DNA of 64,000 nucleotides from a candidate division WOR-3 bacterium (GCA_965648905.1 CBFGIT010000002.1:1-64000), one strand, 5' to 3'; positions 1 to 64,000 are shown, counted from the stretch's first letter. The notes: a model not told the origin generated them from the sequence alone. Translations and numbers: made by a program.

Positions 1-446
1 AGCGTATCAACGGGTCGTTCCAGGACCGGCTGGTGGCAGAACTGGAACATCACCACATCACCGACCCGGCCCAGGCCACTGACTACCTCAACCGGGTGTT
101 CATTCCCAAGTATGCCCGGCGCTTCGGAGTAGAACCGCGTGACCCGGAGTCGGCCTTCCGACCGATACCTGAAGGCATGGATCTGCGCACCGTGCTGTGT
201 GCCAGAACCACCCGCGAGGTCGCCAACGACAACACCATCAGCTACCAGGGCCAGGTCTACCAACTTAGGCCTAATACCCGTACCGTCTGCATCGCCGGAA
301 CCAAGGTCACCGTCCAGGAGTGGTTTGATGGCTCAATCCATGTCCGGCATGACCGGGCCGGCACCGTCCCTGTGACCCAGCTGCGCGCCCGCTCCCGACC
401 ATCCAAATCCAGGCTGTCAACCCATGACACTTTCGCTGTGGTTTAG
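1..446 (+). mobile_element. ISNCY/IS1202-like transposase, C-terminal part (5' end lies outside the window)
   Basis: Open frame from the window edge: RINGSFQDRLVAEL...FIPKYARRF...SAFRP...RxVANDNTISYQG...DGSI, typical of the IS481/IS1202-related DDE transposase C-terminus. Confidence 0.85.
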
Positions 447-474
447 GTATGACATAATCGCTGTGGTTTGACGC
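424..474. repeat. Subterminal direct repeats at the right end of the IS
   Basis: ATGACActtTCGCTGTGGTTT (424-444) and ATGACAtaaTCGCTGTGGTTT (449-469), 25-bp period, overlapping the transposase stop. Confidence 0.75.
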
Positions 475-503
475 ATCCGGACTACTGACTGAGGACGCGA
501 CCG

Positions 504-884
504 CTAGCCTGACGAGTCGGCCGTGTGAGTGCTCAGGGTCTGCCCGGTGTGGTGCTTACGCGCCCGCGCGGCCCAGGCGAAGCCGAGGAAGTACTTCTGC
601 CACAGTTCGTCTGACGAGCCGTATCCGTTGTTTCCGGCAAAGTAGTCGACGAGCAACTCGCGCACACGGCAGGGTTCCCTAAGGCGACCGCGGTTCTTGG
701 CATCGGCCAGGGTTAGGTCGAGTAGTTCGAGTGCCCGCTCAAACGCTCGGCGACTGTAGTCCGCGTTCCGCCTGTTCCGCCAGATGATGGCTCGTTCGAC
801 CTCGCTGCCGACATTGGCCAGTTGCTCGACGAGGTCGAGCTCAGACCAGCGACCTGCGGCAAGGTGCTTGTGCTGACAACTCAT
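504..884 (-). CDS. Conserved hypothetical helical protein, partner of DUF5674
   Basis: HKHLAAGRWSELDLVEQLANVGSEVERA motif; start overlaps the stop of the upstream gene. Confidence 0.75.
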   Translation of the reverse strand: MSCQHKHLAAGRWSELDLVEQLANVGSEVERAIIWRNRRNADYSRRAFERALELLDLTLADAKNRGRLREPCRVRELLVDYFAGNNGYGSSDELWQKYFLGFAWAARARKHHTGQTLSTHTADSSG

Positions 885-1222
885 TCCCGGACCAGCGTGG
901 CAACGACCTCGGTCAGCCGGCGGCGCGTCTCAGGGTCGTCAACTCCACGGCTGCGGTTGCCCTGCGACGGGCGCAGGTTTATCATTGAGTCAAACACGAC
1001 CCGGCTCGACGGATCGGCGTCGGGATAGAGATTTATGCCCCAGAGGTCCTGTTGACGTGAGCCGTCGTCGAGCAGCAGCGCTTCTTCGTCTGAGTGCAGT
1101 TCTCCACCTACAGCCATGACGCCGCGGCCGATATCAACGACCGCCTTGACATAGTCGCCGAACTGACCTTGGGCCAGGCTTCGCAGCTCGGCCAGGCTGA
1201 CTCGGTCGCGGACAATCATCAT
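881..1222 (-). CDS. DUF5674 family protein
   Basis: VKAVVDI...GGELHSDEEALLLDDGSRQQDLWGINLYP...DSMINLRP; ATG at 1222 overlaps the glycosyltransferase TGA (ORF-track start 1312 is too long). Confidence 0.8.
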   Translation of the reverse strand: MMIVRDRVSLAELRSLAQGQFGDYVKAVVDIGRGVMAVGGELHSDEEALLLDDGSRQQDLWGINLYPDADPSSRVVFDSMINLRPSQGNRSRGVDDPETRRRLTEVVATLVRE

Positions 1223-2385
1223 GCCGCGACCTTCTTGTGATACTCGATGGCTCGGGCGATAGTCTCTTCCATCTGGTTTGCGGCCGAGTCCCATGTCCAC
1301 TGTCGGGCCCAAGCAATGGCCTGCGCGCCGAGCTTGGCGCGCAGGGGTTCATCCGAAAGCAGTCGGTCGAGCTTCTCAGCAAGACCGGTGATGTCGCCGT
1401 AGTTGTACATCAGCCCGTTCACACCATCACGCGAGGAGTCGACAAGCCCGGGGGAACGTGCCACGACCGCGGGTGTACCGCACGCGTTCGCCTCAAGCAC
1501 AATCAGGCCCCAGCCTTCCTTGGCCGAGTTCTCAACCAGAACCGCGGCCTGTCGGTACCAGTCTAGCTTCTCCTCCTCGGAGACAAAGCCGGTGAACTCG
1601 ACCGTGTCATTGAGGTCTAGCCGGGAACAGATGGTCTTCAAGCGGTCAAGGTCGTCGCCGGTCCCGACGATGACGACCCGGAAGCTGCGCCCCTTGTCCT
1701 TCAACAGGCGGGCAGCCTTGAGCAGATGGTCGGTGGACTTGTACTTCTTGAGCCGGCCGACGTGGAGGATGATGGGGTTTGAGGCCTGAGGTCTGGGGCT
1801 TGAGGTCTCCAAAGGTCGGAAGTAGTCGAGGTCAGTGCCGGGCGGAATCACGGTAATATGCTCGGCCGGAATGCCGACGCGTACCGTGTCTTGCTTTGAG
1901 CTTTCGGAAAGAACCGCGAACAGGCAGTTTCTGTAGGCCCATGGAATTATCGTCTCGGTCAGCCAGACATAGGCAGCAAGCGGTGCCAGGGCCTCGCGGA
2001 AGATGCTGCCCCGGAACAGGTGCATGAGCAGGGCGAGCACTGGCCGCCGGGTGTGCCACGGTGAGTAGAAAGGAATCTTGTTCAGGTCGTCGATGACAAT
2101 ATCGGCGTCGAGCGAGTCAGCGAGCGGCCCGACGATCCGCCCAGCCGTGTAGTTAAAGGTCCATTTGCCGCCCTGGCGGATAGTCCGGATACCGTCGAGC
2201 ATCTCCTCGGGCTTTGAGCCGGCAAATCGCTCGGCCAGAAGCGTCACCTGGTGCCCGCGCTGCACCAAGCGCTTGAATATCTCCTGGAAGTATATCTCGG
2301 CGCCGCCGGCGAGCGGGTTCTTGATGCACCGCCAGTTGACAACGAGTATGCGCACGGTCGGCAATCTTATTGCCGATTCCGGCAC
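1219..2385 (-). CDS. Glycosyltransferase family 4
   Basis: RILVVNWRCIKNPLAGGAE, VGRLKKYK, EGWGLIVLEANACGTP; true start may be the GTG at 2355. Confidence 0.92.
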   Translation of the reverse strand: MPESAIRLPTVRILVVNWRCIKNPLAGGAEIYFQEIFKRLVQRGHQVTLLAERFAGSKPEEMLDGIRTIRQGGKWTFNYTAGRIVGPLADSLDADIVIDDLNKIPFYSPWHTRRPVLALLMHLFRGSIFREALAPLAAYVWLTETIIPWAYRNCLFAVLSESSKQDTVRVGIPAEHITVIPPGTDLDYFRPLETSSPRPQASNPIILHVGRLKKYKSTDHLLKAARLLKDKGRSFRVVIVGTGDDLDRLKTICSRLDLNDTVEFTGFVSEEEKLDWYRQAAVLVENSAKEGWGLIVLEANACGTPAVVARSPGLVDSSRDGVNGLMYNYGDITGLAEKLDRLLSDEPLRAKLGAQAIAWARQWTWDSAANQMEETIARAIEYHKKVAA

Positions 2386-2567
2386 GGGTCAAGCTGACAC
2401 TCGCGCCGGGCGCAGGCCGGAACTGCTGTTGGGTAAGAAAGTGATAGGACCAGCCACCATCAAGGCCGACCACGCCCAGTGCCGCAGCGGTCAAGTGCCC
2501 GCCGACATAGAGCGTGGCCCGGTTGCTCAGCCCGTAGCGATACCGGGCCACAGCATAGGGCATGCGG

Positions 2568-2795
2568 TCAGATGCCCGGCAGGGAGTCGGGCCGCGTCAG
2601 GTGCTGCCAGAGAAAGGCGAACCGCTCTCGGTTAGAGAGGACGAGGAACAGGATGGCGCCAATGAGCAGGAGCGCCATCAAGGCAATGAGCCAGCCGTAG
2701 GTGGCACGGCGTGGCGTACGTCGCTCTACCTGCTCCATGGCTCGCAGGATCTTCCGACCGCGCTCGACTTCAGGGTCAAAGGGTAATTTGGCCAA
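2568..2795 (-). CDS. Small membrane protein, hypothetical
   Basis: 75 aa with one clear hydrophobic segment (WLIALMALLLIGAILFLVL). Confidence 0.6.
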   Translation of the reverse strand: MAKLPFDPEVERGRKILRAMEQVERRTPRRATYGWLIALMALLLIGAILFLVLSNRERFAFLWQHLTRPDSLPGI

Positions 2796-3045
2796 TCTAG
2801 TTATCCGTCATTCGACGATTGTCAGAAGAGGGGATTGCAAGTCGCGGGGCAGCGGTTGTCTGCCAGAGAACATCCATTCCGTCGTCGGCGGGCAGGAATC
2901 CTTTCACTGTGTAACTGGACGGGTCCAGAAGCAGCGTTGCAACAAAGGCGGTCTTGCGCCGAAGGAAGCGGACGAGGCGGCCCGGGCCGGTCGGCGTGGC
3001 CTCAAGCGCCAGCGCAAGGAGCAGGGCGCGAGTGGTCGGCATGGC

Positions 3046-3804
3046 TCACAACTCCAGCCCGGCGAGCGCCTTCTGCAGGCGGGCGATTTCGGCGTGGTGG
3101 GTCATGTCCAGGTGCAGCGGGGTCACCGAGATGTAGCCGGCGTATACCGCCTCGAAGTCAGAGCCGGGCGCGTCGTCGAATCCCATCTCGCCATCTATGG
3201 TCCATGAGACCCCGCCGTCGGGCAGGGTTCCTTTGATTGCCATGTCGCGGTAGATGCGTTTGCCCAGGCGCGTGACGCGCACTCCCTTGACGTCGCCCGA
3301 AGGGATATTGACATTGAGCAAGGTTTTCTTCGGCAGCAGGCCGTTGCGCAGCATGGGTACAAGACCGCGCAGGAATGACCGGGTTGGTTCGCGGTTCCGG
3401 CCCGGCTCGAGGTACGAGACCGCGACCGCAGGCATCCCGAGCATCGCGCCCTCAATTGCCGCAGCAACCGTGCCAGAATAGAGCACATCGTCGCCCAGGT
3501 TCGGGCTGTCGTTGATGCCGGAAAGAACCAGGTCTATCTCGCGCTTGAGGATGCCGTGATGAGAGATGAGCAGACAATCGGTCGGCGTGCCGTGCACCGC
3601 GAACCAGCGCGGCCGCAAGCGCCAGACCTTGATCGGCTTGCGCAGGCTGAAGGAGTGGCTTGAGGCTGACTGGTTCACGGCCGGCGCGACAACATAGACC
3701 CGGCCCAGATTCTTCACCGCATCGTACAGGTCGCGCAGGCCCTGGGCCTCGATGCCGTCGTCATTGCTCAGCAGGATAAGCGGCCGGGTCGCTGGTTTCG
3801 ACAT
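3046..3804 (-). CDS. surE: 5'/3'-nucleotidase SurE
   Basis: ILLSNDDG, VAPAVNQS, GTPTDC, SGIN...NLGDDVLYSGTVAAAIEG, ISVTPL. Confidence 0.96.
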   Translation of the reverse strand: MSKPATRPLILLSNDDGIEAQGLRDLYDAVKNLGRVYVVAPAVNQSASSHSFSLRKPIKVWRLRPRWFAVHGTPTDCLLISHHGILKREIDLVLSGINDSPNLGDDVLYSGTVAAAIEGAMLGMPAVAVSYLEPGRNREPTRSFLRGLVPMLRNGLLPKKTLLNVNIPSGDVKGVRVTRLGKRIYRDMAIKGTLPDGGVSWTIDGEMGFDDAPGSDFEAVYAGYISVTPLHLDMTHHAEIARLQKALAGLEL

Positions 3805-3918
3805 CAGGCAATGTATAGCGGACTTGGTGCGCGTGTCAACTGTGACCGGCGCTGCGTCCGGCTTGACTGCCGACGCCTGCCGGCTAACGTAAGCGGATGC
3901 TTCTTCTGACCAAAGGAG

Positions 3919-4488
3919 TTGAACGTGAAGAAAGTGCTTGTACTTGAAGGCAGCCCGCGCGTGGGCAACACCGCGCTCGTAACCGACTGGGTGCTTGAGG
4001 GCATGGGTAGGGGCGTGCGTGTCGAGCGGGTCCGCGTCTGTGACCTTGCCGTACGCGAGTGTCAGGAATGCTTCGCCTGCTCGAAGAGCAAGAAGATTGC
4101 CGGGTGCGCGCAGAACGATGAGATGGCCGACCTGTACGACCGGATTGTCGATGCCGACTTAGTGCTCTGGACCAGCCCGATTTTCTGCTGGGGCATCACC
4201 GGCCAGTTGAAGGTCGTGCTCGACCGGTGCTTTGCCCTGCTCACCGGCGAGGACATGCTCAAGGGAAACAAGTGGGCCTTGGTACTGACCGCGGGCGGTG
4301 ACCACTTTGACGGCGCGGACCTCGTGGTGCAGATGTTTTTGCGGCTGGCGCGGTTCGGCGGCATAGAGTACCTGGGACAGCACGTCGTCGCGCCCTGCCC
4401 GGACCGGGCGAAGCTGAGGAACAACACGGTGCTGAAGAAGAGCGCGAGGGGCTTCGGAAGGGAGCTGGCCAAGGCGCTGGCAGACTAG
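3919..4488 (+). CDS. Flavodoxin-like iron-sulfur flavoprotein / NADPH-dependent FMN reductase
   Basis: GSPRVGNT, CxxCxxC-x8-C, SPIFCW...LKVVLDR. Confidence 0.88.
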   Translation: MNVKKVLVLEGSPRVGNTALVTDWVLEGMGRGVRVERVRVCDLAVRECQECFACSKSKKIAGCAQNDEMADLYDRIVDADLVLWTSPIFCWGITGQLKVVLDRCFALLTGEDMLKGNKWALVLTAGGDHFDGADLVVQMFLRLARFGGIEYLGQHVVAPCPDRAKLRNNTVLKKSARGFGRELAKALAD

Positions 4489-4516
4489 CCGCGCAAGGAC
4501 AGAACCCGAGACCAGA

Positions 4517-6787
4517 ATGACGAATCGGGCACAAGTCAGGATACCGAGCCTGACGTTACTGGCATCGGTATTGTTCTTTGTTGCTTCCCGGCTTGCGCTG
4601 GGTGCCGAGCCAGGCGCGGTCAGCGGGTTTGTGCGCGATGCGTCGAACGGCGAGCCCTTGGCATATGCCAATGTCTACCTTGAAGGTACGGGCCTCGGCG
4701 CGGCCACAAGCGACAAGGGCTACTACTATATTGGCCATGTGCCGCCGGGCAGCTACGAGCTGGTCGCGTCGTTTGTCGGGTACCAGACAGTGCGGCGCCG
4801 CGTGACCGTCGGCATGAGCCAGACGGTCAAGGCGGACATCGAACTTGGGCCCGGTGCGATTGAACTGGGCGAAGTGAAGGTCACGGCGGACCGCGCCCGG
4901 TTCGAGCGCGAGGTCGAGGTGTCGGTGGTGCGCCTGGACACGCGGCGGCTGCAACTCGTGCCCAAGGTCGGGGGCGAGGTAGACCTGTTCCGAACGATCC
5001 AGTCCCTGCCCGGCGTGGTTGCGACTTCCGACTTCTCCAACCGGCTCTACATCCGGGGCGGCTCGCCGGACCAGAACCTGGTGCTTCTCGACGGCATCAC
5101 GCTCTACAACCCGTCACACCTGTTCGGCATGTTCTCGCCGTTCGTACCTGAGGCGGTGTCGGACGTAACGCTCCTTGCGGGCGGGTTCCCGGCCCGGTAC
5201 GGCAGCCGACTCAGCTCGGTGCTGGACGTGACCACCAAGGAAGGCAACTCCAAGCGCCTGACCGGCGATGCCTCGGTGTCGATGCTTGCGGCCAAGGCCC
5301 AGCTTGAGGGACCGATACCGCGCGGTTCGTTCCTGGTTGCCGGTCGCCGGACCTACCTGCCTGACCTGCTCCTGGCCGCGTTTGACGTCAAGGGTATTGG
5401 CTACTATTTCTACGACGTGATGGGCAAGGTGAACTACGAGCCGTGGCCGGACTCGCGTTTCACCCTGGCCGGCATCGGGGCCGAGGATGTACTCAACTTC
5501 TGGGACCCGGACAACCGGACCGCGCTTGACGCACGCCTGCGCTGGGGCAATCGCGGGGTCTCCCTGCGCTGGAACCGCGTGTTCACACCCGTGCTCTACG
5601 GCGAGGTGATGACGGCGTGGAGCAACTTTCACACGCTCATGGCGGCGCAGTTCGGCGCACCGGACAAGGCGGAGATGAGCGCCGAGATAACCGACCTGAT
5701 GTCCAAAGCCGAGATGACGTGGTACGCGGCTGACCGGCACACGGTCGACTTCGGTATCGATGTTCGCTGCGACCGGGAATACATGTGCTTCAGCTTTGGC
5801 CGGCTCGGGTTCGACACAACCACCAGCTACTGGCCGGTGGGGCTGTACGTGGACGAGAAATGGGAACTGGTCGCAAAGAAGCTCTATGTGAAGCCCGGTC
5901 TCAGGCTGAGCTACTACTCGCTCGGTAACCGGGTGAGCCCGGAGCCGCGCGCCAGCGTCAAGTACCTGCCGGCAAAGAACACGGCCATCAACGCAGCTTT
6001 GGGCCGGTTCACCCAGCCGGTTGTGACCATGAACTCGACCGATGCGGTCTTCTCAATATACGACGTCTGGATACCGGTGCAGGAGTACCACCGACTGCCC
6101 GAGGCCTGGCACTATGTTGCGGGTGTGGAGCAGTGGCTGAGCCGCGACCTGACCGTGTCGCTCGAAGGATACTACAAAGACTACAATCATCTGCTCGAGA
6201 CCCGATACGGCCGGATATTCACCCGGCCCGACTCGCTGCTTGAGGCAGACGGCTACTCGTACGGCGCGGACCTTATGCTGCGCAAGACCGAAGGTTGGTA
6301 CAACGGCTGGCTCAGTTACTCGTACATGTGGACCCGGCGCGGTATCGGCAGTGAGTCCTATCACCCGCACTACGACCGCCGGCACAGTGTCAACCTCGTG
6401 GTCAACTTCCCGCGCCTGGTCTGGGGCGTCGACCTGTCGGCAAAATGGACCCTTGGTTCAGGCCTGCCTTATGCCGGAATCATCGGCTACTACTCGCGCT
6501 ATAACTACCACCCGCTCGAGAATGGAGTCAAGCTCTGGCAGGGCTTCATCGAAGGCCCGCGCGACGCGTTCCGCTACCCGGTCTACCACCGCGCCGACGT
6601 TGGTCTGTCCCGGGCCTGGCCGGCACGCTGGGGCGAGGTAACTGTGTTTCTTGACGTGACCAACGCCTACTACGCGCGGAACGTGCTCCTGTACTACTGG
6701 GAAGTGCCGAAAACAGGCCTGCCCGAACGCAAGAGCGTGGGGATGCTGCCGATTCTGCCGAGCTTGGGTGTAAAAGTGAGGTTCTAG
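4517..6787 (+). CDS. TonB-dependent receptor with N-terminal carboxypeptidase-regulatory-like domain
   Basis: Signal peptide, SGFVRDASNGEPL, plug motifs LPGV / IRGGSPDQN / GGFPARYGSRLSSV, C-terminal F. Confidence 0.93.
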   Translation: MTNRAQVRIPSLTLLASVLFFVASRLALGAEPGAVSGFVRDASNGEPLAYANVYLEGTGLGAATSDKGYYYIGHVPPGSYELVASFVGYQTVRRRVTVGMSQTVKADIELGPGAIELGEVKVTADRARFEREVEVSVVRLDTRRLQLVPKVGGEVDLFRTIQSLPGVVATSDFSNRLYIRGGSPDQNLVLLDGITLYNPSHLFGMFSPFVPEAVSDVTLLAGGFPARYGSRLSSVLDVTTKEGNSKRLTGDASVSMLAAKAQLEGPIPRGSFLVAGRRTYLPDLLLAAFDVKGIGYYFYDVMGKVNYEPWPDSRFTLAGIGAEDVLNFWDPDNRTALDARLRWGNRGVSLRWNRVFTPVLYGEVMTAWSNFHTLMAAQFGAPDKAEMSAEITDLMSKAEMTWYAADRHTVDFGIDVRCDREYMCFSFGRLGFDTTTSYWPVGLYVDEKWELVAKKLYVKPGLRLSYYSLGNRVSPEPRASVKYLPAKNTAINAALGRFTQPVVTMNSTDAVFSIYDVWIPVQEYHRLPEAWHYVAGVEQWLSRDLTVSLEGYYKDYNHLLETRYGRIFTRPDSLLEADGYSYGADLMLRKTEGWYNGWLSYSYMWTRRGIGSESYHPHYDRRHSVNLVVNFPRLVWGVDLSAKWTLGSGLPYAGIIGYYSRYNYHPLENGVKLWQGFIEGPRDAFRYPVYHRADVGLSRAWPARWGEVTVFLDVTNAYYARNVLLYYWEVPKTGLPERKSVGMLPILPSLGVKVRF

Positions 6788-6793
6788 GCGACG

Positions 6794-7780
6794 ATGCGGT
6801 TGCGCGCACTCATGCTGCTCGTCGTACTGGCAGCAATGTCATGCGAGGTCAGCCCGGCAGACCGATATGAACCGGTACTGAATGTCCACTGCATGCTCAT
6901 ATGCGGTGACACCTACCCCGAGGTCTGGGTCAACCGGACCTACGCGCTCGACGAAACCGTGGTGCCTTATCTGGACGGCGTCACCGTGCGGCTCTGGCGT
7001 GGAGCCGACACATGGCATTTCCGGCCCGGGGAGTATCACAGCCAGTACTGGAGCGCAGACCGCGTTCGGGCAGTGCCGGGCGATACGTTCGGGCTGATGG
7101 TTGCTCATCCTGAGTTCGATACGGTGTGGGGCCAAACCGTGGTACCCGATACGTTCTCGATTCTCTGGCCGCGGCTGGGAGACACGGTCCGGCTGGACGA
7201 TTCGGTCGTCATGACCCGCAGCCGGTCGTGCCGGGGTTACTTCATGTCCGCACGCTACTTTCTGGGTCGGGATACGATATGGTTCTACCGCGCTCTGCCT
7301 AATGAGAGTCTGCCCGCACTCGGGTACGACAGTCTGTACGTGCGGTTCCCGACCGCTTTCTTGGCCGGCGAGCACGAAGGACCGTATACCTTCCGCGTCG
7401 CGGCCTTGGACTCAAACTATTTTGATTGGGTGTCGAACGGAATCGCCAGCCCGAGCGAGCAGTACACGACTTTGGCTGCCGGCATTACTGGCGGCGTGGG
7501 GGTCTTTGGAGCCGCCGCCATCTGCTCAGTCCGGTTCTACCTGAAGAAGAACCAGAATAACCTGGCTAGACGCGACCCTCAGGTTGCCGGCTCGGCGGGC
7601 GGCGTCAGCAGCTCTTTGAGCTTAGCCAGCAGCTCTTCGCGGTTGACCGGTTTGGCGAGGAATGTATCGGCACCGGCGTCGAGCGCGGCCTTGACGTCCT
7701 TGTCCCGTACGCGGCCCGAGAGCACGATAATCGGCGCTTTGAACGACTTGTCGCGCTTGAACATCGTGCAGACCTGGTAA
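6794..7780 (+). CDS. DUF4249-like lipoprotein accompanying the TBDR
   Basis: Lipobox LAAMSC, ITGGVGVFGA motif, directly downstream of the TBDR; the last ~65 codons overlap the opposite-strand response regulator. Confidence 0.75.
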   Translation: MRLRALMLLVVLAAMSCEVSPADRYEPVLNVHCMLICGDTYPEVWVNRTYALDETVVPYLDGVTVRLWRGADTWHFRPGEYHSQYWSADRVRAVPGDTFGLMVAHPEFDTVWGQTVVPDTFSILWPRLGDTVRLDDSVVMTRSRSCRGYFMSARYFLGRDTIWFYRALPNESLPALGYDSLYVRFPTAFLAGEHEGPYTFRVAALDSNYFDWVSNGIASPSEQYTTLAAGITGGVGVFGAAAICSVRFYLKKNQNNLARRDPQVAGSAGGVSSSLSLASSSSRLTGLARNVSAPASSAALTSLSRTRPESTIIGALNDLSRLNIVQTW

Positions 7781-7962
7781 CCATCGATGCCGGGCATGGT
7801 CAGATCGCAGACCACGGCGTCAGGCGGGGTTTCGCGTGCGGCGCGGATTGCTGCCATGCCGTCTGCCGCACAGACCACTTCATAACCCGCCAGCTTGAGC
7901 ATCTTCTCAAGCAGCAAACGCACCGGGGCTTCGTCTTCGACCACGAGAATACGCTGTTTCAT
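7579..7962 (-). CDS. Single-domain response regulator
   Basis: ILVVEDE, PDAVVCDLTMPGIDG, FLAKP. Confidence 0.93.
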   Translation of the reverse strand: MKQRILVVEDEAPVRLLLEKMLKLAGYEVVCAADGMAAIRAARETPPDAVVCDLTMPGIDGYQVCTMFKRDKSFKAPIIVLSGRVRDKDVKAALDAGADTFLAKPVNREELLAKLKELLTPPAEPAT

Positions 7963-8029
7963 GGCAACTCAGATTATGGACAAACCGGGTCTTGTCAAGA
8001 ATCGCCCTTGCTGCCCGGCCCGAGGTTGG

Positions 8030-9433
8030 TCAACGCTCGGGCGCGTTCCCGACCGGCTCGAGGAGCAGAAGCAGGTAGTCGAAACTGCTCTCCGGGTTGT
8101 GGTCGTGTCCGGCAACAAGCACGCGGTGGGCATCGGTCATCCACGTCAACGCGACCGGCCGCGCTTCGCCTGAAGCTGCGGTCGGCCCGCGCCACGACCA
8201 GAGCGTGTCTCCTTCTTTTGAGTAGCCGAGCAGGAGCAGGTCAGGGAAGCTGGCCGCGCCCACTGAGTTACCGCCGACCACGATGTTGCCCTGCTCATCG
8301 GTTGCCAGGCACCAGCCTCGGTCGGCCGAACCAGCCGGACCGTTGTAGCGCCGGGCCCAGAGCAATTGACCTGAAGGCGAGTACTTCAGCGTCGCGATAT
8401 CGAATGACGAACCCGCACCCGTGGACTGGCCGGTTACGATGAGGTTCCCTTCCGGGTCCAGGCATGCAGCCTGACAGACATCCACTTTCCCGGCCGCGTC
8501 GTAGGTTCGCTGCCAGAGTTTGCGGCCAGAGGAGTCAAAGCAGGCAATCAGATAGTCGAACGAACTCCGGTCCCCGGTAACCGACCCGGTAACAAAGCAC
8601 CTCCCGGTTCGGTCGAGCAGCACCGCGGCCGCCAGGTCGGTCGCGTGACCTGGTCCATCAATTGTGCGCAACCAGGCCAGCTTGCCGTCAGGCCGGAACT
8701 TCAGGAGCACGATGTCCGAGTTGGTCGGGCTGACGGTGCTCCGGCCGACAAGATAGATGTTGCCGCGAGCGTCAATCGCGACCGCTGCGGCGTAGTCGTC
8801 TGAGCGAGCGGGTCCGTCCCAGAGTCTGGTCCAGATGGTATCGCCGTGCAGGTCATAGCGAACCAGAGCGATGTCCCAGTCACTGCGCGGACTGGTGGTC
8901 GAGGACCGGCGTCGGCTCGCTCCGACAACGACAATCGTGCCATCGGGCAGCACGCCGAGCGCTGCAGGTTTGTCGTCATAGTTGAAGGCGAAGTCAGTGC
9001 GCCGGAGCCAGAGCGTGTCGCCATCTGGTGAATACCTGATGGTCTGAAAATCCCAGCCCTGACTCCGGTTGGCGATCGTCCCGCCCGACGCGACAAAGCA
9101 GCCGGACGAGTCAAGCGCCAGACACCAGGGCCGGTCCTCACAGTTCAATGGCGAGCCGTAGCGCCGGGTCCACAGGGTCTCGCCGGCCGGGCTGAGCTTG
9201 ACCGTGGCGAAGTCGAAGTCGGTGGAATCGCCAAAGCTGTACCCGGTCAGGCAGATGTTGCCGGCCCGATCAAGAACCAGACCCGTGCACCGGTCCTCGC
9301 CGTGCACCGGGCCGTCATACCGCGCGGTCCAGAGGACTTGGGGCTGCGCCAGAACGGCATTGAACATGCCAACGACAAGAAAGACAAAGGGCAGGCAGGT
9401 CTGCGCACTGGTGGTCGAATGATCTCTGGTCAA
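8030..9433 (-). CDS. Secreted beta-propeller (SBBP-repeat) protein
   Basis: Repeated 'D..TVK.S..G..LW.RRY.G' and 'A.D..GNIY..G' units; exact start uncertain. Confidence 0.85.
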   Translation of the reverse strand: MTRDHSTTSAQTCLPFVFLVVGMFNAVLAQPQVLWTARYDGPVHGEDRCTGLVLDRAGNICLTGYSFGDSTDFDFATVKLSPAGETLWTRRYGSPLNCEDRPWCLALDSSGCFVASGGTIANRSQGWDFQTIRYSPDGDTLWLRRTDFAFNYDDKPAALGVLPDGTIVVVGASRRRSSTTSPRSDWDIALVRYDLHGDTIWTRLWDGPARSDDYAAAVAIDARGNIYLVGRSTVSPTNSDIVLLKFRPDGKLAWLRTIDGPGHATDLAAAVLLDRTGRCFVTGSVTGDRSSFDYLIACFDSSGRKLWQRTYDAAGKVDVCQAACLDPEGNLIVTGQSTGAGSSFDIATLKYSPSGQLLWARRYNGPAGSADRGWCLATDEQGNIVVGGNSVGAASFPDLLLLGYSKEGDTLWSWRGPTAASGEARPVALTWMTDAHRVLVAGHDHNPESSFDYLLLLLEPVGNAPER

Positions 9434-9439
9434 TCCGGC

Positions 9440-10771
9440 TCAGGCTGGTGCATGGACCAGCGGCATCTCCTGCTGCAACGGAATCCGGAACTGGAATTCG
9501 GCCCACTTGCCCGGCTCGGAGTCCGCGGTTATCTCGCCACCGTGCCGCAAGACAATCTGGCGCGAGATGTAGAGCCCGAGTCCGGAACCGGCAACGCCCT
9601 TTACCTCAGGCTGCTTCAGGCGCTGAAAACGGGCAAAGAGCTTCTGTTTGTCTTCCGGGGCAAAACCGACACCCTCGTTCCAGACCGAGAACAGGGCCCA
9701 GTAGGCGCGGTGCCGGCGACCGTCATCAGCATAGTCAAAGAATGCCCGCCGGACAAGCCGTACCACAACTTTCCCTCCCTCGCGACCGTACTTGATAGCA
9801 TTTCCCACCAGGTTTCCCAGCACGACCCTCAAGAGTGCCGGGTCACCCGGTGCCACCAGATACTCAGAGTCGGTATCAAGCCTGATTCCGCGCGCGGCCG
9901 CGGCCGGATTCTGCAGTTCAATCACCGGCCGGAGCACGTCCTCGACCAGGTCCACGGCGGGCGCGGGCCGGTAGTGCATCTCGCCCGACTCAATCTGAGC
10001 CAGGTCAAGGTAGTCGCGGACCAGGTTTATCAGATAGTTGCTGTTTGCGACCATCCGCCGCACCCGTTCGGCCTGTTGGGGAAGCATGGTTCCGAGATAG
10101 CCCTCGAGCAACGTTGTGCCCAGGGTAACGATGGACGAGAGCGGTGCCTTCAGCTCGTGCGCGACAAAATAGAGTATTCCGGCGTAGTTGCGTTTGGCCT
10201 GCTCCAAGTCGTCGATGTACTTGACCTTTTCGACCGCCAGAGACAGCGACTCTGCTACCGCAGCAAAGGTATCAACATGCGCCCGCTGGTAGGTGTCGGC
10301 CTGCCGGGAACTGAAGAAAAGGAAACCGATCGGCCGGTTGCCGGCGCGCAGCGGGCAGGTAAGGTTGGACCGGACCCCGTCCTCAAGAATGTCCCGCGTG
10401 GCCCGTGAATCAGGGTGGGCTTGAAGATGGCGTTCGAGGTCGTTGATGATGCGCGGCTCGCCGGTCCTGAGAATCGGCTCGAGCGACGAGCCTTTGAGCA
10501 CGGCCCAGTAACCCCGGTCAACGCGTCTTACCTCGGTCTGGCTGCGTACCCAGCGCGACACTACAAGACCGGTCTCTTCGTCGTAGAATGCCACAGACAG
10601 ACGGTCGAAGGGGATTATCTGCCGCACCGTGTCATAGATGACGTCAAGAACCTCGAAAAGCGACTTGCCGGAAAGCCAGAGATGCTTCAGGTCATCAAGC
10701 ACCATCTGAACCGCGGCATCGTGCAGCCGGTCGGTCAGATTGTCCGGAGTTGTGACTTCTGTTTCGTTCAT
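9440..10771 (-). CDS. GAF-domain sensor histidine kinase
   Basis: GAF domain; H-box VAHELKAPL, N-box NLVGNAIKY, G-box GSGLGL. Confidence 0.93.
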   Translation of the reverse strand: MNETEVTTPDNLTDRLHDAAVQMVLDDLKHLWLSGKSLFEVLDVIYDTVRQIIPFDRLSVAFYDEETGLVVSRWVRSQTEVRRVDRGYWAVLKGSSLEPILRTGEPRIINDLERHLQAHPDSRATRDILEDGVRSNLTCPLRAGNRPIGFLFFSSRQADTYQRAHVDTFAAVAESLSLAVEKVKYIDDLEQAKRNYAGILYFVAHELKAPLSSIVTLGTTLLEGYLGTMLPQQAERVRRMVANSNYLINLVRDYLDLAQIESGEMHYRPAPAVDLVEDVLRPVIELQNPAAAARGIRLDTDSEYLVAPGDPALLRVVLGNLVGNAIKYGREGGKVVVRLVRRAFFDYADDGRRHRAYWALFSVWNEGVGFAPEDKQKLFARFQRLKQPEVKGVAGSGLGLYISRQIVLRHGGEITADSEPGKWAEFQFRIPLQQEMPLVHAPA

Positions 10772-11321
10772 GCCGGATATTTCTACGCTAACAAGATAGC
10801 CACATCTTCGGGCCAGTCAACCGGGCACAGTCGAAGACAATGCTGAACCCGGGGCTGACACAGGCCTGGCTTCGTCCGAACAGAAACCACGACCAGAACC
10901 ATGATGAACACCAGAATAACCACGAGCTCAGACGCGCAATCACTGGCCAAGGCGAGCGTTTGCCGACCTGCCCAAGCTGCTGCTCAGGCCTGCGCTCGCA
11001 GTACCACTGGCGACAAGGCTCAAGGCACCTCTTGAGCCGACGCCTGAGCAAGGGCTTGCGACATCACCCGCGGCAGTGCCAGGAAGAACGCAAGCTCAAT
11101 GGCGCTTCTAATCGCACATTCAGATACTACCTGGGGTACGGCCTCTCCCTGACCCAGGTCGGCGCTAATTCATCACCAGTTGAGAACTTATCGGCTCGGA
11201 CGCCTGATAACGTCTAACTTATTGGTTCTTATGCAATTAACTAGCTCGGCCGCAAGAGTGAACCACTATCGTTTCAAGCGCACCTCTTTGGCTGACTGGT
11301 CCTGAGAGCAATGTTGATGGC

Positions 11322-11349
11322 TTGACAGTTGGTCTTGAGTCTCTAGAAT
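11322..11349 (+). promoter_or_regulatory. Sigma70-type promoter for deoC-kbl
   Basis: TTGACA-16 bp-TAGAAT. Confidence 0.6.
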
Positions 11350-11381
11350 TGAGCGCGCCGAGTCCGGTTTGAGGCAGCACC

Positions 11382-12071
11382 ATGACACCAATCCGACGCC
11401 AGGCCAGCAGTATTGCCCGGTACATCGACCACACTCTGCTCGCACCGACCACGCCGCCGGACAGGATTGAGCAGTTGTGTGATGAGGCGGTGGCGCACGG
11501 GTTCTACAGTGTCTGCGTGAACTCGTGCTATGTGCCGTTGTGCCGGCGCCGGCTCGAAGGCAGCGGGGCGAAGGTCTGCACCGTGGTCGGTTTCCCTCTG
11601 GGCGCGGCCCTGCGCGAGGCCAAAGCGGCCGAGGCCGCGGCCGCGGTGAATCTGGGCGCGGATGAGCTGGATATGGTGATGAACCTGGGCTGGCTCAAGG
11701 CCGGTGCGGACGAGATGGTGGTTTCGGACATCCGGCGGGTGCTGGATGCGGTCCAGCAGCGGCCGGTGAAGGTAATCATCGAGACCTGTCTGTTGACCGA
11801 TGAGGAGAAACAGCGGGCAGCGCGTCTGGTGGTCGATGCGGGCGCGGCTTTTGTGAAGACATCGACCGGTTTTTCGACCGGCGGCGCGACCGTGGCTGAC
11901 GTGGCACTGCTGGCGCGCGTGGCCGCGGGCAGAGTTGGCGTGAAGGCTTCGGGCGGCATCAGGACCTATGCTGCTGCCCGGGCGATGATTGAAGCCGGAG
12001 CAACCCGACTGGGCACGAGTTCCGGCGTGAAGATAGTAGAAGAAGAGAGAAGCATCCGAGTCAAGGAGTAG
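11382..12071 (+). CDS. deoC: Deoxyribose-phosphate aldolase
   Basis: IDHTLL, VVGFPLG, ELDMVMN, KVIIET, FVKTSTGF, VKASGGIR. Confidence 0.96.
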   Translation: MTPIRRQASSIARYIDHTLLAPTTPPDRIEQLCDEAVAHGFYSVCVNSCYVPLCRRRLEGSGAKVCTVVGFPLGAALREAKAAEAAAAVNLGADELDMVMNLGWLKAGADEMVVSDIRRVLDAVQQRPVKVIIETCLLTDEEKQRAARLVVDAGAAFVKTSTGFSTGGATVADVALLARVAAGRVGVKASGGIRTYAAARAMIEAGATRLGTSSGVKIVEEERSIRVKE

Positions 12072-12074
12072 TGA

Positions 12075-13325
12075 ATGGCATACGGCAAAATCAAGGAGTT
12101 CCTGCAGGCCGAACTGAAGTCGGTTCAGGAGGCAGGGCTCTACAAGCAGGAAAGATACATCTATGGGCCCCAGGGCGCGGGCATCAAGGTCGAGTTCCCG
12201 TCCGGCGCACCGAAGAAGGAAGTTCTGAACTTCTGCGCGAACAACTACCTCGGGCTTTCGAGCCACCCGGAGACCGTGAAATCGGCGCACAAGGCGCTGG
12301 ACGAGTGGGGCTATGGCCTTTCGTCGGTGCGGTTCATTTGCGGGACCCAGGACATCCACCGCCAGCTCGAGCAGAAGATTGCTGCATTCCTGGGAATGGA
12401 TGATGCGATTCTGTACTCCTCGTGCTTTGATGCCAACGGCGGCCTGTTTGAGGTGCTGTTCAAGGAAGAGGACGCCATTCTCACCGATGCGCTGAACCAT
12501 GCCTCGGTCATTGACGGCATCCGGTTGTCCAAGGCAAAGCGGTACATAGTCAAGCACATGGATATGGCCGACCTTGAAGACAAGCTCAAGTCGGACGAGG
12601 TGCAGAAAGCCCGGTTCCGGGTATTTGCGACCGACGGCGCATTCTCGATGGACGGCGACGTGGCACCGCTGCAGCAGATCTGCGACCTGTGTGAGAAGTA
12701 CGACTGTCTGGTGATGGTTGATGACAGCCACTCAACCGGGTTCATGGGTAAGCACGGCAAGGGCACGCACGAGCACTGCGGGGTGATGGGCCGGGTCGAC
12801 ATCATCACTTCGACGATGGGCAAGGCGCTCGGCGGTGCGTCCGGCGGGTTCACGGCGTCGCGCAAAGAGATAGTCGAAATCCTCAGGCAGCGGTCCCGGC
12901 CGTATCTGTTCTCGAACACGCTGCCGCCGGTCATTGCCGCCTCCGCGGTCACGATCATCGACCTCCTGTCACGAACGACCGAGCGCCGGGACAAGCTTGA
13001 ACAGAACACAATGTACTTCCGCAAGGCGATGACCGAGGCCGGGTTCGATATCCGGCCGGGCGTGCATCCGATTGTGCCGATCATGCTCTATAACGCCAAG
13101 CTGGCCCAAGACTTCGCCCGGGACATGTACGACGAAGGCATTTACGTCATCGGGTTCTTCTATCCGGTCGTGGGCAAGGGCCTGGCGCGCATCCGGGTCC
13201 AGCTTTCCGCCGGGCACGACAAAGAGCACATCGACAAGGCGATTGCTGCGTTCGTCAAGGTCGGCAGGAAGTACGACATTCTGCACAAGACCAAAGACGA
13301 GATTGTTGCCCGGTACGGGTTTTAG
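12075..13325 (+). CDS. kbl: Glycine C-acetyltransferase (2-amino-3-ketobutyrate CoA ligase)
   Basis: [50 protein letters not shown]. Confidence 0.95.
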
Positions 13326-13364
13326 TTGGAACCGGGACGCGTCGGGTCGTCCTGACGAGCCACG

Positions 13365-13393
13365 TTGACATGGACGGCTCTGCCGCATAGACT
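13365..13393 (+). promoter_or_regulatory. Sigma70-type promoter of the lipoprotein-TBDR-PorV operon
   Basis: TTGACA-17 bp-TAGACT. Confidence 0.65.
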
Positions 13394-13535
13394 TACCGGT
13401 CTGATTGGCGGCTGTTAGACCCTGCCTGCGGGCTTACGCGGCAGGGGCCTGCGAGCCGGGCGCTGCTGCCTGAAGTGCAGCAGCCTGGTTCGGAGGCGCA
13501 GAAGAAAGTACATTCAAGCAAAAGGAGGCAGCGAG

Positions 13536-14636
13536 ATGTCTGTGTTCGTGAAAAAGAGCGGACAGCAGAATGTTGTCCGCCCCGGCTGCTCGAGCGGAGC
13601 CCGGCCGTTGCTCCGGGTCGGGTCCAGAGCCCTGGTCGTCGTGGCTCTGGCCTGCGCCGCGCTCTACTACGGCTGTGGCCGCGTCGCCCCTGAGCCATTC
13701 TGGGAGCCGAGTGCGGAAGACACGGTCGGTATCAAACAGGCCATCGAGGCGAACAAGAGCCTGTTCAAGATCGGGCTCTCCGAGCTGCAGATGGTCATGA
13801 TTGACACGGCGCTGCCCGGCAGCACCAAGTCGATTCTGGCCGGCGAGATCAAAGGAAATCCGTTCAAGCCCCGGTTCCGGTGCGCTGGTTTCCAGCATAT
13901 GTTCTACGACACGGCCTATGACCTCGAATACCGGTTCGCCTCGGTGCTCGATACGCTGGGCACGGAGACGACCTGCACCGTCACCTATGCTGAGACGATA
14001 CCGGGTGAGTTCCTGATGTATGCTTTCCGGATGACCGACTCATTGCGCGAGTCGCTGTTTTTCCCCAATCCCGGCGAAACGCTTCGCCTGCCCTACTATG
14101 ACTCGCTGCTCAAGCCGTGCAGCGTGGTCATCAAGAAGCCCCTTGAGGCGGTCACCACCGGCGGCTGCGTGTTCAAGAAGAAGTCCGGCTCCTGGGAGCT
14201 CTGGAAGCTGTCGGGCGGGACCAGGTTCTACGCCCCGAACCCGGATGACGCCCCGTACTTTGCCCGGTGCGTGCTGGCCGGCGGCGGCCGACTGGACACG
14301 GTGCTGCTGCGACCCGATACGCTGCATTACGGTATCCAGCGTTTCTACCCGTACGCCGATACCCCGACCGGCGGTATCTACTCCTACACCCAGCGCGATA
14401 CCATCAGACTGGCGAATCTGCTTTCAACCCTCGGCACCGACGGCGCGGAGTACGTGTACTTCAACGGTCAGCGCTATGACATGCAGGGACCGCGGGCGAG
14501 GCAGCAGATCATTTTGGCCGATGTCGCCCCCGGTCTTTACAAGCTCTACGTTGAAGAGATTCCTCCGGCCGTGCTCTGGGAAGTGAAAGGCAAGTACAGC
14601 GCCACGGTCTGGAGCATCCCGGTCCGCGTAAAGTAG
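13536..14636 (+). CDS. Hypothetical lipoprotein
   Basis: AGGAGG RBS; hydrophobic stretch ending ALYYGC (lipobox-like); first gene of the operon. Confidence 0.75.
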   Translation: MSVFVKKSGQQNVVRPGCSSGARPLLRVGSRALVVVALACAALYYGCGRVAPEPFWEPSAEDTVGIKQAIEANKSLFKIGLSELQMVMIDTALPGSTKSILAGEIKGNPFKPRFRCAGFQHMFYDTAYDLEYRFASVLDTLGTETTCTVTYAETIPGEFLMYAFRMTDSLRESLFFPNPGETLRLPYYDSLLKPCSVVIKKPLEAVTTGGCVFKKKSGSWELWKLSGGTRFYAPNPDDAPYFARCVLAGGGRLDTVLLRPDTLHYGIQRFYPYADTPTGGIYSYTQRDTIRLANLLSTLGTDGAEYVYFNGQRYDMQGPRARQQIILADVAPGLYKLYVEEIPPAVLWEVKGKYSATVWSIPVRVK

Positions 14637-14646
14637 GAGGTGAGTC

Positions 14647-17568
14647 GTGAAACTGACAGAACGACAATTCTCGAAGACCCGAGGCGGAATCAGGGTCGCG
14701 CTCGCGGTACTGGTTCTGGCCGCGGTGGCGTTTGCTGCCAACACCGGCAACATCAGCGGCAAGGTGACGGACCGAAAGACCGGCGAGGTGCTCGTCGGTG
14801 TGAACGTGCTCGTTGAGGGCACCGAGCTGGGTGGCGCGACCGATGCCAACGGCCGCTACCAGATTATCAACGTCCCGCCGGGCAAGTACACGGTCAGCGC
14901 CTCTTACATGGGCTACAACGAACAGAAAATCACCGACGTCCTGGTCATCCAGGACCTAACCGCGACGGTCGACTTCAAGATGTCGCCGGTAGTCCTGGAC
15001 CTGGGTGTGAAGGTCGACGTCGTCGCCAAGAAGAAGGAGCTGGTGCAGCGTCAGACGGTCTCGGTCGAGCGGGTGATTACCAGCGAGGAGTTCAAGCGCC
15101 TGCCGGTAACGCAGTTGTCCGAACTGGTGGGGTTGCAGGCCGGAATCACCCAGACGAGCACCGGCTGGACCCACATCCGCGGGGGACGGTTCGACGATGT
15201 CGCCTATCTTGTTGATGGCGTGAACGCCCAGGATGCGGTCGTCGGCACCTTGTGGTCGAGCCCGAAACCGACGACCGACGCCCTCCAGTCAGTGGTCGTC
15301 ATCACCGGCGGATTCGACGCCGAGTACGGCGAGGCAATGTCCGGAATCATCAAAGCGGTGACCAAGGAAGGTGGAACAAAGACCTCAGGCCGCGTCGGTG
15401 TCATCACCGACGAAGCGTTCCCGGCAAGTACCGGATACAACTACGGCTACAACCGGGTAACGTTCTCGCTCGGCGGGCCGACCCCGGTCTGGAACCGGCT
15501 GCGTTACTTCCTGTCGACCGAGTACTTCAAGACCGACGACGACCGGAATGTGCGTTACAAGGTCCCCTCGCCGCGCGGTGAGTACGCGGCCGAGGGCAAG
15601 TTGACCTTGCAGATGCCCAAGTCATTCGCCCTGACCAGAGAAGGACTCAAGTTCACGCTCGATGGGCATCATTCGAACTACCAGTGGTGGCCCTACTCGC
15701 ACACCTACCAGTTCTGGCGGACCGGCCTGCCCGGACGACGCGTGCGCTCCTACAAGTCGAACTTCACCGTCAACCACCTGCTTTCGCCCTCGACCGTCTA
15801 TGAGGCAAAGGTGGGTGTGTTCCAGACCGGCCTGCTGATTGCGCCGCGCAACTTCAATGCCGAGAATGCGGATACGCTCGGGTTCTGGGGTATGTTGCGC
15901 AAGTACGGCATCTGGGACCGCTACTTCTTCCGCGGCGAGGACTGGGTCTTTGATTGGGAGAAGTACGCCAAGTACGAGGCCGGTTACCCGGGAGCCGACA
16001 CTCTTACCAGTCGACAGGATGCGGTCCTGCAGCTCTGGCGGTCGTACTGGCTCTACATCAGCCCGGACAAGAAGGAGTCGATACCGGTCTACTACTACCC
16101 GAACAAGACCAACTTTGCCAGCGCCTACGCACTGACCGAGAACCCCTTCGGTGTGGCCGGGCTGTTTGTGACTGAGGGCAACGACCGGACGTGGCACTAC
16201 CGTTCAACCAGCCATATGCTCGGCAAGTTCGACATTACCCACACCGTCTCGAAGATCCACGAGATCAAGACCGGTATCAGCGCTACCCAGTACACGCTTT
16301 CGATGTTCGAGAACTCGCTGCCCTGGGACCAGAACCCGTTCTGGGACGCCTACACGTACAAGCCGTTAGTGCTGGCTGCCTATGTCCAGGACCGGGCCGA
16401 CTTCGAAGACCTGGTGGTGCGTGCCGGTGTGAGGCTGGACTTCCTCGACTCCAAGGCCCAGGTGCGGGCTTTCCCCGAGAGCCTTGGTTCGCGCAAGGAG
16501 ATATCCGACTCGATGCTGCCGGTTGCGGCCAAGTACCGGCTCTCCCCGCGGCTTGGTCTTTCCTACCCGATTACCGAGCGGATCAAGTTCCGGTTCTCCT
16601 ACGGCCACTTCTTCAAGAACCCGACTTTCGACGACCTGTACACTTACGCCGACCGAACCGCGGCCGAGCTGCGTTCGCGCGGCAACGTTATCGTCGGCAA
16701 CGCGGACATGGGTGCGGAGAAGACGATCGCTTATGAGCTCGGATTCGATGCCCAGCTCTCCGACCTGTTCCAGTTCGACGTGACCGCGTTCTACAAGGAC
16801 GTGTTCGACCTGTCCGGCGTCCGGGCGGTCTACGCGCTGCCGCAGCCCTATTCGCAGTACTACAACGTCGAGTATGCCCGGATTCAGGGGTTTGAGGCGA
16901 CGATGACCAAGCAGCTCTCGAGCTATTGGTCGAGTCGCCTGGGCTACACGTTCCAGATTGCCAAGGGCACCGCCTCGACCGCCACGACTCAGTACCAACG
17001 CGAACGGCCGCTCCAGCTCGACTACTACCTCGACCAGGACCAGCGTCATGCCGTGCACGGGGACCTGTCGTTCACGTTCCCATCGGACTTTGCGTTCGTC
17101 CTGATGCGTGACTTCCAGGCATCGGGAGTGTTCAATTACGGCTCAGGCCTGCCCTACACCCCACAGGACCAGCGGGGCAATCAGATCGGTCTAACCAACT
17201 CAGCGCGTAGACCGGGCAGCTACACGGTCGACGCCCGACTGTCGCGGGACTTCAACCTGGGTGGCCTTGCCTTCGCGCTCAACTGCGACATCTCCAACCT
17301 GCTCAATGCCACGCTCATCACCAGTGTCCACGCCGCCACCGGCAAGCCCGACTACACCGGTCGGGTTATCACTCCGTACGAATTCTCGCCCGGAGTGGCA
17401 TTCGGCGACTTCTACTACCACCCGGCGCGCGACTACGACCACGACGGCTACCTGACCCGCATGGAGATGTATGAGTCTTACCGACGGGCCTATGCCGACC
17501 GGTATAACCCGCCGACCTACTACGGCCCGCCGCGTAAGATAAGGTTCGGCCTGAGCATGTCGTTCTAA
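14647..17568 (+). CDS. TonB-dependent receptor
   Basis: TGNISGKVTD...GEVLVGVNV, HIRGGR, ITGGFDAEYGEAMSG, C-terminal PRKIRFGLSMSF. Confidence 0.93.
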   Translation: MKLTERQFSKTRGGIRVALAVLVLAAVAFAANTGNISGKVTDRKTGEVLVGVNVLVEGTELGGATDANGRYQIINVPPGKYTVSASYMGYNEQKITDVLVIQDLTATVDFKMSPVVLDLGVKVDVVAKKKELVQRQTVSVERVITSEEFKRLPVTQLSELVGLQAGITQTSTGWTHIRGGRFDDVAYLVDGVNAQDAVVGTLWSSPKPTTDALQSVVVITGGFDAEYGEAMSGIIKAVTKEGGTKTSGRVGVITDEAFPASTGYNYGYNRVTFSLGGPTPVWNRLRYFLSTEYFKTDDDRNVRYKVPSPRGEYAAEGKLTLQMPKSFALTREGLKFTLDGHHSNYQWWPYSHTYQFWRTGLPGRRVRSYKSNFTVNHLLSPSTVYEAKVGVFQTGLLIAPRNFNAENADTLGFWGMLRKYGIWDRYFFRGEDWVFDWEKYAKYEAGYPGADTLTSRQDAVLQLWRSYWLYISPDKKESIPVYYYPNKTNFASAYALTENPFGVAGLFVTEGNDRTWHYRSTSHMLGKFDITHTVSKIHEIKTGISATQYTLSMFENSLPWDQNPFWDAYTYKPLVLAAYVQDRADFEDLVVRAGVRLDFLDSKAQVRAFPESLGSRKEISDSMLPVAAKYRLSPRLGLSYPITERIKFRFSYGHFFKNPTFDDLYTYADRTAAELRSRGNVIVGNADMGAEKTIAYELGFDAQLSDLFQFDVTAFYKDVFDLSGVRAVYALPQPYSQYYNVEYARIQGFEATMTKQLSSYWSSRLGYTFQIAKGTASTATTQYQRERPLQLDYYLDQDQRHAVHGDLSFTFPSDFAFVLMRDFQASGVFNYGSGLPYTPQDQRGNQIGLTNSARRPGSYTVDARLSRDFNLGGLAFALNCDISNLLNATLITSVHAATGKPDYTGRVITPYEFSPGVAFGDFYYHPARDYDHDGYLTRMEMYESYRRAYADRYNPPTYYGPPRKIRFGLSMSF

Positions 17569-17577
17569 GGAGGAGAC

Positions 17578-20487
17578 TTGAGACGAATCATGAAACACGC
17601 GCTGTGCCTTGCGCTTGTGGCTGGCGCCGTCACGACCGCGCTGGCGCGGTCGGCGACGCCGCCGCCCCCGGGACAGCGCATCTACGACACCAAGTGGCTC
17701 AACATCAACAAGTGGCTGTGCCCGTTCTACAACGACGGGCGGTACGGGATCGACGTCAGTCGACCGCCAGGACTGGCAGGCGGTTCTTGGCCCCAGCCAT
17801 ACAAGAACGAGTACATCTTCGGCGCAGGACTCTGGTTTGGCTCGCTGAAGGACAACCCCAACATCCCGGACAAAGTAGACACTCTGGTGACGTTCGGTTA
17901 CAACCCGAACTCGGGCGGCACCGAGATGACGCCGACGATCGTGGCGCATGTTGAGGATGGCGCGAGTGCGGGCGACGACCGGATTTTCATCTACCCCAGT
18001 GTCTGGCCGCCGACACCCCGCTCGCGCTGGGAAACCGGTGACCCGCATGTTGACTCGCTTCTCATCCCCTACGAGAACTTCTCACTGCAGGACATGTGGT
18101 ATGCCTACTCAGATGTCGCACCGGAGAATCATATCTCACCGGGCAGACCACAGATGGTCGACATCTACCAGACGATCTACGCCTGGAACTACCCGACCAA
18201 CCAAGACATCTTCTTCATCATCTACCAGGTACGCAACTCGGGCAACGACACGTTGAGGAAGTGTTTCATGGGTGCGGTAATGGATGCCGACATCGGCGAC
18301 GCTACCGACGACATGGTCGGGCTGCTTGACAGTGTCGAGATTCCCGGAGCCGGGGTGGTCGAGAACGTCGGCTACGCCGGAGACTTCAACAACGTCGAGG
18401 TTGCGGGCCGCGACTGGGAGTCAGGCACACCGGGCGTGTTTGCCTACAAGTTCCTCGAAAGCCCGAGGCGTCCGGACGGCAGCCCGCTGGGTATGACCGC
18501 ATTCAAGAAGTTCACGATTGATATCGACCCGGTGACAGACCCAGCCCAATACCTTACCATGGCCGGGTTCGACTATCGCACCGGCGTCTACTCACCGTTC
18601 GATTCTGTTGACCAGGTCGCGGCGGACAAGCGGTTCATTCAGTGTACCGGGCCGTTCGACCTGGCACCGGGACAGATCGCCAAGCTTGTCGTCGCGGGCA
18701 TCGCTGCCCGTTACGGAGGGCCCAATCAACCCTGGCCTGACCGAGGCCGCGACTCGCTGATACACCTGGCGCGCGTTGCCAATACTGCGCAGTTCATCTA
18801 CGACCAGGGCTGGCTGTTGCCCGGTCCGCCGCTCTCACCCAACTTGACCTTGGTGCCGGGCGATAATCAGGTCCAATTGGTCTGGGATAACCTGCCTGAG
18901 GTCACTCCTGACCCGTACTGGGTCAAAGTCGCGTCAGACACGAGCAAAATCGGCTCTGGCTGGGACCCAGTCTATCGCGGCTACGATTTTGAAGGCTACA
19001 TCGTCTACAAGTCGAAGAACGGCAGTGACTGGCGTATCCTGGCCCAGTGCGACAAACGCGGCAACGGCGTGGCCGTGTCTTACCCGCCGGGTGGCGACAG
19101 CGCGCTGGCCGAAAGCCTCTGGATCAAAGGCAATGACACGCTCGGCGTGTTCTACACCCTGCTCGACAAGAACGTGACCAATGGTTTTACCTACTACTAC
19201 TGCGTCGCCGCCTACGACTACAACTTCACGACTACGGCCTGGGACACGACCGTCCATCCGCCCCGGCCGACCGACTCGACCGCGCTGGTGCTCCGTTCCG
19301 GCCTGGTCTCGAGCTTCTCGACCATTCCGCGCTGGGAAGCGTCGAACTACATAGCGCCACAGCCGAAGATAATCACGTTCCGTGGTGACACCATCAAACC
19401 GGGCATGAAGCCGCTGGTAACGTCAGTGGTGCCGTTCCAGGTGACCGCCGATACCTACGAATTGAGGTTCCTGGGTCCGGGTCATGCCGGCGCCGACAAG
19501 AAGACCATCTACCAGTACTGGGTGCGCTGTGCCCGAAACGACAGTCTCGTGCTCGACACGGCCAGTTTCACCTACACAATGGACACCAAGTACAACTTCT
19601 CGCTCCCGGTGTTCAATGGACTGATGGTCAACTGCAGCCTGAATGTCAAGACACCATCGCGGGCGTTCGACACGGTCATGGTCACTGCCGGCAACTATCC
19701 TGCGGACAAGGTTGCGCCGAGCGGCATGTCGTCAATCGGTGTCTGGGCCTTCCGGGGCGCGGATTTCGAGATTGTCTGGCAGACCGCGCCCTATCTCACC
19801 GCCAAGGTATATGACCTGACTCACGGTGGTATCGAGGTGCCGTTCGGGCGGTTCAACAACACCCAGCCCGCAACCCGGCCCAACGCTGACGGCTGGTGCT
19901 TTGTCGACCAGGCCGGACGGAACCCGACCGACACGCTCAAAGGTAGTCTCTACCAGATGTATATCTGCGGCGGCTATCTGAGGCTGAACTCGGGCGACAG
20001 CATCGGTTCCAACACCGCTCTGCTTCGCGACGGCGACAAGTGGCTTGCCCGAGGCGAGCGCAGCAAGGGTTCGGCTCCGTTCCACAACGTCTATCAGGTT
20101 GTCTCGACGCCCTACAAGTCGCTGACCGGCCAGGACACGACGATGGACCTAAGCAAGGTCATCAAAGTCGTACCCAATCCGTACATCGTGTTTGACGCCT
20201 GGGAGAAGACGACCGAGCAGCGCTACGTCAAGTTCACCCACCTGCCCAACGACTGCACGATCCGCATCTACACGCTTTCCGGCGACCTGGTCAAGACCAT
20301 CCACCACAAGGACACCAAGACCCAGCCGCTCGACCAGGGCGGTACCGAGAACTGGGACTTCACCAACGAGTCGCCCGGCCAAGACCCGACCCGGGTCGCC
20401 GGCCAGCTCGTTGCTTCCGGTGTCTATGTCTATCATGTGGAATCGCCGGTAGGCGAGGCGACGGGCAAGCTGGTCTTCATCCACTAA
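17578..20487 (+). CDS. Large secreted FN3-containing protein with T9SS-like C-terminal domain
   Basis: AAGGAGG RBS, signal peptide, YDFEGYIVYKS...NGFTYYYCVAAYD, CTD IKVVPNPY...CTIRIYTLSGDLVK...ASGVYVYHV. Confidence 0.85.
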   Translation: MRRIMKHALCLALVAGAVTTALARSATPPPPGQRIYDTKWLNINKWLCPFYNDGRYGIDVSRPPGLAGGSWPQPYKNEYIFGAGLWFGSLKDNPNIPDKVDTLVTFGYNPNSGGTEMTPTIVAHVEDGASAGDDRIFIYPSVWPPTPRSRWETGDPHVDSLLIPYENFSLQDMWYAYSDVAPENHISPGRPQMVDIYQTIYAWNYPTNQDIFFIIYQVRNSGNDTLRKCFMGAVMDADIGDATDDMVGLLDSVEIPGAGVVENVGYAGDFNNVEVAGRDWESGTPGVFAYKFLESPRRPDGSPLGMTAFKKFTIDIDPVTDPAQYLTMAGFDYRTGVYSPFDSVDQVAADKRFIQCTGPFDLAPGQIAKLVVAGIAARYGGPNQPWPDRGRDSLIHLARVANTAQFIYDQGWLLPGPPLSPNLTLVPGDNQVQLVWDNLPEVTPDPYWVKVASDTSKIGSGWDPVYRGYDFEGYIVYKSKNGSDWRILAQCDKRGNGVAVSYPPGGDSALAESLWIKGNDTLGVFYTLLDKNVTNGFTYYYCVAAYDYNFTTTAWDTTVHPPRPTDSTALVLRSGLVSSFSTIPRWEASNYIAPQPKIITFRGDTIKPGMKPLVTSVVPFQVTADTYELRFLGPGHAGADKKTIYQYWVRCARNDSLVLDTASFTYTMDTKYNFSLPVFNGLMVNCSLNVKTPSRAFDTVMVTAGNYPADKVAPSGMSSIGVWAFRGADFEIVWQTAPYLTAKVYDLTHGGIEVPFGRFNNTQPATRPNADGWCFVDQAGRNPTDTLKGSLYQMYICGGYLRLNSGDSIGSNTALLRDGDKWLARGERSKGSAPFHNVYQVVSTPYKSLTGQDTTMDLSKVIKVVPNPYIVFDAWEKTTEQRYVKFTHLPNDCTIRIYTLSGDLVKTIHHKDTKTQPLDQGGTENWDFTNESPGQDPTRVAGQLVASGVYVYHVESPVGEATGKLVFIH

Positions 20488-20498
20488 GGGAGGCTTCA

Positions 20499-21560
20499 AT
20501 GAGAATCTTCAATGACCAGACTCCAATGACCAGATTCATCGCGGTCGGGCTGTGCCTGGCGGTTCTCTCTCCGGCCTGGGCTGCTTTCTCCAAGGTCGGG
20601 ACAACCGGCGCGTCGTTCCTCAAGATCAGCGTTGGCCGGGCTACCGGCATGGGTGATGCGTTTGCCGCGGTCGCCGACGACCCATCGGCGTGCTTCTTCA
20701 ACCCGGCCGGACTCGCCCGGGTCAGCCGGCAGATTCAGCTCAACCACGCCAACTGGATTGCCGACATCAACCACGACCATCTCGTGGCGGTACTGCCGCT
20801 GGCCAGCCTAGGCACAATCGCCTTCAGCGCCACGGCTCTGACCATGGGCGACATGGAACAGACGACGATCGACAACCCGAGCACCCGGACGCGCGAAGAC
20901 GAGGGCACCGGACTCTACTTCGGTGCGGCCGACTTTGCGGTGGCGGCGAGCTATGCCCGAATCATCACTGACAAACTCTCATTCGGGCTCACGGCCAAGG
21001 CTGTCACTCAGACGGTCTGGGACATGTCTGCCTCGGCCGTCGGCGCGGACTTAGGCCTTCACTACAACACCGGGTTCCGCTCCCTGCGCATCGGTGCCGC
21101 GGTCACCAACTACGGCACCCAGCTCAGCTTCACCGGACGTCAGCTCGACTACTCCTTCTTCTGGACCGACTCCGGGCCATCCAGCATCCAGGGAAGTTAC
21201 AAGACCACGCCGGCCGGACTGCCCACCAGCTTCCGGTTCGGCGTCGCCTATGACATCCTGGAAGGGCCGGACAACCGCCTGACCACCGCGCTCGACATCA
21301 CTCACCCGTCAGACATCAACGAAACGGTCAACTTCGGGCTTGAGTACGCGTACGGCGACATCTTCTCCCTGCGCGGCGGCTACATTCTGAACGCCGACAG
21401 CAAGTATCAGGAGTTGGTCGGCTGGATGACCGGGCTCTCAGCCGGCCTAGGGGTCAAAGCCAGCCCGGCTGCAGGCCTGAAGCTCGGCCTCGACTATGCG
21501 TTCCGCTATCTGCAGTGGGTGAAGCCGACTCATCGGCTGGCCCTGACCGTTGGCTTCTAG
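20499..21560 (+). CDS. PorV/PorQ family outer-membrane beta-barrel
   Basis: GTTGASFLKI...RATGMGDAF.A.ADD.SA.FFNPAGL, GLEY, LDYAF, C-terminal F. Confidence 0.88.
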   Translation: MRIFNDQTPMTRFIAVGLCLAVLSPAWAAFSKVGTTGASFLKISVGRATGMGDAFAAVADDPSACFFNPAGLARVSRQIQLNHANWIADINHDHLVAVLPLASLGTIAFSATALTMGDMEQTTIDNPSTRTREDEGTGLYFGAADFAVAASYARIITDKLSFGLTAKAVTQTVWDMSASAVGADLGLHYNTGFRSLRIGAAVTNYGTQLSFTGRQLDYSFFWTDSGPSSIQGSYKTTPAGLPTSFRFGVAYDILEGPDNRLTTALDITHPSDINETVNFGLEYAYGDIFSLRGGYILNADSKYQELVGWMTGLSAGLGVKASPAAGLKLGLDYAFRYLQWVKPTHRLALTVGF

Positions 21561-23703
21561 TCAATCACCGTTCCGAACAGCAGGGGCACGGCTTGCCGTG
21601 CCCCTGCTGCTGCTGTTCGCCGGTCCGGCCCCGGCCGCACAGTGGACCGTGGCCGTGTACATGGCCGCAGACAACGGGCTCGCCGACCAGGCCTACCTTG
21701 ACCTGGCCGAGATGATGCAGCTTGGCTCATCGTCCGAGCTGAACATCGTCGTTCAGGTTGACCGGCCCGCGCGTGACTCAAATCCCGGTTGTCGTCGGTA
21801 TCTGGTGCGGAATGGAAGGCTTGAGCTACTCGAAGAGCTGGCTGAGACCGACATGGCCGATTCTTTGACTCTTGCCCGGTTCGGCCGGTTTGTCAAGAAC
21901 CGGTATCCGGCAAAACAGCACTGTCTCGTGCTCTGGGACCATGGCAGCGGCTGGACCGAAGGCTACGGCCCAAGCCGGGCCATCTTCATTGACGAGTCGC
22001 ACCGGCACATGATGGGCGTGGCTGGCGGTGAGCTGGCTGCCGGTGTTGCCGGGTATCGAGACGAACTCGGCCGCAAACTCGACGTGCTTGCCTTTGATGC
22101 ATGCCTGATGGGCATGATTGAGGTCGCAACCGAGGTCAGGCATGAATGTCAGTACCTGCTTGCCTCTGAAGGTGCGGTTGTCTGGGGCGGGCTGGACTAC
22201 GCCAGCTTCCTGACCCACCTGACCGGGGCCGGTACGATGCCGGAACGTCTCACACGGGTCAGTCACGACTATGTAGCCGCGTATCCGGATGTCTGTGTCT
22301 GCATGTCGGCGTTGGATGTCCAGGAACTCGACAAGGCCTTGCCGGTGCTCAGGACTTGCCTCTCCGGGCTCACAACCAACGACTCTACGACTGTCTCTTT
22401 CCTGCGCACAGCACGAGCCCAGGTGCAGACCTTTGCCCCAGTGCTCACCCGGCCGCCGTGCCGCACCGACGACCAGGTTGACCTCATTCACCTCTTCGAG
22501 CTTTTTCCCGGCGCTGACTCGCTGGTTCGAACGCTCAAGCGGGTCGTGGTCGCCAATGCCGCGTCCGAAAGCCTGCCCAATGCCCGTGGACTTGCGGTCT
22601 GGTTCCCGAACCGGTATCTCGCGCTCAAGAACGCGATTCGTTCTTATCAGAAGCTTGAGTTCGCCAGCGCGGTGCCATGGCCGCAGTTTCTGAACAACTT
22701 CTTCGGCAAGGATGATATCAAGCCATCCCAGCCGACACTCGCCGTACCCCGGCCTGGCCGGCGCGGCGATGTTCGGCTGTCCTGGACCAGCTCAGCCGAC
22801 CTTGCTCCGGTCAGGTACGACCTTGTCGAATTCACCGGCCCAACCGAGGTGATGGCGGACAACTGCGAGAATCTTAGCCGCTGGACCGGCTCGGGCTGGA
22901 CGCTCGGTACCGGGCAGGTTCGATCCGGCTCCTATTCGTTCTATTCGGGCACAGGCGCGAATCTCGACCACCGACTGGCGATGGCCGGGCCGCTGGACAT
23001 GCACGCGGGCGGGCTGCTCTCGCTCTACGCCTGGTATGCGACTGAAGAAACCGAGGATTCACTGGGCAGTATGGTTCGCGACATCTGCTACATTGAATGG
23101 ACGCGCGACCGCACCCAATGGCAGCCGCTCGACTCGCTCTACGGGTCGGAACGAGCATGGCACGAGCGGCGCTATGTCCTGCCAAAGTCCGAGAGTCTGT
23201 ACCTTCGATTCCGGTACGTCACCAACGCCGCCAACCACGGCCCGGGTGTCTACTTTGATGACCTGAAAGTCTACCGGTTTGATGCACTCCGTCCCGTCGC
23301 CAGCACCACGGACACAACAGCCTATGTCTTCAACCGGCCGCGCGACACCGCCGGCTACTACTACCTGGTGACCGCACGTGACTCGTTCGGCAACGTCTCA
23401 ATGGCGAGCCAGTTCTCTGCACCGGCGGCAATAGAGTGGTGGGCCGAACCCTACACATTGCCTGCGCCCTTTGCTGGTCCGTGCCAACTGGTCCTTGACT
23501 TTCCGGAAGGAAAGACGCCGGACGTCTCAATCTACACCCTGTCTGGAACACTACTGCGGCAGTTCAGGAACGTGACATCGAAGCAACTCGACTGGAATGG
23601 CTGCAACCAAGCAGGCAAGCCTCTTGCTGACGGGCTTTACTTGGTCTCGGTCCGGGCTCCGGGGTTCCACGTCTTGGGCAAGATCGCCTGCGTCCACCGC
23701 TAG
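21550..23703 (+). CDS. Clostripain-related (C11) peptidase with C-terminal FlgD/T9SS-like domain
   Basis: WTVAVYMAADNGL, VLWDHGSGW, FDACLMG..EVA, LLASE; CTD WNGCNQAGKPLADGLYLV; start uncertain (21550 TTG or 21598 GTG). Confidence 0.88.
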   Translation: MASSQSPFRTAGARLAVPLLLLFAGPAPAAQWTVAVYMAADNGLADQAYLDLAEMMQLGSSSELNIVVQVDRPARDSNPGCRRYLVRNGRLELLEELAETDMADSLTLARFGRFVKNRYPAKQHCLVLWDHGSGWTEGYGPSRAIFIDESHRHMMGVAGGELAAGVAGYRDELGRKLDVLAFDACLMGMIEVATEVRHECQYLLASEGAVVWGGLDYASFLTHLTGAGTMPERLTRVSHDYVAAYPDVCVCMSALDVQELDKALPVLRTCLSGLTTNDSTTVSFLRTARAQVQTFAPVLTRPPCRTDDQVDLIHLFELFPGADSLVRTLKRVVVANAASESLPNARGLAVWFPNRYLALKNAIRSYQKLEFASAVPWPQFLNNFFGKDDIKPSQPTLAVPRPGRRGDVRLSWTSSADLAPVRYDLVEFTGPTEVMADNCENLSRWTGSGWTLGTGQVRSGSYSFYSGTGANLDHRLAMAGPLDMHAGGLLSLYAWYATEETEDSLGSMVRDICYIEWTRDRTQWQPLDSLYGSERAWHERRYVLPKSESLYLRFRYVTNAANHGPGVYFDDLKVYRFDALRPVASTTDTTAYVFNRPRDTAGYYYLVTARDSFGNVSMASQFSAPAAIEWWAEPYTLPAPFAGPCQLVLDFPEGKTPDVSIYTLSGTLLRQFRNVTSKQLDWNGCNQAGKPLADGLYLVSVRAPGFHVLGKIACVHR
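21578..21609. repeat. REP-like perfect palindrome
   Basis: CAGCAGGGGCACGGC-TT-GCCGTGCCCCTGCTG, 15-bp arms. Confidence 0.7.
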
Positions 23704-23733
23704 TCCCGGTCACCCAGGCGAACCTATCGGGCG

Positions 23734-23762
23734 AAGAAAGAGCCCCGGCATGAGCCGGGGCT
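23734..23762 (-). terminator. Intrinsic terminator between convergent genes
   Basis: AGCCCCGGC-ATGA-GCCGGGGCT hairpin; pyrimidine tail CTTTCTT on the minus strand. Confidence 0.65.
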
Positions 23763-23780
23763 TGGGAGGTGGGATTGAAA

Positions 23781-24608
23781 CTAGTGCTGAATCAGGCGCA
23801 GGCCTTTGACCGTCTGGTACCAGGACTTAATCTGGATTGTGCCTGAGCCAAGGTTCTTGCCGTCAAGATGGATGAGCGCGTAGTAGCCGTCAGTCTTGGT
23901 GTAGACCGCCATCAGGAACGGAGTTTGGTCGATCTCCTGATAGTTCGCGTAGACCGTCTCCGTGTGCTCGGGCAGAGGGTCGTTCTCGGCGCCAGCTACT
24001 TTGGCGATGGCGTTGACCCGCCAAGCACCGGTCGGCACCACGCCGGCTGCGCCCGGGTCGCTGCCCACGGCGATGTCCGGGCTGGCAATACAATACTCCG
24101 GTCCGGCAAATCCGGTCGCAAAGTCGGTCAGGTAGATGTCAACCGATGCGGCATTGCCGGCCTGAGTCATCGAGTAGGTTGTCGCCGTGCCCGCGGTCTT
24201 GGTCCAACCGTAGCCGGAGTTGCCGGCAGCGTTGAGTTCAGAAAGCGAAGTCGCCGCGTTGGCAACCGGCGCAGTCGAGGGCGTGGTTGTGGCCGCATAC
24301 TCGGTGCTGCCGAACAGAGCAACGACCTTGTAGGAACCGGTCTTGCCGGCCGGGTTGTGGGTTGCCTCGGTCACGGTCACGGTGCAAGCAGGCACTTCCG
24401 CGGTTGTTCCGGTTTCCTTGAAGTACACGATGTACTTGTCCGGGGTTCCTTCGCTGGGTGCAGTCCACTTGATCTTGACCGTGGATGACGTGGCTGCCTC
24501 GAGCTTGACGTCGGTCGGTTCACTGCCGGTCACCTCGGTACAGCGGATAAGTGTCAGTGCGGTGATGGCGAAGATGCCGACTGCCGCGATTGCGAATAGC
24601 TTCTTCAT
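23781..24608 (-). CDS. FN3-domain lipoprotein
   Basis: AGGAG RBS, MKKLFAIAAVGIFAITALTLIRC signal, FN3-like PTDVKL...IKWTAP..Y.VY. Confidence 0.8.
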   Translation of the reverse strand: MKKLFAIAAVGIFAITALTLIRCTEVTGSEPTDVKLEAATSSTVKIKWTAPSEGTPDKYIVYFKETGTTAEVPACTVTVTEATHNPAGKTGSYKVVALFGSTEYAATTTPSTAPVANAATSLSELNAAGNSGYGWTKTAGTATTYSMTQAGNAASVDIYLTDFATGFAGPEYCIASPDIAVGSDPGAAGVVPTGAWRVNAIAKVAGAENDPLPEHTETVYANYQEIDQTPFLMAVYTKTDGYYALIHLDGKNLGSGTIQIKSWYQTVKGLRLIQH

Positions 24609-24637
24609 GATACTCCTTTTCCTCTTGTCCTGCGAAA

Positions 24638-24916
24638 TTAGCGCCCAACCTTGGGCGGCTTGCCGGTCGGCGCCTTGGGTGTCGGCGCCGGCGTGCTGCT
24701 GCCTTTGGCCGCGGGCTTCTTGGCACTCATGTCGGCGATTACCTTGGCCAGGGAATCGCACTCTGCGGTCTTCTTGGCCAGGTCCATCTTGGCCTGGTCC
24801 AGTTCCTGGGTCAGCTTGTCGACCTGTCCCTGGAGCTCAGTCACCTTCTTGGTGTCCTGGCATCCGATGACGAATACTACTGCGAGTATCGCCATAGCGG
24901 CTACGAGCTTTCTCAC
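24638..24916 (-). CDS. Small coiled-coil lipoprotein
   Basis: AGGAGG RBS, lipobox VIGC, heptad coiled coil, Pro/Lys-rich tail. Confidence 0.8.
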   Translation of the reverse strand: MRKLVAAMAILAVVFVIGCQDTKKVTELQGQVDKLTQELDQAKMDLAKKTAECDSLAKVIADMSAKKPAAKGSSTPAPTPKAPTGKPPKVGR

Positions 24917-25006
24917 ATGTTCCTCCTTTTTGGCGTACTGTGAGCCGTTGCTACTTCATCTGTCCGGGCAACCGGCCGCTGTCCGACCGCCCGGCATTAC
25001 TTCTCT

Positions 25007-25627
25007 TCACAGAAGCACCCTCAACTCGGACGGGTGCCGTATGGGCATAATTGTAGGCCCGGCCAACCGCATGTCAAGAACACGGGTCCGGCGAACCAGT
25101 AGGCCTTTGGGTCTATCTACCGGGCGCTCATGCCGTTCCTTCCGCTCGGGCTGTTCGAGTCGCAGAAAGGGGCCGAGCAGCCTTGTGCCCTGCCGTGCTA
25201 TCTCGTTAGTCAGGATGCTGGAGCCGACTGAAACGCGGGCCTCGGCCCGAAAGAGAGTACATCCCGTGACAATAAGCCAGACAAGCATCAGCCCCTTGGC
25301 CAGGCCTAGCCCGGCCCCGAGCAGCCGGTCGAACCAGCCAAGCGGGGTATGGTGCAGAAGCCGGCTGGTAAGCCCGCCGATTGCGCCGGCAACCACGACC
25401 ACGACCAGAAATGTCAGGACATAGCCTAGGAACCTGGCCCAGGCCGGATGGGAAATGACGACCAGGACCCAGTGGCCGGCCTGACCGCCATAGCGCCATG
25501 CCAGATACCCGCCGGCAACGATGCCGATCAGAACAAACAGGTCCTTGACCAAGCCCCGAGCCGCGCCAAGCAGGACAAAGCAGACAAGCAAGGCAAGAGT
25601 GATGGCATCAACAATCGTCATCGGCAT
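25007..25627 (-). CDS. cvpA: CvpA (colicin V production) family membrane protein
   Basis: VD...G..RGLVK...DRLLGAGLGLAKG. Confidence 0.85.
   Translation of the reverse strand: MPMTIVDAITLALLVCFVLLGAARGLVKDLFVLIGIVAGGYLAWRYGGQAGHWVLVVISHPAWARFLGYVLTFLVVVVVAGAIGGLTSRLLHHTPLGWFDRLLGAGLGLAKGLMLVWLIVTGCTLFRAEARVSVGSSILTNEIARQGTRLLGPFLRLEQPERKERHERPVDRPKGLLVRRTRVLDMRLAGPTIMPIRHPSELRVLL
25050..25077 (-). promoter_or_regulatory. Sigma70-type promoter for the two lipoprotein genes, inside the cvpA 3' end
   Basis: TTGACA-16 bp-TACAAT on the minus strand. Confidence 0.5.
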
Positions 25628-25770
25628 GACTCGACCGAATCAGTCAGGCGCAGCCACGTTCAGAAGATACGCGCTCGCCGGAGTTTGTCAATCTGCGCCG
25701 GCTCTTGCCCACAAGGTGACGGCCCGGTATAATCCGGCCACAATGAGTAGTCTCACCAGACGGAGTCGAG

Positions 25771-26955
25771 TTGGACCTGTTTGACAAGTGCGCGCAGTTC
25801 GGTCAGATGCTCTTAGCCGTCCGAGGGCAGAACCGGTTCTTCTACTCGCGGGCAATCTGTCCGGCTGCCGCGCCGGTGACTACTCGGGCCGGGAGAGAGC
25901 TCGTCAACCTCGGCTCAAACAACTACCTCGGTCTGACCGAGCATCCCGCGGTCAAGACCGCAGCCTGCCTTGCGATTGAGCAGCATGGAACCGGCTCGGC
26001 CGGCTCGCGGCTGCTGACCGGCACGACTCCGCTCCATCTGGAAATGGAGCAGCAACTGGCCCGGTTCAAGGCCGAGGAGTCGGTCGTAACGTTCTCGACC
26101 GGGTTCATGGCCTTGTCGGCAACCGTCAGCACCTTGGCCGGCGAAGGTGACTTCGTCTTCTCGGACGAGCTGAATCATGCCTCAATCATCGACGGCTGCC
26201 GCCGCACCAAAGCCGCGACCGTGGTCTACCGTCACAGCGACATGGCCGACCTTGAGGAGAAGCTGCGCCGTGTTCCGCCAGATTCAGGTAAGTTGATTGT
26301 CACTGACGGTGTTTTCTCCATGGAGGGAGACGTCTGTGACCTGCCGGCCCTGCGCAGCTTGGCCGACACCTACAATGCGCGGCTGATGGTGGACGACGCC
26401 CACGCGACCGGTGTGCTGGGAAAGACCGGACGCGGCACGGCCGAGCATTTCGGGCTTGAGGGCAAAGTGGACGTCGTGTCAGGCACGCTCTCCAAGTCCC
26501 TGGCCGCGGTCGGTGGTTTCACTGCCTCGACTCAGCCGGTCACGGAGTTCCTGCGTTATAATGCCCGTCAGTCGGTCTTCTCGGCCAGCCTGCCGCCTGC
26601 GGTCGCGGCCACGGTCATTGTCGCGCTCAGGGTCATCGAGACCGAGCCGGAACGGGTCGAGAGACTGAGACACAACTCAAGCCACGTTGCTGCGGCGTTG
26701 AGGGACGCGGGGTTCTCAGTAGCATTTCACGGTACGCCGATTCTGCCGATTGTCATCGGCGACGACGATACCGCGTACCGGTTTGCCGGTCGGCTTGAGC
26801 AGGAAGGTGTGTTTGTCAACCCGGTGGTGTATCCGGCTGTGCCGCGCGGCCGGGCGATAATCCGCATCAGTCTGATGGCGACCCACACCGAAGAACACCT
26901 GGAACGTGCCCTGGCCCGATTGACACTAGTGGGCCGCGAGCTCGAGGTGGTGTAG
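25771..26955 (+). CDS. Alpha-oxoamine synthase, serine palmitoyltransferase-like
   Basis: GSNNYLGLT, GSRLLTGT, FSTGF, NHASIIDG, DGVFSMEGD, DDAH, GTLSKSLA..GGF, FSASLPP, LMATHT. Confidence 0.8.
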   Translation: MDLFDKCAQFGQMLLAVRGQNRFFYSRAICPAAAPVTTRAGRELVNLGSNNYLGLTEHPAVKTAACLAIEQHGTGSAGSRLLTGTTPLHLEMEQQLARFKAEESVVTFSTGFMALSATVSTLAGEGDFVFSDELNHASIIDGCRRTKAATVVYRHSDMADLEEKLRRVPPDSGKLIVTDGVFSMEGDVCDLPALRSLADTYNARLMVDDAHATGVLGKTGRGTAEHFGLEGKVDVVSGTLSKSLAAVGGFTASTQPVTEFLRYNARQSVFSASLPPAVAATVIVALRVIETEPERVERLRHNSSHVAAALRDAGFSVAFHGTPILPIVIGDDDTAYRFAGRLEQEGVFVNPVVYPAVPRGRAIIRISLMATHTEEHLERALARLTLVGRELEVV

Positions 26956-28776
26956 GTGGCTGTTGAACAGGAAGCGGTCGAGCCCGACACCATCTACGCG
27001 CGGTTCGCGGCCACGGCCGAGAGGTTCGGCGACCGACCGGCCCTGCTGCACAAGAAGGACGGCGAGTACCAGGCAATCACCTACCGCCAGATGATGCAGG
27101 CGGTTGCCGAGCTGGCCGCGGGTCTGGCCCAACGCGGGGTTACACCGGGCGACCGGGTTGCCATTTACTCCTACAACCGGCCCGAGTGGATTGTCACTGA
27201 CCTGGCGGTTGCGCGGCTCGGTGCGGTGCTTGTGCCGATTTACCACACGCTGCCCGAAGACTCGGTTCGCTACATCCTGAACGATGCTGAGGCCGGGGTC
27301 CTGGTGGTTGAGACGCCCGAGCTTCTCGCCATGATCGACCGGGTCCTGGCTGGAGTGGGTTCGCTCCGTCACATCGTCGCGCTGTTCCGGGTGACCGAGA
27401 CCGAGAAAGAACACCGGGTGAAGCTTGAGAGCTACGAACGTCTGCTCAAGGATGGAGCCGAGGCACTGGAGCTCAAGTCCGCGCTTGGTGCGCCGTACCC
27501 GGCCCGGCCCGATGACCTGTTCACCCTCTGCTATACCTCGGGGACCACGGGCGAGCCCAAAGGCGCGATGCTCACCCACGCCAATATCCTGTCGAACGTG
27601 ACCACTGCCATCCGACGCTTCAGCATCAACGAACATGACGTGCTCGTCTCATTCCTGCCGCTCTGTCACATGTTCGAGCGTACCTGCGGTCACTACTCGG
27701 TGCTGCTTGCCGGCGGCGCAGTCGCCTATGCCGAGTCGGTTCAAACCGTGGCCGCAGACGTGCAGAAGGTCAGGCCGACAATCATGATTGTCGTGCCGCG
27801 GGTGCTCGAGAAGGTCTATGCCGCGGTGCAGGAGCGGGTTCTGGCCGGGCCCTGGCACAAACGGCAGTTGATGATTGCAACGCTCAAGACCTACAGCCAG
27901 TGTGGTCGACTCAAAGCCGGTCGCCGGCGCATCGGGCTCTGGCTCGGATTGAAACATTGGCTCCTGGGCCGGCTCGTGGTCAGCAAACTGGTCAGACTGG
28001 GCGGCGGCCGGCTCCGGCTCCTGGTTTCAGGCAGCGCACCGCTCGAACGCCGGCTTGCCCGTACAATTCGTAACCTGGGGTTCAATCTGCTTGAAGGATA
28101 CGGCCTGACCGAGACTTCGCCGGTAGCCTGTGCTCAGGTGCCGGGTGAGGAAGTCGTTGGCACAGTCGGCAAGCCCTTTGACGGGGTCGAGGTTAGAATC
28201 GGGGCGAACGACGAAATCCTGATTCGCGGGCCGAACGTGATGAAGGGTTACTTCAACAGACCTGAAGAAACCGCCAGAGCAATTGACCGCGACGGCTGGT
28301 TTCACACCGGTGACCAGGGCCGGTTCGATGAGAAAGGCAACCTGGTCATCACCGGTCGGCTCAAAGAGATCATCGTCAACTCCTATGGCAAGAACCTGGC
28401 CCCGGTGCCGATTGAACTGGCGCTGGCCGGGTCCAAGTACGTCGAGCAGGCAATCGTGCACGGCGACCGCAGGCCGTTCCTTGTCGCCCTTATTGTCCCG
28501 GCCCGGCTCGCGCTTGAGGCGTTTGCCCGCGAATCGGGCATCGTGTTCCAGGACTTCCGCGAGCTGCTCGACCATCCTCGCGTGCTCGAACTTTACCAGA
28601 ACGAAATCAGCCGGACTCTGGTCGGGTTTGCTCAGTACGAGCAGGTCAGAAAGTTCCGGCTCATTCCCGAGCCGTTCACGGTCGAAAACGGCCTGCTTAC
28701 CCCTTCGCTCAAAGTACGGCGGCCTAATGTCCTCGCTGTGTACCGGGAAGAGCTGGACAGGCTGTATGCAGACTAA
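26956..28776 (+). CDS. fadD: Long-chain fatty acid--CoA ligase
   Basis: YTSGTTGEPKG, FLPLCHMFER, EGYGLTETSP, GWFHTGD, ITGRLKE..V...GKN.AP..IE, LLTPSLK. Confidence 0.9.
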   Translation: MAVEQEAVEPDTIYARFAATAERFGDRPALLHKKDGEYQAITYRQMMQAVAELAAGLAQRGVTPGDRVAIYSYNRPEWIVTDLAVARLGAVLVPIYHTLPEDSVRYILNDAEAGVLVVETPELLAMIDRVLAGVGSLRHIVALFRVTETEKEHRVKLESYERLLKDGAEALELKSALGAPYPARPDDLFTLCYTSGTTGEPKGAMLTHANILSNVTTAIRRFSINEHDVLVSFLPLCHMFERTCGHYSVLLAGGAVAYAESVQTVAADVQKVRPTIMIVVPRVLEKVYAAVQERVLAGPWHKRQLMIATLKTYSQCGRLKAGRRRIGLWLGLKHWLLGRLVVSKLVRLGGGRLRLLVSGSAPLERRLARTIRNLGFNLLEGYGLTETSPVACAQVPGEEVVGTVGKPFDGVEVRIGANDEILIRGPNVMKGYFNRPEETARAIDRDGWFHTGDQGRFDEKGNLVITGRLKEIIVNSYGKNLAPVPIELALAGSKYVEQAIVHGDRRPFLVALIVPARLALEAFARESGIVFQDFRELLDHPRVLELYQNEISRTLVGFAQYEQVRKFRLIPEPFTVENGLLTPSLKVRRPNVLAVYREELDRLYAD

Positions 28777-28818
28777 GTCCGAGACTCGGAGTCCGAAGCA
28801 CGAACGAGCAGACCGGCC

Positions 28819-29538
28819 ATGTTTGCCGCGCTGATTGTTGCCGCTGCGGCTGCGACCACACCGGCGGACTCCGCGTGCGCGCGGGCTGCGTACATGCTTT
28901 TCAACCGCCACGAGAATCCGACCTGGCTCGACTCAGCCGGCCGGTTGCTCGCTGCAACCCGCGCAACCGAGCCCAGGCACGAGCGCTGCCTCTATCTCTG
29001 GTCCAGATTCCATACTACCAGGGGTGATGAGGCTCGAACAGACAAAGACAAGCTGGCCTGCTACTCCCGGGCCAAGGCGATTGCCGAGACCCTGATTCAG
29101 GTCAATGATGCCAATCCGGACGGACACATCTGGTGGGGAGTTGCTCAGGGCCGCATTGGCCAGGTCAGAGGTGTGCTCAACTCGCTCTTCATGGTTCCCG
29201 GGCTGAAACGGGCTTTCAACCGCACACTGGAGCTCGATTCGGGCTATGCCACAGCCTGGGATGCGCTCGGCGTGCTCTACTACGAGCTGCCGGGATTTGC
29301 CGGCGGCAGCCTGACCCTGTCTGAGCAGTACTTGAGACGAGGCATTGCTGCTGACCCGAACTACACGCTCATCCGGCTCGACCTTGCCAAGGTGCTGGTC
29401 AAGCAGAAACGCTGGGCCGAGGCCCGAGTTGAGCTTGAGAGACTACTTGCCATCAAGCATCCGACCTTTCCGGCCGACTATGTCAACGACGACCGGCCTG
29501 AGGCCGAGAAGCTGTTAGAGCAAATCAAAGCCAAATAG
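28819..29538 (+). CDS. Secreted TPR-like helical protein
   Basis: Signal-like N-terminus; GH.WWGVAQGRIG, LGVLYYELPGFAGG, helical repeats. Confidence 0.75.
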   Translation: MFAALIVAAAAATTPADSACARAAYMLFNRHENPTWLDSAGRLLAATRATEPRHERCLYLWSRFHTTRGDEARTDKDKLACYSRAKAIAETLIQVNDANPDGHIWWGVAQGRIGQVRGVLNSLFMVPGLKRAFNRTLELDSGYATAWDALGVLYYELPGFAGGSLTLSEQYLRRGIAADPNYTLIRLDLAKVLVKQKRWAEARVELERLLAIKHPTFPADYVNDDRPEAEKLLEQIKAK

Positions 29539-29547
29539 GAGAAGACA

Positions 29548-30051
29548 ATGCCCAATACCAAGGAGAACCTTCAAGCAGCATTTGCCGGCGAGAGCCAGGC
29601 CAACCGCAAGTACCTTGCCTTTGCCCGGAAGGCCGAACAGCAGGGATTTGTCCAGGTCGCCCGGCTGTTCCGGGCTGCGGCCGAAGCCGAGACCATTCAC
29701 GCCCATGCCCACCTGCGCGTGATGGCCGGGGTCAAAGACACCAGGGAGAACCTGAAGGGCGCAATCGCGGGCGAGAACCACGAGTTCGTTTCAATGTACC
29801 CGGAGTTCCTTAAGCTGGCTGAGCAGGAGAAGAACGCCGCGGCCGCAACCTCATTCCGGTTTGCTCTGGCAGTTGAGGAAATACACCACCGGCTCTACAA
29901 CGAGGCGCTTGAGGCGGTGGAAGCCGGGAAAGACCTGCCCAAGCAGGACATCTATGTCTGCCCGGTCTGCGGCAACACGGTCTACGGCAACCCGCCGGAC
30001 CAGTGCCCAATCTGCCAGGCCCGGCGCGACCTCTTCTTCAAGGTCGATTAG
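29548..30051 (+). CDS. rbr: Rubrerythrin
   Basis: AFAGESQANRKY, ETIHA, EEIHH, C-terminal CPVCG...CPIC. Confidence 0.94.
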   Translation: MPNTKENLQAAFAGESQANRKYLAFARKAEQQGFVQVARLFRAAAEAETIHAHAHLRVMAGVKDTRENLKGAIAGENHEFVSMYPEFLKLAEQEKNAAAATSFRFALAVEEIHHRLYNEALEAVEAGKDLPKQDIYVCPVCGNTVYGNPPDQCPICQARRDLFFKVD

Positions 30052-30092
30052 GCCCGGCCTGCCGCGGCCGGTTCGCCGGGCTGGAACCGGTC

Positions 30093-30524
30093 CTACTGGA
30101 TGAAACCGTGGGACTTGAACCGGCCGACAATCGTGTCCCTGGGCACGAGCCCGACAATCCTGGAAAGCTCGTTGCCCGAGCCGTCAAGGAACACGAGGGT
30201 CGGAATGGCCGTGACTCCGAACTTGGATGCAAGTTCCTTGTTCTGGTCCACGTCAATTGACCTGACCTCGACTTGGCCCTCGTACTCCTTTTCCAGGGCC
30301 TCGATGGTTGGCTTCAGTTCCTTGCACGGCGGACACCACGTCGCCCAGAAGTCCCAGAGCTTGGGCAAATTGGCGCTGGCCTGAGTCTGCTCTTTGGCCG
30401 GTTGCTCGGACACAGCCGCAGGAGTCGGCCGCGCCGGTGCCTGGGTCTGCTTCGGCCCGCAGTTGACAACAACGATGGCGAACGCCATCGTGATGACGGT
30501 CAGTAACAGCGGAAAGTTCTTCAT
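30093..30524 (-). CDS. Thioredoxin-family lipoprotein
   Basis: DFWATWCPPC, IPTLVF; signal ending VVNC. Confidence 0.9.
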   Translation of the reverse strand: MKNFPLLLTVITMAFAIVVVNCGPKQTQAPARPTPAAVSEQPAKEQTQASANLPKLWDFWATWCPPCKELKPTIEALEKEYEGQVEVRSIDVDQNKELASKFGVTAIPTLVFLDGSGNELSRIVGLVPRDTIVGRFKSHGFIQ

Positions 30525-31084
30525 CTGGCCTACATTCTGAACAGAACTGCCGAGATGTCAAATCAGGCCATGACTTGACCAGGCCCCGACCGGCAGTGCG
30601 GCAAGAGCCAGGGCGAAAACCTGTTCAGCCGTTGACTCGAACGCGCGGCCACCAGCCGAAGCATCAGCCCGACAATCGGCCCAAGCTGGTGCCTGAGTCT
30701 GCGCTCGGGGCACGGCTCGACGCATCGGAGCAGACAAGACCCAGGTAGACGCATGCGGGATCACCTTCGGCGAGACCGCGGCAGACACAGCCTCAGCCGC
30801 GACGCACAACATGCCGGCGCAGAGCATCTGGGTAGCCGGGGAGGGTTCAGAGGCCATCGTCCGTATCAGGTTCTAAGTTGCGCACTTACAGCCACAGGCG
30901 AGATGACAATCATGATAGTAATTACTATCATGGTTCCTGGTTCTCATGGACGGGCGAATGACCGTTCCTTGCCGCTGCCCTTAAGTGGGCTTGCTGCTGT
31001 CTGCTGGCCATGTTCGCTCACTCTTGGCGGTTCGTTTCCAGCCGTCGTGCGCTTGAGCTTGTGCTCGAGCTGCACCGCTGTTGA

Positions 31085-31405
31085 CATCGGCAACTCGGGG
31101 CATACCGTCTTGCAGACCCGCAACGGCCAAGAGGAGGCCAGGATGAAACGACGAAACCCGAAGTCCGAGTGACGAATGGCGGCGCGACGGTCGTGCGCGG
31201 GGTGCTGCAACTGAGCGTGCTCGGGTACAGTCAGCGTAGTGACAGTCCCATCGTGCTGCTGGACGCGGGTGGCCGGAGGGTGATGGAGCTTCAGCCGGGT
31301 GCGACTGACGTTCGGCACCTGAGCCCGGGTGTCTACTTCGTGCGCGAGGCGTATGGCATTGAGCGTCAGGCGTCCAGCGTGAGCAAGGTTGTCATAGCGC
31401 GGTGA
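31085..31405 (+). pseudogene. Orphan T9SS-type C-terminal sorting domain (gene remnant)
   Basis: ETTKPEVRVTNGGATVVRGVL...LLDAGGRRVMELQPGATDVRHLSPGVYFV...KVVIAR; in-frame TGA at 31082, no signal peptide or passenger domain. Confidence 0.6.
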
Positions 31406-31638
31406 GAAACACGGAGTGCACGGTCTGTATCACTACCCGGCGCGGGCGGACTTGGCGCTACCGCAGAGACAAGGAGGGCTGGACCCAGACCGGCCCGACC
31501 GGCAAGGTCCGCCGGCTCACCGCCGAGCAGTTGCTGTCGCACATCCTGCCCCCGCTCGCCGCAGGCAGCCGTGCCCACGTGCGGGTCAGGGTGGAGCCGG
31601 ATAGGACCGGCAAGAAGCCCGGGCAGCCAAGGTCCTAG
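31402..31638 (+). CDS. Small hypothetical protein
   Basis: 78 aa, GTG overlaps the preceding TGA; GWTQTGPTG...TAEQLLSHILP looks protein-like. Confidence 0.55.
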   Translation: MRNTECTVCITTRRGRTWRYRRDKEGWTQTGPTGKVRRLTAEQLLSHILPPLAAGSRAHVRVRVEPDRTGKKPGQPRS

Positions 31639-31696
31639 CAGACAGAGCCAGCCCGCCTGTGTTGCACGGGGCAGCCAGTGCCAATATCATTGATGG

Positions 31697-32413
31697 TTGC
31701 ACGAACCAGATGAACTGCTAAAGTCGCTGGCCGACGCGGTCGTGGCCATGAAGCCGGAGCTTGTGGCCGAGCTGGCACGGCAGGCGATTGAGCAGGGTGT
31801 ACCCGCGGAGCAGGCTATCAATAGTGGCCTTGCGGCCGGGATGCGCCGGATGGGCGAGAAGTTTGCAGCCCGCGAGTGTTTCGTGCCTGAAGTCTTGCTG
31901 GCGTCGCGGGCGATGTACGTCGGGTTTGAGATTCTGCAGAAGAAACTCACGGACGGCGGCCGGGAACTCGTCTCCCGCGGCAGGGTTGTGCTCGGCGTGG
32001 TGCAGGGCGACATTCACGACATCGGCAAGAACATCGTGAAGGTGATGGCTCAGGCCGCGGGTTTTGAGGTCATCGACCTGGGGCGGAACGTCAATCTGCC
32101 CGAGTTCGTGCGGGCAGTGGAGCGGGTGCTTGAGCGGGGAGGCGTGGGACATGATACGAATTGTCGGACAATTCGTTCATGTCCCGCACCGGTCCTGGGG
32201 ATGTCATCGCTCATGACCACGACCATGCCGCGCATGGGCACGGTGATTGGAATGCTTGACAAGGCCGGGCTGCGCCGGCAGGTGAAGGTGATTGTCGGTG
32301 GTGCGCCGACCACGGCCGAGTTTGCCCGTCGGATTGGTGCAGATTCCTGGGCAAGGGATGCACACTCCGCGGTCGAAGAAATTGCTCGGTTGGCGCACGG
32401 CCCAGAAACATGA
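31697..32413 (+). CDS. Corrinoid (cobalamin-binding) methyl-carrier protein, MtaC/MttC-like
   Basis: Cap domain GL..GM...GEKF....FVPEVL, B12 motif GDIHDIGKNIV, SSLMTTTM, VIVGGAP. Confidence 0.93.
   Translation: MHEPDELLKSLADAVVAMKPELVAELARQAIEQGVPAEQAINSGLAAGMRRMGEKFAARECFVPEVLLASRAMYVGFEILQKKLTDGGRELVSRGRVVLGVVQGDIHDIGKNIVKVMAQAAGFEVIDLGRNVNLPEFVRAVERVLERGGVGHDTNCRTIRSCPAPVLGMSSLMTTTMPRMGTVIGMLDKAGLRRQVKVIVGGAPTTAEFARRIGADSWARDAHSAVEEIARLAHGPET
32146..32185. repeat. Palindromic element, in frame inside the corrinoid gene
   Basis: GGGACATGATACGAATTGTC-G-GACAATTCGTTCATGTCCC; encodes GHDTNCRTIRSCP. Confidence 0.8.
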
Positions 32414-33399
32414 GCGCGGAACGGATGAGGCGGTTCGAGGACTTGCTGAAAGGCCTGTGTCCCTCGCCGGTGGTGTTTCCGATGGTGGTGGCGAATCACG
32501 CGGCGCGGCTTGAGGGCTTTGCCATCAGCGAGGCTGTCACCCAGGCTGACGTGCTCGCGCGGGTGCTGTACTCGGCGTACCGGTTCTACGGCTATGACAT
32601 TGTGCTCGTTTTCACCGATACCGTGGTCGAGGCCGAGGCGATGGGCGCACAGGTTCTTGTTCCTGAGGACGATGACCCGTTCGTGCTGTCGCCGGCAAGA
32701 GTGGCGAAGATTGAGCCGGCCGATCCGGAAAAGGACGGCCGGATGCCGGTCGTGCTCGAGGCGACGCGTCGGCTGGTCAAGCTGCTCGCCGGCGAAGCGC
32801 CGGTGCTTACGTCGCTCAAAGGGCCATTTTCCCTGGCTGCCTTTCTGTGCGGGGTCGAGAACTTCCTCGCGGACCTTCTGGACAATCCCAGGCGGGCGCG
32901 GCACTACCTTGATGTGGCGACCGAAAACCAGGTACGTTACGCCGAGGCCATCATCAAGGCGGGCGGGATTCCGTTCATCGGCGACCCGGTTGCCTCAGGC
33001 AGCATGATTAGCCCGGTGATGTTTCGTGAGTCTGCCCAGCCATACCTCGCCCGGCTTGTGCAGGTAATTCACGAGCAGGGCGTCAAGGTAGGACTGCACA
33101 TCTGCGGCGATACGCGGCAGTCATTACCGGACATGGCACGCACCGATGCCGATATCCTAAGCATCGACGAAATGGACTTGAGCGAAGCTCGCGCCAAGGT
33201 CGGGCCGGATGTGGTGCTGATGGGCAATGTCTCGACCCGAGTTCTGCTTGAGGGCACTCCGGACCAGGTCGCGCAGGAAACGCGCAAGTGCATCGAGACC
33301 GGCGGCGGCCGGCTGCTTATCTCTTCAAGCTGTGACGTGCCGACCGACGCACCCAAAGAGAACGTGCAGGCAATGGTGCAGGCCGCGCGAGGGACATGA
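32410..33399 (+). CDS. UroD/MtaA-family (methylcobalamin:thiol methyltransferase-like) protein
   Basis: VEAEAMG, P..DGRMPVVLEA, GPFSLA, DPVASGSMISP, HICG, SCDVP. Confidence 0.88.
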   Translation: MSAERMRRFEDLLKGLCPSPVVFPMVVANHAARLEGFAISEAVTQADVLARVLYSAYRFYGYDIVLVFTDTVVEAEAMGAQVLVPEDDDPFVLSPARVAKIEPADPEKDGRMPVVLEATRRLVKLLAGEAPVLTSLKGPFSLAAFLCGVENFLADLLDNPRRARHYLDVATENQVRYAEAIIKAGGIPFIGDPVASGSMISPVMFRESAQPYLARLVQVIHEQGVKVGLHICGDTRQSLPDMARTDADILSIDEMDLSEARAKVGPDVVLMGNVSTRVLLEGTPDQVAQETRKCIETGGGRLLISSSCDVPTDAPKENVQAMVQAARGT

Positions 33400-33430
33400 C
33401 CGAAATGCAGGGCATTTCGGATGGTGTCCC
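33391..33430. repeat. Palindromic element supplying the stop codon of the upstream gene
   Basis: GGGACATGACCGAAATGC-AGG-GCATTTCGGATGGTGTCCC; TGA at 33397-33399. Confidence 0.8.
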
Positions 33431-33463
33431 GAGGTTTGGCGTCCCAAGCCCCATGAGGCAACG

Positions 33464-34723
33464 ATGATTGGCAGAGAGACGTTTGAGCGCGTGCGGCAGG
33501 AGCACCTGGCCGAGCTGACCGAGCTGCAGCGACAGGGCAGAAAGCTGGTGGGCTATTTCTGCATCTACGCGCCGGTCGAGGTAATACACGCCACAGGTGC
33601 GATTCCGGTCCGACTGATGAAAGGCGGACACGCGGCCGAGACCACGGGCGAGAAGTTCCTGCGCTCAGATGCTTGCTCATTCTGCTCAAGCTGTCTCGGC
33701 AATTTCGAACTCGACCCGCTGTACCGCCAGGTGGATGCGGTTGTGGCTGTGAACACCTGCGACATGATGCGACGGCTACCTGAGGCAATTGAGACGCACT
33801 TCAACAAGCCGGTGTACCAGCTCTACCTGCCGCGGACCTCTGAGCCGCTGCCGCACCGGGTGGCCGAGTTCGTCAGGCAGCTTGAAGAACTGGGTTCTGC
33901 TGTGGCGGCGCTGACCAGAGAAGGGGGACACGATCCGAAACTCGCGGACGAGTCTCGGTTATGTCCCCAAGTCCTAGCCGAGGCGGTTGCCTCCTACAAC
34001 CGGTTGCGCGGGCTGCTCAGGCAGGCTCACGAGACACGGCGCGCCGACAATCCGCTGCTTTCTGAGAGCGCGATGCTTGACCTTGCGGCCACGGCCTGGT
34101 TTCTTGGGCCTACCAAGGCCGAATCGTTCATCGACAGCATGCTGCGGATTGTCTGGGCCCGACCCCGGCATGAAGGTTCACGGCCAAGGCTGATGCTCGG
34201 GGGCAGCATGTTGACCGAGGACGACCGGTGGCTGCTTGAGATGATTGAGGAGCGGGCCGATGTCGTCACTGATATCCTCTGCACCGGTACGCGCTGGTTC
34301 GCGGAAGACGTTCCGGCCGCGGAGGGACATGACCGGAATTGCCAGGACAATCCCTTGTGCGGTTTTGGTCGGTTGCACTCCCATCTCTCCGCAACTCTGA
34401 CCGGGACTGACTCGCGGGGCAATTCCGGATCGTGTCCCGAGACACAGATGCATTCCCTGGCCGAGTTCTACTACTCCCGGATTCCCTGCATGCACCGCCG
34501 GCCCAATGATGCGCTGTACGAGTACGCGCGGCGACAGGCAAGAGAGTTCCGGGTCGCAGGAGTCGTCTACAAGACCCTACTCTACTGCGACCCGTACAAC
34601 TTCGAGGCGAAGCGGCTCAAGGCCGCTCTGGGCCTGCCCATGCTGCACCTGGACACCAGCTACGCGCAGGAGAACCGGGAACAGGTGCGGACCCGGGTCG
34701 AGGCGTTTCTGGAGATGCTGTGA
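33464..34723 (+). CDS. 2-hydroxyacyl-CoA dehydratase (HgdA/B, BcrB/C, DCCP) family Fe-S protein
   Basis: VGYFC.YAP.E.I.A.G, NTCDMMRR, RPRLML.GS, LCTG, YCDPY, TRVEAFLEML; start corrected to ATG 33464. Confidence 0.9.
   Translation: MIGRETFERVRQEHLAELTELQRQGRKLVGYFCIYAPVEVIHATGAIPVRLMKGGHAAETTGEKFLRSDACSFCSSCLGNFELDPLYRQVDAVVAVNTCDMMRRLPEAIETHFNKPVYQLYLPRTSEPLPHRVAEFVRQLEELGSAVAALTREGGHDPKLADESRLCPQVLAEAVASYNRLRGLLRQAHETRRADNPLLSESAMLDLAATAWFLGPTKAESFIDSMLRIVWARPRHEGSRPRLMLGGSMLTEDDRWLLEMIEERADVVTDILCTGTRWFAEDVPAAEGHDRNCQDNPLCGFGRLHSHLSATLTGTDSRGNSGSCPETQMHSLAEFYYSRIPCMHRRPNDALYEYARRQAREFRVAGVVYKTLLYCDPYNFEAKRLKAALGLPMLHLDTSYAQENREQVRTRVEAFLEML
33925..33967. repeat. Palindromic element, in frame, inverted orientation
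   Basis: GGGACACGATCCGAAACTCG-CGGA-CGAGTCTCGGTTATGTCCC; encodes GHDPKLADESRLCP. Confidence 0.8.
34324..34438. repeat. Extended palindromic element (115 bp), in frame
   Basis: Arms GGGACATGACCGGAATTGCC (34324-34343) and GGCAATTCCGGATCGTGTCCC (34418-34438) around a 74-bp core. Confidence 0.8.
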
Positions 34724-36141
34724 GTCTGCCCGCGGACTGGGTGGACCCGGAGCCGAAACGTGTCACCTTTGACGAGTGGCTGGAGTTGTTCGAGCGTGTC
34801 CCGGATGAGCTGATTGAGCAGTACCACTACTATGGCAACCAGGACGCCTGGTCCAAGTACCTGTTTCCGCCCCAGACCTTTGCCATCTACGGCGCGCGCC
34901 ACCTGCGCCGCCTGAAGTTCGACAACTCGCTTGCTGCCCTGCGAATGTGGGGCTTTGTCCAGAACGAGACCGAGCGGCTGTTCCGCGCACGTCAGACCGG
35001 AAAGAAGGTCATCGCCACCATGGGCGACCTGGGCGCAGTGCCGGTCATCGTCAACTCATTTCCTAACTGCGTGGCCTTCTATCCTGACTGCATCTGGTGG
35101 ACACCTTTCGTCATGGAAAGCAAGGTGTTGTTCGACGCTGCAGCCGAGCTGGGCATTGGTGACGCGACCTGTTTCTCGCGTGCGGCCTTGGGCGCGTTTG
35201 CCAAGCACTCGTACTTTCCAGACCCGGACCTGGTCATTGCTTCGACCGGAGCCTCGTGCGACGACTATTCCGGTGTTGAGCAACTGGCCACCAGCATCGC
35301 TGCGGACGTGCTCTGGGTCGAGGAGCCGCTGAGAAAGGAATGCAGAATAGGGAATGCAGAATGCGGAAGGACGCAAAGCGGGATGGGGTATGAGCCGGAG
35401 CTACGCGAGCTGCTGGTTGAGGAGTATCGCCGGATAGTCTTGCGCATGGAGGAACTGACCGGCCACCAACTGACCACGGACGAGCTGAGGGCCGGCGTGC
35501 ACAGGGCGAACTTGGTGCGCAAGACTGTAAGGAGACTGCGCGAACTGGCATACCGCGACGGTGCACTTGCTGCGCTTGAGATGATGGTGGTCGAGTTCGG
35601 CAATCTCCATTACTACTCAGATATAGACGAGTGGACCGCAATTCTTGAACACCTGCTCGAAACAGCCGGGCAACGTCGCCGCGCTGGTCAACGGATCGTG
35701 GCCCAAGATGCCCTGCGCATCGTCTGGGTCACACCACCGGCTGACCCGTTGCTATTGACCTTTGTCGAAGACCGGGGCGCCCGCGTCGTCGGCACTGAGT
35801 ATGTCATCAACCAGGCGCTGGAGGTGATGGATGAGTCGCTCGATCCCCTGGAAGCAATTGCCGACTCCTTTCTGGCCGCATCGCTCATCGGCACATCGCG
35901 CGCCCGGGCCGAGGCAGCCGCAAGTCAGGCGCGAGAGAACCATGCCGAAGGGGTCATCATCTCTGGTATCCTTGGTGGCTCGCACTGCGCCATGGAAAGC
36001 CGGCTCATTTCTGACCACATCAAGACTGAGCTTGACCTGCCGGTGCTGGAGTTCGACGTCGCGCCACCGGCACGCGAAATCGACCGACAGGTGCAGACGC
36101 GAATCGAGGCGTCTCTGGAGCTGATACGGAGTCAACGGTGA
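34720..36141 (+). CDS. Second 2-hydroxyacyl-CoA dehydratase family subunit
   Basis: GKKVIA, ATCFSRA, PDLVIA..GASCDD, LEELTG-like MEELTG, GSHC, QVQTRIEA. Confidence 0.85.
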   Translation: MSLPADWVDPEPKRVTFDEWLELFERVPDELIEQYHYYGNQDAWSKYLFPPQTFAIYGARHLRRLKFDNSLAALRMWGFVQNETERLFRARQTGKKVIATMGDLGAVPVIVNSFPNCVAFYPDCIWWTPFVMESKVLFDAAAELGIGDATCFSRAALGAFAKHSYFPDPDLVIASTGASCDDYSGVEQLATSIAADVLWVEEPLRKECRIGNAECGRTQSGMGYEPELRELLVEEYRRIVLRMEELTGHQLTTDELRAGVHRANLVRKTVRRLRELAYRDGALAALEMMVVEFGNLHYYSDIDEWTAILEHLLETAGQRRRAGQRIVAQDALRIVWVTPPADPLLLTFVEDRGARVVGTEYVINQALEVMDESLDPLEAIADSFLAASLIGTSRARAEAAASQARENHAEGVIISGILGGSHCAMESRLISDHIKTELDLPVLEFDVAPPAREIDRQVQTRIEASLELIRSQR

Positions 36142-37193
36142 AGGACATCCTGACCCCGCGCGAGCGGTTCGGCCTTCTGGTTATCGACGAGCCGCAGGAC
36201 CGGGTCCCGGTCTTTCCCTTGGTCACCGCGCACGCGACCCGGGTTGCCGGTATCGGCCTGCGCGACTACTACACGGACGGGTTTGCCATGGCGCGCGCCC
36301 AGCTTGCCGCGCAGGAGTTCTACGGCATCGACTTCATCTCGTTCTTCTCTGAGGTCGGGCTCGTGGCCGAGGCCCTGGGCTCGAAGTTCGACTACCCGGA
36401 TGATGACCTGCCGATGCTGGCAGAGCCAAGGTGGCGCGAACTGGTTGACCCTGATGAGCTCGTAGTCAACCCGCGTGCTGACGGCCGGCTGCGCGTGTAT
36501 CTTGACGCGATTGCCTATGCCTATGAGGCACGGGGTGACACTGTGCCGATTCTTGCCTATGTGCCTGCTCCGTTCACGACCGCGCAGCAACTCGTGGACC
36601 AGGAGGCATTTCTGCTCGGACTTCTGACTGAGCCGGAGCGCGTTCATGCGCTACTGCGCCACGCCACTCGGTCGGTCAGGAGCCTTTGCCGCGGGGTGAT
36701 TGGTGCAGGCGGCCTGCCGATTCTTGTCGACCCGCTTGCCTCAGGCAGTGTCATCTCAGCCGAGCACTACCGCGCGTTCGCCCTGCCTTACGAAGCCGAG
36801 GTCATCCGCTACCTGCACCGTTACGACCTCGATGTGGTACTCCACATCTGCGGCGACACAAATCCCATCATCGAAATGATGCCAGAGTCAGGTGCAGATC
36901 TTCTGAGCATCGACCGCATCGAACTGCGCGACGCGGTCAGCAGCGCAGGCCAACGCTGCCGCATCATCGGCAACCTTGATACCTCGGCAATACTCCTCGG
37001 CTCCCCGGGTGAGATCGCCGACACGGTTGCCGAGATGATTGCGGCGGGTCAGAAGAACCCGACCGGGTTTGTCGCGGCAACCGGGTGCGAAGTGCCGCTC
37101 GACACACCACCGGAGAACGTCCATGCCTTTGTCCGTGCTGCCCGGGAAGCAGGACGCAATCCAGACTATGCTCAGGCACGGAGGGTAAGTTGA
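36138..37193 (+). CDS. Second UroD/MtaA-family protein
   Basis: TPRER...DRVPVFP, AEALG, APFT, DPLASGSVIS, LHICGDT, GCEVP..TPPENV. Confidence 0.88.
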   Translation: MKDILTPRERFGLLVIDEPQDRVPVFPLVTAHATRVAGIGLRDYYTDGFAMARAQLAAQEFYGIDFISFFSEVGLVAEALGSKFDYPDDDLPMLAEPRWRELVDPDELVVNPRADGRLRVYLDAIAYAYEARGDTVPILAYVPAPFTTAQQLVDQEAFLLGLLTEPERVHALLRHATRSVRSLCRGVIGAGGLPILVDPLASGSVISAEHYRAFALPYEAEVIRYLHRYDLDVVLHICGDTNPIIEMMPESGADLLSIDRIELRDAVSSAGQRCRIIGNLDTSAILLGSPGEIADTVAEMIAAGQKNPTGFVAATGCEVPLDTPPENVHAFVRAAREAGRNPDYAQARRVS

Positions 37194-37963
37194 TTACTGC
37201 CGGAATTGACGTTGGCTCAGTCAACACCAAGCTTGTCATCTTCGACCATGAACGGGCACAATTCGTCTGCGAGATGGTCGAGCCAACCGGACCGCGGCCG
37301 AGGGAAACCGCGCGTCGGGTCTTGAGTGAGTGTCGGGAGAAAAACCCGGGTCTTGAGACCAGGGTGCAGGGCATGGTTGCGACCGGTTATGCACGGCATG
37401 CGGTCGACGGCGTACATGACACAATTACCGAAATCAAAGCCGCGGCACTTGGCGTCAGGCACTGGTTCCGCGAGTGCCGAACCGTGGTCGACATCGGCGG
37501 ACAGGACTCAAAGGTGCTGGCCCTGGACGATGACGGGCGCGTGCAGGACTTCGTGATGAACGACCGGTGCGCTGCCGGGACCGGCAACTTCCTGTCGGTA
37601 TTGTCGCGCGCGCTAGCTGTGCCGCTTGAGGACTTTGGCCGGTTGAGCCTGGAGTCGCGGCGGCCAGTGCCGATTTCAAGCCTGTGCGTGGTGATGGCGG
37701 AATCGGAGATACTGTCACTGCTGGCCGCAGATACGCCGGTGCCAGATATCATCGCCGGTCTGCATCAAGCCCTGGCCCGACGCATCGCGAACATGGCTGC
37801 GCGACTCAAGATACAGCCCCAGGTAGTTTTCACTGGCGGCGTAGCCCAGAACCCGGGCATGAAGTTGGCCCTGGAGCAGGCGCTCGGTTTGCCGGTGACC
37901 GTACCCGAGAAGCCGCTGCTGGCCGCAGCCCTGGGCGCGGCACTGGCTAGCGGCAGTAAGTGA
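37190..37963 (+). CDS. ATP-dependent acyl-CoA dehydratase activase (HgdC/BadF-type ASKHA, 4Fe-4S)
   Basis: GIDVGSVNTK, TGYAR, TEI, DIGGQDSK, MNDRCAAGTG, SSLCVVMAESE, FTGGVA; TTG start at 37190 overlaps the upstream stop. Confidence 0.93.
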   Translation: MITAGIDVGSVNTKLVIFDHERAQFVCEMVEPTGPRPRETARRVLSECREKNPGLETRVQGMVATGYARHAVDGVHDTITEIKAAALGVRHWFRECRTVVDIGGQDSKVLALDDDGRVQDFVMNDRCAAGTGNFLSVLSRALAVPLEDFGRLSLESRRPVPISSLCVVMAESEILSLLAADTPVPDIIAGLHQALARRIANMAARLKIQPQVVFTGGVAQNPGMKLALEQALGLPVTVPEKPLLAAALGAALASGSK

Positions 37964-39377
37964 AACGCTGGGGCAAGAGGCCGCTTGCGCGTGGGAAGAC
38001 GATAAAGTAGCTGCCGGATTTCAAGTCCGTTAGAGCCCACTTGAGCTGACCAGGCTCAGCCGTAATGTCTGCCACCTGACGTCCGGTTGCGTCATACACG
38101 CAGACCCGACCGGCGCGAGCAGCCTCGGGCAGTCTCAGCAGCACCGTGTCGCGCGAGACGTTCTGGCGCGTGCCATACCCTCCAACCAGAGGACGCGTTT
38201 CGGTCCGGCGGTTGACCCGATCCCAGAAATCGAGATAGGCGTTGAGGACCATGCTGCAGGCGCGGTCTGTGACCTGCCGTGCCTGGTCCGCAGACGGGCC
38301 GGTCCTGCCCCATTCTGCCTCGGCGCTGTCCACCAGCAAGAACAGGACTGATTCGGTCAAGGCGAAACTATCGTACATGTCCTTCAACCGGTAGGTATTG
38401 ACAGCGGACGGGAACTCGTCGGACGAGTGAACGTACTCATGCAGTCTCAACGCCTCGTCACAAAGCAGGGCTGTTCCATCTCCGCTCAGCAGTCCGTGCA
38501 CCGGCCCGGCCTGAACCCAGAGCGGAACCGGCAGACTGACCTCAGCCGGCCCGAGCATCACCCACATCATGCCCGTGGAAGGAAGGTCGCCGGGTCGGGG
38601 CCCAACCATGATCTCCACTGAACGGGTCGTGACCCGACAAAGCGAACTCTCGGTTGGCAGGAATCCCCGTGGCAGTCCGCCCAGTATACTGTCGAAAGGG
38701 AGCGGATAAGGGTTGAAGTTGAATGCACCGAGGTCGCGGGCAAGAACTTGGACAACGAACCGCGTGTTAATCCGACGTTCGCGGGCAGCCGGCAACGCAA
38801 GTTCCATTGCCCGCAGGTAGCGGGCCCGACCGGTCTGTCGGCTCGGGTTGCCCGACATTGAGTAGTTGGCGCGGATGAGAAAATCGAAGCTGTCCTCGGT
38901 CGTGTTGTGACGGACGTAGAAGAGATTGCTTGCCTCAAAGATTGCCGCTGCGCCGGTGGCGTCGAACACACCATAGTTAGCCGGGGTCTGGCGGCCAACG
39001 ACGTTGAGCGAATCGAGCAGTTGGGCGAAGTCATCAAGCGTGGCACAAGTTGCCAGTGCGAGGTTCATCACCGTGCCGTCATCATCATCGATGTTGAAGG
39101 AGTTTGAGTTCATGATGGCGAACCCGGTTTCATTGATTCCAGCCCAGGCGTTGAGCGTGTCGCCGGCATAGACATTGGTGACGTACCGGAACCGGCTGCC
39201 GACCAGAAAGCGCATTGCCTGATTCGGATTCGTCACGTCGCGATTCTTCCAGAGAATCGGCCGACCATCAGACGTCGAGCCCGGACCGAAAGCACCGATG
39301 GTGCAGGCGGCGGAGAGCGAGGGCAGAAGGCAGAATGCAGAAGTCAGAAGGCAGAATACCGACCGGCAAGACATCAC
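37947..39377 (-). CDS. Secreted Ntn-hydrolase (C45/isopenicillin-N acyltransferase-like) with C-terminal sorting domain
   Basis: Signal then N-terminal nucleophile CTI...DGRPILWKNRD, AGINETG, ANYGVFD; CTD VYDATGRQV...SGSYFIV. Confidence 0.82.
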   Translation of the reverse strand: MMSCRSVFCLLTSAFCLLPSLSAACTIGAFGPGSTSDGRPILWKNRDVTNPNQAMRFLVGSRFRYVTNVYAGDTLNAWAGINETGFAIMNSNSFNIDDDDGTVMNLALATCATLDDFAQLLDSLNVVGRQTPANYGVFDATGAAAIFEASNLFYVRHNTTEDSFDFLIRANYSMSGNPSRQTGRARYLRAMELALPAARERRINTRFVVQVLARDLGAFNFNPYPLPFDSILGGLPRGFLPTESSLCRVTTRSVEIMVGPRPGDLPSTGMMWVMLGPAEVSLPVPLWVQAGPVHGLLSGDGTALLCDEALRLHEYVHSSDEFPSAVNTYRLKDMYDSFALTESVLFLLVDSAEAEWGRTGPSADQARQVTDRACSMVLNAYLDFWDRVNRRTETRPLVGGYGTRQNVSRDTVLLRLPEAARAGRVCVYDATGRQVADITAEPGQLKWALTDLKSGSYFIVFPRASGLLPQRFTYCR

Positions 39378-40423
39378 TGTGTTTTTCTCACTTCGGCGAC
39401 AAGCGCACGGACGAGTTCTTTTTCGGGGCAGGTGCGAACAACTTTGCCTCTGGCGAAGACGAGACCCTTGCCCGCGCCGCAGGCGATACCGTAGTCCGCC
39501 TCGCGCGCCTCGCCCGGACCATTGACCGCGCAGCCCATGACTGCGACTCTTACTGGCCGGTCAACACCGGCAAGCGCACGCTTGACCGCCTTGGTCAGTC
39601 TTATGACGTGCGCCCGTGTCCGGCCGCAGGTCGGACAGGAGTAGACCACCGGGCCGCGCTGTCGCAGACCGAGCGCGGCGAGCAGTTCCCAGGCGGCGGT
39701 GACCTCATGCACAGGGTTGCCGGTGAGCGAGATTCGAATGGTGTCGCCGATTCCCTCACTGAGCAGGACCGCCAGCGCCGCAGTTGAACGGATCGCACCC
39801 TCAAACGGCAACCCGGCTTCTGTGAGGCCGAGATGCAGCGGGTAACGGAAGCGGCGGGCCATCTGCCGATAGACGGCAACTGTATCTGGAACACTCGTGG
39901 TCTTGGCTGAGAGCACGATGTTCTCAAACCCGAGCTGTCCAAACGGTCCGAGGCTCAGTTCGAGGCTCTCCATCATCGCGGCAACAGTCGGGTGCTGATG
40001 TTTCCTGAGCACGGCCTTCTCGATTGAACCGGCGTTGACCCCGACGCGAATGGCAACGTTGCGGTCCTGAGCCGCTCGGATGACTTCCTTCACTCTGGCG
40101 GTTGAGCCAATGTTGCCGGGGTTGATTCTTACCTTGTCGAACCCGGCCTTGATGGCAGCAAGAGCCAGCCGGTAGTCAAAGTGGATATCAGCAACGAGCG
40201 GCAGGGTGACGCGAGCCCGGATTTCCGGCAGAGCGGCGGCCGCGGCCTGGTCCGGCACCGCAACGCGCACCAGTTCGCAACCCGCGCGTCCCAAGGTTCG
40301 AATCTGACGCACAGTCGCCCGGACGTCGTCGGTCCGGGTCTTGGTCATGGACTGGACCACGACCGGTGCGCCTCCGCCGATGCGCAGAGCGCCAACTCTT
40401 ACTGGTCGGGTCATCACTGTCAC
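39374..40423 (-). CDS. ispG: HMBPP synthase
   Basis: VQSMT, PLVADIHF, RINPGNIG, GVNAGS, LHLGLTEAG, SCPTCGR, AVMGCAVNGPGEA. Confidence 0.97.
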   Translation of the reverse strand: MTVMTRPVRVGALRIGGGAPVVVQSMTKTRTDDVRATVRQIRTLGRAGCELVRVAVPDQAAAAALPEIRARVTLPLVADIHFDYRLALAAIKAGFDKVRINPGNIGSTARVKEVIRAAQDRNVAIRVGVNAGSIEKAVLRKHQHPTVAAMMESLELSLGPFGQLGFENIVLSAKTTSVPDTVAVYRQMARRFRYPLHLGLTEAGLPFEGAIRSTAALAVLLSEGIGDTIRISLTGNPVHEVTAAWELLAALGLRQRGPVVYSCPTCGRTRAHVIRLTKAVKRALAGVDRPVRVAVMGCAVNGPGEAREADYGIACGAGKGLVFARGKVVRTCPEKELVRALVAEVRKTQ

Positions 40424-41686
40424 CTAGACCGCGACCCGCTCAATTCGTGCTCCGAGTGCAGCCAGCTTCTGCTCCAGTCTTTCGTAGCCCCGGTCGAGAT
40501 GGTAGATGCGCAGAATCTCAGACTGCCCCCGCGCCGCAAGCGCAGCGAGCACGAGCGCCGCCGAGGCCCGCAGGTCTGAGGCCATCACCTGGGCTGAAGA
40601 GAGACGTTCGACGCCCTGAATGACCGCCATGTTGCCGTTGATGTCGATGCGCGCTCCCATGCGGTTAAGTTCAAGGGCATGGAGGAATCTGGACTCGAAG
40701 ATGTTCTCGGTTACGACGCTCGTGCCCTGGCCAATCGAGAGCAGGGCGGTGAACTGAGCCTGCAGGTCGGTCGGGAAACCCGGGTAGGGAGTGGTGCTGA
40801 TGTTCACTGCAGCGGGCCGGTTCTCGGCCGCGACCAGCAGCTTGTTGCGGCCGGGTTCGACTCTGACCCCGGCCAGTCGCAGCTTGTCCACAACCGCTTT
40901 CATGTTCTCAGGGCGGCAGTTCACGACCTCGACCCGTCCGCGGGTGATGGCCGCGGCCACAGCCAAGGTGCCGGCCTCGACGCGGTCCGGAATCGGCCGG
41001 TATGCCACTCCCTTGAGAGACTTCACGCCCTGGACGCGCAATGTCGGCGTGCCGGCCCCATCGACCTTCGCACCCATGCAGTTCAGAAAGCGGGCCAAGT
41101 CAACGACCTCCGGTTCGCACGCGGCGCCTTCGATGACGGTCTCGCCGCGTGCCAGAGTTGCTGCCATCATCGTGTTGGCGGTCGCGCCGACGCTCGGGCC
41201 GTTCGGCCCCTCGAGCAGCACCGTGCCACCACGCAATGGCCGACCCCGGGCGTGGATATAGCCGTGCTCGATCCGGACGCGGGCACCCAGCGCCTCAATC
41301 CCCTTCAGGTGCAGGTCAACCGGACGTACGCCGATCGCGCAGCCGCCGGGCAATGATACCCTGGCCTCGCCGAATCGGGCGAGCAGCGGTCCGAGTACGT
41401 AGTAGCCCGCGCGCATCTTGCGGACGATGTCATACGGAGCTTCTATCTTCAGCGGGCCGGCAGCGGCAATAGTCACGGTTCGGCTCTGTCTGGTGACCGA
41501 GACGCCCATCGAAGTCAACAGCCGAACCATCGTGTTTACGTCTTCGAGCAAGGGGACCTGGCGAATGGTGCAGGGCTCGTCGGTCAGCAGGGCTGCGGCC
41601 ATAATCGGCAGTACCGAGTTCTTGGCGCTGGCAACGGCTACCCTGCCCTGCAGGGGCGGCCCGCCGCGTACCAGCAGTCTGTCCAT
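40424..41686 (-). CDS. murA: UDP-N-acetylglucosamine 1-carboxyvinyltransferase
   Basis: AKNSVLP, LPGGCAIGVRPVDLH, SVGAT, PGFPTDLQ, DLRASAAL, HLDRGYE. Confidence 0.97.
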   Translation of the reverse strand: MDRLLVRGGPPLQGRVAVASAKNSVLPIMAAALLTDEPCTIRQVPLLEDVNTMVRLLTSMGVSVTRQSRTVTIAAAGPLKIEAPYDIVRKMRAGYYVLGPLLARFGEARVSLPGGCAIGVRPVDLHLKGIEALGARVRIEHGYIHARGRPLRGGTVLLEGPNGPSVGATANTMMAATLARGETVIEGAACEPEVVDLARFLNCMGAKVDGAGTPTLRVQGVKSLKGVAYRPIPDRVEAGTLAVAAAITRGRVEVVNCRPENMKAVVDKLRLAGVRVEPGRNKLLVAAENRPAAVNISTTPYPGFPTDLQAQFTALLSIGQGTSVVTENIFESRFLHALELNRMGARIDINGNMAVIQGVERLSSAQVMASDLRASAALVLAALAARGQSEILRIYHLDRGYERLEQKLAALGARIERVAV

Positions 41687-41767
41687 AGCAGGCTATATTC
41701 TCGGTGCCGGACGGCCAGAGTCAAGAACAGACCCCGGTCGATGGTCTGAAGCCGTCTCTCTCTCTGC

Positions 41768-41795
41768 TTGACAAGTCACTGCTTGCGTCTATATT
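41768..41795 (+). promoter_or_regulatory. Sigma70-type promoter
   Basis: TTGACA-16 bp-TATATT upstream of the secreted protein at 41889. Confidence 0.6.
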
Positions 41796-41888
41796 GAACA
41801 TGTCGACTTGGGGCTTCGGCCGACTTCAGTCGGCACCTCGGTCGACCAGGCGATTTCCTGATACTGTGAATTGTCCAAAGGAGGACTA

Positions 41889-43709
41889 ATGTTCGTAGCA
41901 GTACTGACCATCGCCCTCGTGGCCGCCGCACCGGTAAGCCCGGTTCAGCCGGGTTCGGCGCCGGTGCTGTTCGGCGGCGGCGGACCCGATGCCTACGGCT
42001 ACCGGTATCTCGATTCTGATACCGTCTGCCCGGGTGCGCCGACCTACACGTGGGTGGATATCAAAGGCACCGGTACGCGGATTACCGGACTCGGTGACGA
42101 CAATGTCGTCGGGCCGTTCGGCCTAGGCTTCGAGTTCCCGTACTACTGGTACCGCGTCAGTTCGGTATTCGTCGGTTCAAATGGCTACATGTGTTTCGGC
42201 GACCGGGGCCTGAACGCCTCGCCGTTTCCAGCGGTGCCCAGCCCGGCAGGCACGAACAACACCGTGGCCATCCTGATGAGCGACCTTGACCCGAGCTCGG
42301 GCGGCTCGCCGACCGGCTCGGTCTGGTACTGGACCAACGCTGCGGCCGATACGTTCATTCTGGAGTACGACTCGATTCGATTCTGGAGCACGGGCGGCAA
42401 CAATTCGTTCCAGATCATCCTGTCCAAGCCTGATTCCTCGATAACGTTCCAGTACAAAGAGCAGTCGGGCATGCCCTATCAAGGCTGGTCGCCGACGAAC
42501 AATCAGACCGGGATTGAGAACGTCTCCGGCGCGGTCGGGCTGAACTACCTGTCGGGCACGGTTCCACCCGGCAACATGTACCACGCCGAACTCGCGGTTC
42601 GCTTCTACCCGCCCGAATCAACCAACTACCAGGTACATGACGTCGGTGTGCGCAACGCCATGAACGACCGCTCCGGCGGGATGTTCTGCGTGAACAACCG
42701 ACCGCTCCACATGTGGGCCGTGGTCAAGAACTTCGGCAACCAGGCGGAGCCCGAGTTCAAGACCTACTTCAAGGTCAAACGTCCGACCGGCGCGGTGCTG
42801 TTCACCGATTCGGTCGCAGTGCGGGCGCTTGCGCCGGGCGAGGTCGATTCGCTGGTGCCGGCCAACACCTGGACACCAAGCAGCACCGGTCCCTTTGTCG
42901 TCGAGGTGGCAACGCTGCTTACCGGTGACATGATGCGGCGCAACGACTCGGCCCGGGTCGAATGCCGGGTCGTGACGATTCCGGCGACACTCGGCTACGA
43001 CGGCGGTACGCCCAACAGCTACATGTCCTGGAACGGGCCGGGCGGATTCGGCAACCGCTTTGAACCACCGGTCTATCCGTGCAGCGTGATGAGCTATCGG
43101 ATCTACTCGCAGGCGACTTCGTCGACCGAGGCGCTGCTCTGTCTGTTCGACGACAACGGACCGGGCGGCTCGCCGGGCGACACCCTCCACTCCGGCACAA
43201 TCACCGTGACCGCGCCCCAGTGGTATACGGTCACCCCGCCGTCACCGATTGTCATCAACGACGGGGCGTTCTTCGTCGGCGCGATGTCGGCGATCTCCAG
43301 CGCACCGTCGTTCGGCATGGACTCCATCCTGCCGCTTTCTTTCCAGGGATGGGAGTACACGGGCGTGTGGGCGCCGAGCCGCGACGCGGCGGCACGCGAT
43401 GTCGTTGCCAATGCTATCGTCCAGGGCCCGGTCGGACTGATGGAACTGGCACCAGTGCCCGCGCCGGTGCCGGTACGGATTGACGTGAGTCCGAACCCGT
43501 TCGGCACGAGTGCGCGGGTGCGGCTTCTGAATCCGCGCGGGACCGAGCAGAGCATCGAGCTGTTCGACGCTGCGGGTAATGCCCTGCATACGGTCGAGCT
43601 CGTGCGCGGCACGGCCCGGCTCGACCGTCGCGGCCTGGCCGATGGCGTCTACTTCGTCCGTGTCGCTGGAGCCGAATCTCCGGTCGCGAAGGTCGTCATC
43701 GCCCAGTAG
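41889..43709 (+). CDS. Secreted protein (GGPD-type N-terminal domain, CARDB-like Ig) with T9SS-like CTD
   Basis: GGAGG RBS; GGPDAYGYRYLDSD, GDDNVVGPF.LGFEFPYY, VSPNPF...LFDAAG...GVYFVR. Confidence 0.85.
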   Translation: MFVAVLTIALVAAAPVSPVQPGSAPVLFGGGGPDAYGYRYLDSDTVCPGAPTYTWVDIKGTGTRITGLGDDNVVGPFGLGFEFPYYWYRVSSVFVGSNGYMCFGDRGLNASPFPAVPSPAGTNNTVAILMSDLDPSSGGSPTGSVWYWTNAAADTFILEYDSIRFWSTGGNNSFQIILSKPDSSITFQYKEQSGMPYQGWSPTNNQTGIENVSGAVGLNYLSGTVPPGNMYHAELAVRFYPPESTNYQVHDVGVRNAMNDRSGGMFCVNNRPLHMWAVVKNFGNQAEPEFKTYFKVKRPTGAVLFTDSVAVRALAPGEVDSLVPANTWTPSSTGPFVVEVATLLTGDMMRRNDSARVECRVVTIPATLGYDGGTPNSYMSWNGPGGFGNRFEPPVYPCSVMSYRIYSQATSSTEALLCLFDDNGPGGSPGDTLHSGTITVTAPQWYTVTPPSPIVINDGAFFVGAMSAISSAPSFGMDSILPLSFQGWEYTGVWAPSRDAAARDVVANAIVQGPVGLMELAPVPAPVPVRIDVSPNPFGTSARVRLLNPRGTEQSIELFDAAGNALHTVELVRGTARLDRRGLADGVYFVRVAGAESPVAKVVIAQ

Positions 43710-43718
43710 CATCGATTG

Positions 43719-43743
43719 CGGACACGATACCGGATCGTGTCCG
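43719..43743. repeat. Short copy of the GGACACGAT palindrome family
   Basis: CGGACACGAT-ACCGG-ATCGTGTCCG. Confidence 0.65.
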
Positions 43744-43749
43744 ACGAGT

Positions 43750-43779
43750 CGGCGGCGGGGAGGTGACTCCCCGCCGCTG
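43750..43779 (+). terminator. GC-rich hairpin after the CTD gene
   Basis: CGGCGGCGGGGAG-GTGA-CTCCCCGCCGCTG; no U-tract. Confidence 0.45.
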
Positions 43780-44037
43780 GCGTTATGACCACCCAGAACT
43801 AACCGGCCTTATACCCGAACCGATCACCCTCTGTCAGGGTTCGAGAATTGTGAATGCCTTAGTCAGGCATTGTCGGCAGTCGGCACTTCGTCGTAACACG
43901 ATTCTTTGCAATACGTTATGGGGCTGGTCTGAGTCCGCGGCGAAGTCGACCAGGGATGTGACCGTCGGACTTGATTTCGCGTCTCAGTGGAGTAATTTTG
44001 AGTTCGCCTGTTTTGGTACTAACCCGGTGGAGGACCG

Positions 44038-44361
44038 TTGGAATTCCAGGTATTTGCGAAAGAAGGCTGCGAACTTTGCCGTAAGGCGCGCAGTGTCCTG
44101 GAGCACGTCGGTGTCGAACCACAGGTCCGCTACGTGGACGGACCGAACGCGACTCCGGAAGACCTGGCAGATTTTGCCTGGTATGACTGGACCGACAAGC
44201 CACCGCTCGTGGTGGCGACCGAATCTGGCCGGATGCTGGGACGATGGGACGGCCGCGACATCCAAGACGCGTGGCTGCCTCACCTGCGCCAGTGGCTGGC
44301 GGGACACGACGCATTTGGAACGCGCGGTGGAACCGGCTGCGGACAGACACCGGTTGAGTAG
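44038..44361 (+). CDS. Glutaredoxin/thioredoxin-like small protein
   Basis: GGAGG RBS; VFAKEGCELC (CxxC), PPLVV. Confidence 0.7.
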   Translation: MEFQVFAKEGCELCRKARSVLEHVGVEPQVRYVDGPNATPEDLADFAWYDWTDKPPLVVATESGRMLGRWDGRDIQDAWLPHLRQWLAGHDAFGTRGGTGCGQTPVE

Positions 44362-44376
44362 GCCAGGAGGAACTCA

Positions 44377-44544
44377 ATGGGAGACAAGCAGGAACAAGGC
44401 AATCTGGATCCGGTGTGCGGCATGACCGTGACCGAGGAGAACGCGGCGTGCAGCTACCAGTACCAGGGTCGGACCTTCTACTTCTGTGCCCAGAGCTGTC
44501 TTGATGAGTTCGTTGCCAACCCGGACCGGTATCTCGGGAAGTAG
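44377..44544 (+). CDS. YHS domain protein (55 aa, not in the ORF track)
   Basis: AGGAGG RBS; DPVCGMTV...YQGRTFYFCAQSCLDEFVANPDRY. Confidence 0.9.
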   Translation: MGDKQEQGNLDPVCGMTVTEENAACSYQYQGRTFYFCAQSCLDEFVANPDRYLGK

Positions 44545-44558
44545 CTGGCAGTAGTTCT

Positions 44559-44594
44559 GCCGGAGGCGGCCTTGGTGCCGCCTCCGGCTTCTTT
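44559..44594 (+). terminator. Intrinsic terminator
   Basis: GCCGGAGGCGGC-CTTGGT-GCCGCCTCCGGC followed by TTCTTT. Confidence 0.75.
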
Positions 44595-44719
44595 GCATCG
44601 CGACTCAAGGGGCTGACGCGTTGTTGCCGTCGCGCCTGAGCCGCGTTTTCCGTTGAGCCCGGGCAGCGACCTGCCCGGATCGGGTCGGCCAGGGGCTCAG
44701 GACCGCTCGGGCGTTTCGC

Positions 44720-44747
44720 TTGACAGGAGCGAACTTGTGGTCAAAAT
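44720..44747 (+). promoter_or_regulatory. Sigma70-type promoter for the SWIB gene
   Basis: TTGACA-16 bp-CAAAAT. Confidence 0.5.
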
Positions 44748-44829
44748 GAAGCAGCGACAGTCGTTAAGCTATCGCTAAGAGGTCGATGGTAAACCAAACG
44801 CCCTAACACAGGGCAGAAAGGACCTGCGT

Positions 44830-45111
44830 ATGCCTAGAGGTGCAGCCCTGATGAACAGGACTGTCAAGCTCACCGCGGAGATGATGCCGGTGTTCGGTCC
44901 GGGCAAGACTGTCAAGGTCAGCGACCTTAACAAGAAGCTCTGGGCCCACATCAAGAAGGCAAAGCTCATGAGCGGCGAGGGCCCGTTGATGAAGCGGACG
45001 ATTGCTGTCTCGCCCCAGCTCAAGCCGATCTTCGGTGCGAAGAAGGCCGTGAAGCCGGGTGAGATGAACAAGCTTCTCTGGGTCTACATCAAGAAGAACA
45101 ATCTCTTCTAG
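44830..45111 (+). CDS. SWIB/MDM2-domain small basic protein
   Basis: KKLWAHIKK / KLLWVYIKKNNL, QLKPIFGAKK; Lys-rich, 93 aa. Confidence 0.82.
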   Translation: MPRGAALMNRTVKLTAEMMPVFGPGKTVKVSDLNKKLWAHIKKAKLMSGEGPLMKRTIAVSPQLKPIFGAKKAVKPGEMNKLLWVYIKKNNLF

Positions 45112-45161
45112 CAGTCACCTGCGTCGTGCCGGACGCACGTCGGGCATGACGGGAATCGAGC

Positions 45162-45186
45162 AGGGGGCGGCCTTCGGTCGCCCCCT
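45162..45186. terminator. Hairpin between convergent genes
   Basis: AGGGGGCGGCC-TTC-GGTCGCCCCCT. Confidence 0.5.
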
Positions 45187-45227
45187 CGCTACGCAGGGCA
45201 CAAGGGTTACGACCGCCGGGTCAAAGG

Positions 45228-46466
45228 TCAAGGACTCGCGGAGTCGGGCAGACCTTCGAGGAAATCCTGGCGACAGGCGAGCGAATACGGCAGCAGGAAC
45301 CGGAGCGTGGTGAAGAAGCCGACCCTTCGCGGCCGGCGGAGTACGCGGTCCAGAATCGCCTCAACCGCGAAGAACCTATTCTTCAGACTGCCTGGGTCGA
45401 GCTTCTGAACCATGGGACTGTAGGTCACCCGAGCCAATCGGTCGCCGTCCGGGCCGGATTCGATGAACCGGGTGGTGAGGAAGTCGAGGTCGATGCGGCA
45501 CAGGACCCGGGCGAGCGCCTCGAAGTCGGTGCCGGGCTTGAGCCAGATTGTGGCGCGCGCGCCGACCAGCATCTTGTTTGACTGAAGGAACTTCACCCGC
45601 CGGTACAGCCATCGGACAACCCGGTCGTCGTGGACGGCTCGTTCGAGGCGACCCAGCAGGAACGTGTCGTTGAGCATCACCACCCTGGTTCCGGCCTTGG
45701 CAAGCACGCGCACGAGTTCCGGGTACTCAAACAACCGCACGGATGCGTTCACCGTCCAGTAGCGGCGGTAGTTCCAGACCGCGCGGAAGACCTCACGGTA
45801 GTACTCCGGGAACCGGGCGACGTCGTCGTCGAGCAGACGGATATGTTTGCCCGGAATCGAGATGACTTCACCGACCGCTTCTTCGGGTGTGCGGATGTTG
45901 AGTTCGGGCCCGTAGTACATGAAGTCGAGACACAACGACCGGGTTGCCGGCGGGCAGCAGCAGCCCTGGATGAAGCTGATGCTGTCGGAATCGGCCGCGA
46001 GCTTCGGATTCAGTTCAGGTCCGCGCCTCGGCACCACGTAGCTCGGCCGCCGCGGGGCGACGTAGTGCCTTTGGATGACACCGGCCCGAGCATCTCGGAC
46101 GATGTCGGTCCAAACGGCCGCAGCGTTGCCGGTAACCCAGTGTCCCACCCAGTCGGGTGGTGATGACCAGCTTGTCGGTTCGGGTCCAAAGAAGACAAGC
46201 GGCAGATTGGGGTAGCGCAAGGCAACCGCACGGGCCGAGCTGACAAGCCCCATGCCGACATGACACATCACCAGGTCCTCAAACCCGTTCGCATCTAGGG
46301 TGTCGACGCGCTCGTCGAGGTAGCGGAACTCGTCTGCCTGGTCAGCCAGCGCCGCCAGCCGGCAGATCTCAAGGTTCGGCCGTAGCAGCAGGCGTGCCCC
46401 TTTGGGCGGGTAGCCCGGGACTAGTCGCCGGGCCTCGTCCGCCAGGGCCAGCGCGAGGATTCTCAC
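45228..46466 (-). CDS. B12-binding/radical-SAM-like protein with a non-canonical Cys motif
   Basis: LAAL...DERV, VFFGPEPT, VTGNA..VW..I..D, QGCCC...C, R.PEE...EV, LLDDD; GTG at 46466 overlaps the rseP stop. Confidence 0.65.
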   Translation of the reverse strand: MRILALALADEARRLVPGYPPKGARLLLRPNLEICRLAALADQADEFRYLDERVDTLDANGFEDLVMCHVGMGLVSSARAVALRYPNLPLVFFGPEPTSWSSPPDWVGHWVTGNAAAVWTDIVRDARAGVIQRHYVAPRRPSYVVPRRGPELNPKLAADSDSISFIQGCCCPPATRSLCLDFMYYGPELNIRTPEEAVGEVISIPGKHIRLLDDDVARFPEYYREVFRAVWNYRRYWTVNASVRLFEYPELVRVLAKAGTRVVMLNDTFLLGRLERAVHDDRVVRWLYRRVKFLQSNKMLVGARATIWLKPGTDFEALARVLCRIDLDFLTTRFIESGPDGDRLARVTYSPMVQKLDPGSLKNRFFAVEAILDRVLRRPRRVGFFTTLRFLLPYSLACRQDFLEGLPDSASP

Positions 46467-47767
46467 TTGCGCACGATGCGCAACACGTCGTTGAAGACGG
46501 TGAGCAGGACTAGGGCACCAATCAGAATCCAGCCGATGTTGGCCGCCCAGGACAGCTCTCGGTCGGTGAGCCGGCGGCGACGGATGGCAGCGATGCAATC
46601 AAGCAGAATCCGGCCACCGTCGAGAACCGGAACCGGGAGCATGTTAACGACGAAGAGGTTGATCGAGAGCAGCGCCCAGAGCGCAAGGAAGTACTCGGCA
46701 CCCCAGTTGGCACCTTCGTAGGCAATCTTGGCAACCATTATCGGCCCGCCGATGGCCTTGGACGACACCTGACGCGTGACGACCTTGTAGATGATGACGA
46801 AGGTCTGGACGACGACATATCCCGAGCGTTTGGCCGCCTCCCAGAACGCGACCGGGGCCGACAGGCTCTTCTTGGGCAGTCGCACCCAGACTCCGACCTG
46901 GCCGATGCGCTGTTCCGACATCTGGTCTCGTTCTGCGGCCGGGGTGATCGAGTCGGAGAAGAGCCGGCCGTCCCGTTCCCATGTGATTGGGATCCTGACG
47001 CCGCCTTTGGTTCCGACCTCGGCAACGAAGTCCTCCCAGCGCCGAACCGGCTTGTCATTGACCGAGATGATAACGTCGCCGGGCGCAAGCCCGAGTCGGT
47101 CGGCCGGGCTCCGACGGCGGACTTTGTCAACGATCGGCAGCAGTACCGGCTTCAGGTCTGCGGATTCCTTCGGCACCGTGTACCGGACCGTGTAGCGTTC
47201 CATTCCCCGACGCAGAGCGAGTTCGATTTCCCGGCCGGTGTTGCGCTCGGCGATAAGGTCGAAGTGCTCGAAACTCGGAATCGTCTCGCCCGCGGCCGCA
47301 ACCAGCAGGTCGCCGGCCTTGACGCCGGCGAGTGCCGGGGCCGAGTTCTCAAGCGGCTCGACAACAGGAGCGACGTACTTGACGCCGAACGCAAGGTACA
47401 TCACCACGAGCATGAGAAACCCGAGCACAAGGTTGCAGACCGGGCCGGCAGCGATGACCGCGACCTTGACCCCGAGCGGTTTGTCGGCGTAACCGGACAT
47501 GCCTTCAGGCATCGGCACCGGTTGTGCGGCCTCGGGTCCAGCCCTCTCTTCCTCGCCGACCATCTTGATGAACCCTCCCAGGGGAATGGCCGAAAGCCGA
47601 TATTCGGTCTCACCCAGTTTCTTCCTGAGTAGAACCGGGCCAAACCCCACCGAGAAGACCTCGACCGGTATCCGGCCGAGCTTGGCCGCAATCAGGTGAC
47701 CGAATTCGTGGAAGGTAATCAACACACCGATGAACAGGACGACCCAGAGAATTGAAGAGAATATCAT
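46463..47767 (-). CDS. rseP: RIP metalloprotease RseP
   Basis: HEFGH, FSVGFGP, PLGGFIKM, two PDZ domains, NMLPVPVLDGG. Confidence 0.96.
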   Translation of the reverse strand: MIFSSILWVVLFIGVLITFHEFGHLIAAKLGRIPVEVFSVGFGPVLLRKKLGETEYRLSAIPLGGFIKMVGEEERAGPEAAQPVPMPEGMSGYADKPLGVKVAVIAAGPVCNLVLGFLMLVVMYLAFGVKYVAPVVEPLENSAPALAGVKAGDLLVAAAGETIPSFEHFDLIAERNTGREIELALRRGMERYTVRYTVPKESADLKPVLLPIVDKVRRRSPADRLGLAPGDVIISVNDKPVRRWEDFVAEVGTKGGVRIPITWERDGRLFSDSITPAAERDQMSEQRIGQVGVWVRLPKKSLSAPVAFWEAAKRSGYVVVQTFVIIYKVVTRQVSSKAIGGPIMVAKIAYEGANWGAEYFLALWALLSINLFVVNMLPVPVLDGGRILLDCIAAIRRRRLTDRELSWAANIGWILIGALVLLTVFNDVLRIVRK

Positions 47768-48930
47768 CTGGCCAGGTTCCTTTGCTGGTTTGCCAGACTG
47801 CGCGCATGGCGGGCAGCCCAGGCTTCAACTTTGAGCAGGTGTTTGATGCCCGGCCGGAGTGGTCGGAACCGACTCGAACAGGCACTCAAAGTCTGCTCGA
47901 TGATATCGGGGATTGCACCGAAGACAATACGGCCTTCGAGAAACGCGTCGACCGCCACCTGGTTGGCCGAACTGAGACAGCAGGGAGCCACACCGCCGCT
48001 GGACAGTGCCTGGTAGGCGAGGTCGAAACACCGGAACTTCTTCCGGTCGACCGGCAGGAAGTCGAGCCGGCCGGTGCGGGTCAGGTTCAGGGGCTGCGCG
48101 AGCGAGGCAGAGCGAGATGGGTATGTGAGGCAGTACTGCAGCGGCAGTCGCATGTCCGGCTCAGAAAGCTGAGCCAAGACCGAGCCGTCATCAAACTCGA
48201 CCAGGGAGTGGACGATCGACTGGGGATGGATGACTGCTTCGACCTGGGAAGGCTCGAGCCCGAACAGGCGGACGGTCTCGATAACCTCGAGGCCTTTGTT
48301 CATCAAAGTGGCAGAGTCCACCGTTATCTTGCGACCCATCTTCCATGTCGGGTGGTTCAGGACCTGTCCAAGGCGGGCGTTGCGTGGTATCGGCCGGTTG
48401 CGGAATGGCCCGCCGGACGCCGTCAGAATGACCTTGCGTAAGGCCTTATCGTCTTGACCGACCAGGCATTGGTGCACGGCGCAGAGTTCAGAGTCAATCG
48501 GCAGAACCTCGGCGCAGTGACGGTGGGCAAGCCGCATCACCGGTTCGCCAAACGCAACCAGTATCTCTTTGGTGGCAAGGCACGTCCGCTGACCGAGTTC
48601 CAGACTGCGCAGCACCGGCAGCAGTCCCTGGGTTCCGGACATCGCCATCACAACGATGTCGGCCCGGGCTGCATCGAGCAGGGCGGCCGGTCCCCACCCG
48701 GTCTTCACTCCGGGGCCGAGTGCCTGCTTCACTTCGTGATATGCGTGCCAGTCGGTGAGTACGACGTGCTCGGGTTTGAACTCAAGGGCCTGACGTACAA
48801 TCCGGTTTGCCGATGTGGCTGCAGCCAGAGCCGAAACGCAGTAATTCGGACCGAGGTGCCGCAGAACCTCAAGGCAGGCCGTGCCAACAGAACCGGTCGA
48901 GCCGAAAACCGCGACTCTTCTCTGTCTCAC
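47764..48930 (-). CDS. dxr: 1-deoxy-D-xylulose-5-phosphate reductoisomerase
   Basis: GSTGSVG, PIDSE, LTASGGPF, HPTWKMGRKITVDSATLMNKGLE, HPQSIVHS; GTG 48930 coupled to the ispD stop. Confidence 0.96.
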   Translation of the reverse strand: MRQRRVAVFGSTGSVGTACLEVLRHLGPNYCVSALAAATSANRIVRQALEFKPEHVVLTDWHAYHEVKQALGPGVKTGWGPAALLDAARADIVVMAMSGTQGLLPVLRSLELGQRTCLATKEILVAFGEPVMRLAHRHCAEVLPIDSELCAVHQCLVGQDDKALRKVILTASGGPFRNRPIPRNARLGQVLNHPTWKMGRKITVDSATLMNKGLEVIETVRLFGLEPSQVEAVIHPQSIVHSLVEFDDGSVLAQLSEPDMRLPLQYCLTYPSRSASLAQPLNLTRTGRLDFLPVDRKKFRCFDLAYQALSSGGVAPCCLSSANQVAVDAFLEGRIVFGAIPDIIEQTLSACSSRFRPLRPGIKHLLKVEAWAARHARSLANQQRNLAR

Positions 48931-49595
48931 GGATTGTGAGCCTTCAGCAGCGCCGCGCACAACCAGAGGTCAGCGCGGGTGGTTATCTTCGGATTCGGGT
49001 CGGGACTCGGAATCCAATACACGGCCCGGCCCAGACGTTCGACCAGCACGCAGTCGTCGGTTGCCGAGCCGTGTGCCCGAGCATGGGCTTCGCGGAGCAG
49101 GGCAAGGTCAAAGAACTGCGGGGTCTGGGTGTGAATCACTCGGCCGCGTTCCATCGTCTGCGTGATTCGGGAACCCCGGACCAGCTTCAAGGTGTCGGTT
49201 GCCACCGACCCGAATGTGACTGCACGGTAACGCACGCAGGCAGAGAATCCGGACTCAAGCAGTGCGGGCGTGATAAGCGGGCGAGCCGCATCATGCACCG
49301 CAACCAGCCCGGATTCGGGCAGGGCCGCCAGCCCAAGCCGGACAGAGTCGGTCCGCTGGCTGCCTCCGCGAATAACGGCCGTGACCTTGTCGAACCGGTA
49401 CCTTCGGCACAGCCTACGAACCGCATCGAGCCGGTTGTGCCGTGCAACGACAACGACCCGCCCCACCCGAGCGCAATGCTCGAACGCGGCCAGGCTGTAG
49501 TACAGCACCGGCCGGTTGAGCAGAAGTGCCAATGGCTTGTAACCGCGGAACCGGCTGCCAGAGCCCGCGGCGACGACAAGTCCGTACCAGAGCAT
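48927..49595 (-). CDS. ispD: 2-C-methyl-D-erythritol 4-phosphate cytidylyltransferase
   Basis: AAGSGSRF, GGSQRTDSV, VHDAARP, QTPQ, TDD, NPKITT..DL. Confidence 0.95.
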   Translation of the reverse strand: MLWYGLVVAAGSGSRFRGYKPLALLLNRPVLYYSLAAFEHCARVGRVVVVARHNRLDAVRRLCRRYRFDKVTAVIRGGSQRTDSVRLGLAALPESGLVAVHDAARPLITPALLESGFSACVRYRAVTFGSVATDTLKLVRGSRITQTMERGRVIHTQTPQFFDLALLREAHARAHGSATDDCVLVERLGRAVYWIPSPDPNPKITTRADLWLCAALLKAHNP

Positions 49596-49634
49596 GTTGT
49601 TGCGGGCGGTTCGGTCTTTGATGATTGCTGTCAG

Positions 49635-50627
49635 CTAGAAACCGAAATAGTCTATGCTCATGGCTTGGCGGACGAGCGCCATCGTCGCCTCAGCTTCTTC
49701 TCGGGCGCGAAGAGTGCCTGCCTTAAGAATGTCCCAGACCGTGGACGGGTCCTTCTCATATCCAGCCCGGCGCTGCCTTATCGGCTCAAGAAGATTGTTA
49801 AGGACGTCAACAAGCAGCTTCTTGCATGGCACACAGCCGATTGTGCCGGCTTTGCAACGTTCCTCGATGTTCGAGACCGCTTCAGAGTTGAACGTCTGGT
49901 GATAGGCAAAGACTACGCAGGAGTCAGGATGGCCTTTGTCGGTCGGGTGAATCCGGGCCTTGTCGGTCAGTGCGGAGTTCACCTTCTGCCGCACCGTCTC
50001 GGGCGAGTCGGAAAGGAAGATGGCGTTGCCCAGGCTCTTGGACATTTTGGTGTTGCCGTCCAAGCCGACCAGCTTGGGCGCGAGCATTCCTTCTGGTTCG
50101 ACTAGTACGTCGCCGTACAGGGCATTGAACTTGCGGACGATCTTGCGTGTCTGCTCGATGTGGGGTGCCTGGTCTTCGCCGACCGGCACAAGGTGAGCGC
50201 GGCAGAAGGTGATGTCGGCTGCCTGGCTGACCGGGTAGCCGAGGAAGCCGTAGGGCATCGATTCCTCAAAGTGGTATTGAGCTGCCTCGGTCTTGATCGT
50301 CGGATTGTGCGACAACTGCTGCACCGTTACGAGGTTGGAGTAGATGACCGTCAGCTCGGCAATCTGAGGCACGAACGACTGAACGAACAGCGTGGATTTG
50401 TCTGGGTCAACCCCGGATGCGAGATTGTCCATCGCGACGTTGAGCACGTTCTGACGCAGCAGTTCCGGATGGTCGTGGTGAGTGGTCAGGGTCTGGATAT
50501 CGGCGATGATGACGAATGTCTCGTACTCATCCTGGAGCCTTGCCCGGTTGGCAACCGAGCCGACAAGATGGCCGAGGTGCAGCGGTCCGGTCGGCCGATC
50601 GCCGGTGAGAATCCGTTTCTTCGACAT
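49635..50627 (-). CDS. trpS: Tryptophan--tRNA ligase
   Basis: TGDRPTGPLHLGH, YPVSQAADI, VPVGEDQ, KMSKS; start at ATG 50627. Confidence 0.97.
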   Translation of the reverse strand: MSKKRILTGDRPTGPLHLGHLVGSVANRARLQDEYETFVIIADIQTLTTHHDHPELLRQNVLNVAMDNLASGVDPDKSTLFVQSFVPQIAELTVIYSNLVTVQQLSHNPTIKTEAAQYHFEESMPYGFLGYPVSQAADITFCRAHLVPVGEDQAPHIEQTRKIVRKFNALYGDVLVEPEGMLAPKLVGLDGNTKMSKSLGNAIFLSDSPETVRQKVNSALTDKARIHPTDKGHPDSCVVFAYHQTFNSEAVSNIEERCKAGTIGCVPCKKLLVDVLNNLLEPIRQRRAGYEKDPSTVWDILKAGTLRAREEAEATMALVRQAMSIDYFGF

Positions 50628-50714
50628 CAGGCCGATTATAGCGGAAGCGGCTCGGTGCGCAATGTCTGCCGCGCTTTGACAGACGCCGGGTTCGGGTAGA
50701 ATGTAAGTCGACAG

Positions 50715-51113
50715 ATGGAACGAATTGGTCGACACCCGTCCGACCGGAGCGGACCCAGAGCTGCCCTGCTCATGCTGGTGATTGCCGGGCTCGGCTGCAC
50801 TGACCGGTCGCCGTTGACCCCGGCAGCGCCGAGTGCGCCGGCTTCGGTCATGGCCAACGCGCCATGCACGCTTACCTGCGTGACAACCGACCCGGCGGGC
50901 AGGGATGTCTCTTACCGTTTCGACTGGGACCAGGCCGACACGTCAGACTGGACCGGGTTTCTGGCCAGCGGTGTGCTGTGCACCGTAATCCACACCTGGA
51001 ACCGAAACGGTGCCTACGCGGTTCGCTGCCAGGCAAAGAACAGCGCCGGACGCGTGTCGGGCTGGTCCGAGCCGGACACGGTCAGGGTTGACAGCATCTG
51101 CCGAGGTCGGTAG
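50715..51113 (+). CDS. PKD-like domain lipoprotein
   Basis: Lipobox LGC; TDPAG.DVSYRFDW...HTW...G.Y.V..QAK...G..S.WS. Confidence 0.75.
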   Translation: MERIGRHPSDRSGPRAALLMLVIAGLGCTDRSPLTPAAPSAPASVMANAPCTLTCVTTDPAGRDVSYRFDWDQADTSDWTGFLASGVLCTVIHTWNRNGAYAVRCQAKNSAGRVSGWSEPDTVRVDSICRGR

Positions 51114-51201
51114 TGCCCGGTTCGGGCTCGTTCTCCAAGACGCCGTCGTGGCCGGTGCGGTGTGATGCGCTATGTCCCGAAGCTGACAGGAGGAAGTCAC
51201 C

Positions 51202-54000
51202 GTGCTGAGAGTGTTCCTGAGCGTTATCCTGTTGACCATTGCGGCCTGGGCCGGGCCAGCGTCGCTGCTGGCGGTTGATGCCCGGGACGGTGCGCTGGAA
51301 GAGCTGGCCCGGGCCAAAGTGACCTACTATGGCAGGGTGGGTCGGTTCGTGCTGCTGCCTGCGGGCAGTCAGGCTGCGGCCGGACTCGATGCCTTACCGC
51401 TGCGGCTCTCCCCAGGACTGTCCCTTTACGTTGTCACAGTGACAAATCCTGCATTCCGGTCGCGTGTGCGCCAGGCGCTGACCGTGCTGCTCGAGGATGC
51501 GGGCGCGATGCTGGCTCAACTCGACGAGACCGAGGCAGAGCGGGTCTCTTTGCTCGGTGGTGAGCTGTTCCGGCTGCCAAACCAGCCGCACCGGTTGTAT
51601 CTGCCCGAGCCGCGGCTGCTGCCCGGGGTCGCGTTCGCCGACACGTTCATCCAGCGCCTGTGCGCTCAGGTGAGCGAGGATTCAATCCGCGCTCAGATGC
51701 GACGACTGGAGGACTTCAGAACCCGTTATTCTCCCTCAGATAGTTGTCGCTCGGCCGAGCAGTATGCGTTCGACTACTTCACCCGGGTGGGGCTTGATTC
51801 GGTTGGGCTGTTCTCCTACGAGGTCGAGGGAGATACCTGGCGCAATGCGCTCGGCATACGCTGGGGTCAGGTGAACCGGGACCAGTACGTGATCGTCTGC
51901 GGTCACATGGACTGCACATCGCAGGACCCATGGGTGTTCGCGCCTGGAGCAGAGGACAACGCTTCGGGCACGGCACTCACGTTCGAGGCGGCCCGGGTGC
52001 TGGCCCGGGAGAACTTCGACGTGACGCTTATCTTCATTGCCTTCACCGGCGAGGAGCAGGGGCTCTACGGGAGCTTCTATCTTGCGCAGTGGATGCGTTC
52101 AGTCGGCGCCGATATCATCGGTGTCCTGAACTTCGACATGATCGCCTGGCCTGGGGGCAGGTTTGGCGTCGCGATTCACTGCGATACCGCCTCGCGCGCA
52201 CTGGGTGAGTACCAGGCACGGATGGCTGCGCTCTACACGACGTTGCAGACCCGTGTCGACAACGAGATGTACGGGAGCGACCAACTGGCGTTTCAGTATT
52301 TCGGCTATCGGGCAACCGCAGGCGCAGAATACGGCAACTTCTACCCGTACTACCACACCACCGGTGACACGCTGGGTAATGTCTCGATGCCGCTGGCCGC
52401 GGAGGTGACGAGGATGGCGCTGGCTGCTGCTGCGTCGCTTGCTTCCTCGCCGGCGCCGCCGCGCGACTTCCGACTGCAGGACCTCGGCATAGGCGGAACG
52501 CTCCGCGCGTCGTGGCAACACGGCCCTTCACCAGACGTGGCCGGGTACAAGGTAGTCTGGGGTACAGAGCCGCGCGTCTACACCGACTCGGCCCTGGTCG
52601 GGTTCGTAACTTCGTACGACATCAGCGGGCTTCAGAACGGCACGCGCTACTATGCCACAGTCATGGCCGTGGATTCGGGCGGCCGCGAAGGATTCCCGGC
52701 TTCAGAGCAGAGCTGCATGCCCGGAACAGTGCCGCTGGCGCCGGCCGGCGTCGTGGCCTTGCCGACAAGATTCGGCATGGCACTTTGCTGGCAGGCCAAC
52801 CGCGAGCTCGACCTTGCCGGGTACAATCTGTATCGTCGGACAGCGGGAACCGGGCGGGTTCGGCTCAATACGGCACTGCTGGCTGATACCGCATACCGGG
52901 ATTCCGGCCTGCTCTCGGATACGATGTACTACTACGTCCTTACGGCCCAGGATTCTACTGGCCATGAGAGTGATGCCTCGGTAGAAGTCCGGGGCAAGCC
53001 GGTCACGCTCGACCACGGGTTGCTGCTCGTGGACGAAACCCGCGACGGAACCGGCCAGCCTGGCAGCCCGAGTGATGCCCAGCAGGATTTTTTCTACCAT
53101 ATGGTATTGAGCGGGACGCGCCTGACCGACTGGGACTGTGCGACTGACAGCCTGCCGCTGGCCGGAGACATCGGGCCTTACTCGACGATTGTCTGGCACG
53201 CGGATGACTATACCCAGCAGCAGATAAGGCCGTCTTTGCCCGGCCTTACCAACTACCTGGCCCACGGCGGTCGGCTCTGGTATGTTGGTTGGAAGCCGAT
53301 GCTCGGCCTGTACGGCAGTGGCAGCCGGTATCCGTTTTCGTTCGCGGCCGGCGACTTCGCCTTTGACCAACTGCACCTGTCTGGTGCAGCACAGAGCGCA
53401 AGTCCAGATTTCGTCGGCGCGACCGGCCAAGCCGGTTATGGGAGCATCAGCACCGACTCGGCCAAGATGGTACCGGCAATGCACGGTCGGCTGGCGTTTG
53501 TTGACGTGCTCTATCCACGTGACGCCGAGACCGTGCTGACTTTCAACTCGTTCTCCGGGGACACGTTTCAGGGCAAGCCGGTCGGAGTTCGCTGGCTGGC
53601 CGGGCCGGGCAGGGTTGTTTCGTTCGGGTTTCCCCTGTACTACATGAAGGATGACGAGGCGCGACTGGTTGCGCTCAAGGTGCTCGATGACTTGGGCGAG
53701 CCGTACGCAATCGAGGAGGGACGGTCGGACGCCGACGGTCTGGGCTTCACGCTCAATGCCGGTCCGAACCCGGCACGGCGCTCCATGTTTGTCAGCTACA
53801 CCCTGCCGCAGCCAGTGCCGGTGCGCATCACCCTGTACAACGCGGCCGGCGCAAGGGTGCGCGAGGTGACGAACGGGCTTCAGCCGGCCGGCCGGCACGA
53901 AATCCGGCTCCGGTCGCGCGGACTGGCCGCAGGTGCCTATTTCTGTCGGATGGAGACGCCGGGGTTCACGGCCACGCGCAAGCTGGAACTGGTTCGATGA
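51202..54000 (+). CDS. M28 aminopeptidase with FN3 domains and T9SS-like CTD
   Basis: CGHMD, PGAEDNASG, FTGEEQGLYGS, NFDMI, SD, YHTTGD; CTD GPNPAR...LYNAAG...GAYFCR...TRKLELVR. Confidence 0.9.
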   Translation: MLRVFLSVILLTIAAWAGPASLLAVDARDGALEELARAKVTYYGRVGRFVLLPAGSQAAAGLDALPLRLSPGLSLYVVTVTNPAFRSRVRQALTVLLEDAGAMLAQLDETEAERVSLLGGELFRLPNQPHRLYLPEPRLLPGVAFADTFIQRLCAQVSEDSIRAQMRRLEDFRTRYSPSDSCRSAEQYAFDYFTRVGLDSVGLFSYEVEGDTWRNALGIRWGQVNRDQYVIVCGHMDCTSQDPWVFAPGAEDNASGTALTFEAARVLARENFDVTLIFIAFTGEEQGLYGSFYLAQWMRSVGADIIGVLNFDMIAWPGGRFGVAIHCDTASRALGEYQARMAALYTTLQTRVDNEMYGSDQLAFQYFGYRATAGAEYGNFYPYYHTTGDTLGNVSMPLAAEVTRMALAAAASLASSPAPPRDFRLQDLGIGGTLRASWQHGPSPDVAGYKVVWGTEPRVYTDSALVGFVTSYDISGLQNGTRYYATVMAVDSGGREGFPASEQSCMPGTVPLAPAGVVALPTRFGMALCWQANRELDLAGYNLYRRTAGTGRVRLNTALLADTAYRDSGLLSDTMYYYVLTAQDSTGHESDASVEVRGKPVTLDHGLLLVDETRDGTGQPGSPSDAQQDFFYHMVLSGTRLTDWDCATDSLPLAGDIGPYSTIVWHADDYTQQQIRPSLPGLTNYLAHGGRLWYVGWKPMLGLYGSGSRYPFSFAAGDFAFDQLHLSGAAQSASPDFVGATGQAGYGSISTDSAKMVPAMHGRLAFVDVLYPRDAETVLTFNSFSGDTFQGKPVGVRWLAGPGRVVSFGFPLYYMKDDEARLVALKVLDDLGEPYAIEEGRSDADGLGFTLNAGPNPARRSMFVSYTLPQPVPVRITLYNAAGARVREVTNGLQPAGRHEIRLRSRGLAAGAYFCRMETPGFTATRKLELVR

Positions 54001-56963
54001 GAACCTGCTGGCTCCTGCTGGGTCTGACGGCGATACTGGGACCGGCAGGTGCGGAGGTCATCGAAGACTTCGACGACGGAACAGTGGTGCTGTCCTCATT
54101 TCCGGGCGAGGATGTACACCCTGACTCGTGGCGACTCGATTCGGTGGTTACCTATGACAACTCGCCTTACGCACTCCGGCTGTTCGGCAACACCTGGAAG
54201 GTCGAGTCAATCGCGCCGGTGTGCCTTGACACCGGTGATGTCTGGCAGGTGGCGGTCTATGTTGAGCAGCGCGCCGAGATTCAGGGGTTCGGGCTGGCCG
54301 ATTCGGCCAACGTGTTGCTCTATGCCTTTGCTGGTACTGAGCTGCTTGACCCGAACCGATGGGTCACGGTGTATCAGGGCGCGTTCGCCGAGGACACCTG
54401 GATTCAGTACCGGCTGCCGGTGGCCCTGGACTGGCAGCAGCGGTTCGGCTATCAGCCGGTAGTCAGGGCGATGGTCTTCGTTAATGACCGCGATGCCGGT
54501 CATTCAGGCTCGGCCTACTTCGATTTGATTGAAGACGTCACCGCGGAGTTGCCCATTCCGCCGCAGGTCGAGGTCTGGTATGAGACCGGCAGTACCAAGA
54601 ACAATGGCGATGGTTCCTGGGACGTTACCGTGCAGTTTCACAGCCGGGTGACCGACCCGGACAGCCGAACCCACGACTACTATTGGTTTTTCGGCGACGG
54701 TTCGACCAGCCGCGATTCGGCTCCGGAGCACACCTATACGGTGCGCGACAACCACGAGTACACGGTGCTGGTTCAGGTTCGGGACAGCACGGACTGCTGG
54801 GGCTTTGCCAACTGCCGCGTCACGGTCGACCCCGGGCCCACCACCTTCCCGATAAGACTGAGCTTCATCGGCGACGTGATGCTGGCGCGCGGGTATGAGA
54901 ACCCGGGCGGGATTATCGACACGATCGGCGCTGAAGGAATCTTCGCGCCGACCCGGGCGCTGCTTGAAGCCGCGGATATTACGGTCGCCAACCTCGAAAG
55001 CCCATTGACCAACCGCGGTACCCGCCACCCGACCAAGCCGATTGTGTTCCGTGGGCGACCCACGAACGTGGCCGGTCTGGTCTTTGCCGGGATCGACGTT
55101 GTATCCCTGGCCAACAACCACACAATCGACTACGGACTGGAAGGGCTGCAGCAGACCCAGCAGGTGCTCGGGGTTGCCGGGATTCGCTACTCGGGCGCCG
55201 GGGCCGACGTCCATGAGGCAGGCCGGCCGCTCTTCTGCCAGAAGTCGGGCGTCAACATCGCGTTCCTTGCCTGCTGCGACCGGAACGGGCAGTACGACAA
55301 CTACCAGCCGTTTCTCGACGCCGGGTTGAACAAGCCCGGGTTTGCATACCTGGACAGCTTCCGCGTGCGGCGGGCGATTGGACAGGTGAGAGAGCTGGCC
55401 GACATCGTCATCGTTGAGATGCACACTGGTGAGGAGTATGAGGCGAGGCCTGAGGACCGGCCGGGCGATGACGAATTCCGAATGACGAGTGGCGAATCGG
55501 ACGATGGGGACGAGATGTACTCGCGGTTCGCCCTGTTTCCCGCGCCCAACGACACTGCGGAACGGCACCGGGCAATCGAGGCCGGGGCCGACCTTGTGGT
55601 CTGTCATCACCCGCATGTGCTGCAGGGGTTTGAGGTATACCAGGGCAAACTGATTGCCCATTCACTCGGGAACTACGCTTTTGACCTGGGCTATCCAGAG
55701 ACGTACCCGTCGGCTATCCTATCCGCGCTGGTTGACGAGCGGGGGTTCTATGATTACACAGTCGCACCGGTCTACATCGACGACTGGATTCCCCGGCCGG
55801 CGACCGGCGAGCTGGGCCGGCACATCCTCGATTACTTGGCGCAGCGGTCCAGAGAACTCGGCACATTGCTGGTTGTTTCTCCCGACAGCCTGGCCGGTCG
55901 CATCGTGCTTGATACCGGTGGGCTTACCCGTCTCGCCCGGTCGTGTACTGCCCGGGTGCAGGTGCGACCGGAGAGCGGAGCGTGGGTATCAGCACCGGTG
56001 CGGCTGCCGCGCCAGGGTTCGCTCTCGCGCGTTGTCCAGGCTGGACCGGGTGCTGACTGGCAGTTTCGCGTGGGGCGGGAACTGGTGTGGTTCGGCGGGT
56101 TTGAGGATGAAGGCGCAAGCATGTGGCTGCTGGATAACCCGGATGAGTTCTATGACACGGCTGCCTGCCGAGGCTCAAGGTCGCTCTGTCAGGTGCGGCG
56201 GCAGGGAGCAGGCAGGATTGTGACCAGCCTTGAGAAACGGCTGCCCGGCAAGGCCGGCGTGCCGCACACCGTCCTCGCCTCAGTCCGAGCTGAGAATGCC
56301 GAGAGCGCCGCGGTCGAGTTCAGAAGCTACTCCGGCCGCAGCGGCGGCACGATGCTCGCAGGCTACAGCACCAGCACGGTAAGAGGCACAAGTGAATGGA
56401 CTGGTGTGTACGCTAACTTCACGCCGGTCAGTCAGACCGCCTACTTTGATGTGGCCCTGCGCAGTTGTGGACCCCAGGCCGGCGACGGCCGGACCTGGTT
56501 CGACGACGTCTCAGTGGTTGAATGGGGAAGCTGGCAGGAGCTTTCCAGTCCGGTGCCGGTGACTGAGCCGAATGACGTTTACTGGCTCCAGGTCCGCACT
56601 GGTGTTTCGACACCAGAAGTCACGGTCGTATACGAGGAGACCAGGTACGACGCTCCGGTCGCAGTCCAGGATCAGGCGCCGGCCGCGCCGCGCCCATGCT
56701 GGCGGGTCTGGCCCAACCCGGCAAGCACCGACCCGAGAATAGAATACGAACTCGCAGTCCCGGCCCGGGTCATGGTCAAAATCTACGATGCGACCGGCCG
56801 CGAGGTCCGTCAGCTTGGGGAATCAGAGGCCCGACGCGGAACACAAAGCATTGTCTGGGACCGCAGAGACAACTCAGGCCGCAGGCTCGCCCCTGGGGCC
56901 TACTTCTGCCGGCTTGTGCTCGGTTCAACCCGGGCCACGCTCAAACTCGTCCTCGCCGAATAG
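53997..56963 (+). CDS. CapA-family metallophosphoesterase with PKD, CBM-like and FlgD/T9SS-like C-terminal domains
   Basis: GDVMLAR, ANLESP, SLANNHTIDYG, HTGEEY, HHPHVLQG, SLGNY.FD; PKD WFFGDG; CTD WPNP...IYDATGREVR...GAYFCRL. Confidence 0.88.
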   Translation: MRTCWLLLGLTAILGPAGAEVIEDFDDGTVVLSSFPGEDVHPDSWRLDSVVTYDNSPYALRLFGNTWKVESIAPVCLDTGDVWQVAVYVEQRAEIQGFGLADSANVLLYAFAGTELLDPNRWVTVYQGAFAEDTWIQYRLPVALDWQQRFGYQPVVRAMVFVNDRDAGHSGSAYFDLIEDVTAELPIPPQVEVWYETGSTKNNGDGSWDVTVQFHSRVTDPDSRTHDYYWFFGDGSTSRDSAPEHTYTVRDNHEYTVLVQVRDSTDCWGFANCRVTVDPGPTTFPIRLSFIGDVMLARGYENPGGIIDTIGAEGIFAPTRALLEAADITVANLESPLTNRGTRHPTKPIVFRGRPTNVAGLVFAGIDVVSLANNHTIDYGLEGLQQTQQVLGVAGIRYSGAGADVHEAGRPLFCQKSGVNIAFLACCDRNGQYDNYQPFLDAGLNKPGFAYLDSFRVRRAIGQVRELADIVIVEMHTGEEYEARPEDRPGDDEFRMTSGESDDGDEMYSRFALFPAPNDTAERHRAIEAGADLVVCHHPHVLQGFEVYQGKLIAHSLGNYAFDLGYPETYPSAILSALVDERGFYDYTVAPVYIDDWIPRPATGELGRHILDYLAQRSRELGTLLVVSPDSLAGRIVLDTGGLTRLARSCTARVQVRPESGAWVSAPVRLPRQGSLSRVVQAGPGADWQFRVGRELVWFGGFEDEGASMWLLDNPDEFYDTAACRGSRSLCQVRRQGAGRIVTSLEKRLPGKAGVPHTVLASVRAENAESAAVEFRSYSGRSGGTMLAGYSTSTVRGTSEWTGVYANFTPVSQTAYFDVALRSCGPQAGDGRTWFDDVSVVEWGSWQELSSPVPVTEPNDVYWLQVRTGVSTPEVTVVYEETRYDAPVAVQDQAPAAPRPCWRVWPNPASTDPRIEYELAVPARVMVKIYDATGREVRQLGESEARRGTQSIVWDRRDNSGRRLAPGAYFCRLVLGSTRATLKLVLAE

Positions 56964-57140
56964 ACAAGCGCCCCGGCTTCCACCGAGGCGCTGACAAAGG
57001 AGGTCGATGGTTCCTTGGCGAAGCCCGCGCAGAAGCAATCTGCATCCCACACCGGTCGGGAGCCATCGGTCGGCCGGGTGGTTTTAGTCGCGGCTCGCGA
57101 CGGGAAGACGTGACTGACCGGGTCCGGTCAGCCACCGCCG
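56962..57140 (-). ncRNA. Candidate small RNA (~175 nt)
   Basis: Own promoter (TTGACA 57174-57169, TATGCT 57152-57147), several hairpins, terminal hairpin 56992-56967 that pairs fully (with one G-U) only on the minus strand; no credible ORF. Confidence 0.45.
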
Positions 57141-57449
57141 CACAATAGCATAAGACCCCCAGCAGGGCTGTCAAGAAGATTATTGGCAGTGATTAGGTAT
57201 TGAAAGAACGTAACTTAGGACAGGTGAGGCACGTCGGTGCGGCATCGTGGGCTTCCTGTTGAGTGCTAGGTCATTGAAGTAACTCAGCTTAGCTCAAAGA
57301 ACCCCCTTCTGACCAGCGGCACTGTGTCAGAAACACCTGACCAAGCCGGCTCCAGCGATCTCCGCCGCGTTGATTCTGACTATATGTTACACATTATTAA
57401 ACAGTTACATTCGCGTCGAACATGCGAGATTGCAGTTGGGGGCTGGCGT

Positions 57450-58244
57450 TCAGAAGCAGCCGATATTTGTGCCTTCGTTGCCGACCTTGCGGCAGGGCGA
57501 GTTCTTTGCCAGGCGGTAGTCACCAGACTCGCGGTTGATGAACTTGGGGTCCTGCATGATGTTACTGTCGCCCGGCGTGACCCGGTCGAAGTTGCACGAT
57601 TGATTGAACAGACAGTTACGCTGCACGGTCATCCGGCCGGTGTTCTGGTCGGTTGCAATGCCACGAGGGTTGAACGCGACGATGCAGTCGGTGATTACCA
57701 CTCCGGCGCTGTCCCGGGCAGCATAGATGCCGGTCTCACCGTTATCGGCAACCGTGCAGTGGCTGATACGCGCCGAAGCATTGCCGGCCATGGCGCTTAA
57801 GTAGACGCCGCGTTCGCCGTTGTCGACAATCAGGCATCCGGTGATGGTCTGGTGCCCATCCCTGACCCAAATGCCATGTGAGTCGGCGTTTCTCACGGTC
57901 AGCCCCAAAATCCGGTTGCTGTCTGAAAGGAGCTCGATTCCGGCGTAGCGATAGCTCGCGTCAATGACGGTTGTCATGGGGTCAAGGCCGAGCAGGGTGA
58001 TGCTGCCGACGCGGTCGAATCTGACCTGTTCCCGGTACACGCCGGCCTTGACCAGGATGACGTTGCCCGGTTCGGCCCGGCTCAGTGCTTCGCCGATGGT
58101 CTGGTACGTGCCGGTGCCGTCGGCGGCCACCACGACGTCAGCGCGGGGCGGTGCGGTTGGCAGCACCTCGGGCCGCGGGCAGCGGACCGACACGGCCAGA
58201 ATGATGAGCACGACAGCAGAGCGCAGCAGAGAACGACGCGGCAC
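57450..58244 (-). CDS. Right-handed beta-helix (pectin-lyase fold) secreted protein
   Basis: VVAADGTGTYQTI.EAL...G..ILVKAGVYRE, NG..G repeats, DPKF...DYRL...SPC. Confidence 0.85.
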   Translation of the reverse strand: MPRRSLLRSAVVLIILAVSVRCPRPEVLPTAPPRADVVVAADGTGTYQTIGEALSRAEPGNVILVKAGVYREQVRFDRVGSITLLGLDPMTTVIDASYRYAGIELLSDSNRILGLTVRNADSHGIWVRDGHQTITGCLIVDNGERGVYLSAMAGNASARISHCTVADNGETGIYAARDSAGVVITDCIVAFNPRGIATDQNTGRMTVQRNCLFNQSCNFDRVTPGDSNIMQDPKFINRESGDYRLAKNSPCRKVGNEGTNIGCF

Positions 58245-58361
58245 GGACTATTATACCCGGGTTGGGGCCAAGTCAACCACCGATTAGAAGTTAGGTCCGC
58301 AATGGACAGGCCGGATGCTCGTTCTATAATTGACCATCTCGAACCACTGAAAGGAATCAAC

Positions 58362-59204
58362 GTGAAATCGCTCGGCATCCTGGTCTTTTTGGCCGTGACT
58401 GTGGCCCGCGGCCAGTTCCAGCGTGAGTGGCAGAGCGGCAACCTCGGCACCTATGCCTGGGGTGTAAGCTACGGGTACGACGTCGACAGCGACAACGTAC
58501 CCAACATGTGGACCCGGGATTCGGGCCGCATCATCATCTACCGCAACTTCACACCGTGGTGGACCGTGGACTTCGGCCGCTATACCTATCCGTTCGTTGT
58601 GACTCCGCGCGATGTCGACGGCGATGGACTCGTCAGACCGGTCAACATGGACGGTGACCCGTCCGGCGAGGTGGTGATGACTGCATACCGCATCTCCGGT
58701 CAGGCCTGGTCCGGGATAGTGCGGGTCTACGACGCGTCGACGCGCCAGCTCGAATGGGAGAGCGCCGAGCTGGCCGGGTTCACCGGCACCGCGTCGGTTG
58801 ACGACGTGGACGGCGACGGCAAGCATGAAATCGTGCTCACGCGCTACGACTACAGCGGCGGCTGGGGCTATGTTGAGGTGTACGGCCATGTCGGAGTCGG
58901 CCTGGACTCAAGACCGGAGTACGCCCTCAGGCAGTCCGAGCCGACTGCCGCGCCTTCGGTGTCCGCCGGGTTGACCCGAGTGCGGTTCGAGCTTGCCGAA
59001 CCGACCCAGGTGAGGCTCGTCATCTATGACCCGGCCGGGCAGGTGGTGCGTACCCTGGTTGATGCCGCGCTGCCGGCCGGCGAGTACGGCATCAGTTGGG
59101 ACGGACGGTCCGACAACCAGACCCTGGTCCCGGCAGGGACATACTGTTATCGACTCGGGCGCGGAAACGAAGAGCTGACCGGCCGGCTGGTCATCGTGCG
59201 CTAG
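58362..59204 (+). CDS. FG-GAP/VCBS-repeat secreted protein with FlgD Ig C-terminal domain
   Basis: AAAGGA RBS before the GTG; DVDGDG repeats; IYDPAGQVVRTL...WDGRSD...AGTY. Confidence 0.82.
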   Translation: MKSLGILVFLAVTVARGQFQREWQSGNLGTYAWGVSYGYDVDSDNVPNMWTRDSGRIIIYRNFTPWWTVDFGRYTYPFVVTPRDVDGDGLVRPVNMDGDPSGEVVMTAYRISGQAWSGIVRVYDASTRQLEWESAELAGFTGTASVDDVDGDGKHEIVLTRYDYSGGWGYVEVYGHVGVGLDSRPEYALRQSEPTAAPSVSAGLTRVRFELAEPTQVRLVIYDPAGQVVRTLVDAALPAGEYGISWDGRSDNQTLVPAGTYCYRLGRGNEELTGRLVIVR

Positions 59205-59219
59205 GGCGAACTCCCGGTG

Positions 59220-59248
59220 TTGACTTGTCGAACGGAATCGTCTAGAGT
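59220..59248 (+). promoter_or_regulatory. Promoter of the tRNA-Ser/gltX/glnS unit
   Basis: TTGACT-17 bp-TAGAGT. Confidence 0.6.
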
Positions 59249-59271
59249 AGGAGCCCGAGTTCGCGTTAGCC

Positions 59272-59358
59272 GGAGGGCTAGCCTAACTGGTAAGGCAGCA
59301 GACTTGAAATCTGCCGACTCAGCGATGGGTCTTGCGGGTTCGAATCCTGCGCCCTCCG
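59272..59358 (+). tRNA. tRNA-Ser (anticodon TGA)
   Basis: Acceptor GGAGGGC/GCCCTCC, discriminator G, anticodon arm GCAGA-CTTGAAA-TCTGC, long variable arm, TTCGAAT T-loop; CCA not encoded. Confidence 0.93.
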
Positions 59359-59363
59359 CGTCA

Positions 59364-59452
59364 GGAGAGGTGGCCGAGTGGTCTAAGGCGATCGCTTGCT
59401 AAGCGGTTGTACGGGTAATACTGTACCGTGGGTTCAAATCCCACCCTCTCCG
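59364..59452 (+). tRNA. tRNA-Ser (anticodon GCT)
   Basis: Acceptor GGAGAGG/CCTCTCC, anticodon arm ATCGC-TTGCTAA-GCGGT, long variable arm, TTCAAAT T-loop; CCA not encoded. Confidence 0.93.
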
Positions 59453-59460
59453 TTAGCCTG

Positions 59461-61041
59461 ATGACTTCAGCGCCGCAACCTGACACCCCGGTTCGAGTCC
59501 GCATCGCGCCGTCACCGACCGGCGCAATGCACATCGGCTCGGTTCGTACCGCGCTCTACAACTGGCTGTTTGCCCGCCGGCATGGGGGCAGATTCATATT
59601 GAGAATCGACGACACGGACCGAGAGCGGAATCAGCCGGAGACACTTGAGCCGATATTCCAGAGCCTGCGTTGGCTCGGTATCAACTGGGATGAAGGCCCT
59701 GGAGTCGGCGGCCCGCACGAGCCCTACTGTCAGTCCGGCCGCACCAGACGCTACCAGGACGCAGTCGAGCAACTGCTTGCCTCTGGCCATGCCTACCACG
59801 ACTACGCCACGCCGGACGAAATCGAGGCCGAACGCCGGGCTGCAATCGAGAGCAAGCAGGGTGTGTTCCGGTACAGCCGGCAGTGGATGGCTGAGACTGC
59901 TGCAGCCCGGGCCCGGTTCGAGGCCCAGGGACGCAAGGCCGTGGTCCGGCTGAAGATGCCCGAGGATGGCGTCCTGGTACTGGGTGACCTGGTGCGCGGT
60001 GAAGTCCGGTTCGAGTGGGCGAGAGAACAGGACCATGTGGTTCGGCGGGCCGACGGCACGTTCCTGTACCACCTGGCGAGTATTGTTGACGACCGTGACA
60101 TGGCAATCAGCCATGTCATCAGGGCCGAAGAACACCTCTCAAACACCGCCCGCCAGGTGTTCATCCTTCAGGCCCTGGGTGCGCCGGTACCCCGGTTTGC
60201 CCATCTGCCGGTCGTTGCCGAGCCGGGCAGCAGAAACAAGCTGAGCAAACGCAAGCTCGGCCAGTACCTGAAGCAGAAGGACTTTGCCGAGCTGATGGAG
60301 CGCGGGCTCAAGGTCTGCCGCGGCCTGGGCATCAAGCCCGAGCCGGACCGGTTCAACCCGGTCGTCGTCGGATTCTACGAGCTGGTCGGATTCGTGCCCG
60401 AAGCAATCTTGAACTACGTTGCTCTGCTCGGTTGGTCCCTCGATGACCGAACCGAAGAACTGACGCGCGACGAGCTGATTCATGCTTTCTCGCTCGAACG
60501 CGTCAACCGCGCGCCGGCCAGCTTTGATGCTGACAAGCTGATGTCGTTTCAGGTGCGCCGGATGCTGGCAACGCCGGTTCCAGTCCGTGCCCGCCTCTGC
60601 CTCCAATATCTGGTCCGGGCCGGTCTGGTCCAAGACACAGTTGAAGCTCTGACGACCGTGGGCCAAATCGTTGCGGCGGCCGGCGACCGGATTAAGGTTG
60701 CCGGTGATATCCTTGACTATGCCGATTTCTTCCTGCCGGATGAGCAGCTTACCCGGGACCAGGCCGCTTCCCGGCGTGAGCTGGGCCGGCCGGGCGCAAG
60801 AGAGCTGGTCCGGCGCTTCCGGGACCGGCTGGCCACGGTTGAGCCGTTTGACGCACCGACAATTGAACGACTGATGCAGGAGTTTGTCTCAAGCGAGGGC
60901 ATCAAACTCGGCCAGGTGATTCACGCCCTGCGCGTGGCGGTGACTGGTCGAACGGTCGGGTTTGGGATGTTCGACACGCTGGCGATTCTGGGCCGCGAAC
61001 GCTGCCTGCGCCGGATTGACCTTGCTTTGGAAAAGGAGTAG
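59461..61041 (+). CDS. gltX: Glutamate--tRNA ligase
   Basis: RIAPSPTG.MHIG, LRIDDTD, SHVIRAEEH, KLSKR, LRVAVTG; ATG at 59461 (the ORF-track start lies in the tRNA). Confidence 0.96.
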   Translation: MTSAPQPDTPVRVRIAPSPTGAMHIGSVRTALYNWLFARRHGGRFILRIDDTDRERNQPETLEPIFQSLRWLGINWDEGPGVGGPHEPYCQSGRTRRYQDAVEQLLASGHAYHDYATPDEIEAERRAAIESKQGVFRYSRQWMAETAAARARFEAQGRKAVVRLKMPEDGVLVLGDLVRGEVRFEWAREQDHVVRRADGTFLYHLASIVDDRDMAISHVIRAEEHLSNTARQVFILQALGAPVPRFAHLPVVAEPGSRNKLSKRKLGQYLKQKDFAELMERGLKVCRGLGIKPEPDRFNPVVVGFYELVGFVPEAILNYVALLGWSLDDRTEELTRDELIHAFSLERVNRAPASFDADKLMSFQVRRMLATPVPVRARLCLQYLVRAGLVQDTVEALTTVGQIVAAAGDRIKVAGDILDYADFFLPDEQLTRDQAASRRELGRPGARELVRRFRDRLATVEPFDAPTIERLMQEFVSSEGIKLGQVIHALRVAVTGRTVGFGMFDTLAILGRERCLRRIDLALEKE

Positions 61042-61044
61042 CCA

Positions 61045-62766
61045 ATGAGCGACGAGCGAACAGGTTCGCCTGCTGACGCGCGGGCTGGCCGCAGTTTCAT
61101 CGAGGAGGCGATTGAGGCCGACCTTGCGGCTGGTCGGTTCGACCGGGTTCGGACCCGGTTTCCGCCTGAGCCGAACGGCCGACTCCACATCGGCCATGCC
61201 AAGGCGATAAGCATCGACTTCGGCATGGCCGCGCAGTATCACGGTGAGTGTAACCTGCGTTTCGACGATACCAACCCGACCCGCGAAGAGACCTCTTATG
61301 TCGAGGCAATAAAGGAAGACATCCGCTGGCTCGGCTTTGACTGGGGTGACCGTGAGTTCTATGCGTCCGACTACTTCGAGCAGCTCTACCAGTGGGCAAT
61401 TCAGCTCATCAAGGCGGGCAAGGCGTATGTCTGCGACCTGTCCGGTGACGAGGTCCGCGAGTACCGGGGGACACTTACCGAGCCTGGTCGGAACAGCCCT
61501 TACCGCGACCGTTCGGTTGAGGAGAATCTGGACCTGTTCGAGCGGATGCGCCAGGGTGAGTTTCCAGACGGCTCCCGCACCCTGCGGGCGAAGATTGACA
61601 TGGCTTCTCCCAACCTGAACCTGCGTGACCCGGTGATGTACCGGATTCTGCACGTTCCGCATCATCGCACCGGTGACAGATGGTGTATCTATCCGACCTA
61701 CGACTGGGCGCACGGTCAGTCCGACTCAATCGAACGCATCACCCACTCGCTCTGCTCGCTCGAGTTTGAAGACCACCGGCCGCTGTACGATTGGTTCATC
61801 CGCGAGCTGGGGATTTTCCCATCGCGCCAGATTGAGTTTGCCCGACTCAATCTGACCTACACGGTGATGAGCAAACGTAGGCTGCTGGAACTCGTCGAAG
61901 GCGGCTATGTCAACGGTTGGGACGACCCGCGGATGCCGACTCTCTGCGGCATGCGGCGCCGGGGCTTCACACCAACCGGCATTCGGGAGTTCTTGCGCCG
62001 CGTCGGTGTGGCAAAGGCTGACACCGTGGTCAACTACGAACTGCTCGAACACTGTCAGCGCGAGGACCTGAACCGCCACGCACTCAGAGCCATGGCCGTG
62101 TTGCGGCCGCTCAAAGTCGTCATCGAGAATTACCCTGAGGACAAGGTCGAGGCTCTGGCCGCGGTCAACAATCCGGAAGACCCGCAGGCCGGCACACGGC
62201 CGGTTCCTTTTGCCCGCGAAATCTACATCGAGCAGGACGACTTCCGCGAAATCCCGCCACCCCGGTACTACCGGCTTGCTCCGGGCCGCGAGGTTCGGCT
62301 CCGCTATGCTTACTTCATCAAATGCACGGGCGTGGTCAAGGACGAACAGACCGGCGCAATCACCGAGCTCCGCTGCACCTATGACCCGGCCACCAGAGGT
62401 GGTGATGCGCCTGATGGCAGAAAGGTCAAGGCAACGATTCACTGGGTCTCAGCCCGCCACGCAGTCAAAGCCGAAGTCCGGCTTTACCAGCACCTGTTTT
62501 CCAAACCCGACCCGGACGAAACCGCACCGGGTCAGGACTGGCGGTCAAACATTGCTCCGGATTCAATCGAAGTCCTGACCGACTGCCGGCTTGAACCCAG
62601 TCTTGCTCAGGCCCGACCTGGTGACCGGTTTCAGTTTGAGCGGCTCGGGTACTTCTGCTGTGACCCGGACTCGACTCCAGGCCGGCCGGTCTTCAACCGT
62701 ACCGTCACCCTGCGCGACCAGTGGGCAAGAATCGCAGCCGGCCAAGAACGCAAGACCCGGCCGTGA
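61045..62766 (+). CDS. glnS: Glutamine--tRNA ligase
   Basis: [62 protein letters not shown]. Confidence 0.96.
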
Positions 62767-63389
62767 AGAACAACTCCACCCCGCATTCTTTGGCCCAGCC
62801 CTTGTGCCGAGTGAACCTGTACATGGGCACAGGTGCGCCGCCGGTCCCTTGTGCAGTTGTACCCGAACCAGGACATGACCCCAAACCGTCCAACCCTCAG
62901 CGCTACGTCCTGCTCGCCCTCCAATACTACGCTGCGGTGCTTGTCCGCTACCCGAAGTCTGAGCGGACCACGGAGCGGCACGCAGCCGAGCTGCTCGAAA
63001 TGGCGCGGCTGATTATCGAAGAAGGCATCTGGCCCGACTCTGACCTGCTGCGCTATGCCGGTATCAGCGACCGGGTGCGCATCGTTGAACCGCCGCCTTC
63101 TCCGGCCCGGCTGACCGTGCTTGAGCTCGGCCGCGGGCCCGGGCCAGAGGAGTTCGAACTGCTCGTAAGTCCGGCACAAGACATGACCGAGGACGAAACC
63201 GTGCTGTCGGCCATTGTCCTGCTCCAGGGGATTCTGCCTCTGCTCGATCCAACCGCGGTCAAGGTACTCGACCACGGCCTGCGGTACGTCAAGTCATTCC
63301 AGGACGAAGGCATGGACTGTGCCAATCCGGTTGCGGCCCGCAGCATGGCCAACCGCGCCTTCCAAGAGGCCGGCGGTCTCGTCGGTTGA
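62763..63389 (+). CDS. Hypothetical protein
   Basis: GTG overlaps the glnS stop; 208 codons with protein-like composition. Confidence 0.6.
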
Positions 63390-63414
63390 CAGTCTCCGGC
63401 TGACAGGCTAGACT
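63386..63414 (+). promoter_or_regulatory. Sigma70-type promoter
   Basis: TTGACA-17 bp-TAGACT. Confidence 0.55.
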
Positions 63415-63446
63415 CGTCCAAGCAATCAGACTGACCGGAGGCGGAA

Positions 63447-63626
63447 ATGAAGTCCTTGTTCGTGCTGCTTCTTGCCGTCACTGCCTTGACTGCGGTGTAC
63501 GGCCAGCATCTCATCAACGGCGACTTTGAGACCGGGTCGCTGCCCCCCTGGACAACGAACGGCTGGGTCGTCGACACCGTCAACCCGCACCCCGGCCACC
63601 GCTGCCGGGTGATGCTCCTGAGGTAG
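63447..63626 (+). pseudogene. Truncated secreted protein (CBM-like start)
   Basis: GGAGG RBS, signal MKSLFVLLLAVTALTAVYG, then LINGDFETGSLPPW, stop after 59 aa. Confidence 0.55.
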
Positions 63627-63649
63627 AGTAGAACGATCGTGCGGGCACC

Positions 63650-64000
63650 ATGCAGGCTCTCCTCCTGATTCTGCTGGGAATGTTCCCTGACTCAGCCCGC
63701 ATTGTCGCGAGGACAAGGGTTGCTTCCTCCCTTGCATACAGTTGCGCGCGGTCAGTCGCTCGCGATGGGCGGGGCGTTATCCACGTTGCTTTCTCGTACA
63801 ACGAGGGTCTTCCATTCGCCGAGTCGGCCGAGGTATTCTACACCCGCTCGACTAACGAGGGCGTGACCTGGTCCGCCTGGGAGAACGTAAGCCGGTCCGA
63901 CAGCTTCACAGTCATGTTTCCCTCACTGGCCGTTGACAGCAGCGGGGTTGTCCATTGCGCATGGAAGCAGTTCTGGATTGACGGCACGGACGGCCGGCAC
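63650..64000 (+). CDS. BNR/Asp-box (sialidase-like) secreted protein, runs off the window
   Basis: MQALLLILLG..., G.IHVAF, YTRSTNEGVTWS (Asp-box), PSLAVDSSG.VHCAW. Confidence 0.8.
   Translation, partial: MQALLLILLGMFPDSARIVARTRVASSLAYSCARSVARDGRGVIHVAFSYNEGLPFAESAEVFYTRSTNEGVTWSAWENVSRSDSFTVMFPSLAVDSSGVVHCAWKQFWIDGTDGRH

Follow-up and report, generated by a model that had tools for sequence, protein, structure and literature searches.

A cluster of six genes at positions 31,697 to 37,963 of the analyzed window (the whole stretch of 64,000 nucleotides of DNA from a candidate division WOR-3 bacterium) joins vitamin-B12-dependent methyl transfer to an ATP-powered iron-sulfur reductase, which raises the question of what chemistry this combination serves in uncultured WOR-3 bacteria. 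The host is itself uncultured, and its genome is 99.6% complete. By computation we examined its gene content, ligand residues, and gene order, its co-occurrence with other genes, the selection acting on it, and predicted docking among its proteins.

Based on Pfam, the operon contained six co-oriented genes encoding a corrinoid protein, two MtaA-like proteins, two HGD-D subunits, and an HgdC-type activase. On the plus strand, these are the corrinoid (cobalamin-binding) carrier protein (CP, 31697..32413, 238 aa, with a provisional TTG start), the MtaA-like Zn methyltransferase MlpA (32410..33399, 329 aa), the BzdN/DCCP-like subunit X (33464..34723, 419 aa), the putative catalytic subunit Y (34720..36141, 473 aa), the second MtaA-like Zn methyltransferase MlpB (36138..37193, 351 aa), and the HgdC/DCCP-R-type ATP-dependent activase (37190..37963, 257 aa, with a TTG start behind GGAGGG). 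Overlaps of 4 bp were confirmed at the four junctions CP/MlpA, X/Y, Y/MlpB, and MlpB/activase, in agreement with an earlier note made from the sequence. The MlpA/X junction has no overlap but a 64-nt spacer, because the real start of X is the ATG at 33464, preceded by GAGG. All six frames were open, and all six genes were under purifying selection (dN/dS 0.06-0.15 at dS 0.6-1.1, compared with a RACE-less genome of the same genus). A profile search found no MtaB/MttB, RACE, or CoA-transferase gene in the operon, as the note had stated; for RACE, this absence is a derived loss and not a property of the module, as described below.

The CP consisted of B12-binding_2 and B12-binding domains (70.7 and 79.5 bits, Pfam), its closest NCBIfam models were MtgC/MtbC, every one under cut-off, and the histidine of its DxHxxG motif (H107) was conserved throughout an alignment of corrinoid proteins (15/15). 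MlpA and MlpB both matched URO-D (243 and 235 bits, Pfam) and had MtaA 4AY7 as the top PDB match (E 4e-30 and 4e-23, respectively), while their best NCBIfam models were MtaA/CmuA-type and below cut-off. The zinc ligands H230, C232, and C308 of MlpA were kept in 16/16 aligned sequences, and H236, C238, and C317 of MlpB in 15/15, being invariant in 26 sequences. The HxC motif and C-terminal Cys of both proteins aligned with the corresponding stretches of MtaA 4AY7, so that the motifs first read in the CP and the two methyltransferases hold. By these aligned ligands, both Mlps have a His-Cys-Cys zinc site, a pattern that Kountz and Balskus (PMC10418091) assign to S/Se methyltransferases. The operon's lack of a substrate-specific MT1, pointed out in the earlier note, leaves no gap: as SdmABC and type I mlp clusters illustrate, methyl transfer is already complete with a corrinoid protein and two MtaA-type enzymes.

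The reductase genes were more diverged. X matched HGD-D (233 bits, Pfam), and its model had BzdN 8S02_B as the best Foldseek match (E 1.1e-20, TM 0.75/0.84); Y also matched HGD-D (126 bits, Pfam; AF2 pLDDT 84.4), and its Foldseek matches were DCCP (5e-18) followed by HadB, BzdO, and MbdO (about 1e-13). Both models reached a Foldseek probability of 1.00 to DCCP, Had, Bzd, and Mbd chains, and DCCP was the best PDB sequence match for both subunits. In X, C33, C71, C99, C273, C342, and C375 align to DCCP cysteine positions and are kept in 14, 17, 17, 13, 14, and 17 of 17 sequences, C33, C273, and C342 being missing in three of the 17 relatives; after subtraction of two inserts, their spacing equals that of BzdN Cys36/73/100/263/293/327. 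The second of the seven DCCP motif cysteines is absent from X, with Met aligned there. As judged from its residues, X therefore carries the six-Cys pattern of an [8Fe-9S] double-cubane cluster. In Y, C124, C151, C180, and C423 were invariant in 28 sequences, and the last three match BzdO Cys95/128/380 after an offset, indicating a putative catalytic-type cluster site, while the fourth invariant residue, C124, could close an open-iron cluster site. The activase matched BcrAD_BadFG (169 bits, Pfam) and TIGR00241 (231.5 against a cut-off of 125.4, NCBIfam), with C127 and C166 kept in 14/14. Canonical DCCP was rejected as an identity for the pair (X 172.4 and Y 76.5 bits on NF040772, cut-off 350 bits); the genome's own true DCCP (at C4) scored 465.8 bits on this model. 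A 2-hydroxyacyl-CoA dehydratase was likewise rejected, as scores on the HadC model (92.4 and 17.9 bits) fell far short of its cut-off of 700 and no CoA-transferase was present. The pair also fell far under the cut-offs for BzdN (67 against 454) and BcrC (44 against 421). By sequence, the architecture of X and Y is BzdNO-like, distinct from that of both 2-hydroxyacyl-CoA dehydratases and canonical DCCP.

RACE (RamA-type) proteins are the usual ATP-dependent means of returning Co(II) to Co(I). In related genomes, the order CP-Mlp-(RACE)-X-Y-Mlp was the same in 30/30 loci as far as each contig extends (16 loci found with X and 14 more distant loci picked from matches to Y), and in these 30 loci X and Y were flanked on both sides by methyltransferase genes. 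A RACo/RamA-type (RACE) gene lay between MlpA and X in 27 of the 30 loci (15/16 and 12/14, respectively), and the activase was non-adjacent in three of the 14 distant loci. Y and MlpB were the best-conserved module genes (46-57% identity in distant loci versus 24-28% for X), and a SAM methyltransferase often precedes the module in relatives. These results show that a seven-gene module, CP-MlpA-RACE-X-Y-MlpB-activase, is conserved within one class of the WOR-3 phylum, and that the two halves, whose linkage in other genomes had been the point to check, are linked.

Y was present in 86 of the 272 genomes of the phylum. The host genome had no match to RACE (PF14574) anywhere, and RACE (RACo_C_ter) was missing genome-wide in 16 of the 86 Y-positive genomes, the host included; three of these (G149-G151) are single-contig genomes of 93-97% completeness. 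The lineage shows losses at four or more points (genus g1, genus g12, genome G184, and family f14). Conversely, 70 of the 71 RACE-positive genomes of the class were also Y-positive, the lone exception being 87% complete. Since the clusters of 27/30 loci include a RACo-type gene, the missing RACE is a secondary, lineage-specific loss, and the reductase did not originate as a replacement for RACE. The idea of a new route to Co(I), raised in the earlier note, is still viable for the 16/86 cluster-bearing genomes that have no RACE gene anywhere.

The genomic context ties the chemistry to selenium, a link that the note did not make. A selD gene with an in-frame TGA (GUASK) was directly upstream of the CP gene in 6/16 loci, selD was inside the locus in 5/14 distant loci, and selA-selB was directly downstream of the module in 6/14 distant loci; altogether, selD, selA-selB, or both were present in 14/30 loci. 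Across the phylum (n=272), selD occurred in 81/86 Y-positive versus 38/186 Y-negative genomes, and within the class Y occurred in 81/103 selD-positive versus 5/29 selD-negative genomes, although these tallies are confounded by shared ancestry. The cluster and selD were jointly missing in seven individual genomes and in all 11 genomes of family f6. The host genome encoded tRNA-Sec, selA, selB, and two TGA-containing selD genes.

Additionally, modeling of complexes predicted that MlpB, the second methyltransferase, is a docking partner of Y. The complex prediction gave an ipSAE of 0.92, whereas the best of three controls gave 0.00; the ipSAE mark was reached by 116/157 solved complexes and 2/215 mismatched pairs, counts that apply only roughly here because our own alignments were fed to the prediction. 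Contacts agreed by at least 89% between runs, partner pLDDT was at least 91, and no PDB entry was common to the match lists of Y and MlpB. The conserved, family-specific N-terminal region of Y takes part in the modeled contact, and the interface on MlpB is formed by segments before the barrel β-strands. Because these segments precede the strands, TIM-barrel topology would place the interface on the face opposite the zinc site, and an active-site channel is not implied. Together with the constant order in 30 loci, the predicted docking upholds the proposal that the two halves form one system.

Our best reading, to which we give an even chance, is that the cluster salvages selenium from its methylated forms with the help of an ATP-driven reductase tethered to one methyltransferase. 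The six genes form one operon, a RACE-less form of the seven-gene module, in which MlpA, MlpB, and the cobalamin carrier would strip the methyl group from methylated selenium, as proposed for SdmABC and type I mlp, and this demethylation would yield selenide for SelD. X and Y would form a BzdNO-like heterodimer that stores electrons on the X double-cubane cluster and holds the catalytic-type [4Fe-4S] site in Y, charged by the HgdC-type ATPase and tethered to MlpB through Y. More tentatively, and with somewhat less confidence than an even chance, the reductase would carry out a low-potential step on the selenium substrate or an intermediate at the Y cluster. We infer the selenium substrate, as we do the direction of methyl flow and the reaction of the reductase, and sulfur analogues would be compatible with the same sequences. 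Among the points against this reading, the Sdm system of methanogens runs without such a reductase, and in established corrinoid chemistry Co(I) can demethylate dimethylselenide or methylselenol with no additional reductant.

A less probable competitor is that the reductase acts on the corrinoid protein, passing ATP-boosted electrons from X/Y and the activase into the carrier held at MlpB. It might return Co(II) to Co(I) in place of RACE or strip the methyl group from CH3-Co(III); as the methyl would then be removed reductively, a methyl acceptor would be unneeded. The at least four separate losses of RACE, the purifying selection on the RACE-less operon in genus g1, the occurrence of RACE within the class only together with Y (70/71 genomes), the predicted binding of Y to a corrinoid-dependent methyltransferase, and a cluster without a tetrahydrofolate methyltransferase all speak for it. 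In particular, the repeated loss of RACE while X, Y, and the activase were kept (16/86) is no less compatible with a role directed at cobalt. On the other hand, RACE and X/Y/activase coexisted in the ancestral module (27/30 loci), which makes simple redundancy unlikely as the original role. Moreover, the characterized family members described in PMC11971306 all use small molecules at an open cluster site, and a MetH-type activation-domain protein in the genome's other corrinoid operon might reactivate the carrier. We also consider it possible, but unlikely, that X/Y, MlpB, and the carrier are one machine in which a double-cubane reductase, driven by ATP and belonging to the benzoyl-CoA-reductase class, works directly on protein-bound cobalamin, either regenerating Co(I), so that RACE is dispensable, or removing the methyl group of CH3-Co(III), for example as methane. 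If so, methylated selenium could be mineralized to selenide without a methyl acceptor, and the cluster would give DCCP/BCR-type enzymes their first physiological role beyond CoA-ester chemistry, while adding a third means of keeping corrinoid enzymes reduced.

It is improbable that the module instead handles methyl-sulfur compounds (methionine or methylthio salvage), with the selenium link reflecting neighborhood and shared ancestry only. The His-Cys-Cys sites suit sulfur as well as selenium, and a non-selenium type I clade described in PMC10418091 is paired with another, MarHDK-like, ATP-driven reductase. However, the selenium genes in 14/30 loci and the joint absence of the cluster and selD argue against it, and no sulfur-metabolism genes were seen in the annotated flanks.

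The palindromic repeats in the operon, together with the absence of RACE from the genome, could suggest a decaying remnant, which we regard as very improbable. A 40-nt repeat (32146..32185; hairpin -33.3 kcal/mol, z -8.1) lies in frame in the CP gene as part of an 18-aa extra loop absent from 14/14 orthologues, and another (33391..33430) covers the MlpA stop codon and the MlpA-X spacer, exactly in the place of the RACE gene of relatives; the same element is at the same junction in the genus's other RACE-less genome. Within the X gene, a 43-nt repeat (33925..33967) adds 12 residues and a 115-nt composite element (34324..34438) about 39, both in frame (closest orthologue 365 aa versus 419 aa). 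Nevertheless, 6/6 frames are open, the ligand residues are all kept, dN/dS is low, the X inserts fall in segments with pLDDT <50 (residues 155-161 and 288-325) while the rest of the fold is confident, and the same repeat occurs in frame within uvrC and other intact genes. Finally, it is hardly credible that X/Y and the activase are an ordinary 2-hydroxyacyl-CoA dehydratase or aryl-CoA reductase and a mere neighbor of the methyltransferases, despite the HGD-D domain in both subunits, the agreeing automatic names, and an AMP-binding enzyme gene 3 kb upstream in the window: the NCBIfam scores and Foldseek matches, the invariable flanking by methyltransferase genes in 30 loci, and the predicted Y-MlpB docking all speak against it. 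The annotated flanks also contain no conserved CoA-transferase or ligase gene, and the AMP-binding gene does not recur next to the cluster in relatives.

Returning to the selenium salvage reading, the nearest known relatives are the type I mlp clusters. Kountz and Balskus (bioRxiv 2023, PMC10418091) had previously associated MtaA-like clusters with DCCP, DCCP-R, and selD. Bioinformatically, this supersedes the view that the composition is without a known example, although no such system has been characterized. According to that work, DCCP, DCCP-R, selD, selA, and selB are frequent neighbors of type I mlp (Fig. 5 legend), the clusters tend to be found in selenocysteine-making anaerobes (87% of species), and several lack RACE (supplementary table). 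A type I cluster has one Mlp of the Mlp2 clade and one of the Mlp3 clade. Compared by PDB match, zinc ligands, and gene content, the cluster described here shares with type I mlp at least two MtaA-like proteins, the His-Cys-Cys site, the corrinoid protein, and the selenocysteine machinery in the genome. A Ram/RACE activase, usual in type I mlp, is lacking here in both operon and genome. The cluster also differs in having only two Mlps and, instead of DCCP, a diverged two-subunit X/Y pair (172 and 76 bits), which is fixed between two Mlp genes and predicted to bind one of them. The supplementary tables of PMC10418091 have no entry for WOR-3.

SdmABC of Methanococcus voltae and M. maripaludis, described by Niess and Klein 2004 (as cited in PMC11097638), likewise comprises a corrinoid protein and two MtaA-family methyltransferases; its locus is up 5.6-7.8 log2-fold under selenium starvation, with dimethylselenide as a selenium source (PMC11097638). 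That system is archaeal, its methyl groups are proposed to pass to coenzyme M, and no ATP-driven Fe-S reductase accompanies it. BzdNO, which with BzdPQ forms class I benzoyl-CoA reductase, has two diverged HGD-D subunits with a six-Cys [8Fe-9S] storage cluster and a three-Cys [4Fe-4S] cluster with open iron (Nat Commun 2025, PMC11971306). The WOR-3 pair resembles it in its two diverged HGD-D subunits, its ASKHA Fe-S ATPase partner, the top fold match of X to BzdN, and, by sequence, the six-Cys pattern of X. Our cluster, however, has no sign of a CoA-ester substrate, and Y differs by one additional invariant Cys (C124) and by its conserved N-terminal region. With only one activase gene, the activase is expected to be homodimeric, as are HgdC and DCCP-R, rather than of the BzdPQ type.

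DCCP with DCCP-R (6ENO, 7YYL) is an ATP-driven low-potential reductase for which PMC9351452 gives no known physiological substrate, and Haft and Gwadz (bioRxiv 10.1101/2022.07.06.499078) tied DCCP statistically to selenium-using anaerobes. Each subunit of the DCCP homodimer carries a double cubane, whereas here the pattern is only in X, minus the second motif Cys. RACE/RamA, which is inside the module in 27/30 relatives, is absent here and from 15 other cluster-holding genomes. Taken together, the WOR-3 cluster belongs to a known but uncharacterized kind, as a differing form, and points to a putative way of recovering selenium from its methylated forms.

The 31697-37963 region contained six open frames, all in the same orientation. 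Pfam and NCBIfam models identified a corrinoid protein with B12-binding_2 and B12-binding domains (g1, 31697-32413), an MtaA-like protein of URO-D fold (g2, MlpA, 32410-33399), two HGD-D-family proteins (X, encoded by g3, and Y, encoded by g4 at 34720-36141), and a second MtaA-like protein (g5, MlpB, 36138-37193). The last gene, g6, encodes a BcrAD/HgdC-type activase that scored 231.5 on TIGR00241 (cut-off 125.4). Reading of the DNA placed the g3 start at an ATG at 33464, preceded by GAGG, and the g6 start at a TTG at 37190, preceded by GGAGGG. With these starts, the 4-bp overlap claimed for four junctions in the earlier note was borne out, and the spacer between g2 and g3 measured 64 nt. The operon is flanked by unrelated genes, including those for thioredoxin, rubrerythrin, secreted proteins with sorting tails, GcpE, and an EPSP-synthase-fold protein. 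Secreted proteins of the FlgD-Ig/Por_Secre_tail type were numerous around the operon (17578-25424, 37947-39377, 41871-43709, and 51202-54000), among them a clostripain-family peptidase, an M28 peptidase, and an AAT-fold protein. No riboswitch or other known RNA family scored near its gathering threshold in or before the operon, and a scan of the operon region for promoter and terminator patterns stayed at chance level. Public records listed neither sequencing runs for the operon nor a holder of RNA.

The same gene order was found by tblastn with the six operon proteins, up to contig ends, in all of 16 loci from uncultured-bacterium assemblies, which a pattern search built on aligned g3 homologues had returned. 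Fourteen more distant loci were taken from the g4 matches, chosen as TGA-flagged rows plus a spread of families, and every one carried the order corrinoid protein-Mlp-(RACE)-X-Y-Mlp. The methyltransferase and HGD-D halves, which the earlier note had read as one module, were therefore linked in a fixed order in all 30 related loci, as far as the contigs reach. The activase was adjacent in 11 of the 14 distant loci, the exceptions being L024, L030, and L033; MlpB is followed by a BREX BrxC/D gene in L030 and by a cyclase-TPR protein in L033. Of the 272 genomes surveyed in the phylum, 86 encoded a homologue of Y (E 1e-20 or better), and all 86 belong to a single class; the named database matches belonged to candidate division WOR-3 or Stahlbacteria. 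In a protein atlas, the cluster nearest to Y had 752 members.

In 15 of the first 16 loci, g2 and g3 were separated by an additional gene of about 1.4 kb. Its product has Fer2, RACo-middle, and RACo C-terminal domains and is therefore a RACE/RamA-type corrinoid activator (RACE). The sole locus of this set without it, L001, came from a genome of the same genus as ours (G182). Among the distant loci, RACE was found in 12 of 14, being absent from L023 and L028. Within the class, RACE (PF14574) was detected in 71 of 132 genomes, 70 of them Y-positive and the exception 87% complete, and 16 Y-positive genomes had no RACE anywhere. These comprised both genomes of the genus studied here, both of genus g12, G184, and eleven of family f14, of which three (G149-G151) are single-contig genomes. 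Compared with the same-genus genome, all six genes had a dN/dS of 0.06-0.15 (dS 0.6-1.1), and therefore the RACE-less operon has been kept by selection. The cluster is thus genuine, conserved, and subject to selection, and the 16 genomes that retain the module without RACE amount to a natural experiment on the maintenance of an active corrinoid protein. Our genome also harbored a second corrinoid operon (L017, contig C1, 63.4-67.2 kb) in which genes for an MttB-family methyltransferase and a MetH-type activation-domain protein accompany those for a corrinoid protein and a homocysteine S-methyltransferase; this MetH-type protein is a possible stand-in for RACE.

The loss of RACE coincides in place with a repeat. 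A family of 40-nt palindromes with a perfect stem (GGGACAYGA...TCRTGTCCC) gave 50 arm matches in our genome, compared with 4 for a control pattern; a regular expression recovered 20 full copies, 15 of them exactly 40 nt long. Within the window, the palindrome was confined to the operon (6 arm matches, 0.18 expected), with copies in frame in g1 (32146-32185), over the g2 stop and spacer, at the position expected for RACE (33391-33430), and twice in frame in g3 (33925-33967 and 34324-34438). The g1 and g3 inserts are missing from the orthologues, fold as strong hairpins, and coincide with segments of pLDDT <50 in the models. Other in-frame copies were found in genes for UvrC, a SAM methyltransferase, an FtsX permease, a PP-loop ATPase, an ABC ATPase, large secreted proteins, and others, and further palindrome-bearing loci were L017, L019, and L034-L048. 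At least 7 of about 20-25 copies lie within the two corrinoid operons of the genome. Such in-frame palindromes in intact genes resemble the Rickettsia palindromic elements. A role as SECIS elements was rejected: only one of the four copies has an in-frame TGA, which is the g2 stop with read-through ending 18 codons on, and the element is a genome-wide repeat. L001 carried the same element at the same g2-g3 junction, and the palindrome was absent from the 30 other fetched loci outside the genus. The presence of a copy at the lost-RACE site in both genomes of the genus suggests that RACE may have been lost by deletion between repeat copies.

X had its best PDB match in the double-cubane protein DCCP (E 1.4e-23), followed by HadC, BzdN, and MbdN, and Y matched the C-terminal half of DCCP only. 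In Foldseek searches, the AlphaFold model of X (pLDDT 80.9) had BzdN as its top match (E 1.1e-20) and matched N/beta-type chains about nine orders of magnitude better than O/alpha-type ones, whereas that of Y (pLDDT 84.4, pTM 0.89) matched DCCP, HadB, MbdN/O, and BzdO/N with no clear preference. Six cysteines of X (C33, C71, C99, C273, C342, and C375) fall on DCCP cysteine positions in the phmmer alignment, and the second cysteine of the published seven-cysteine DCCP motif is replaced by Met. With the two inserts of X subtracted, the six also match the [8Fe-9S] ligands Cys36/73/100/263/293/327 of BzdN. In Y, C151, C180, and C423 are spaced like the catalytic [4Fe-4S]-OH2 ligands 95/128/380 of BzdO, and C124 is also invariant. 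C127 and C166 of g6, conserved in 14 of 14 sequences, are the residues that we take to be the two cysteines bridging the cluster in HgdC-type homodimers. X and Y fail the curated NCBIfam models for DCCP, HadC, BzdN, and BcrC. Given the ligand spacing, the fold matches, and the g6 cysteines, the trio of X, Y, and g6 resembles a reductase of the BzdNO type served by a homodimeric archerase. C33, C273, and C342, presumed to form the distal half of the double cubane, were lost together in 3 of 17 X orthologues (P0106 and P0112 among the rows of this alignment), and in some lineages X may thus operate with only one [4Fe-4S] cluster.

Y and MlpB were chosen for complex prediction because g4 and g5 are the best-conserved genes of the module and adjoin or overlap each other in 15 or more loci. 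With custom alignments of 28 (Y) and 26 (MlpB) rows, the pair scored 0.92, compared with 0.00 for the best of three controls. Among solved complexes, 116 of 157 reach this score mark, as do 2 of 215 mismatched pairs, counts that are only a rough guide for custom alignments. The runs agreed in at least 89% of contacts, with partner pLDDT of at least 91, and this prediction supports a putative binding of Y to MlpB. No PDB entry was common to the match lists of both proteins, and it therefore seems unlikely that the score merely reproduces a known structure. The predicted contact involves residues 18-60, 85-92, 132-136, and 161-164 of Y and residues 4-18, 129-138, 185-193, and 228-231 of MlpB. 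Since the MlpB segments precede beta-strands in the alignment to MtaA, TIM-barrel topology would put the contact face opposite the Zn site, and we infer a tether rather than a channel.

The neighbourhood of the module points to selenium, and this tie is firmer than the earlier note could see. Directly upstream of the corrinoid gene, 6 of the first 16 loci had a selD whose TGA is in frame (GUASK). Of the 14 distant loci, 5 had selD inside the locus, and 6 had selA and selB directly after the activase. In 13 of 30 loci, the gene for a class I SAM methyltransferase (about 263 aa, ArsM/UbiE-like, under every NCBIfam cut-off) lay upstream of that for the corrinoid protein, as its immediate neighbour in 12, and in L025 and L028 the module was closely preceded by a true DCCP with its own activase. 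These loci suggest a composite order of selD ... (DCCP, DCCP-R) - SAM methyltransferase - corrinoid protein - MlpA - RACE - X - Y - MlpB - activase - selA - selB, which no single fetched locus contained in full. In our own genome the selenium-neighbourhood genes are scattered over contigs. One stretch (L018, contig C4, 78000-92000) contains a SAM methyltransferase, a canonical DCCP (465.8 bits; cut-off 350), an activase, two Omp28-family proteins, two unassigned ORFs, and a TGA-containing selD (C4:87631-88554), and is a split-off half of this neighbourhood. The selA gene lies on C1, the tRNA-Sec gene on C35, and selB on C8, adjoining a second TGA-containing selD (C8:88040-88942). SelD is itself a selenoprotein by its in-frame TGA, also in L005, where the gene (3736-4836, GUASK) is preceded by the same Omp28 pair as in L018. 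Selenocysteine in Y and in the MlpB of L033 was rejected, the single TGA in 24 of the g4 matches listed being the normal stop codon, read through by the search, and that of MlpB in L033 a stop codon.

Across the phylum, selD scored above its cut-off in 119 of 272 genomes, namely 81 of 86 Y-positive and 38 of 186 Y-negative ones, and four of the five Y-positive exceptions were <85% complete. Within the class, Y was found in 81 of 103 selD-positive and 5 of 29 selD-negative genomes. These counts, a tally of two survey tables, overstate the link, as the genomes are related and not independent. Y and selD were jointly absent in several separate places (G222, G167, G173, G128, G131, G140, G156, and all 11 genomes of family f6).

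We propose that the module serves selenium salvage, in which the methyltransferases and the carrier would take methyl groups off methylated selenium to yield selenide for SelD, and the reductase tethered to MlpB would supply an ATP-boosted low-potential step. Its target would be either a selenium compound at the cluster of Y or the cobalt of the carrier. That lineages have repeatedly lost RACE while keeping X, Y, and the activase speaks for cobalt. By the classification in PMC9351452, which has three known classes of electron-transferring metallo-ATPases with RACE and archerase among them, the ancestral module held two of the three. The presence of both argues that they originally had different jobs. 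The family precedent speaks for a selenium compound, and so does a second, canonical DCCP, which occurs near selD here and immediately ahead of the module in L025 and L028.

To our knowledge, nothing else in biology attains potentials as low as do the ATP-driven reductases of the double-cubane and BCR types, and we know of no natural substrates for them beyond aromatic and 2-hydroxyacid metabolism. The route by which anaerobes convert the methylated or reduced selenium of anoxic habitats to selenide for SelD is likewise, as far as we know, poorly understood. One operon joins these two problems, the substrate of the reductase and the supply of selenide. The order is fixed in 30 of 30 loci and a contact is predicted, so the module offers a defined six- or seven-protein set for reconstitution.

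Our literature searches on the composition of the module, which covered texts and excluded figures, returned the preprint of Kountz and Balskus (PMC10418091) as the sole relevant prior work. There, type I mlp clusters consist of several MtaA-like proteins, a corrinoid protein, and Ram/RACE, and are argued to serve methyl-selenium or methyl-sulfur metabolism; one Mlp2 was shown to methylate selenide, the Fig. 5 legend names DCCP, DCCP-R, selD, and selA/B as neighbours, a table records clusters without RACE, and anammox genomes are among those named. The terms 'WOR-3', 'DCCP', and 'dicubane' are absent from the supplement text as far as it was available (PMC10418091). A preprint by Haft and Gwadz ties DCCPs statistically to selenium-using anaerobes, and the Sdm locus of M. 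maripaludis is strongly induced under selenium starvation (PMC11097638). In the searched texts, with figures and closed supplements excluded, we found no two-subunit BzdNO-like reductase fixed between Mlp genes, no reductase-Mlp contact, and no such module in this phylum. The statement in the earlier note that no characterised system has this composition stands in that none has ever been characterised, but the kind had already been noted by Kountz and Balskus. The present module adds a new prediction open to testing, that of a reductase-methyltransferase complex.
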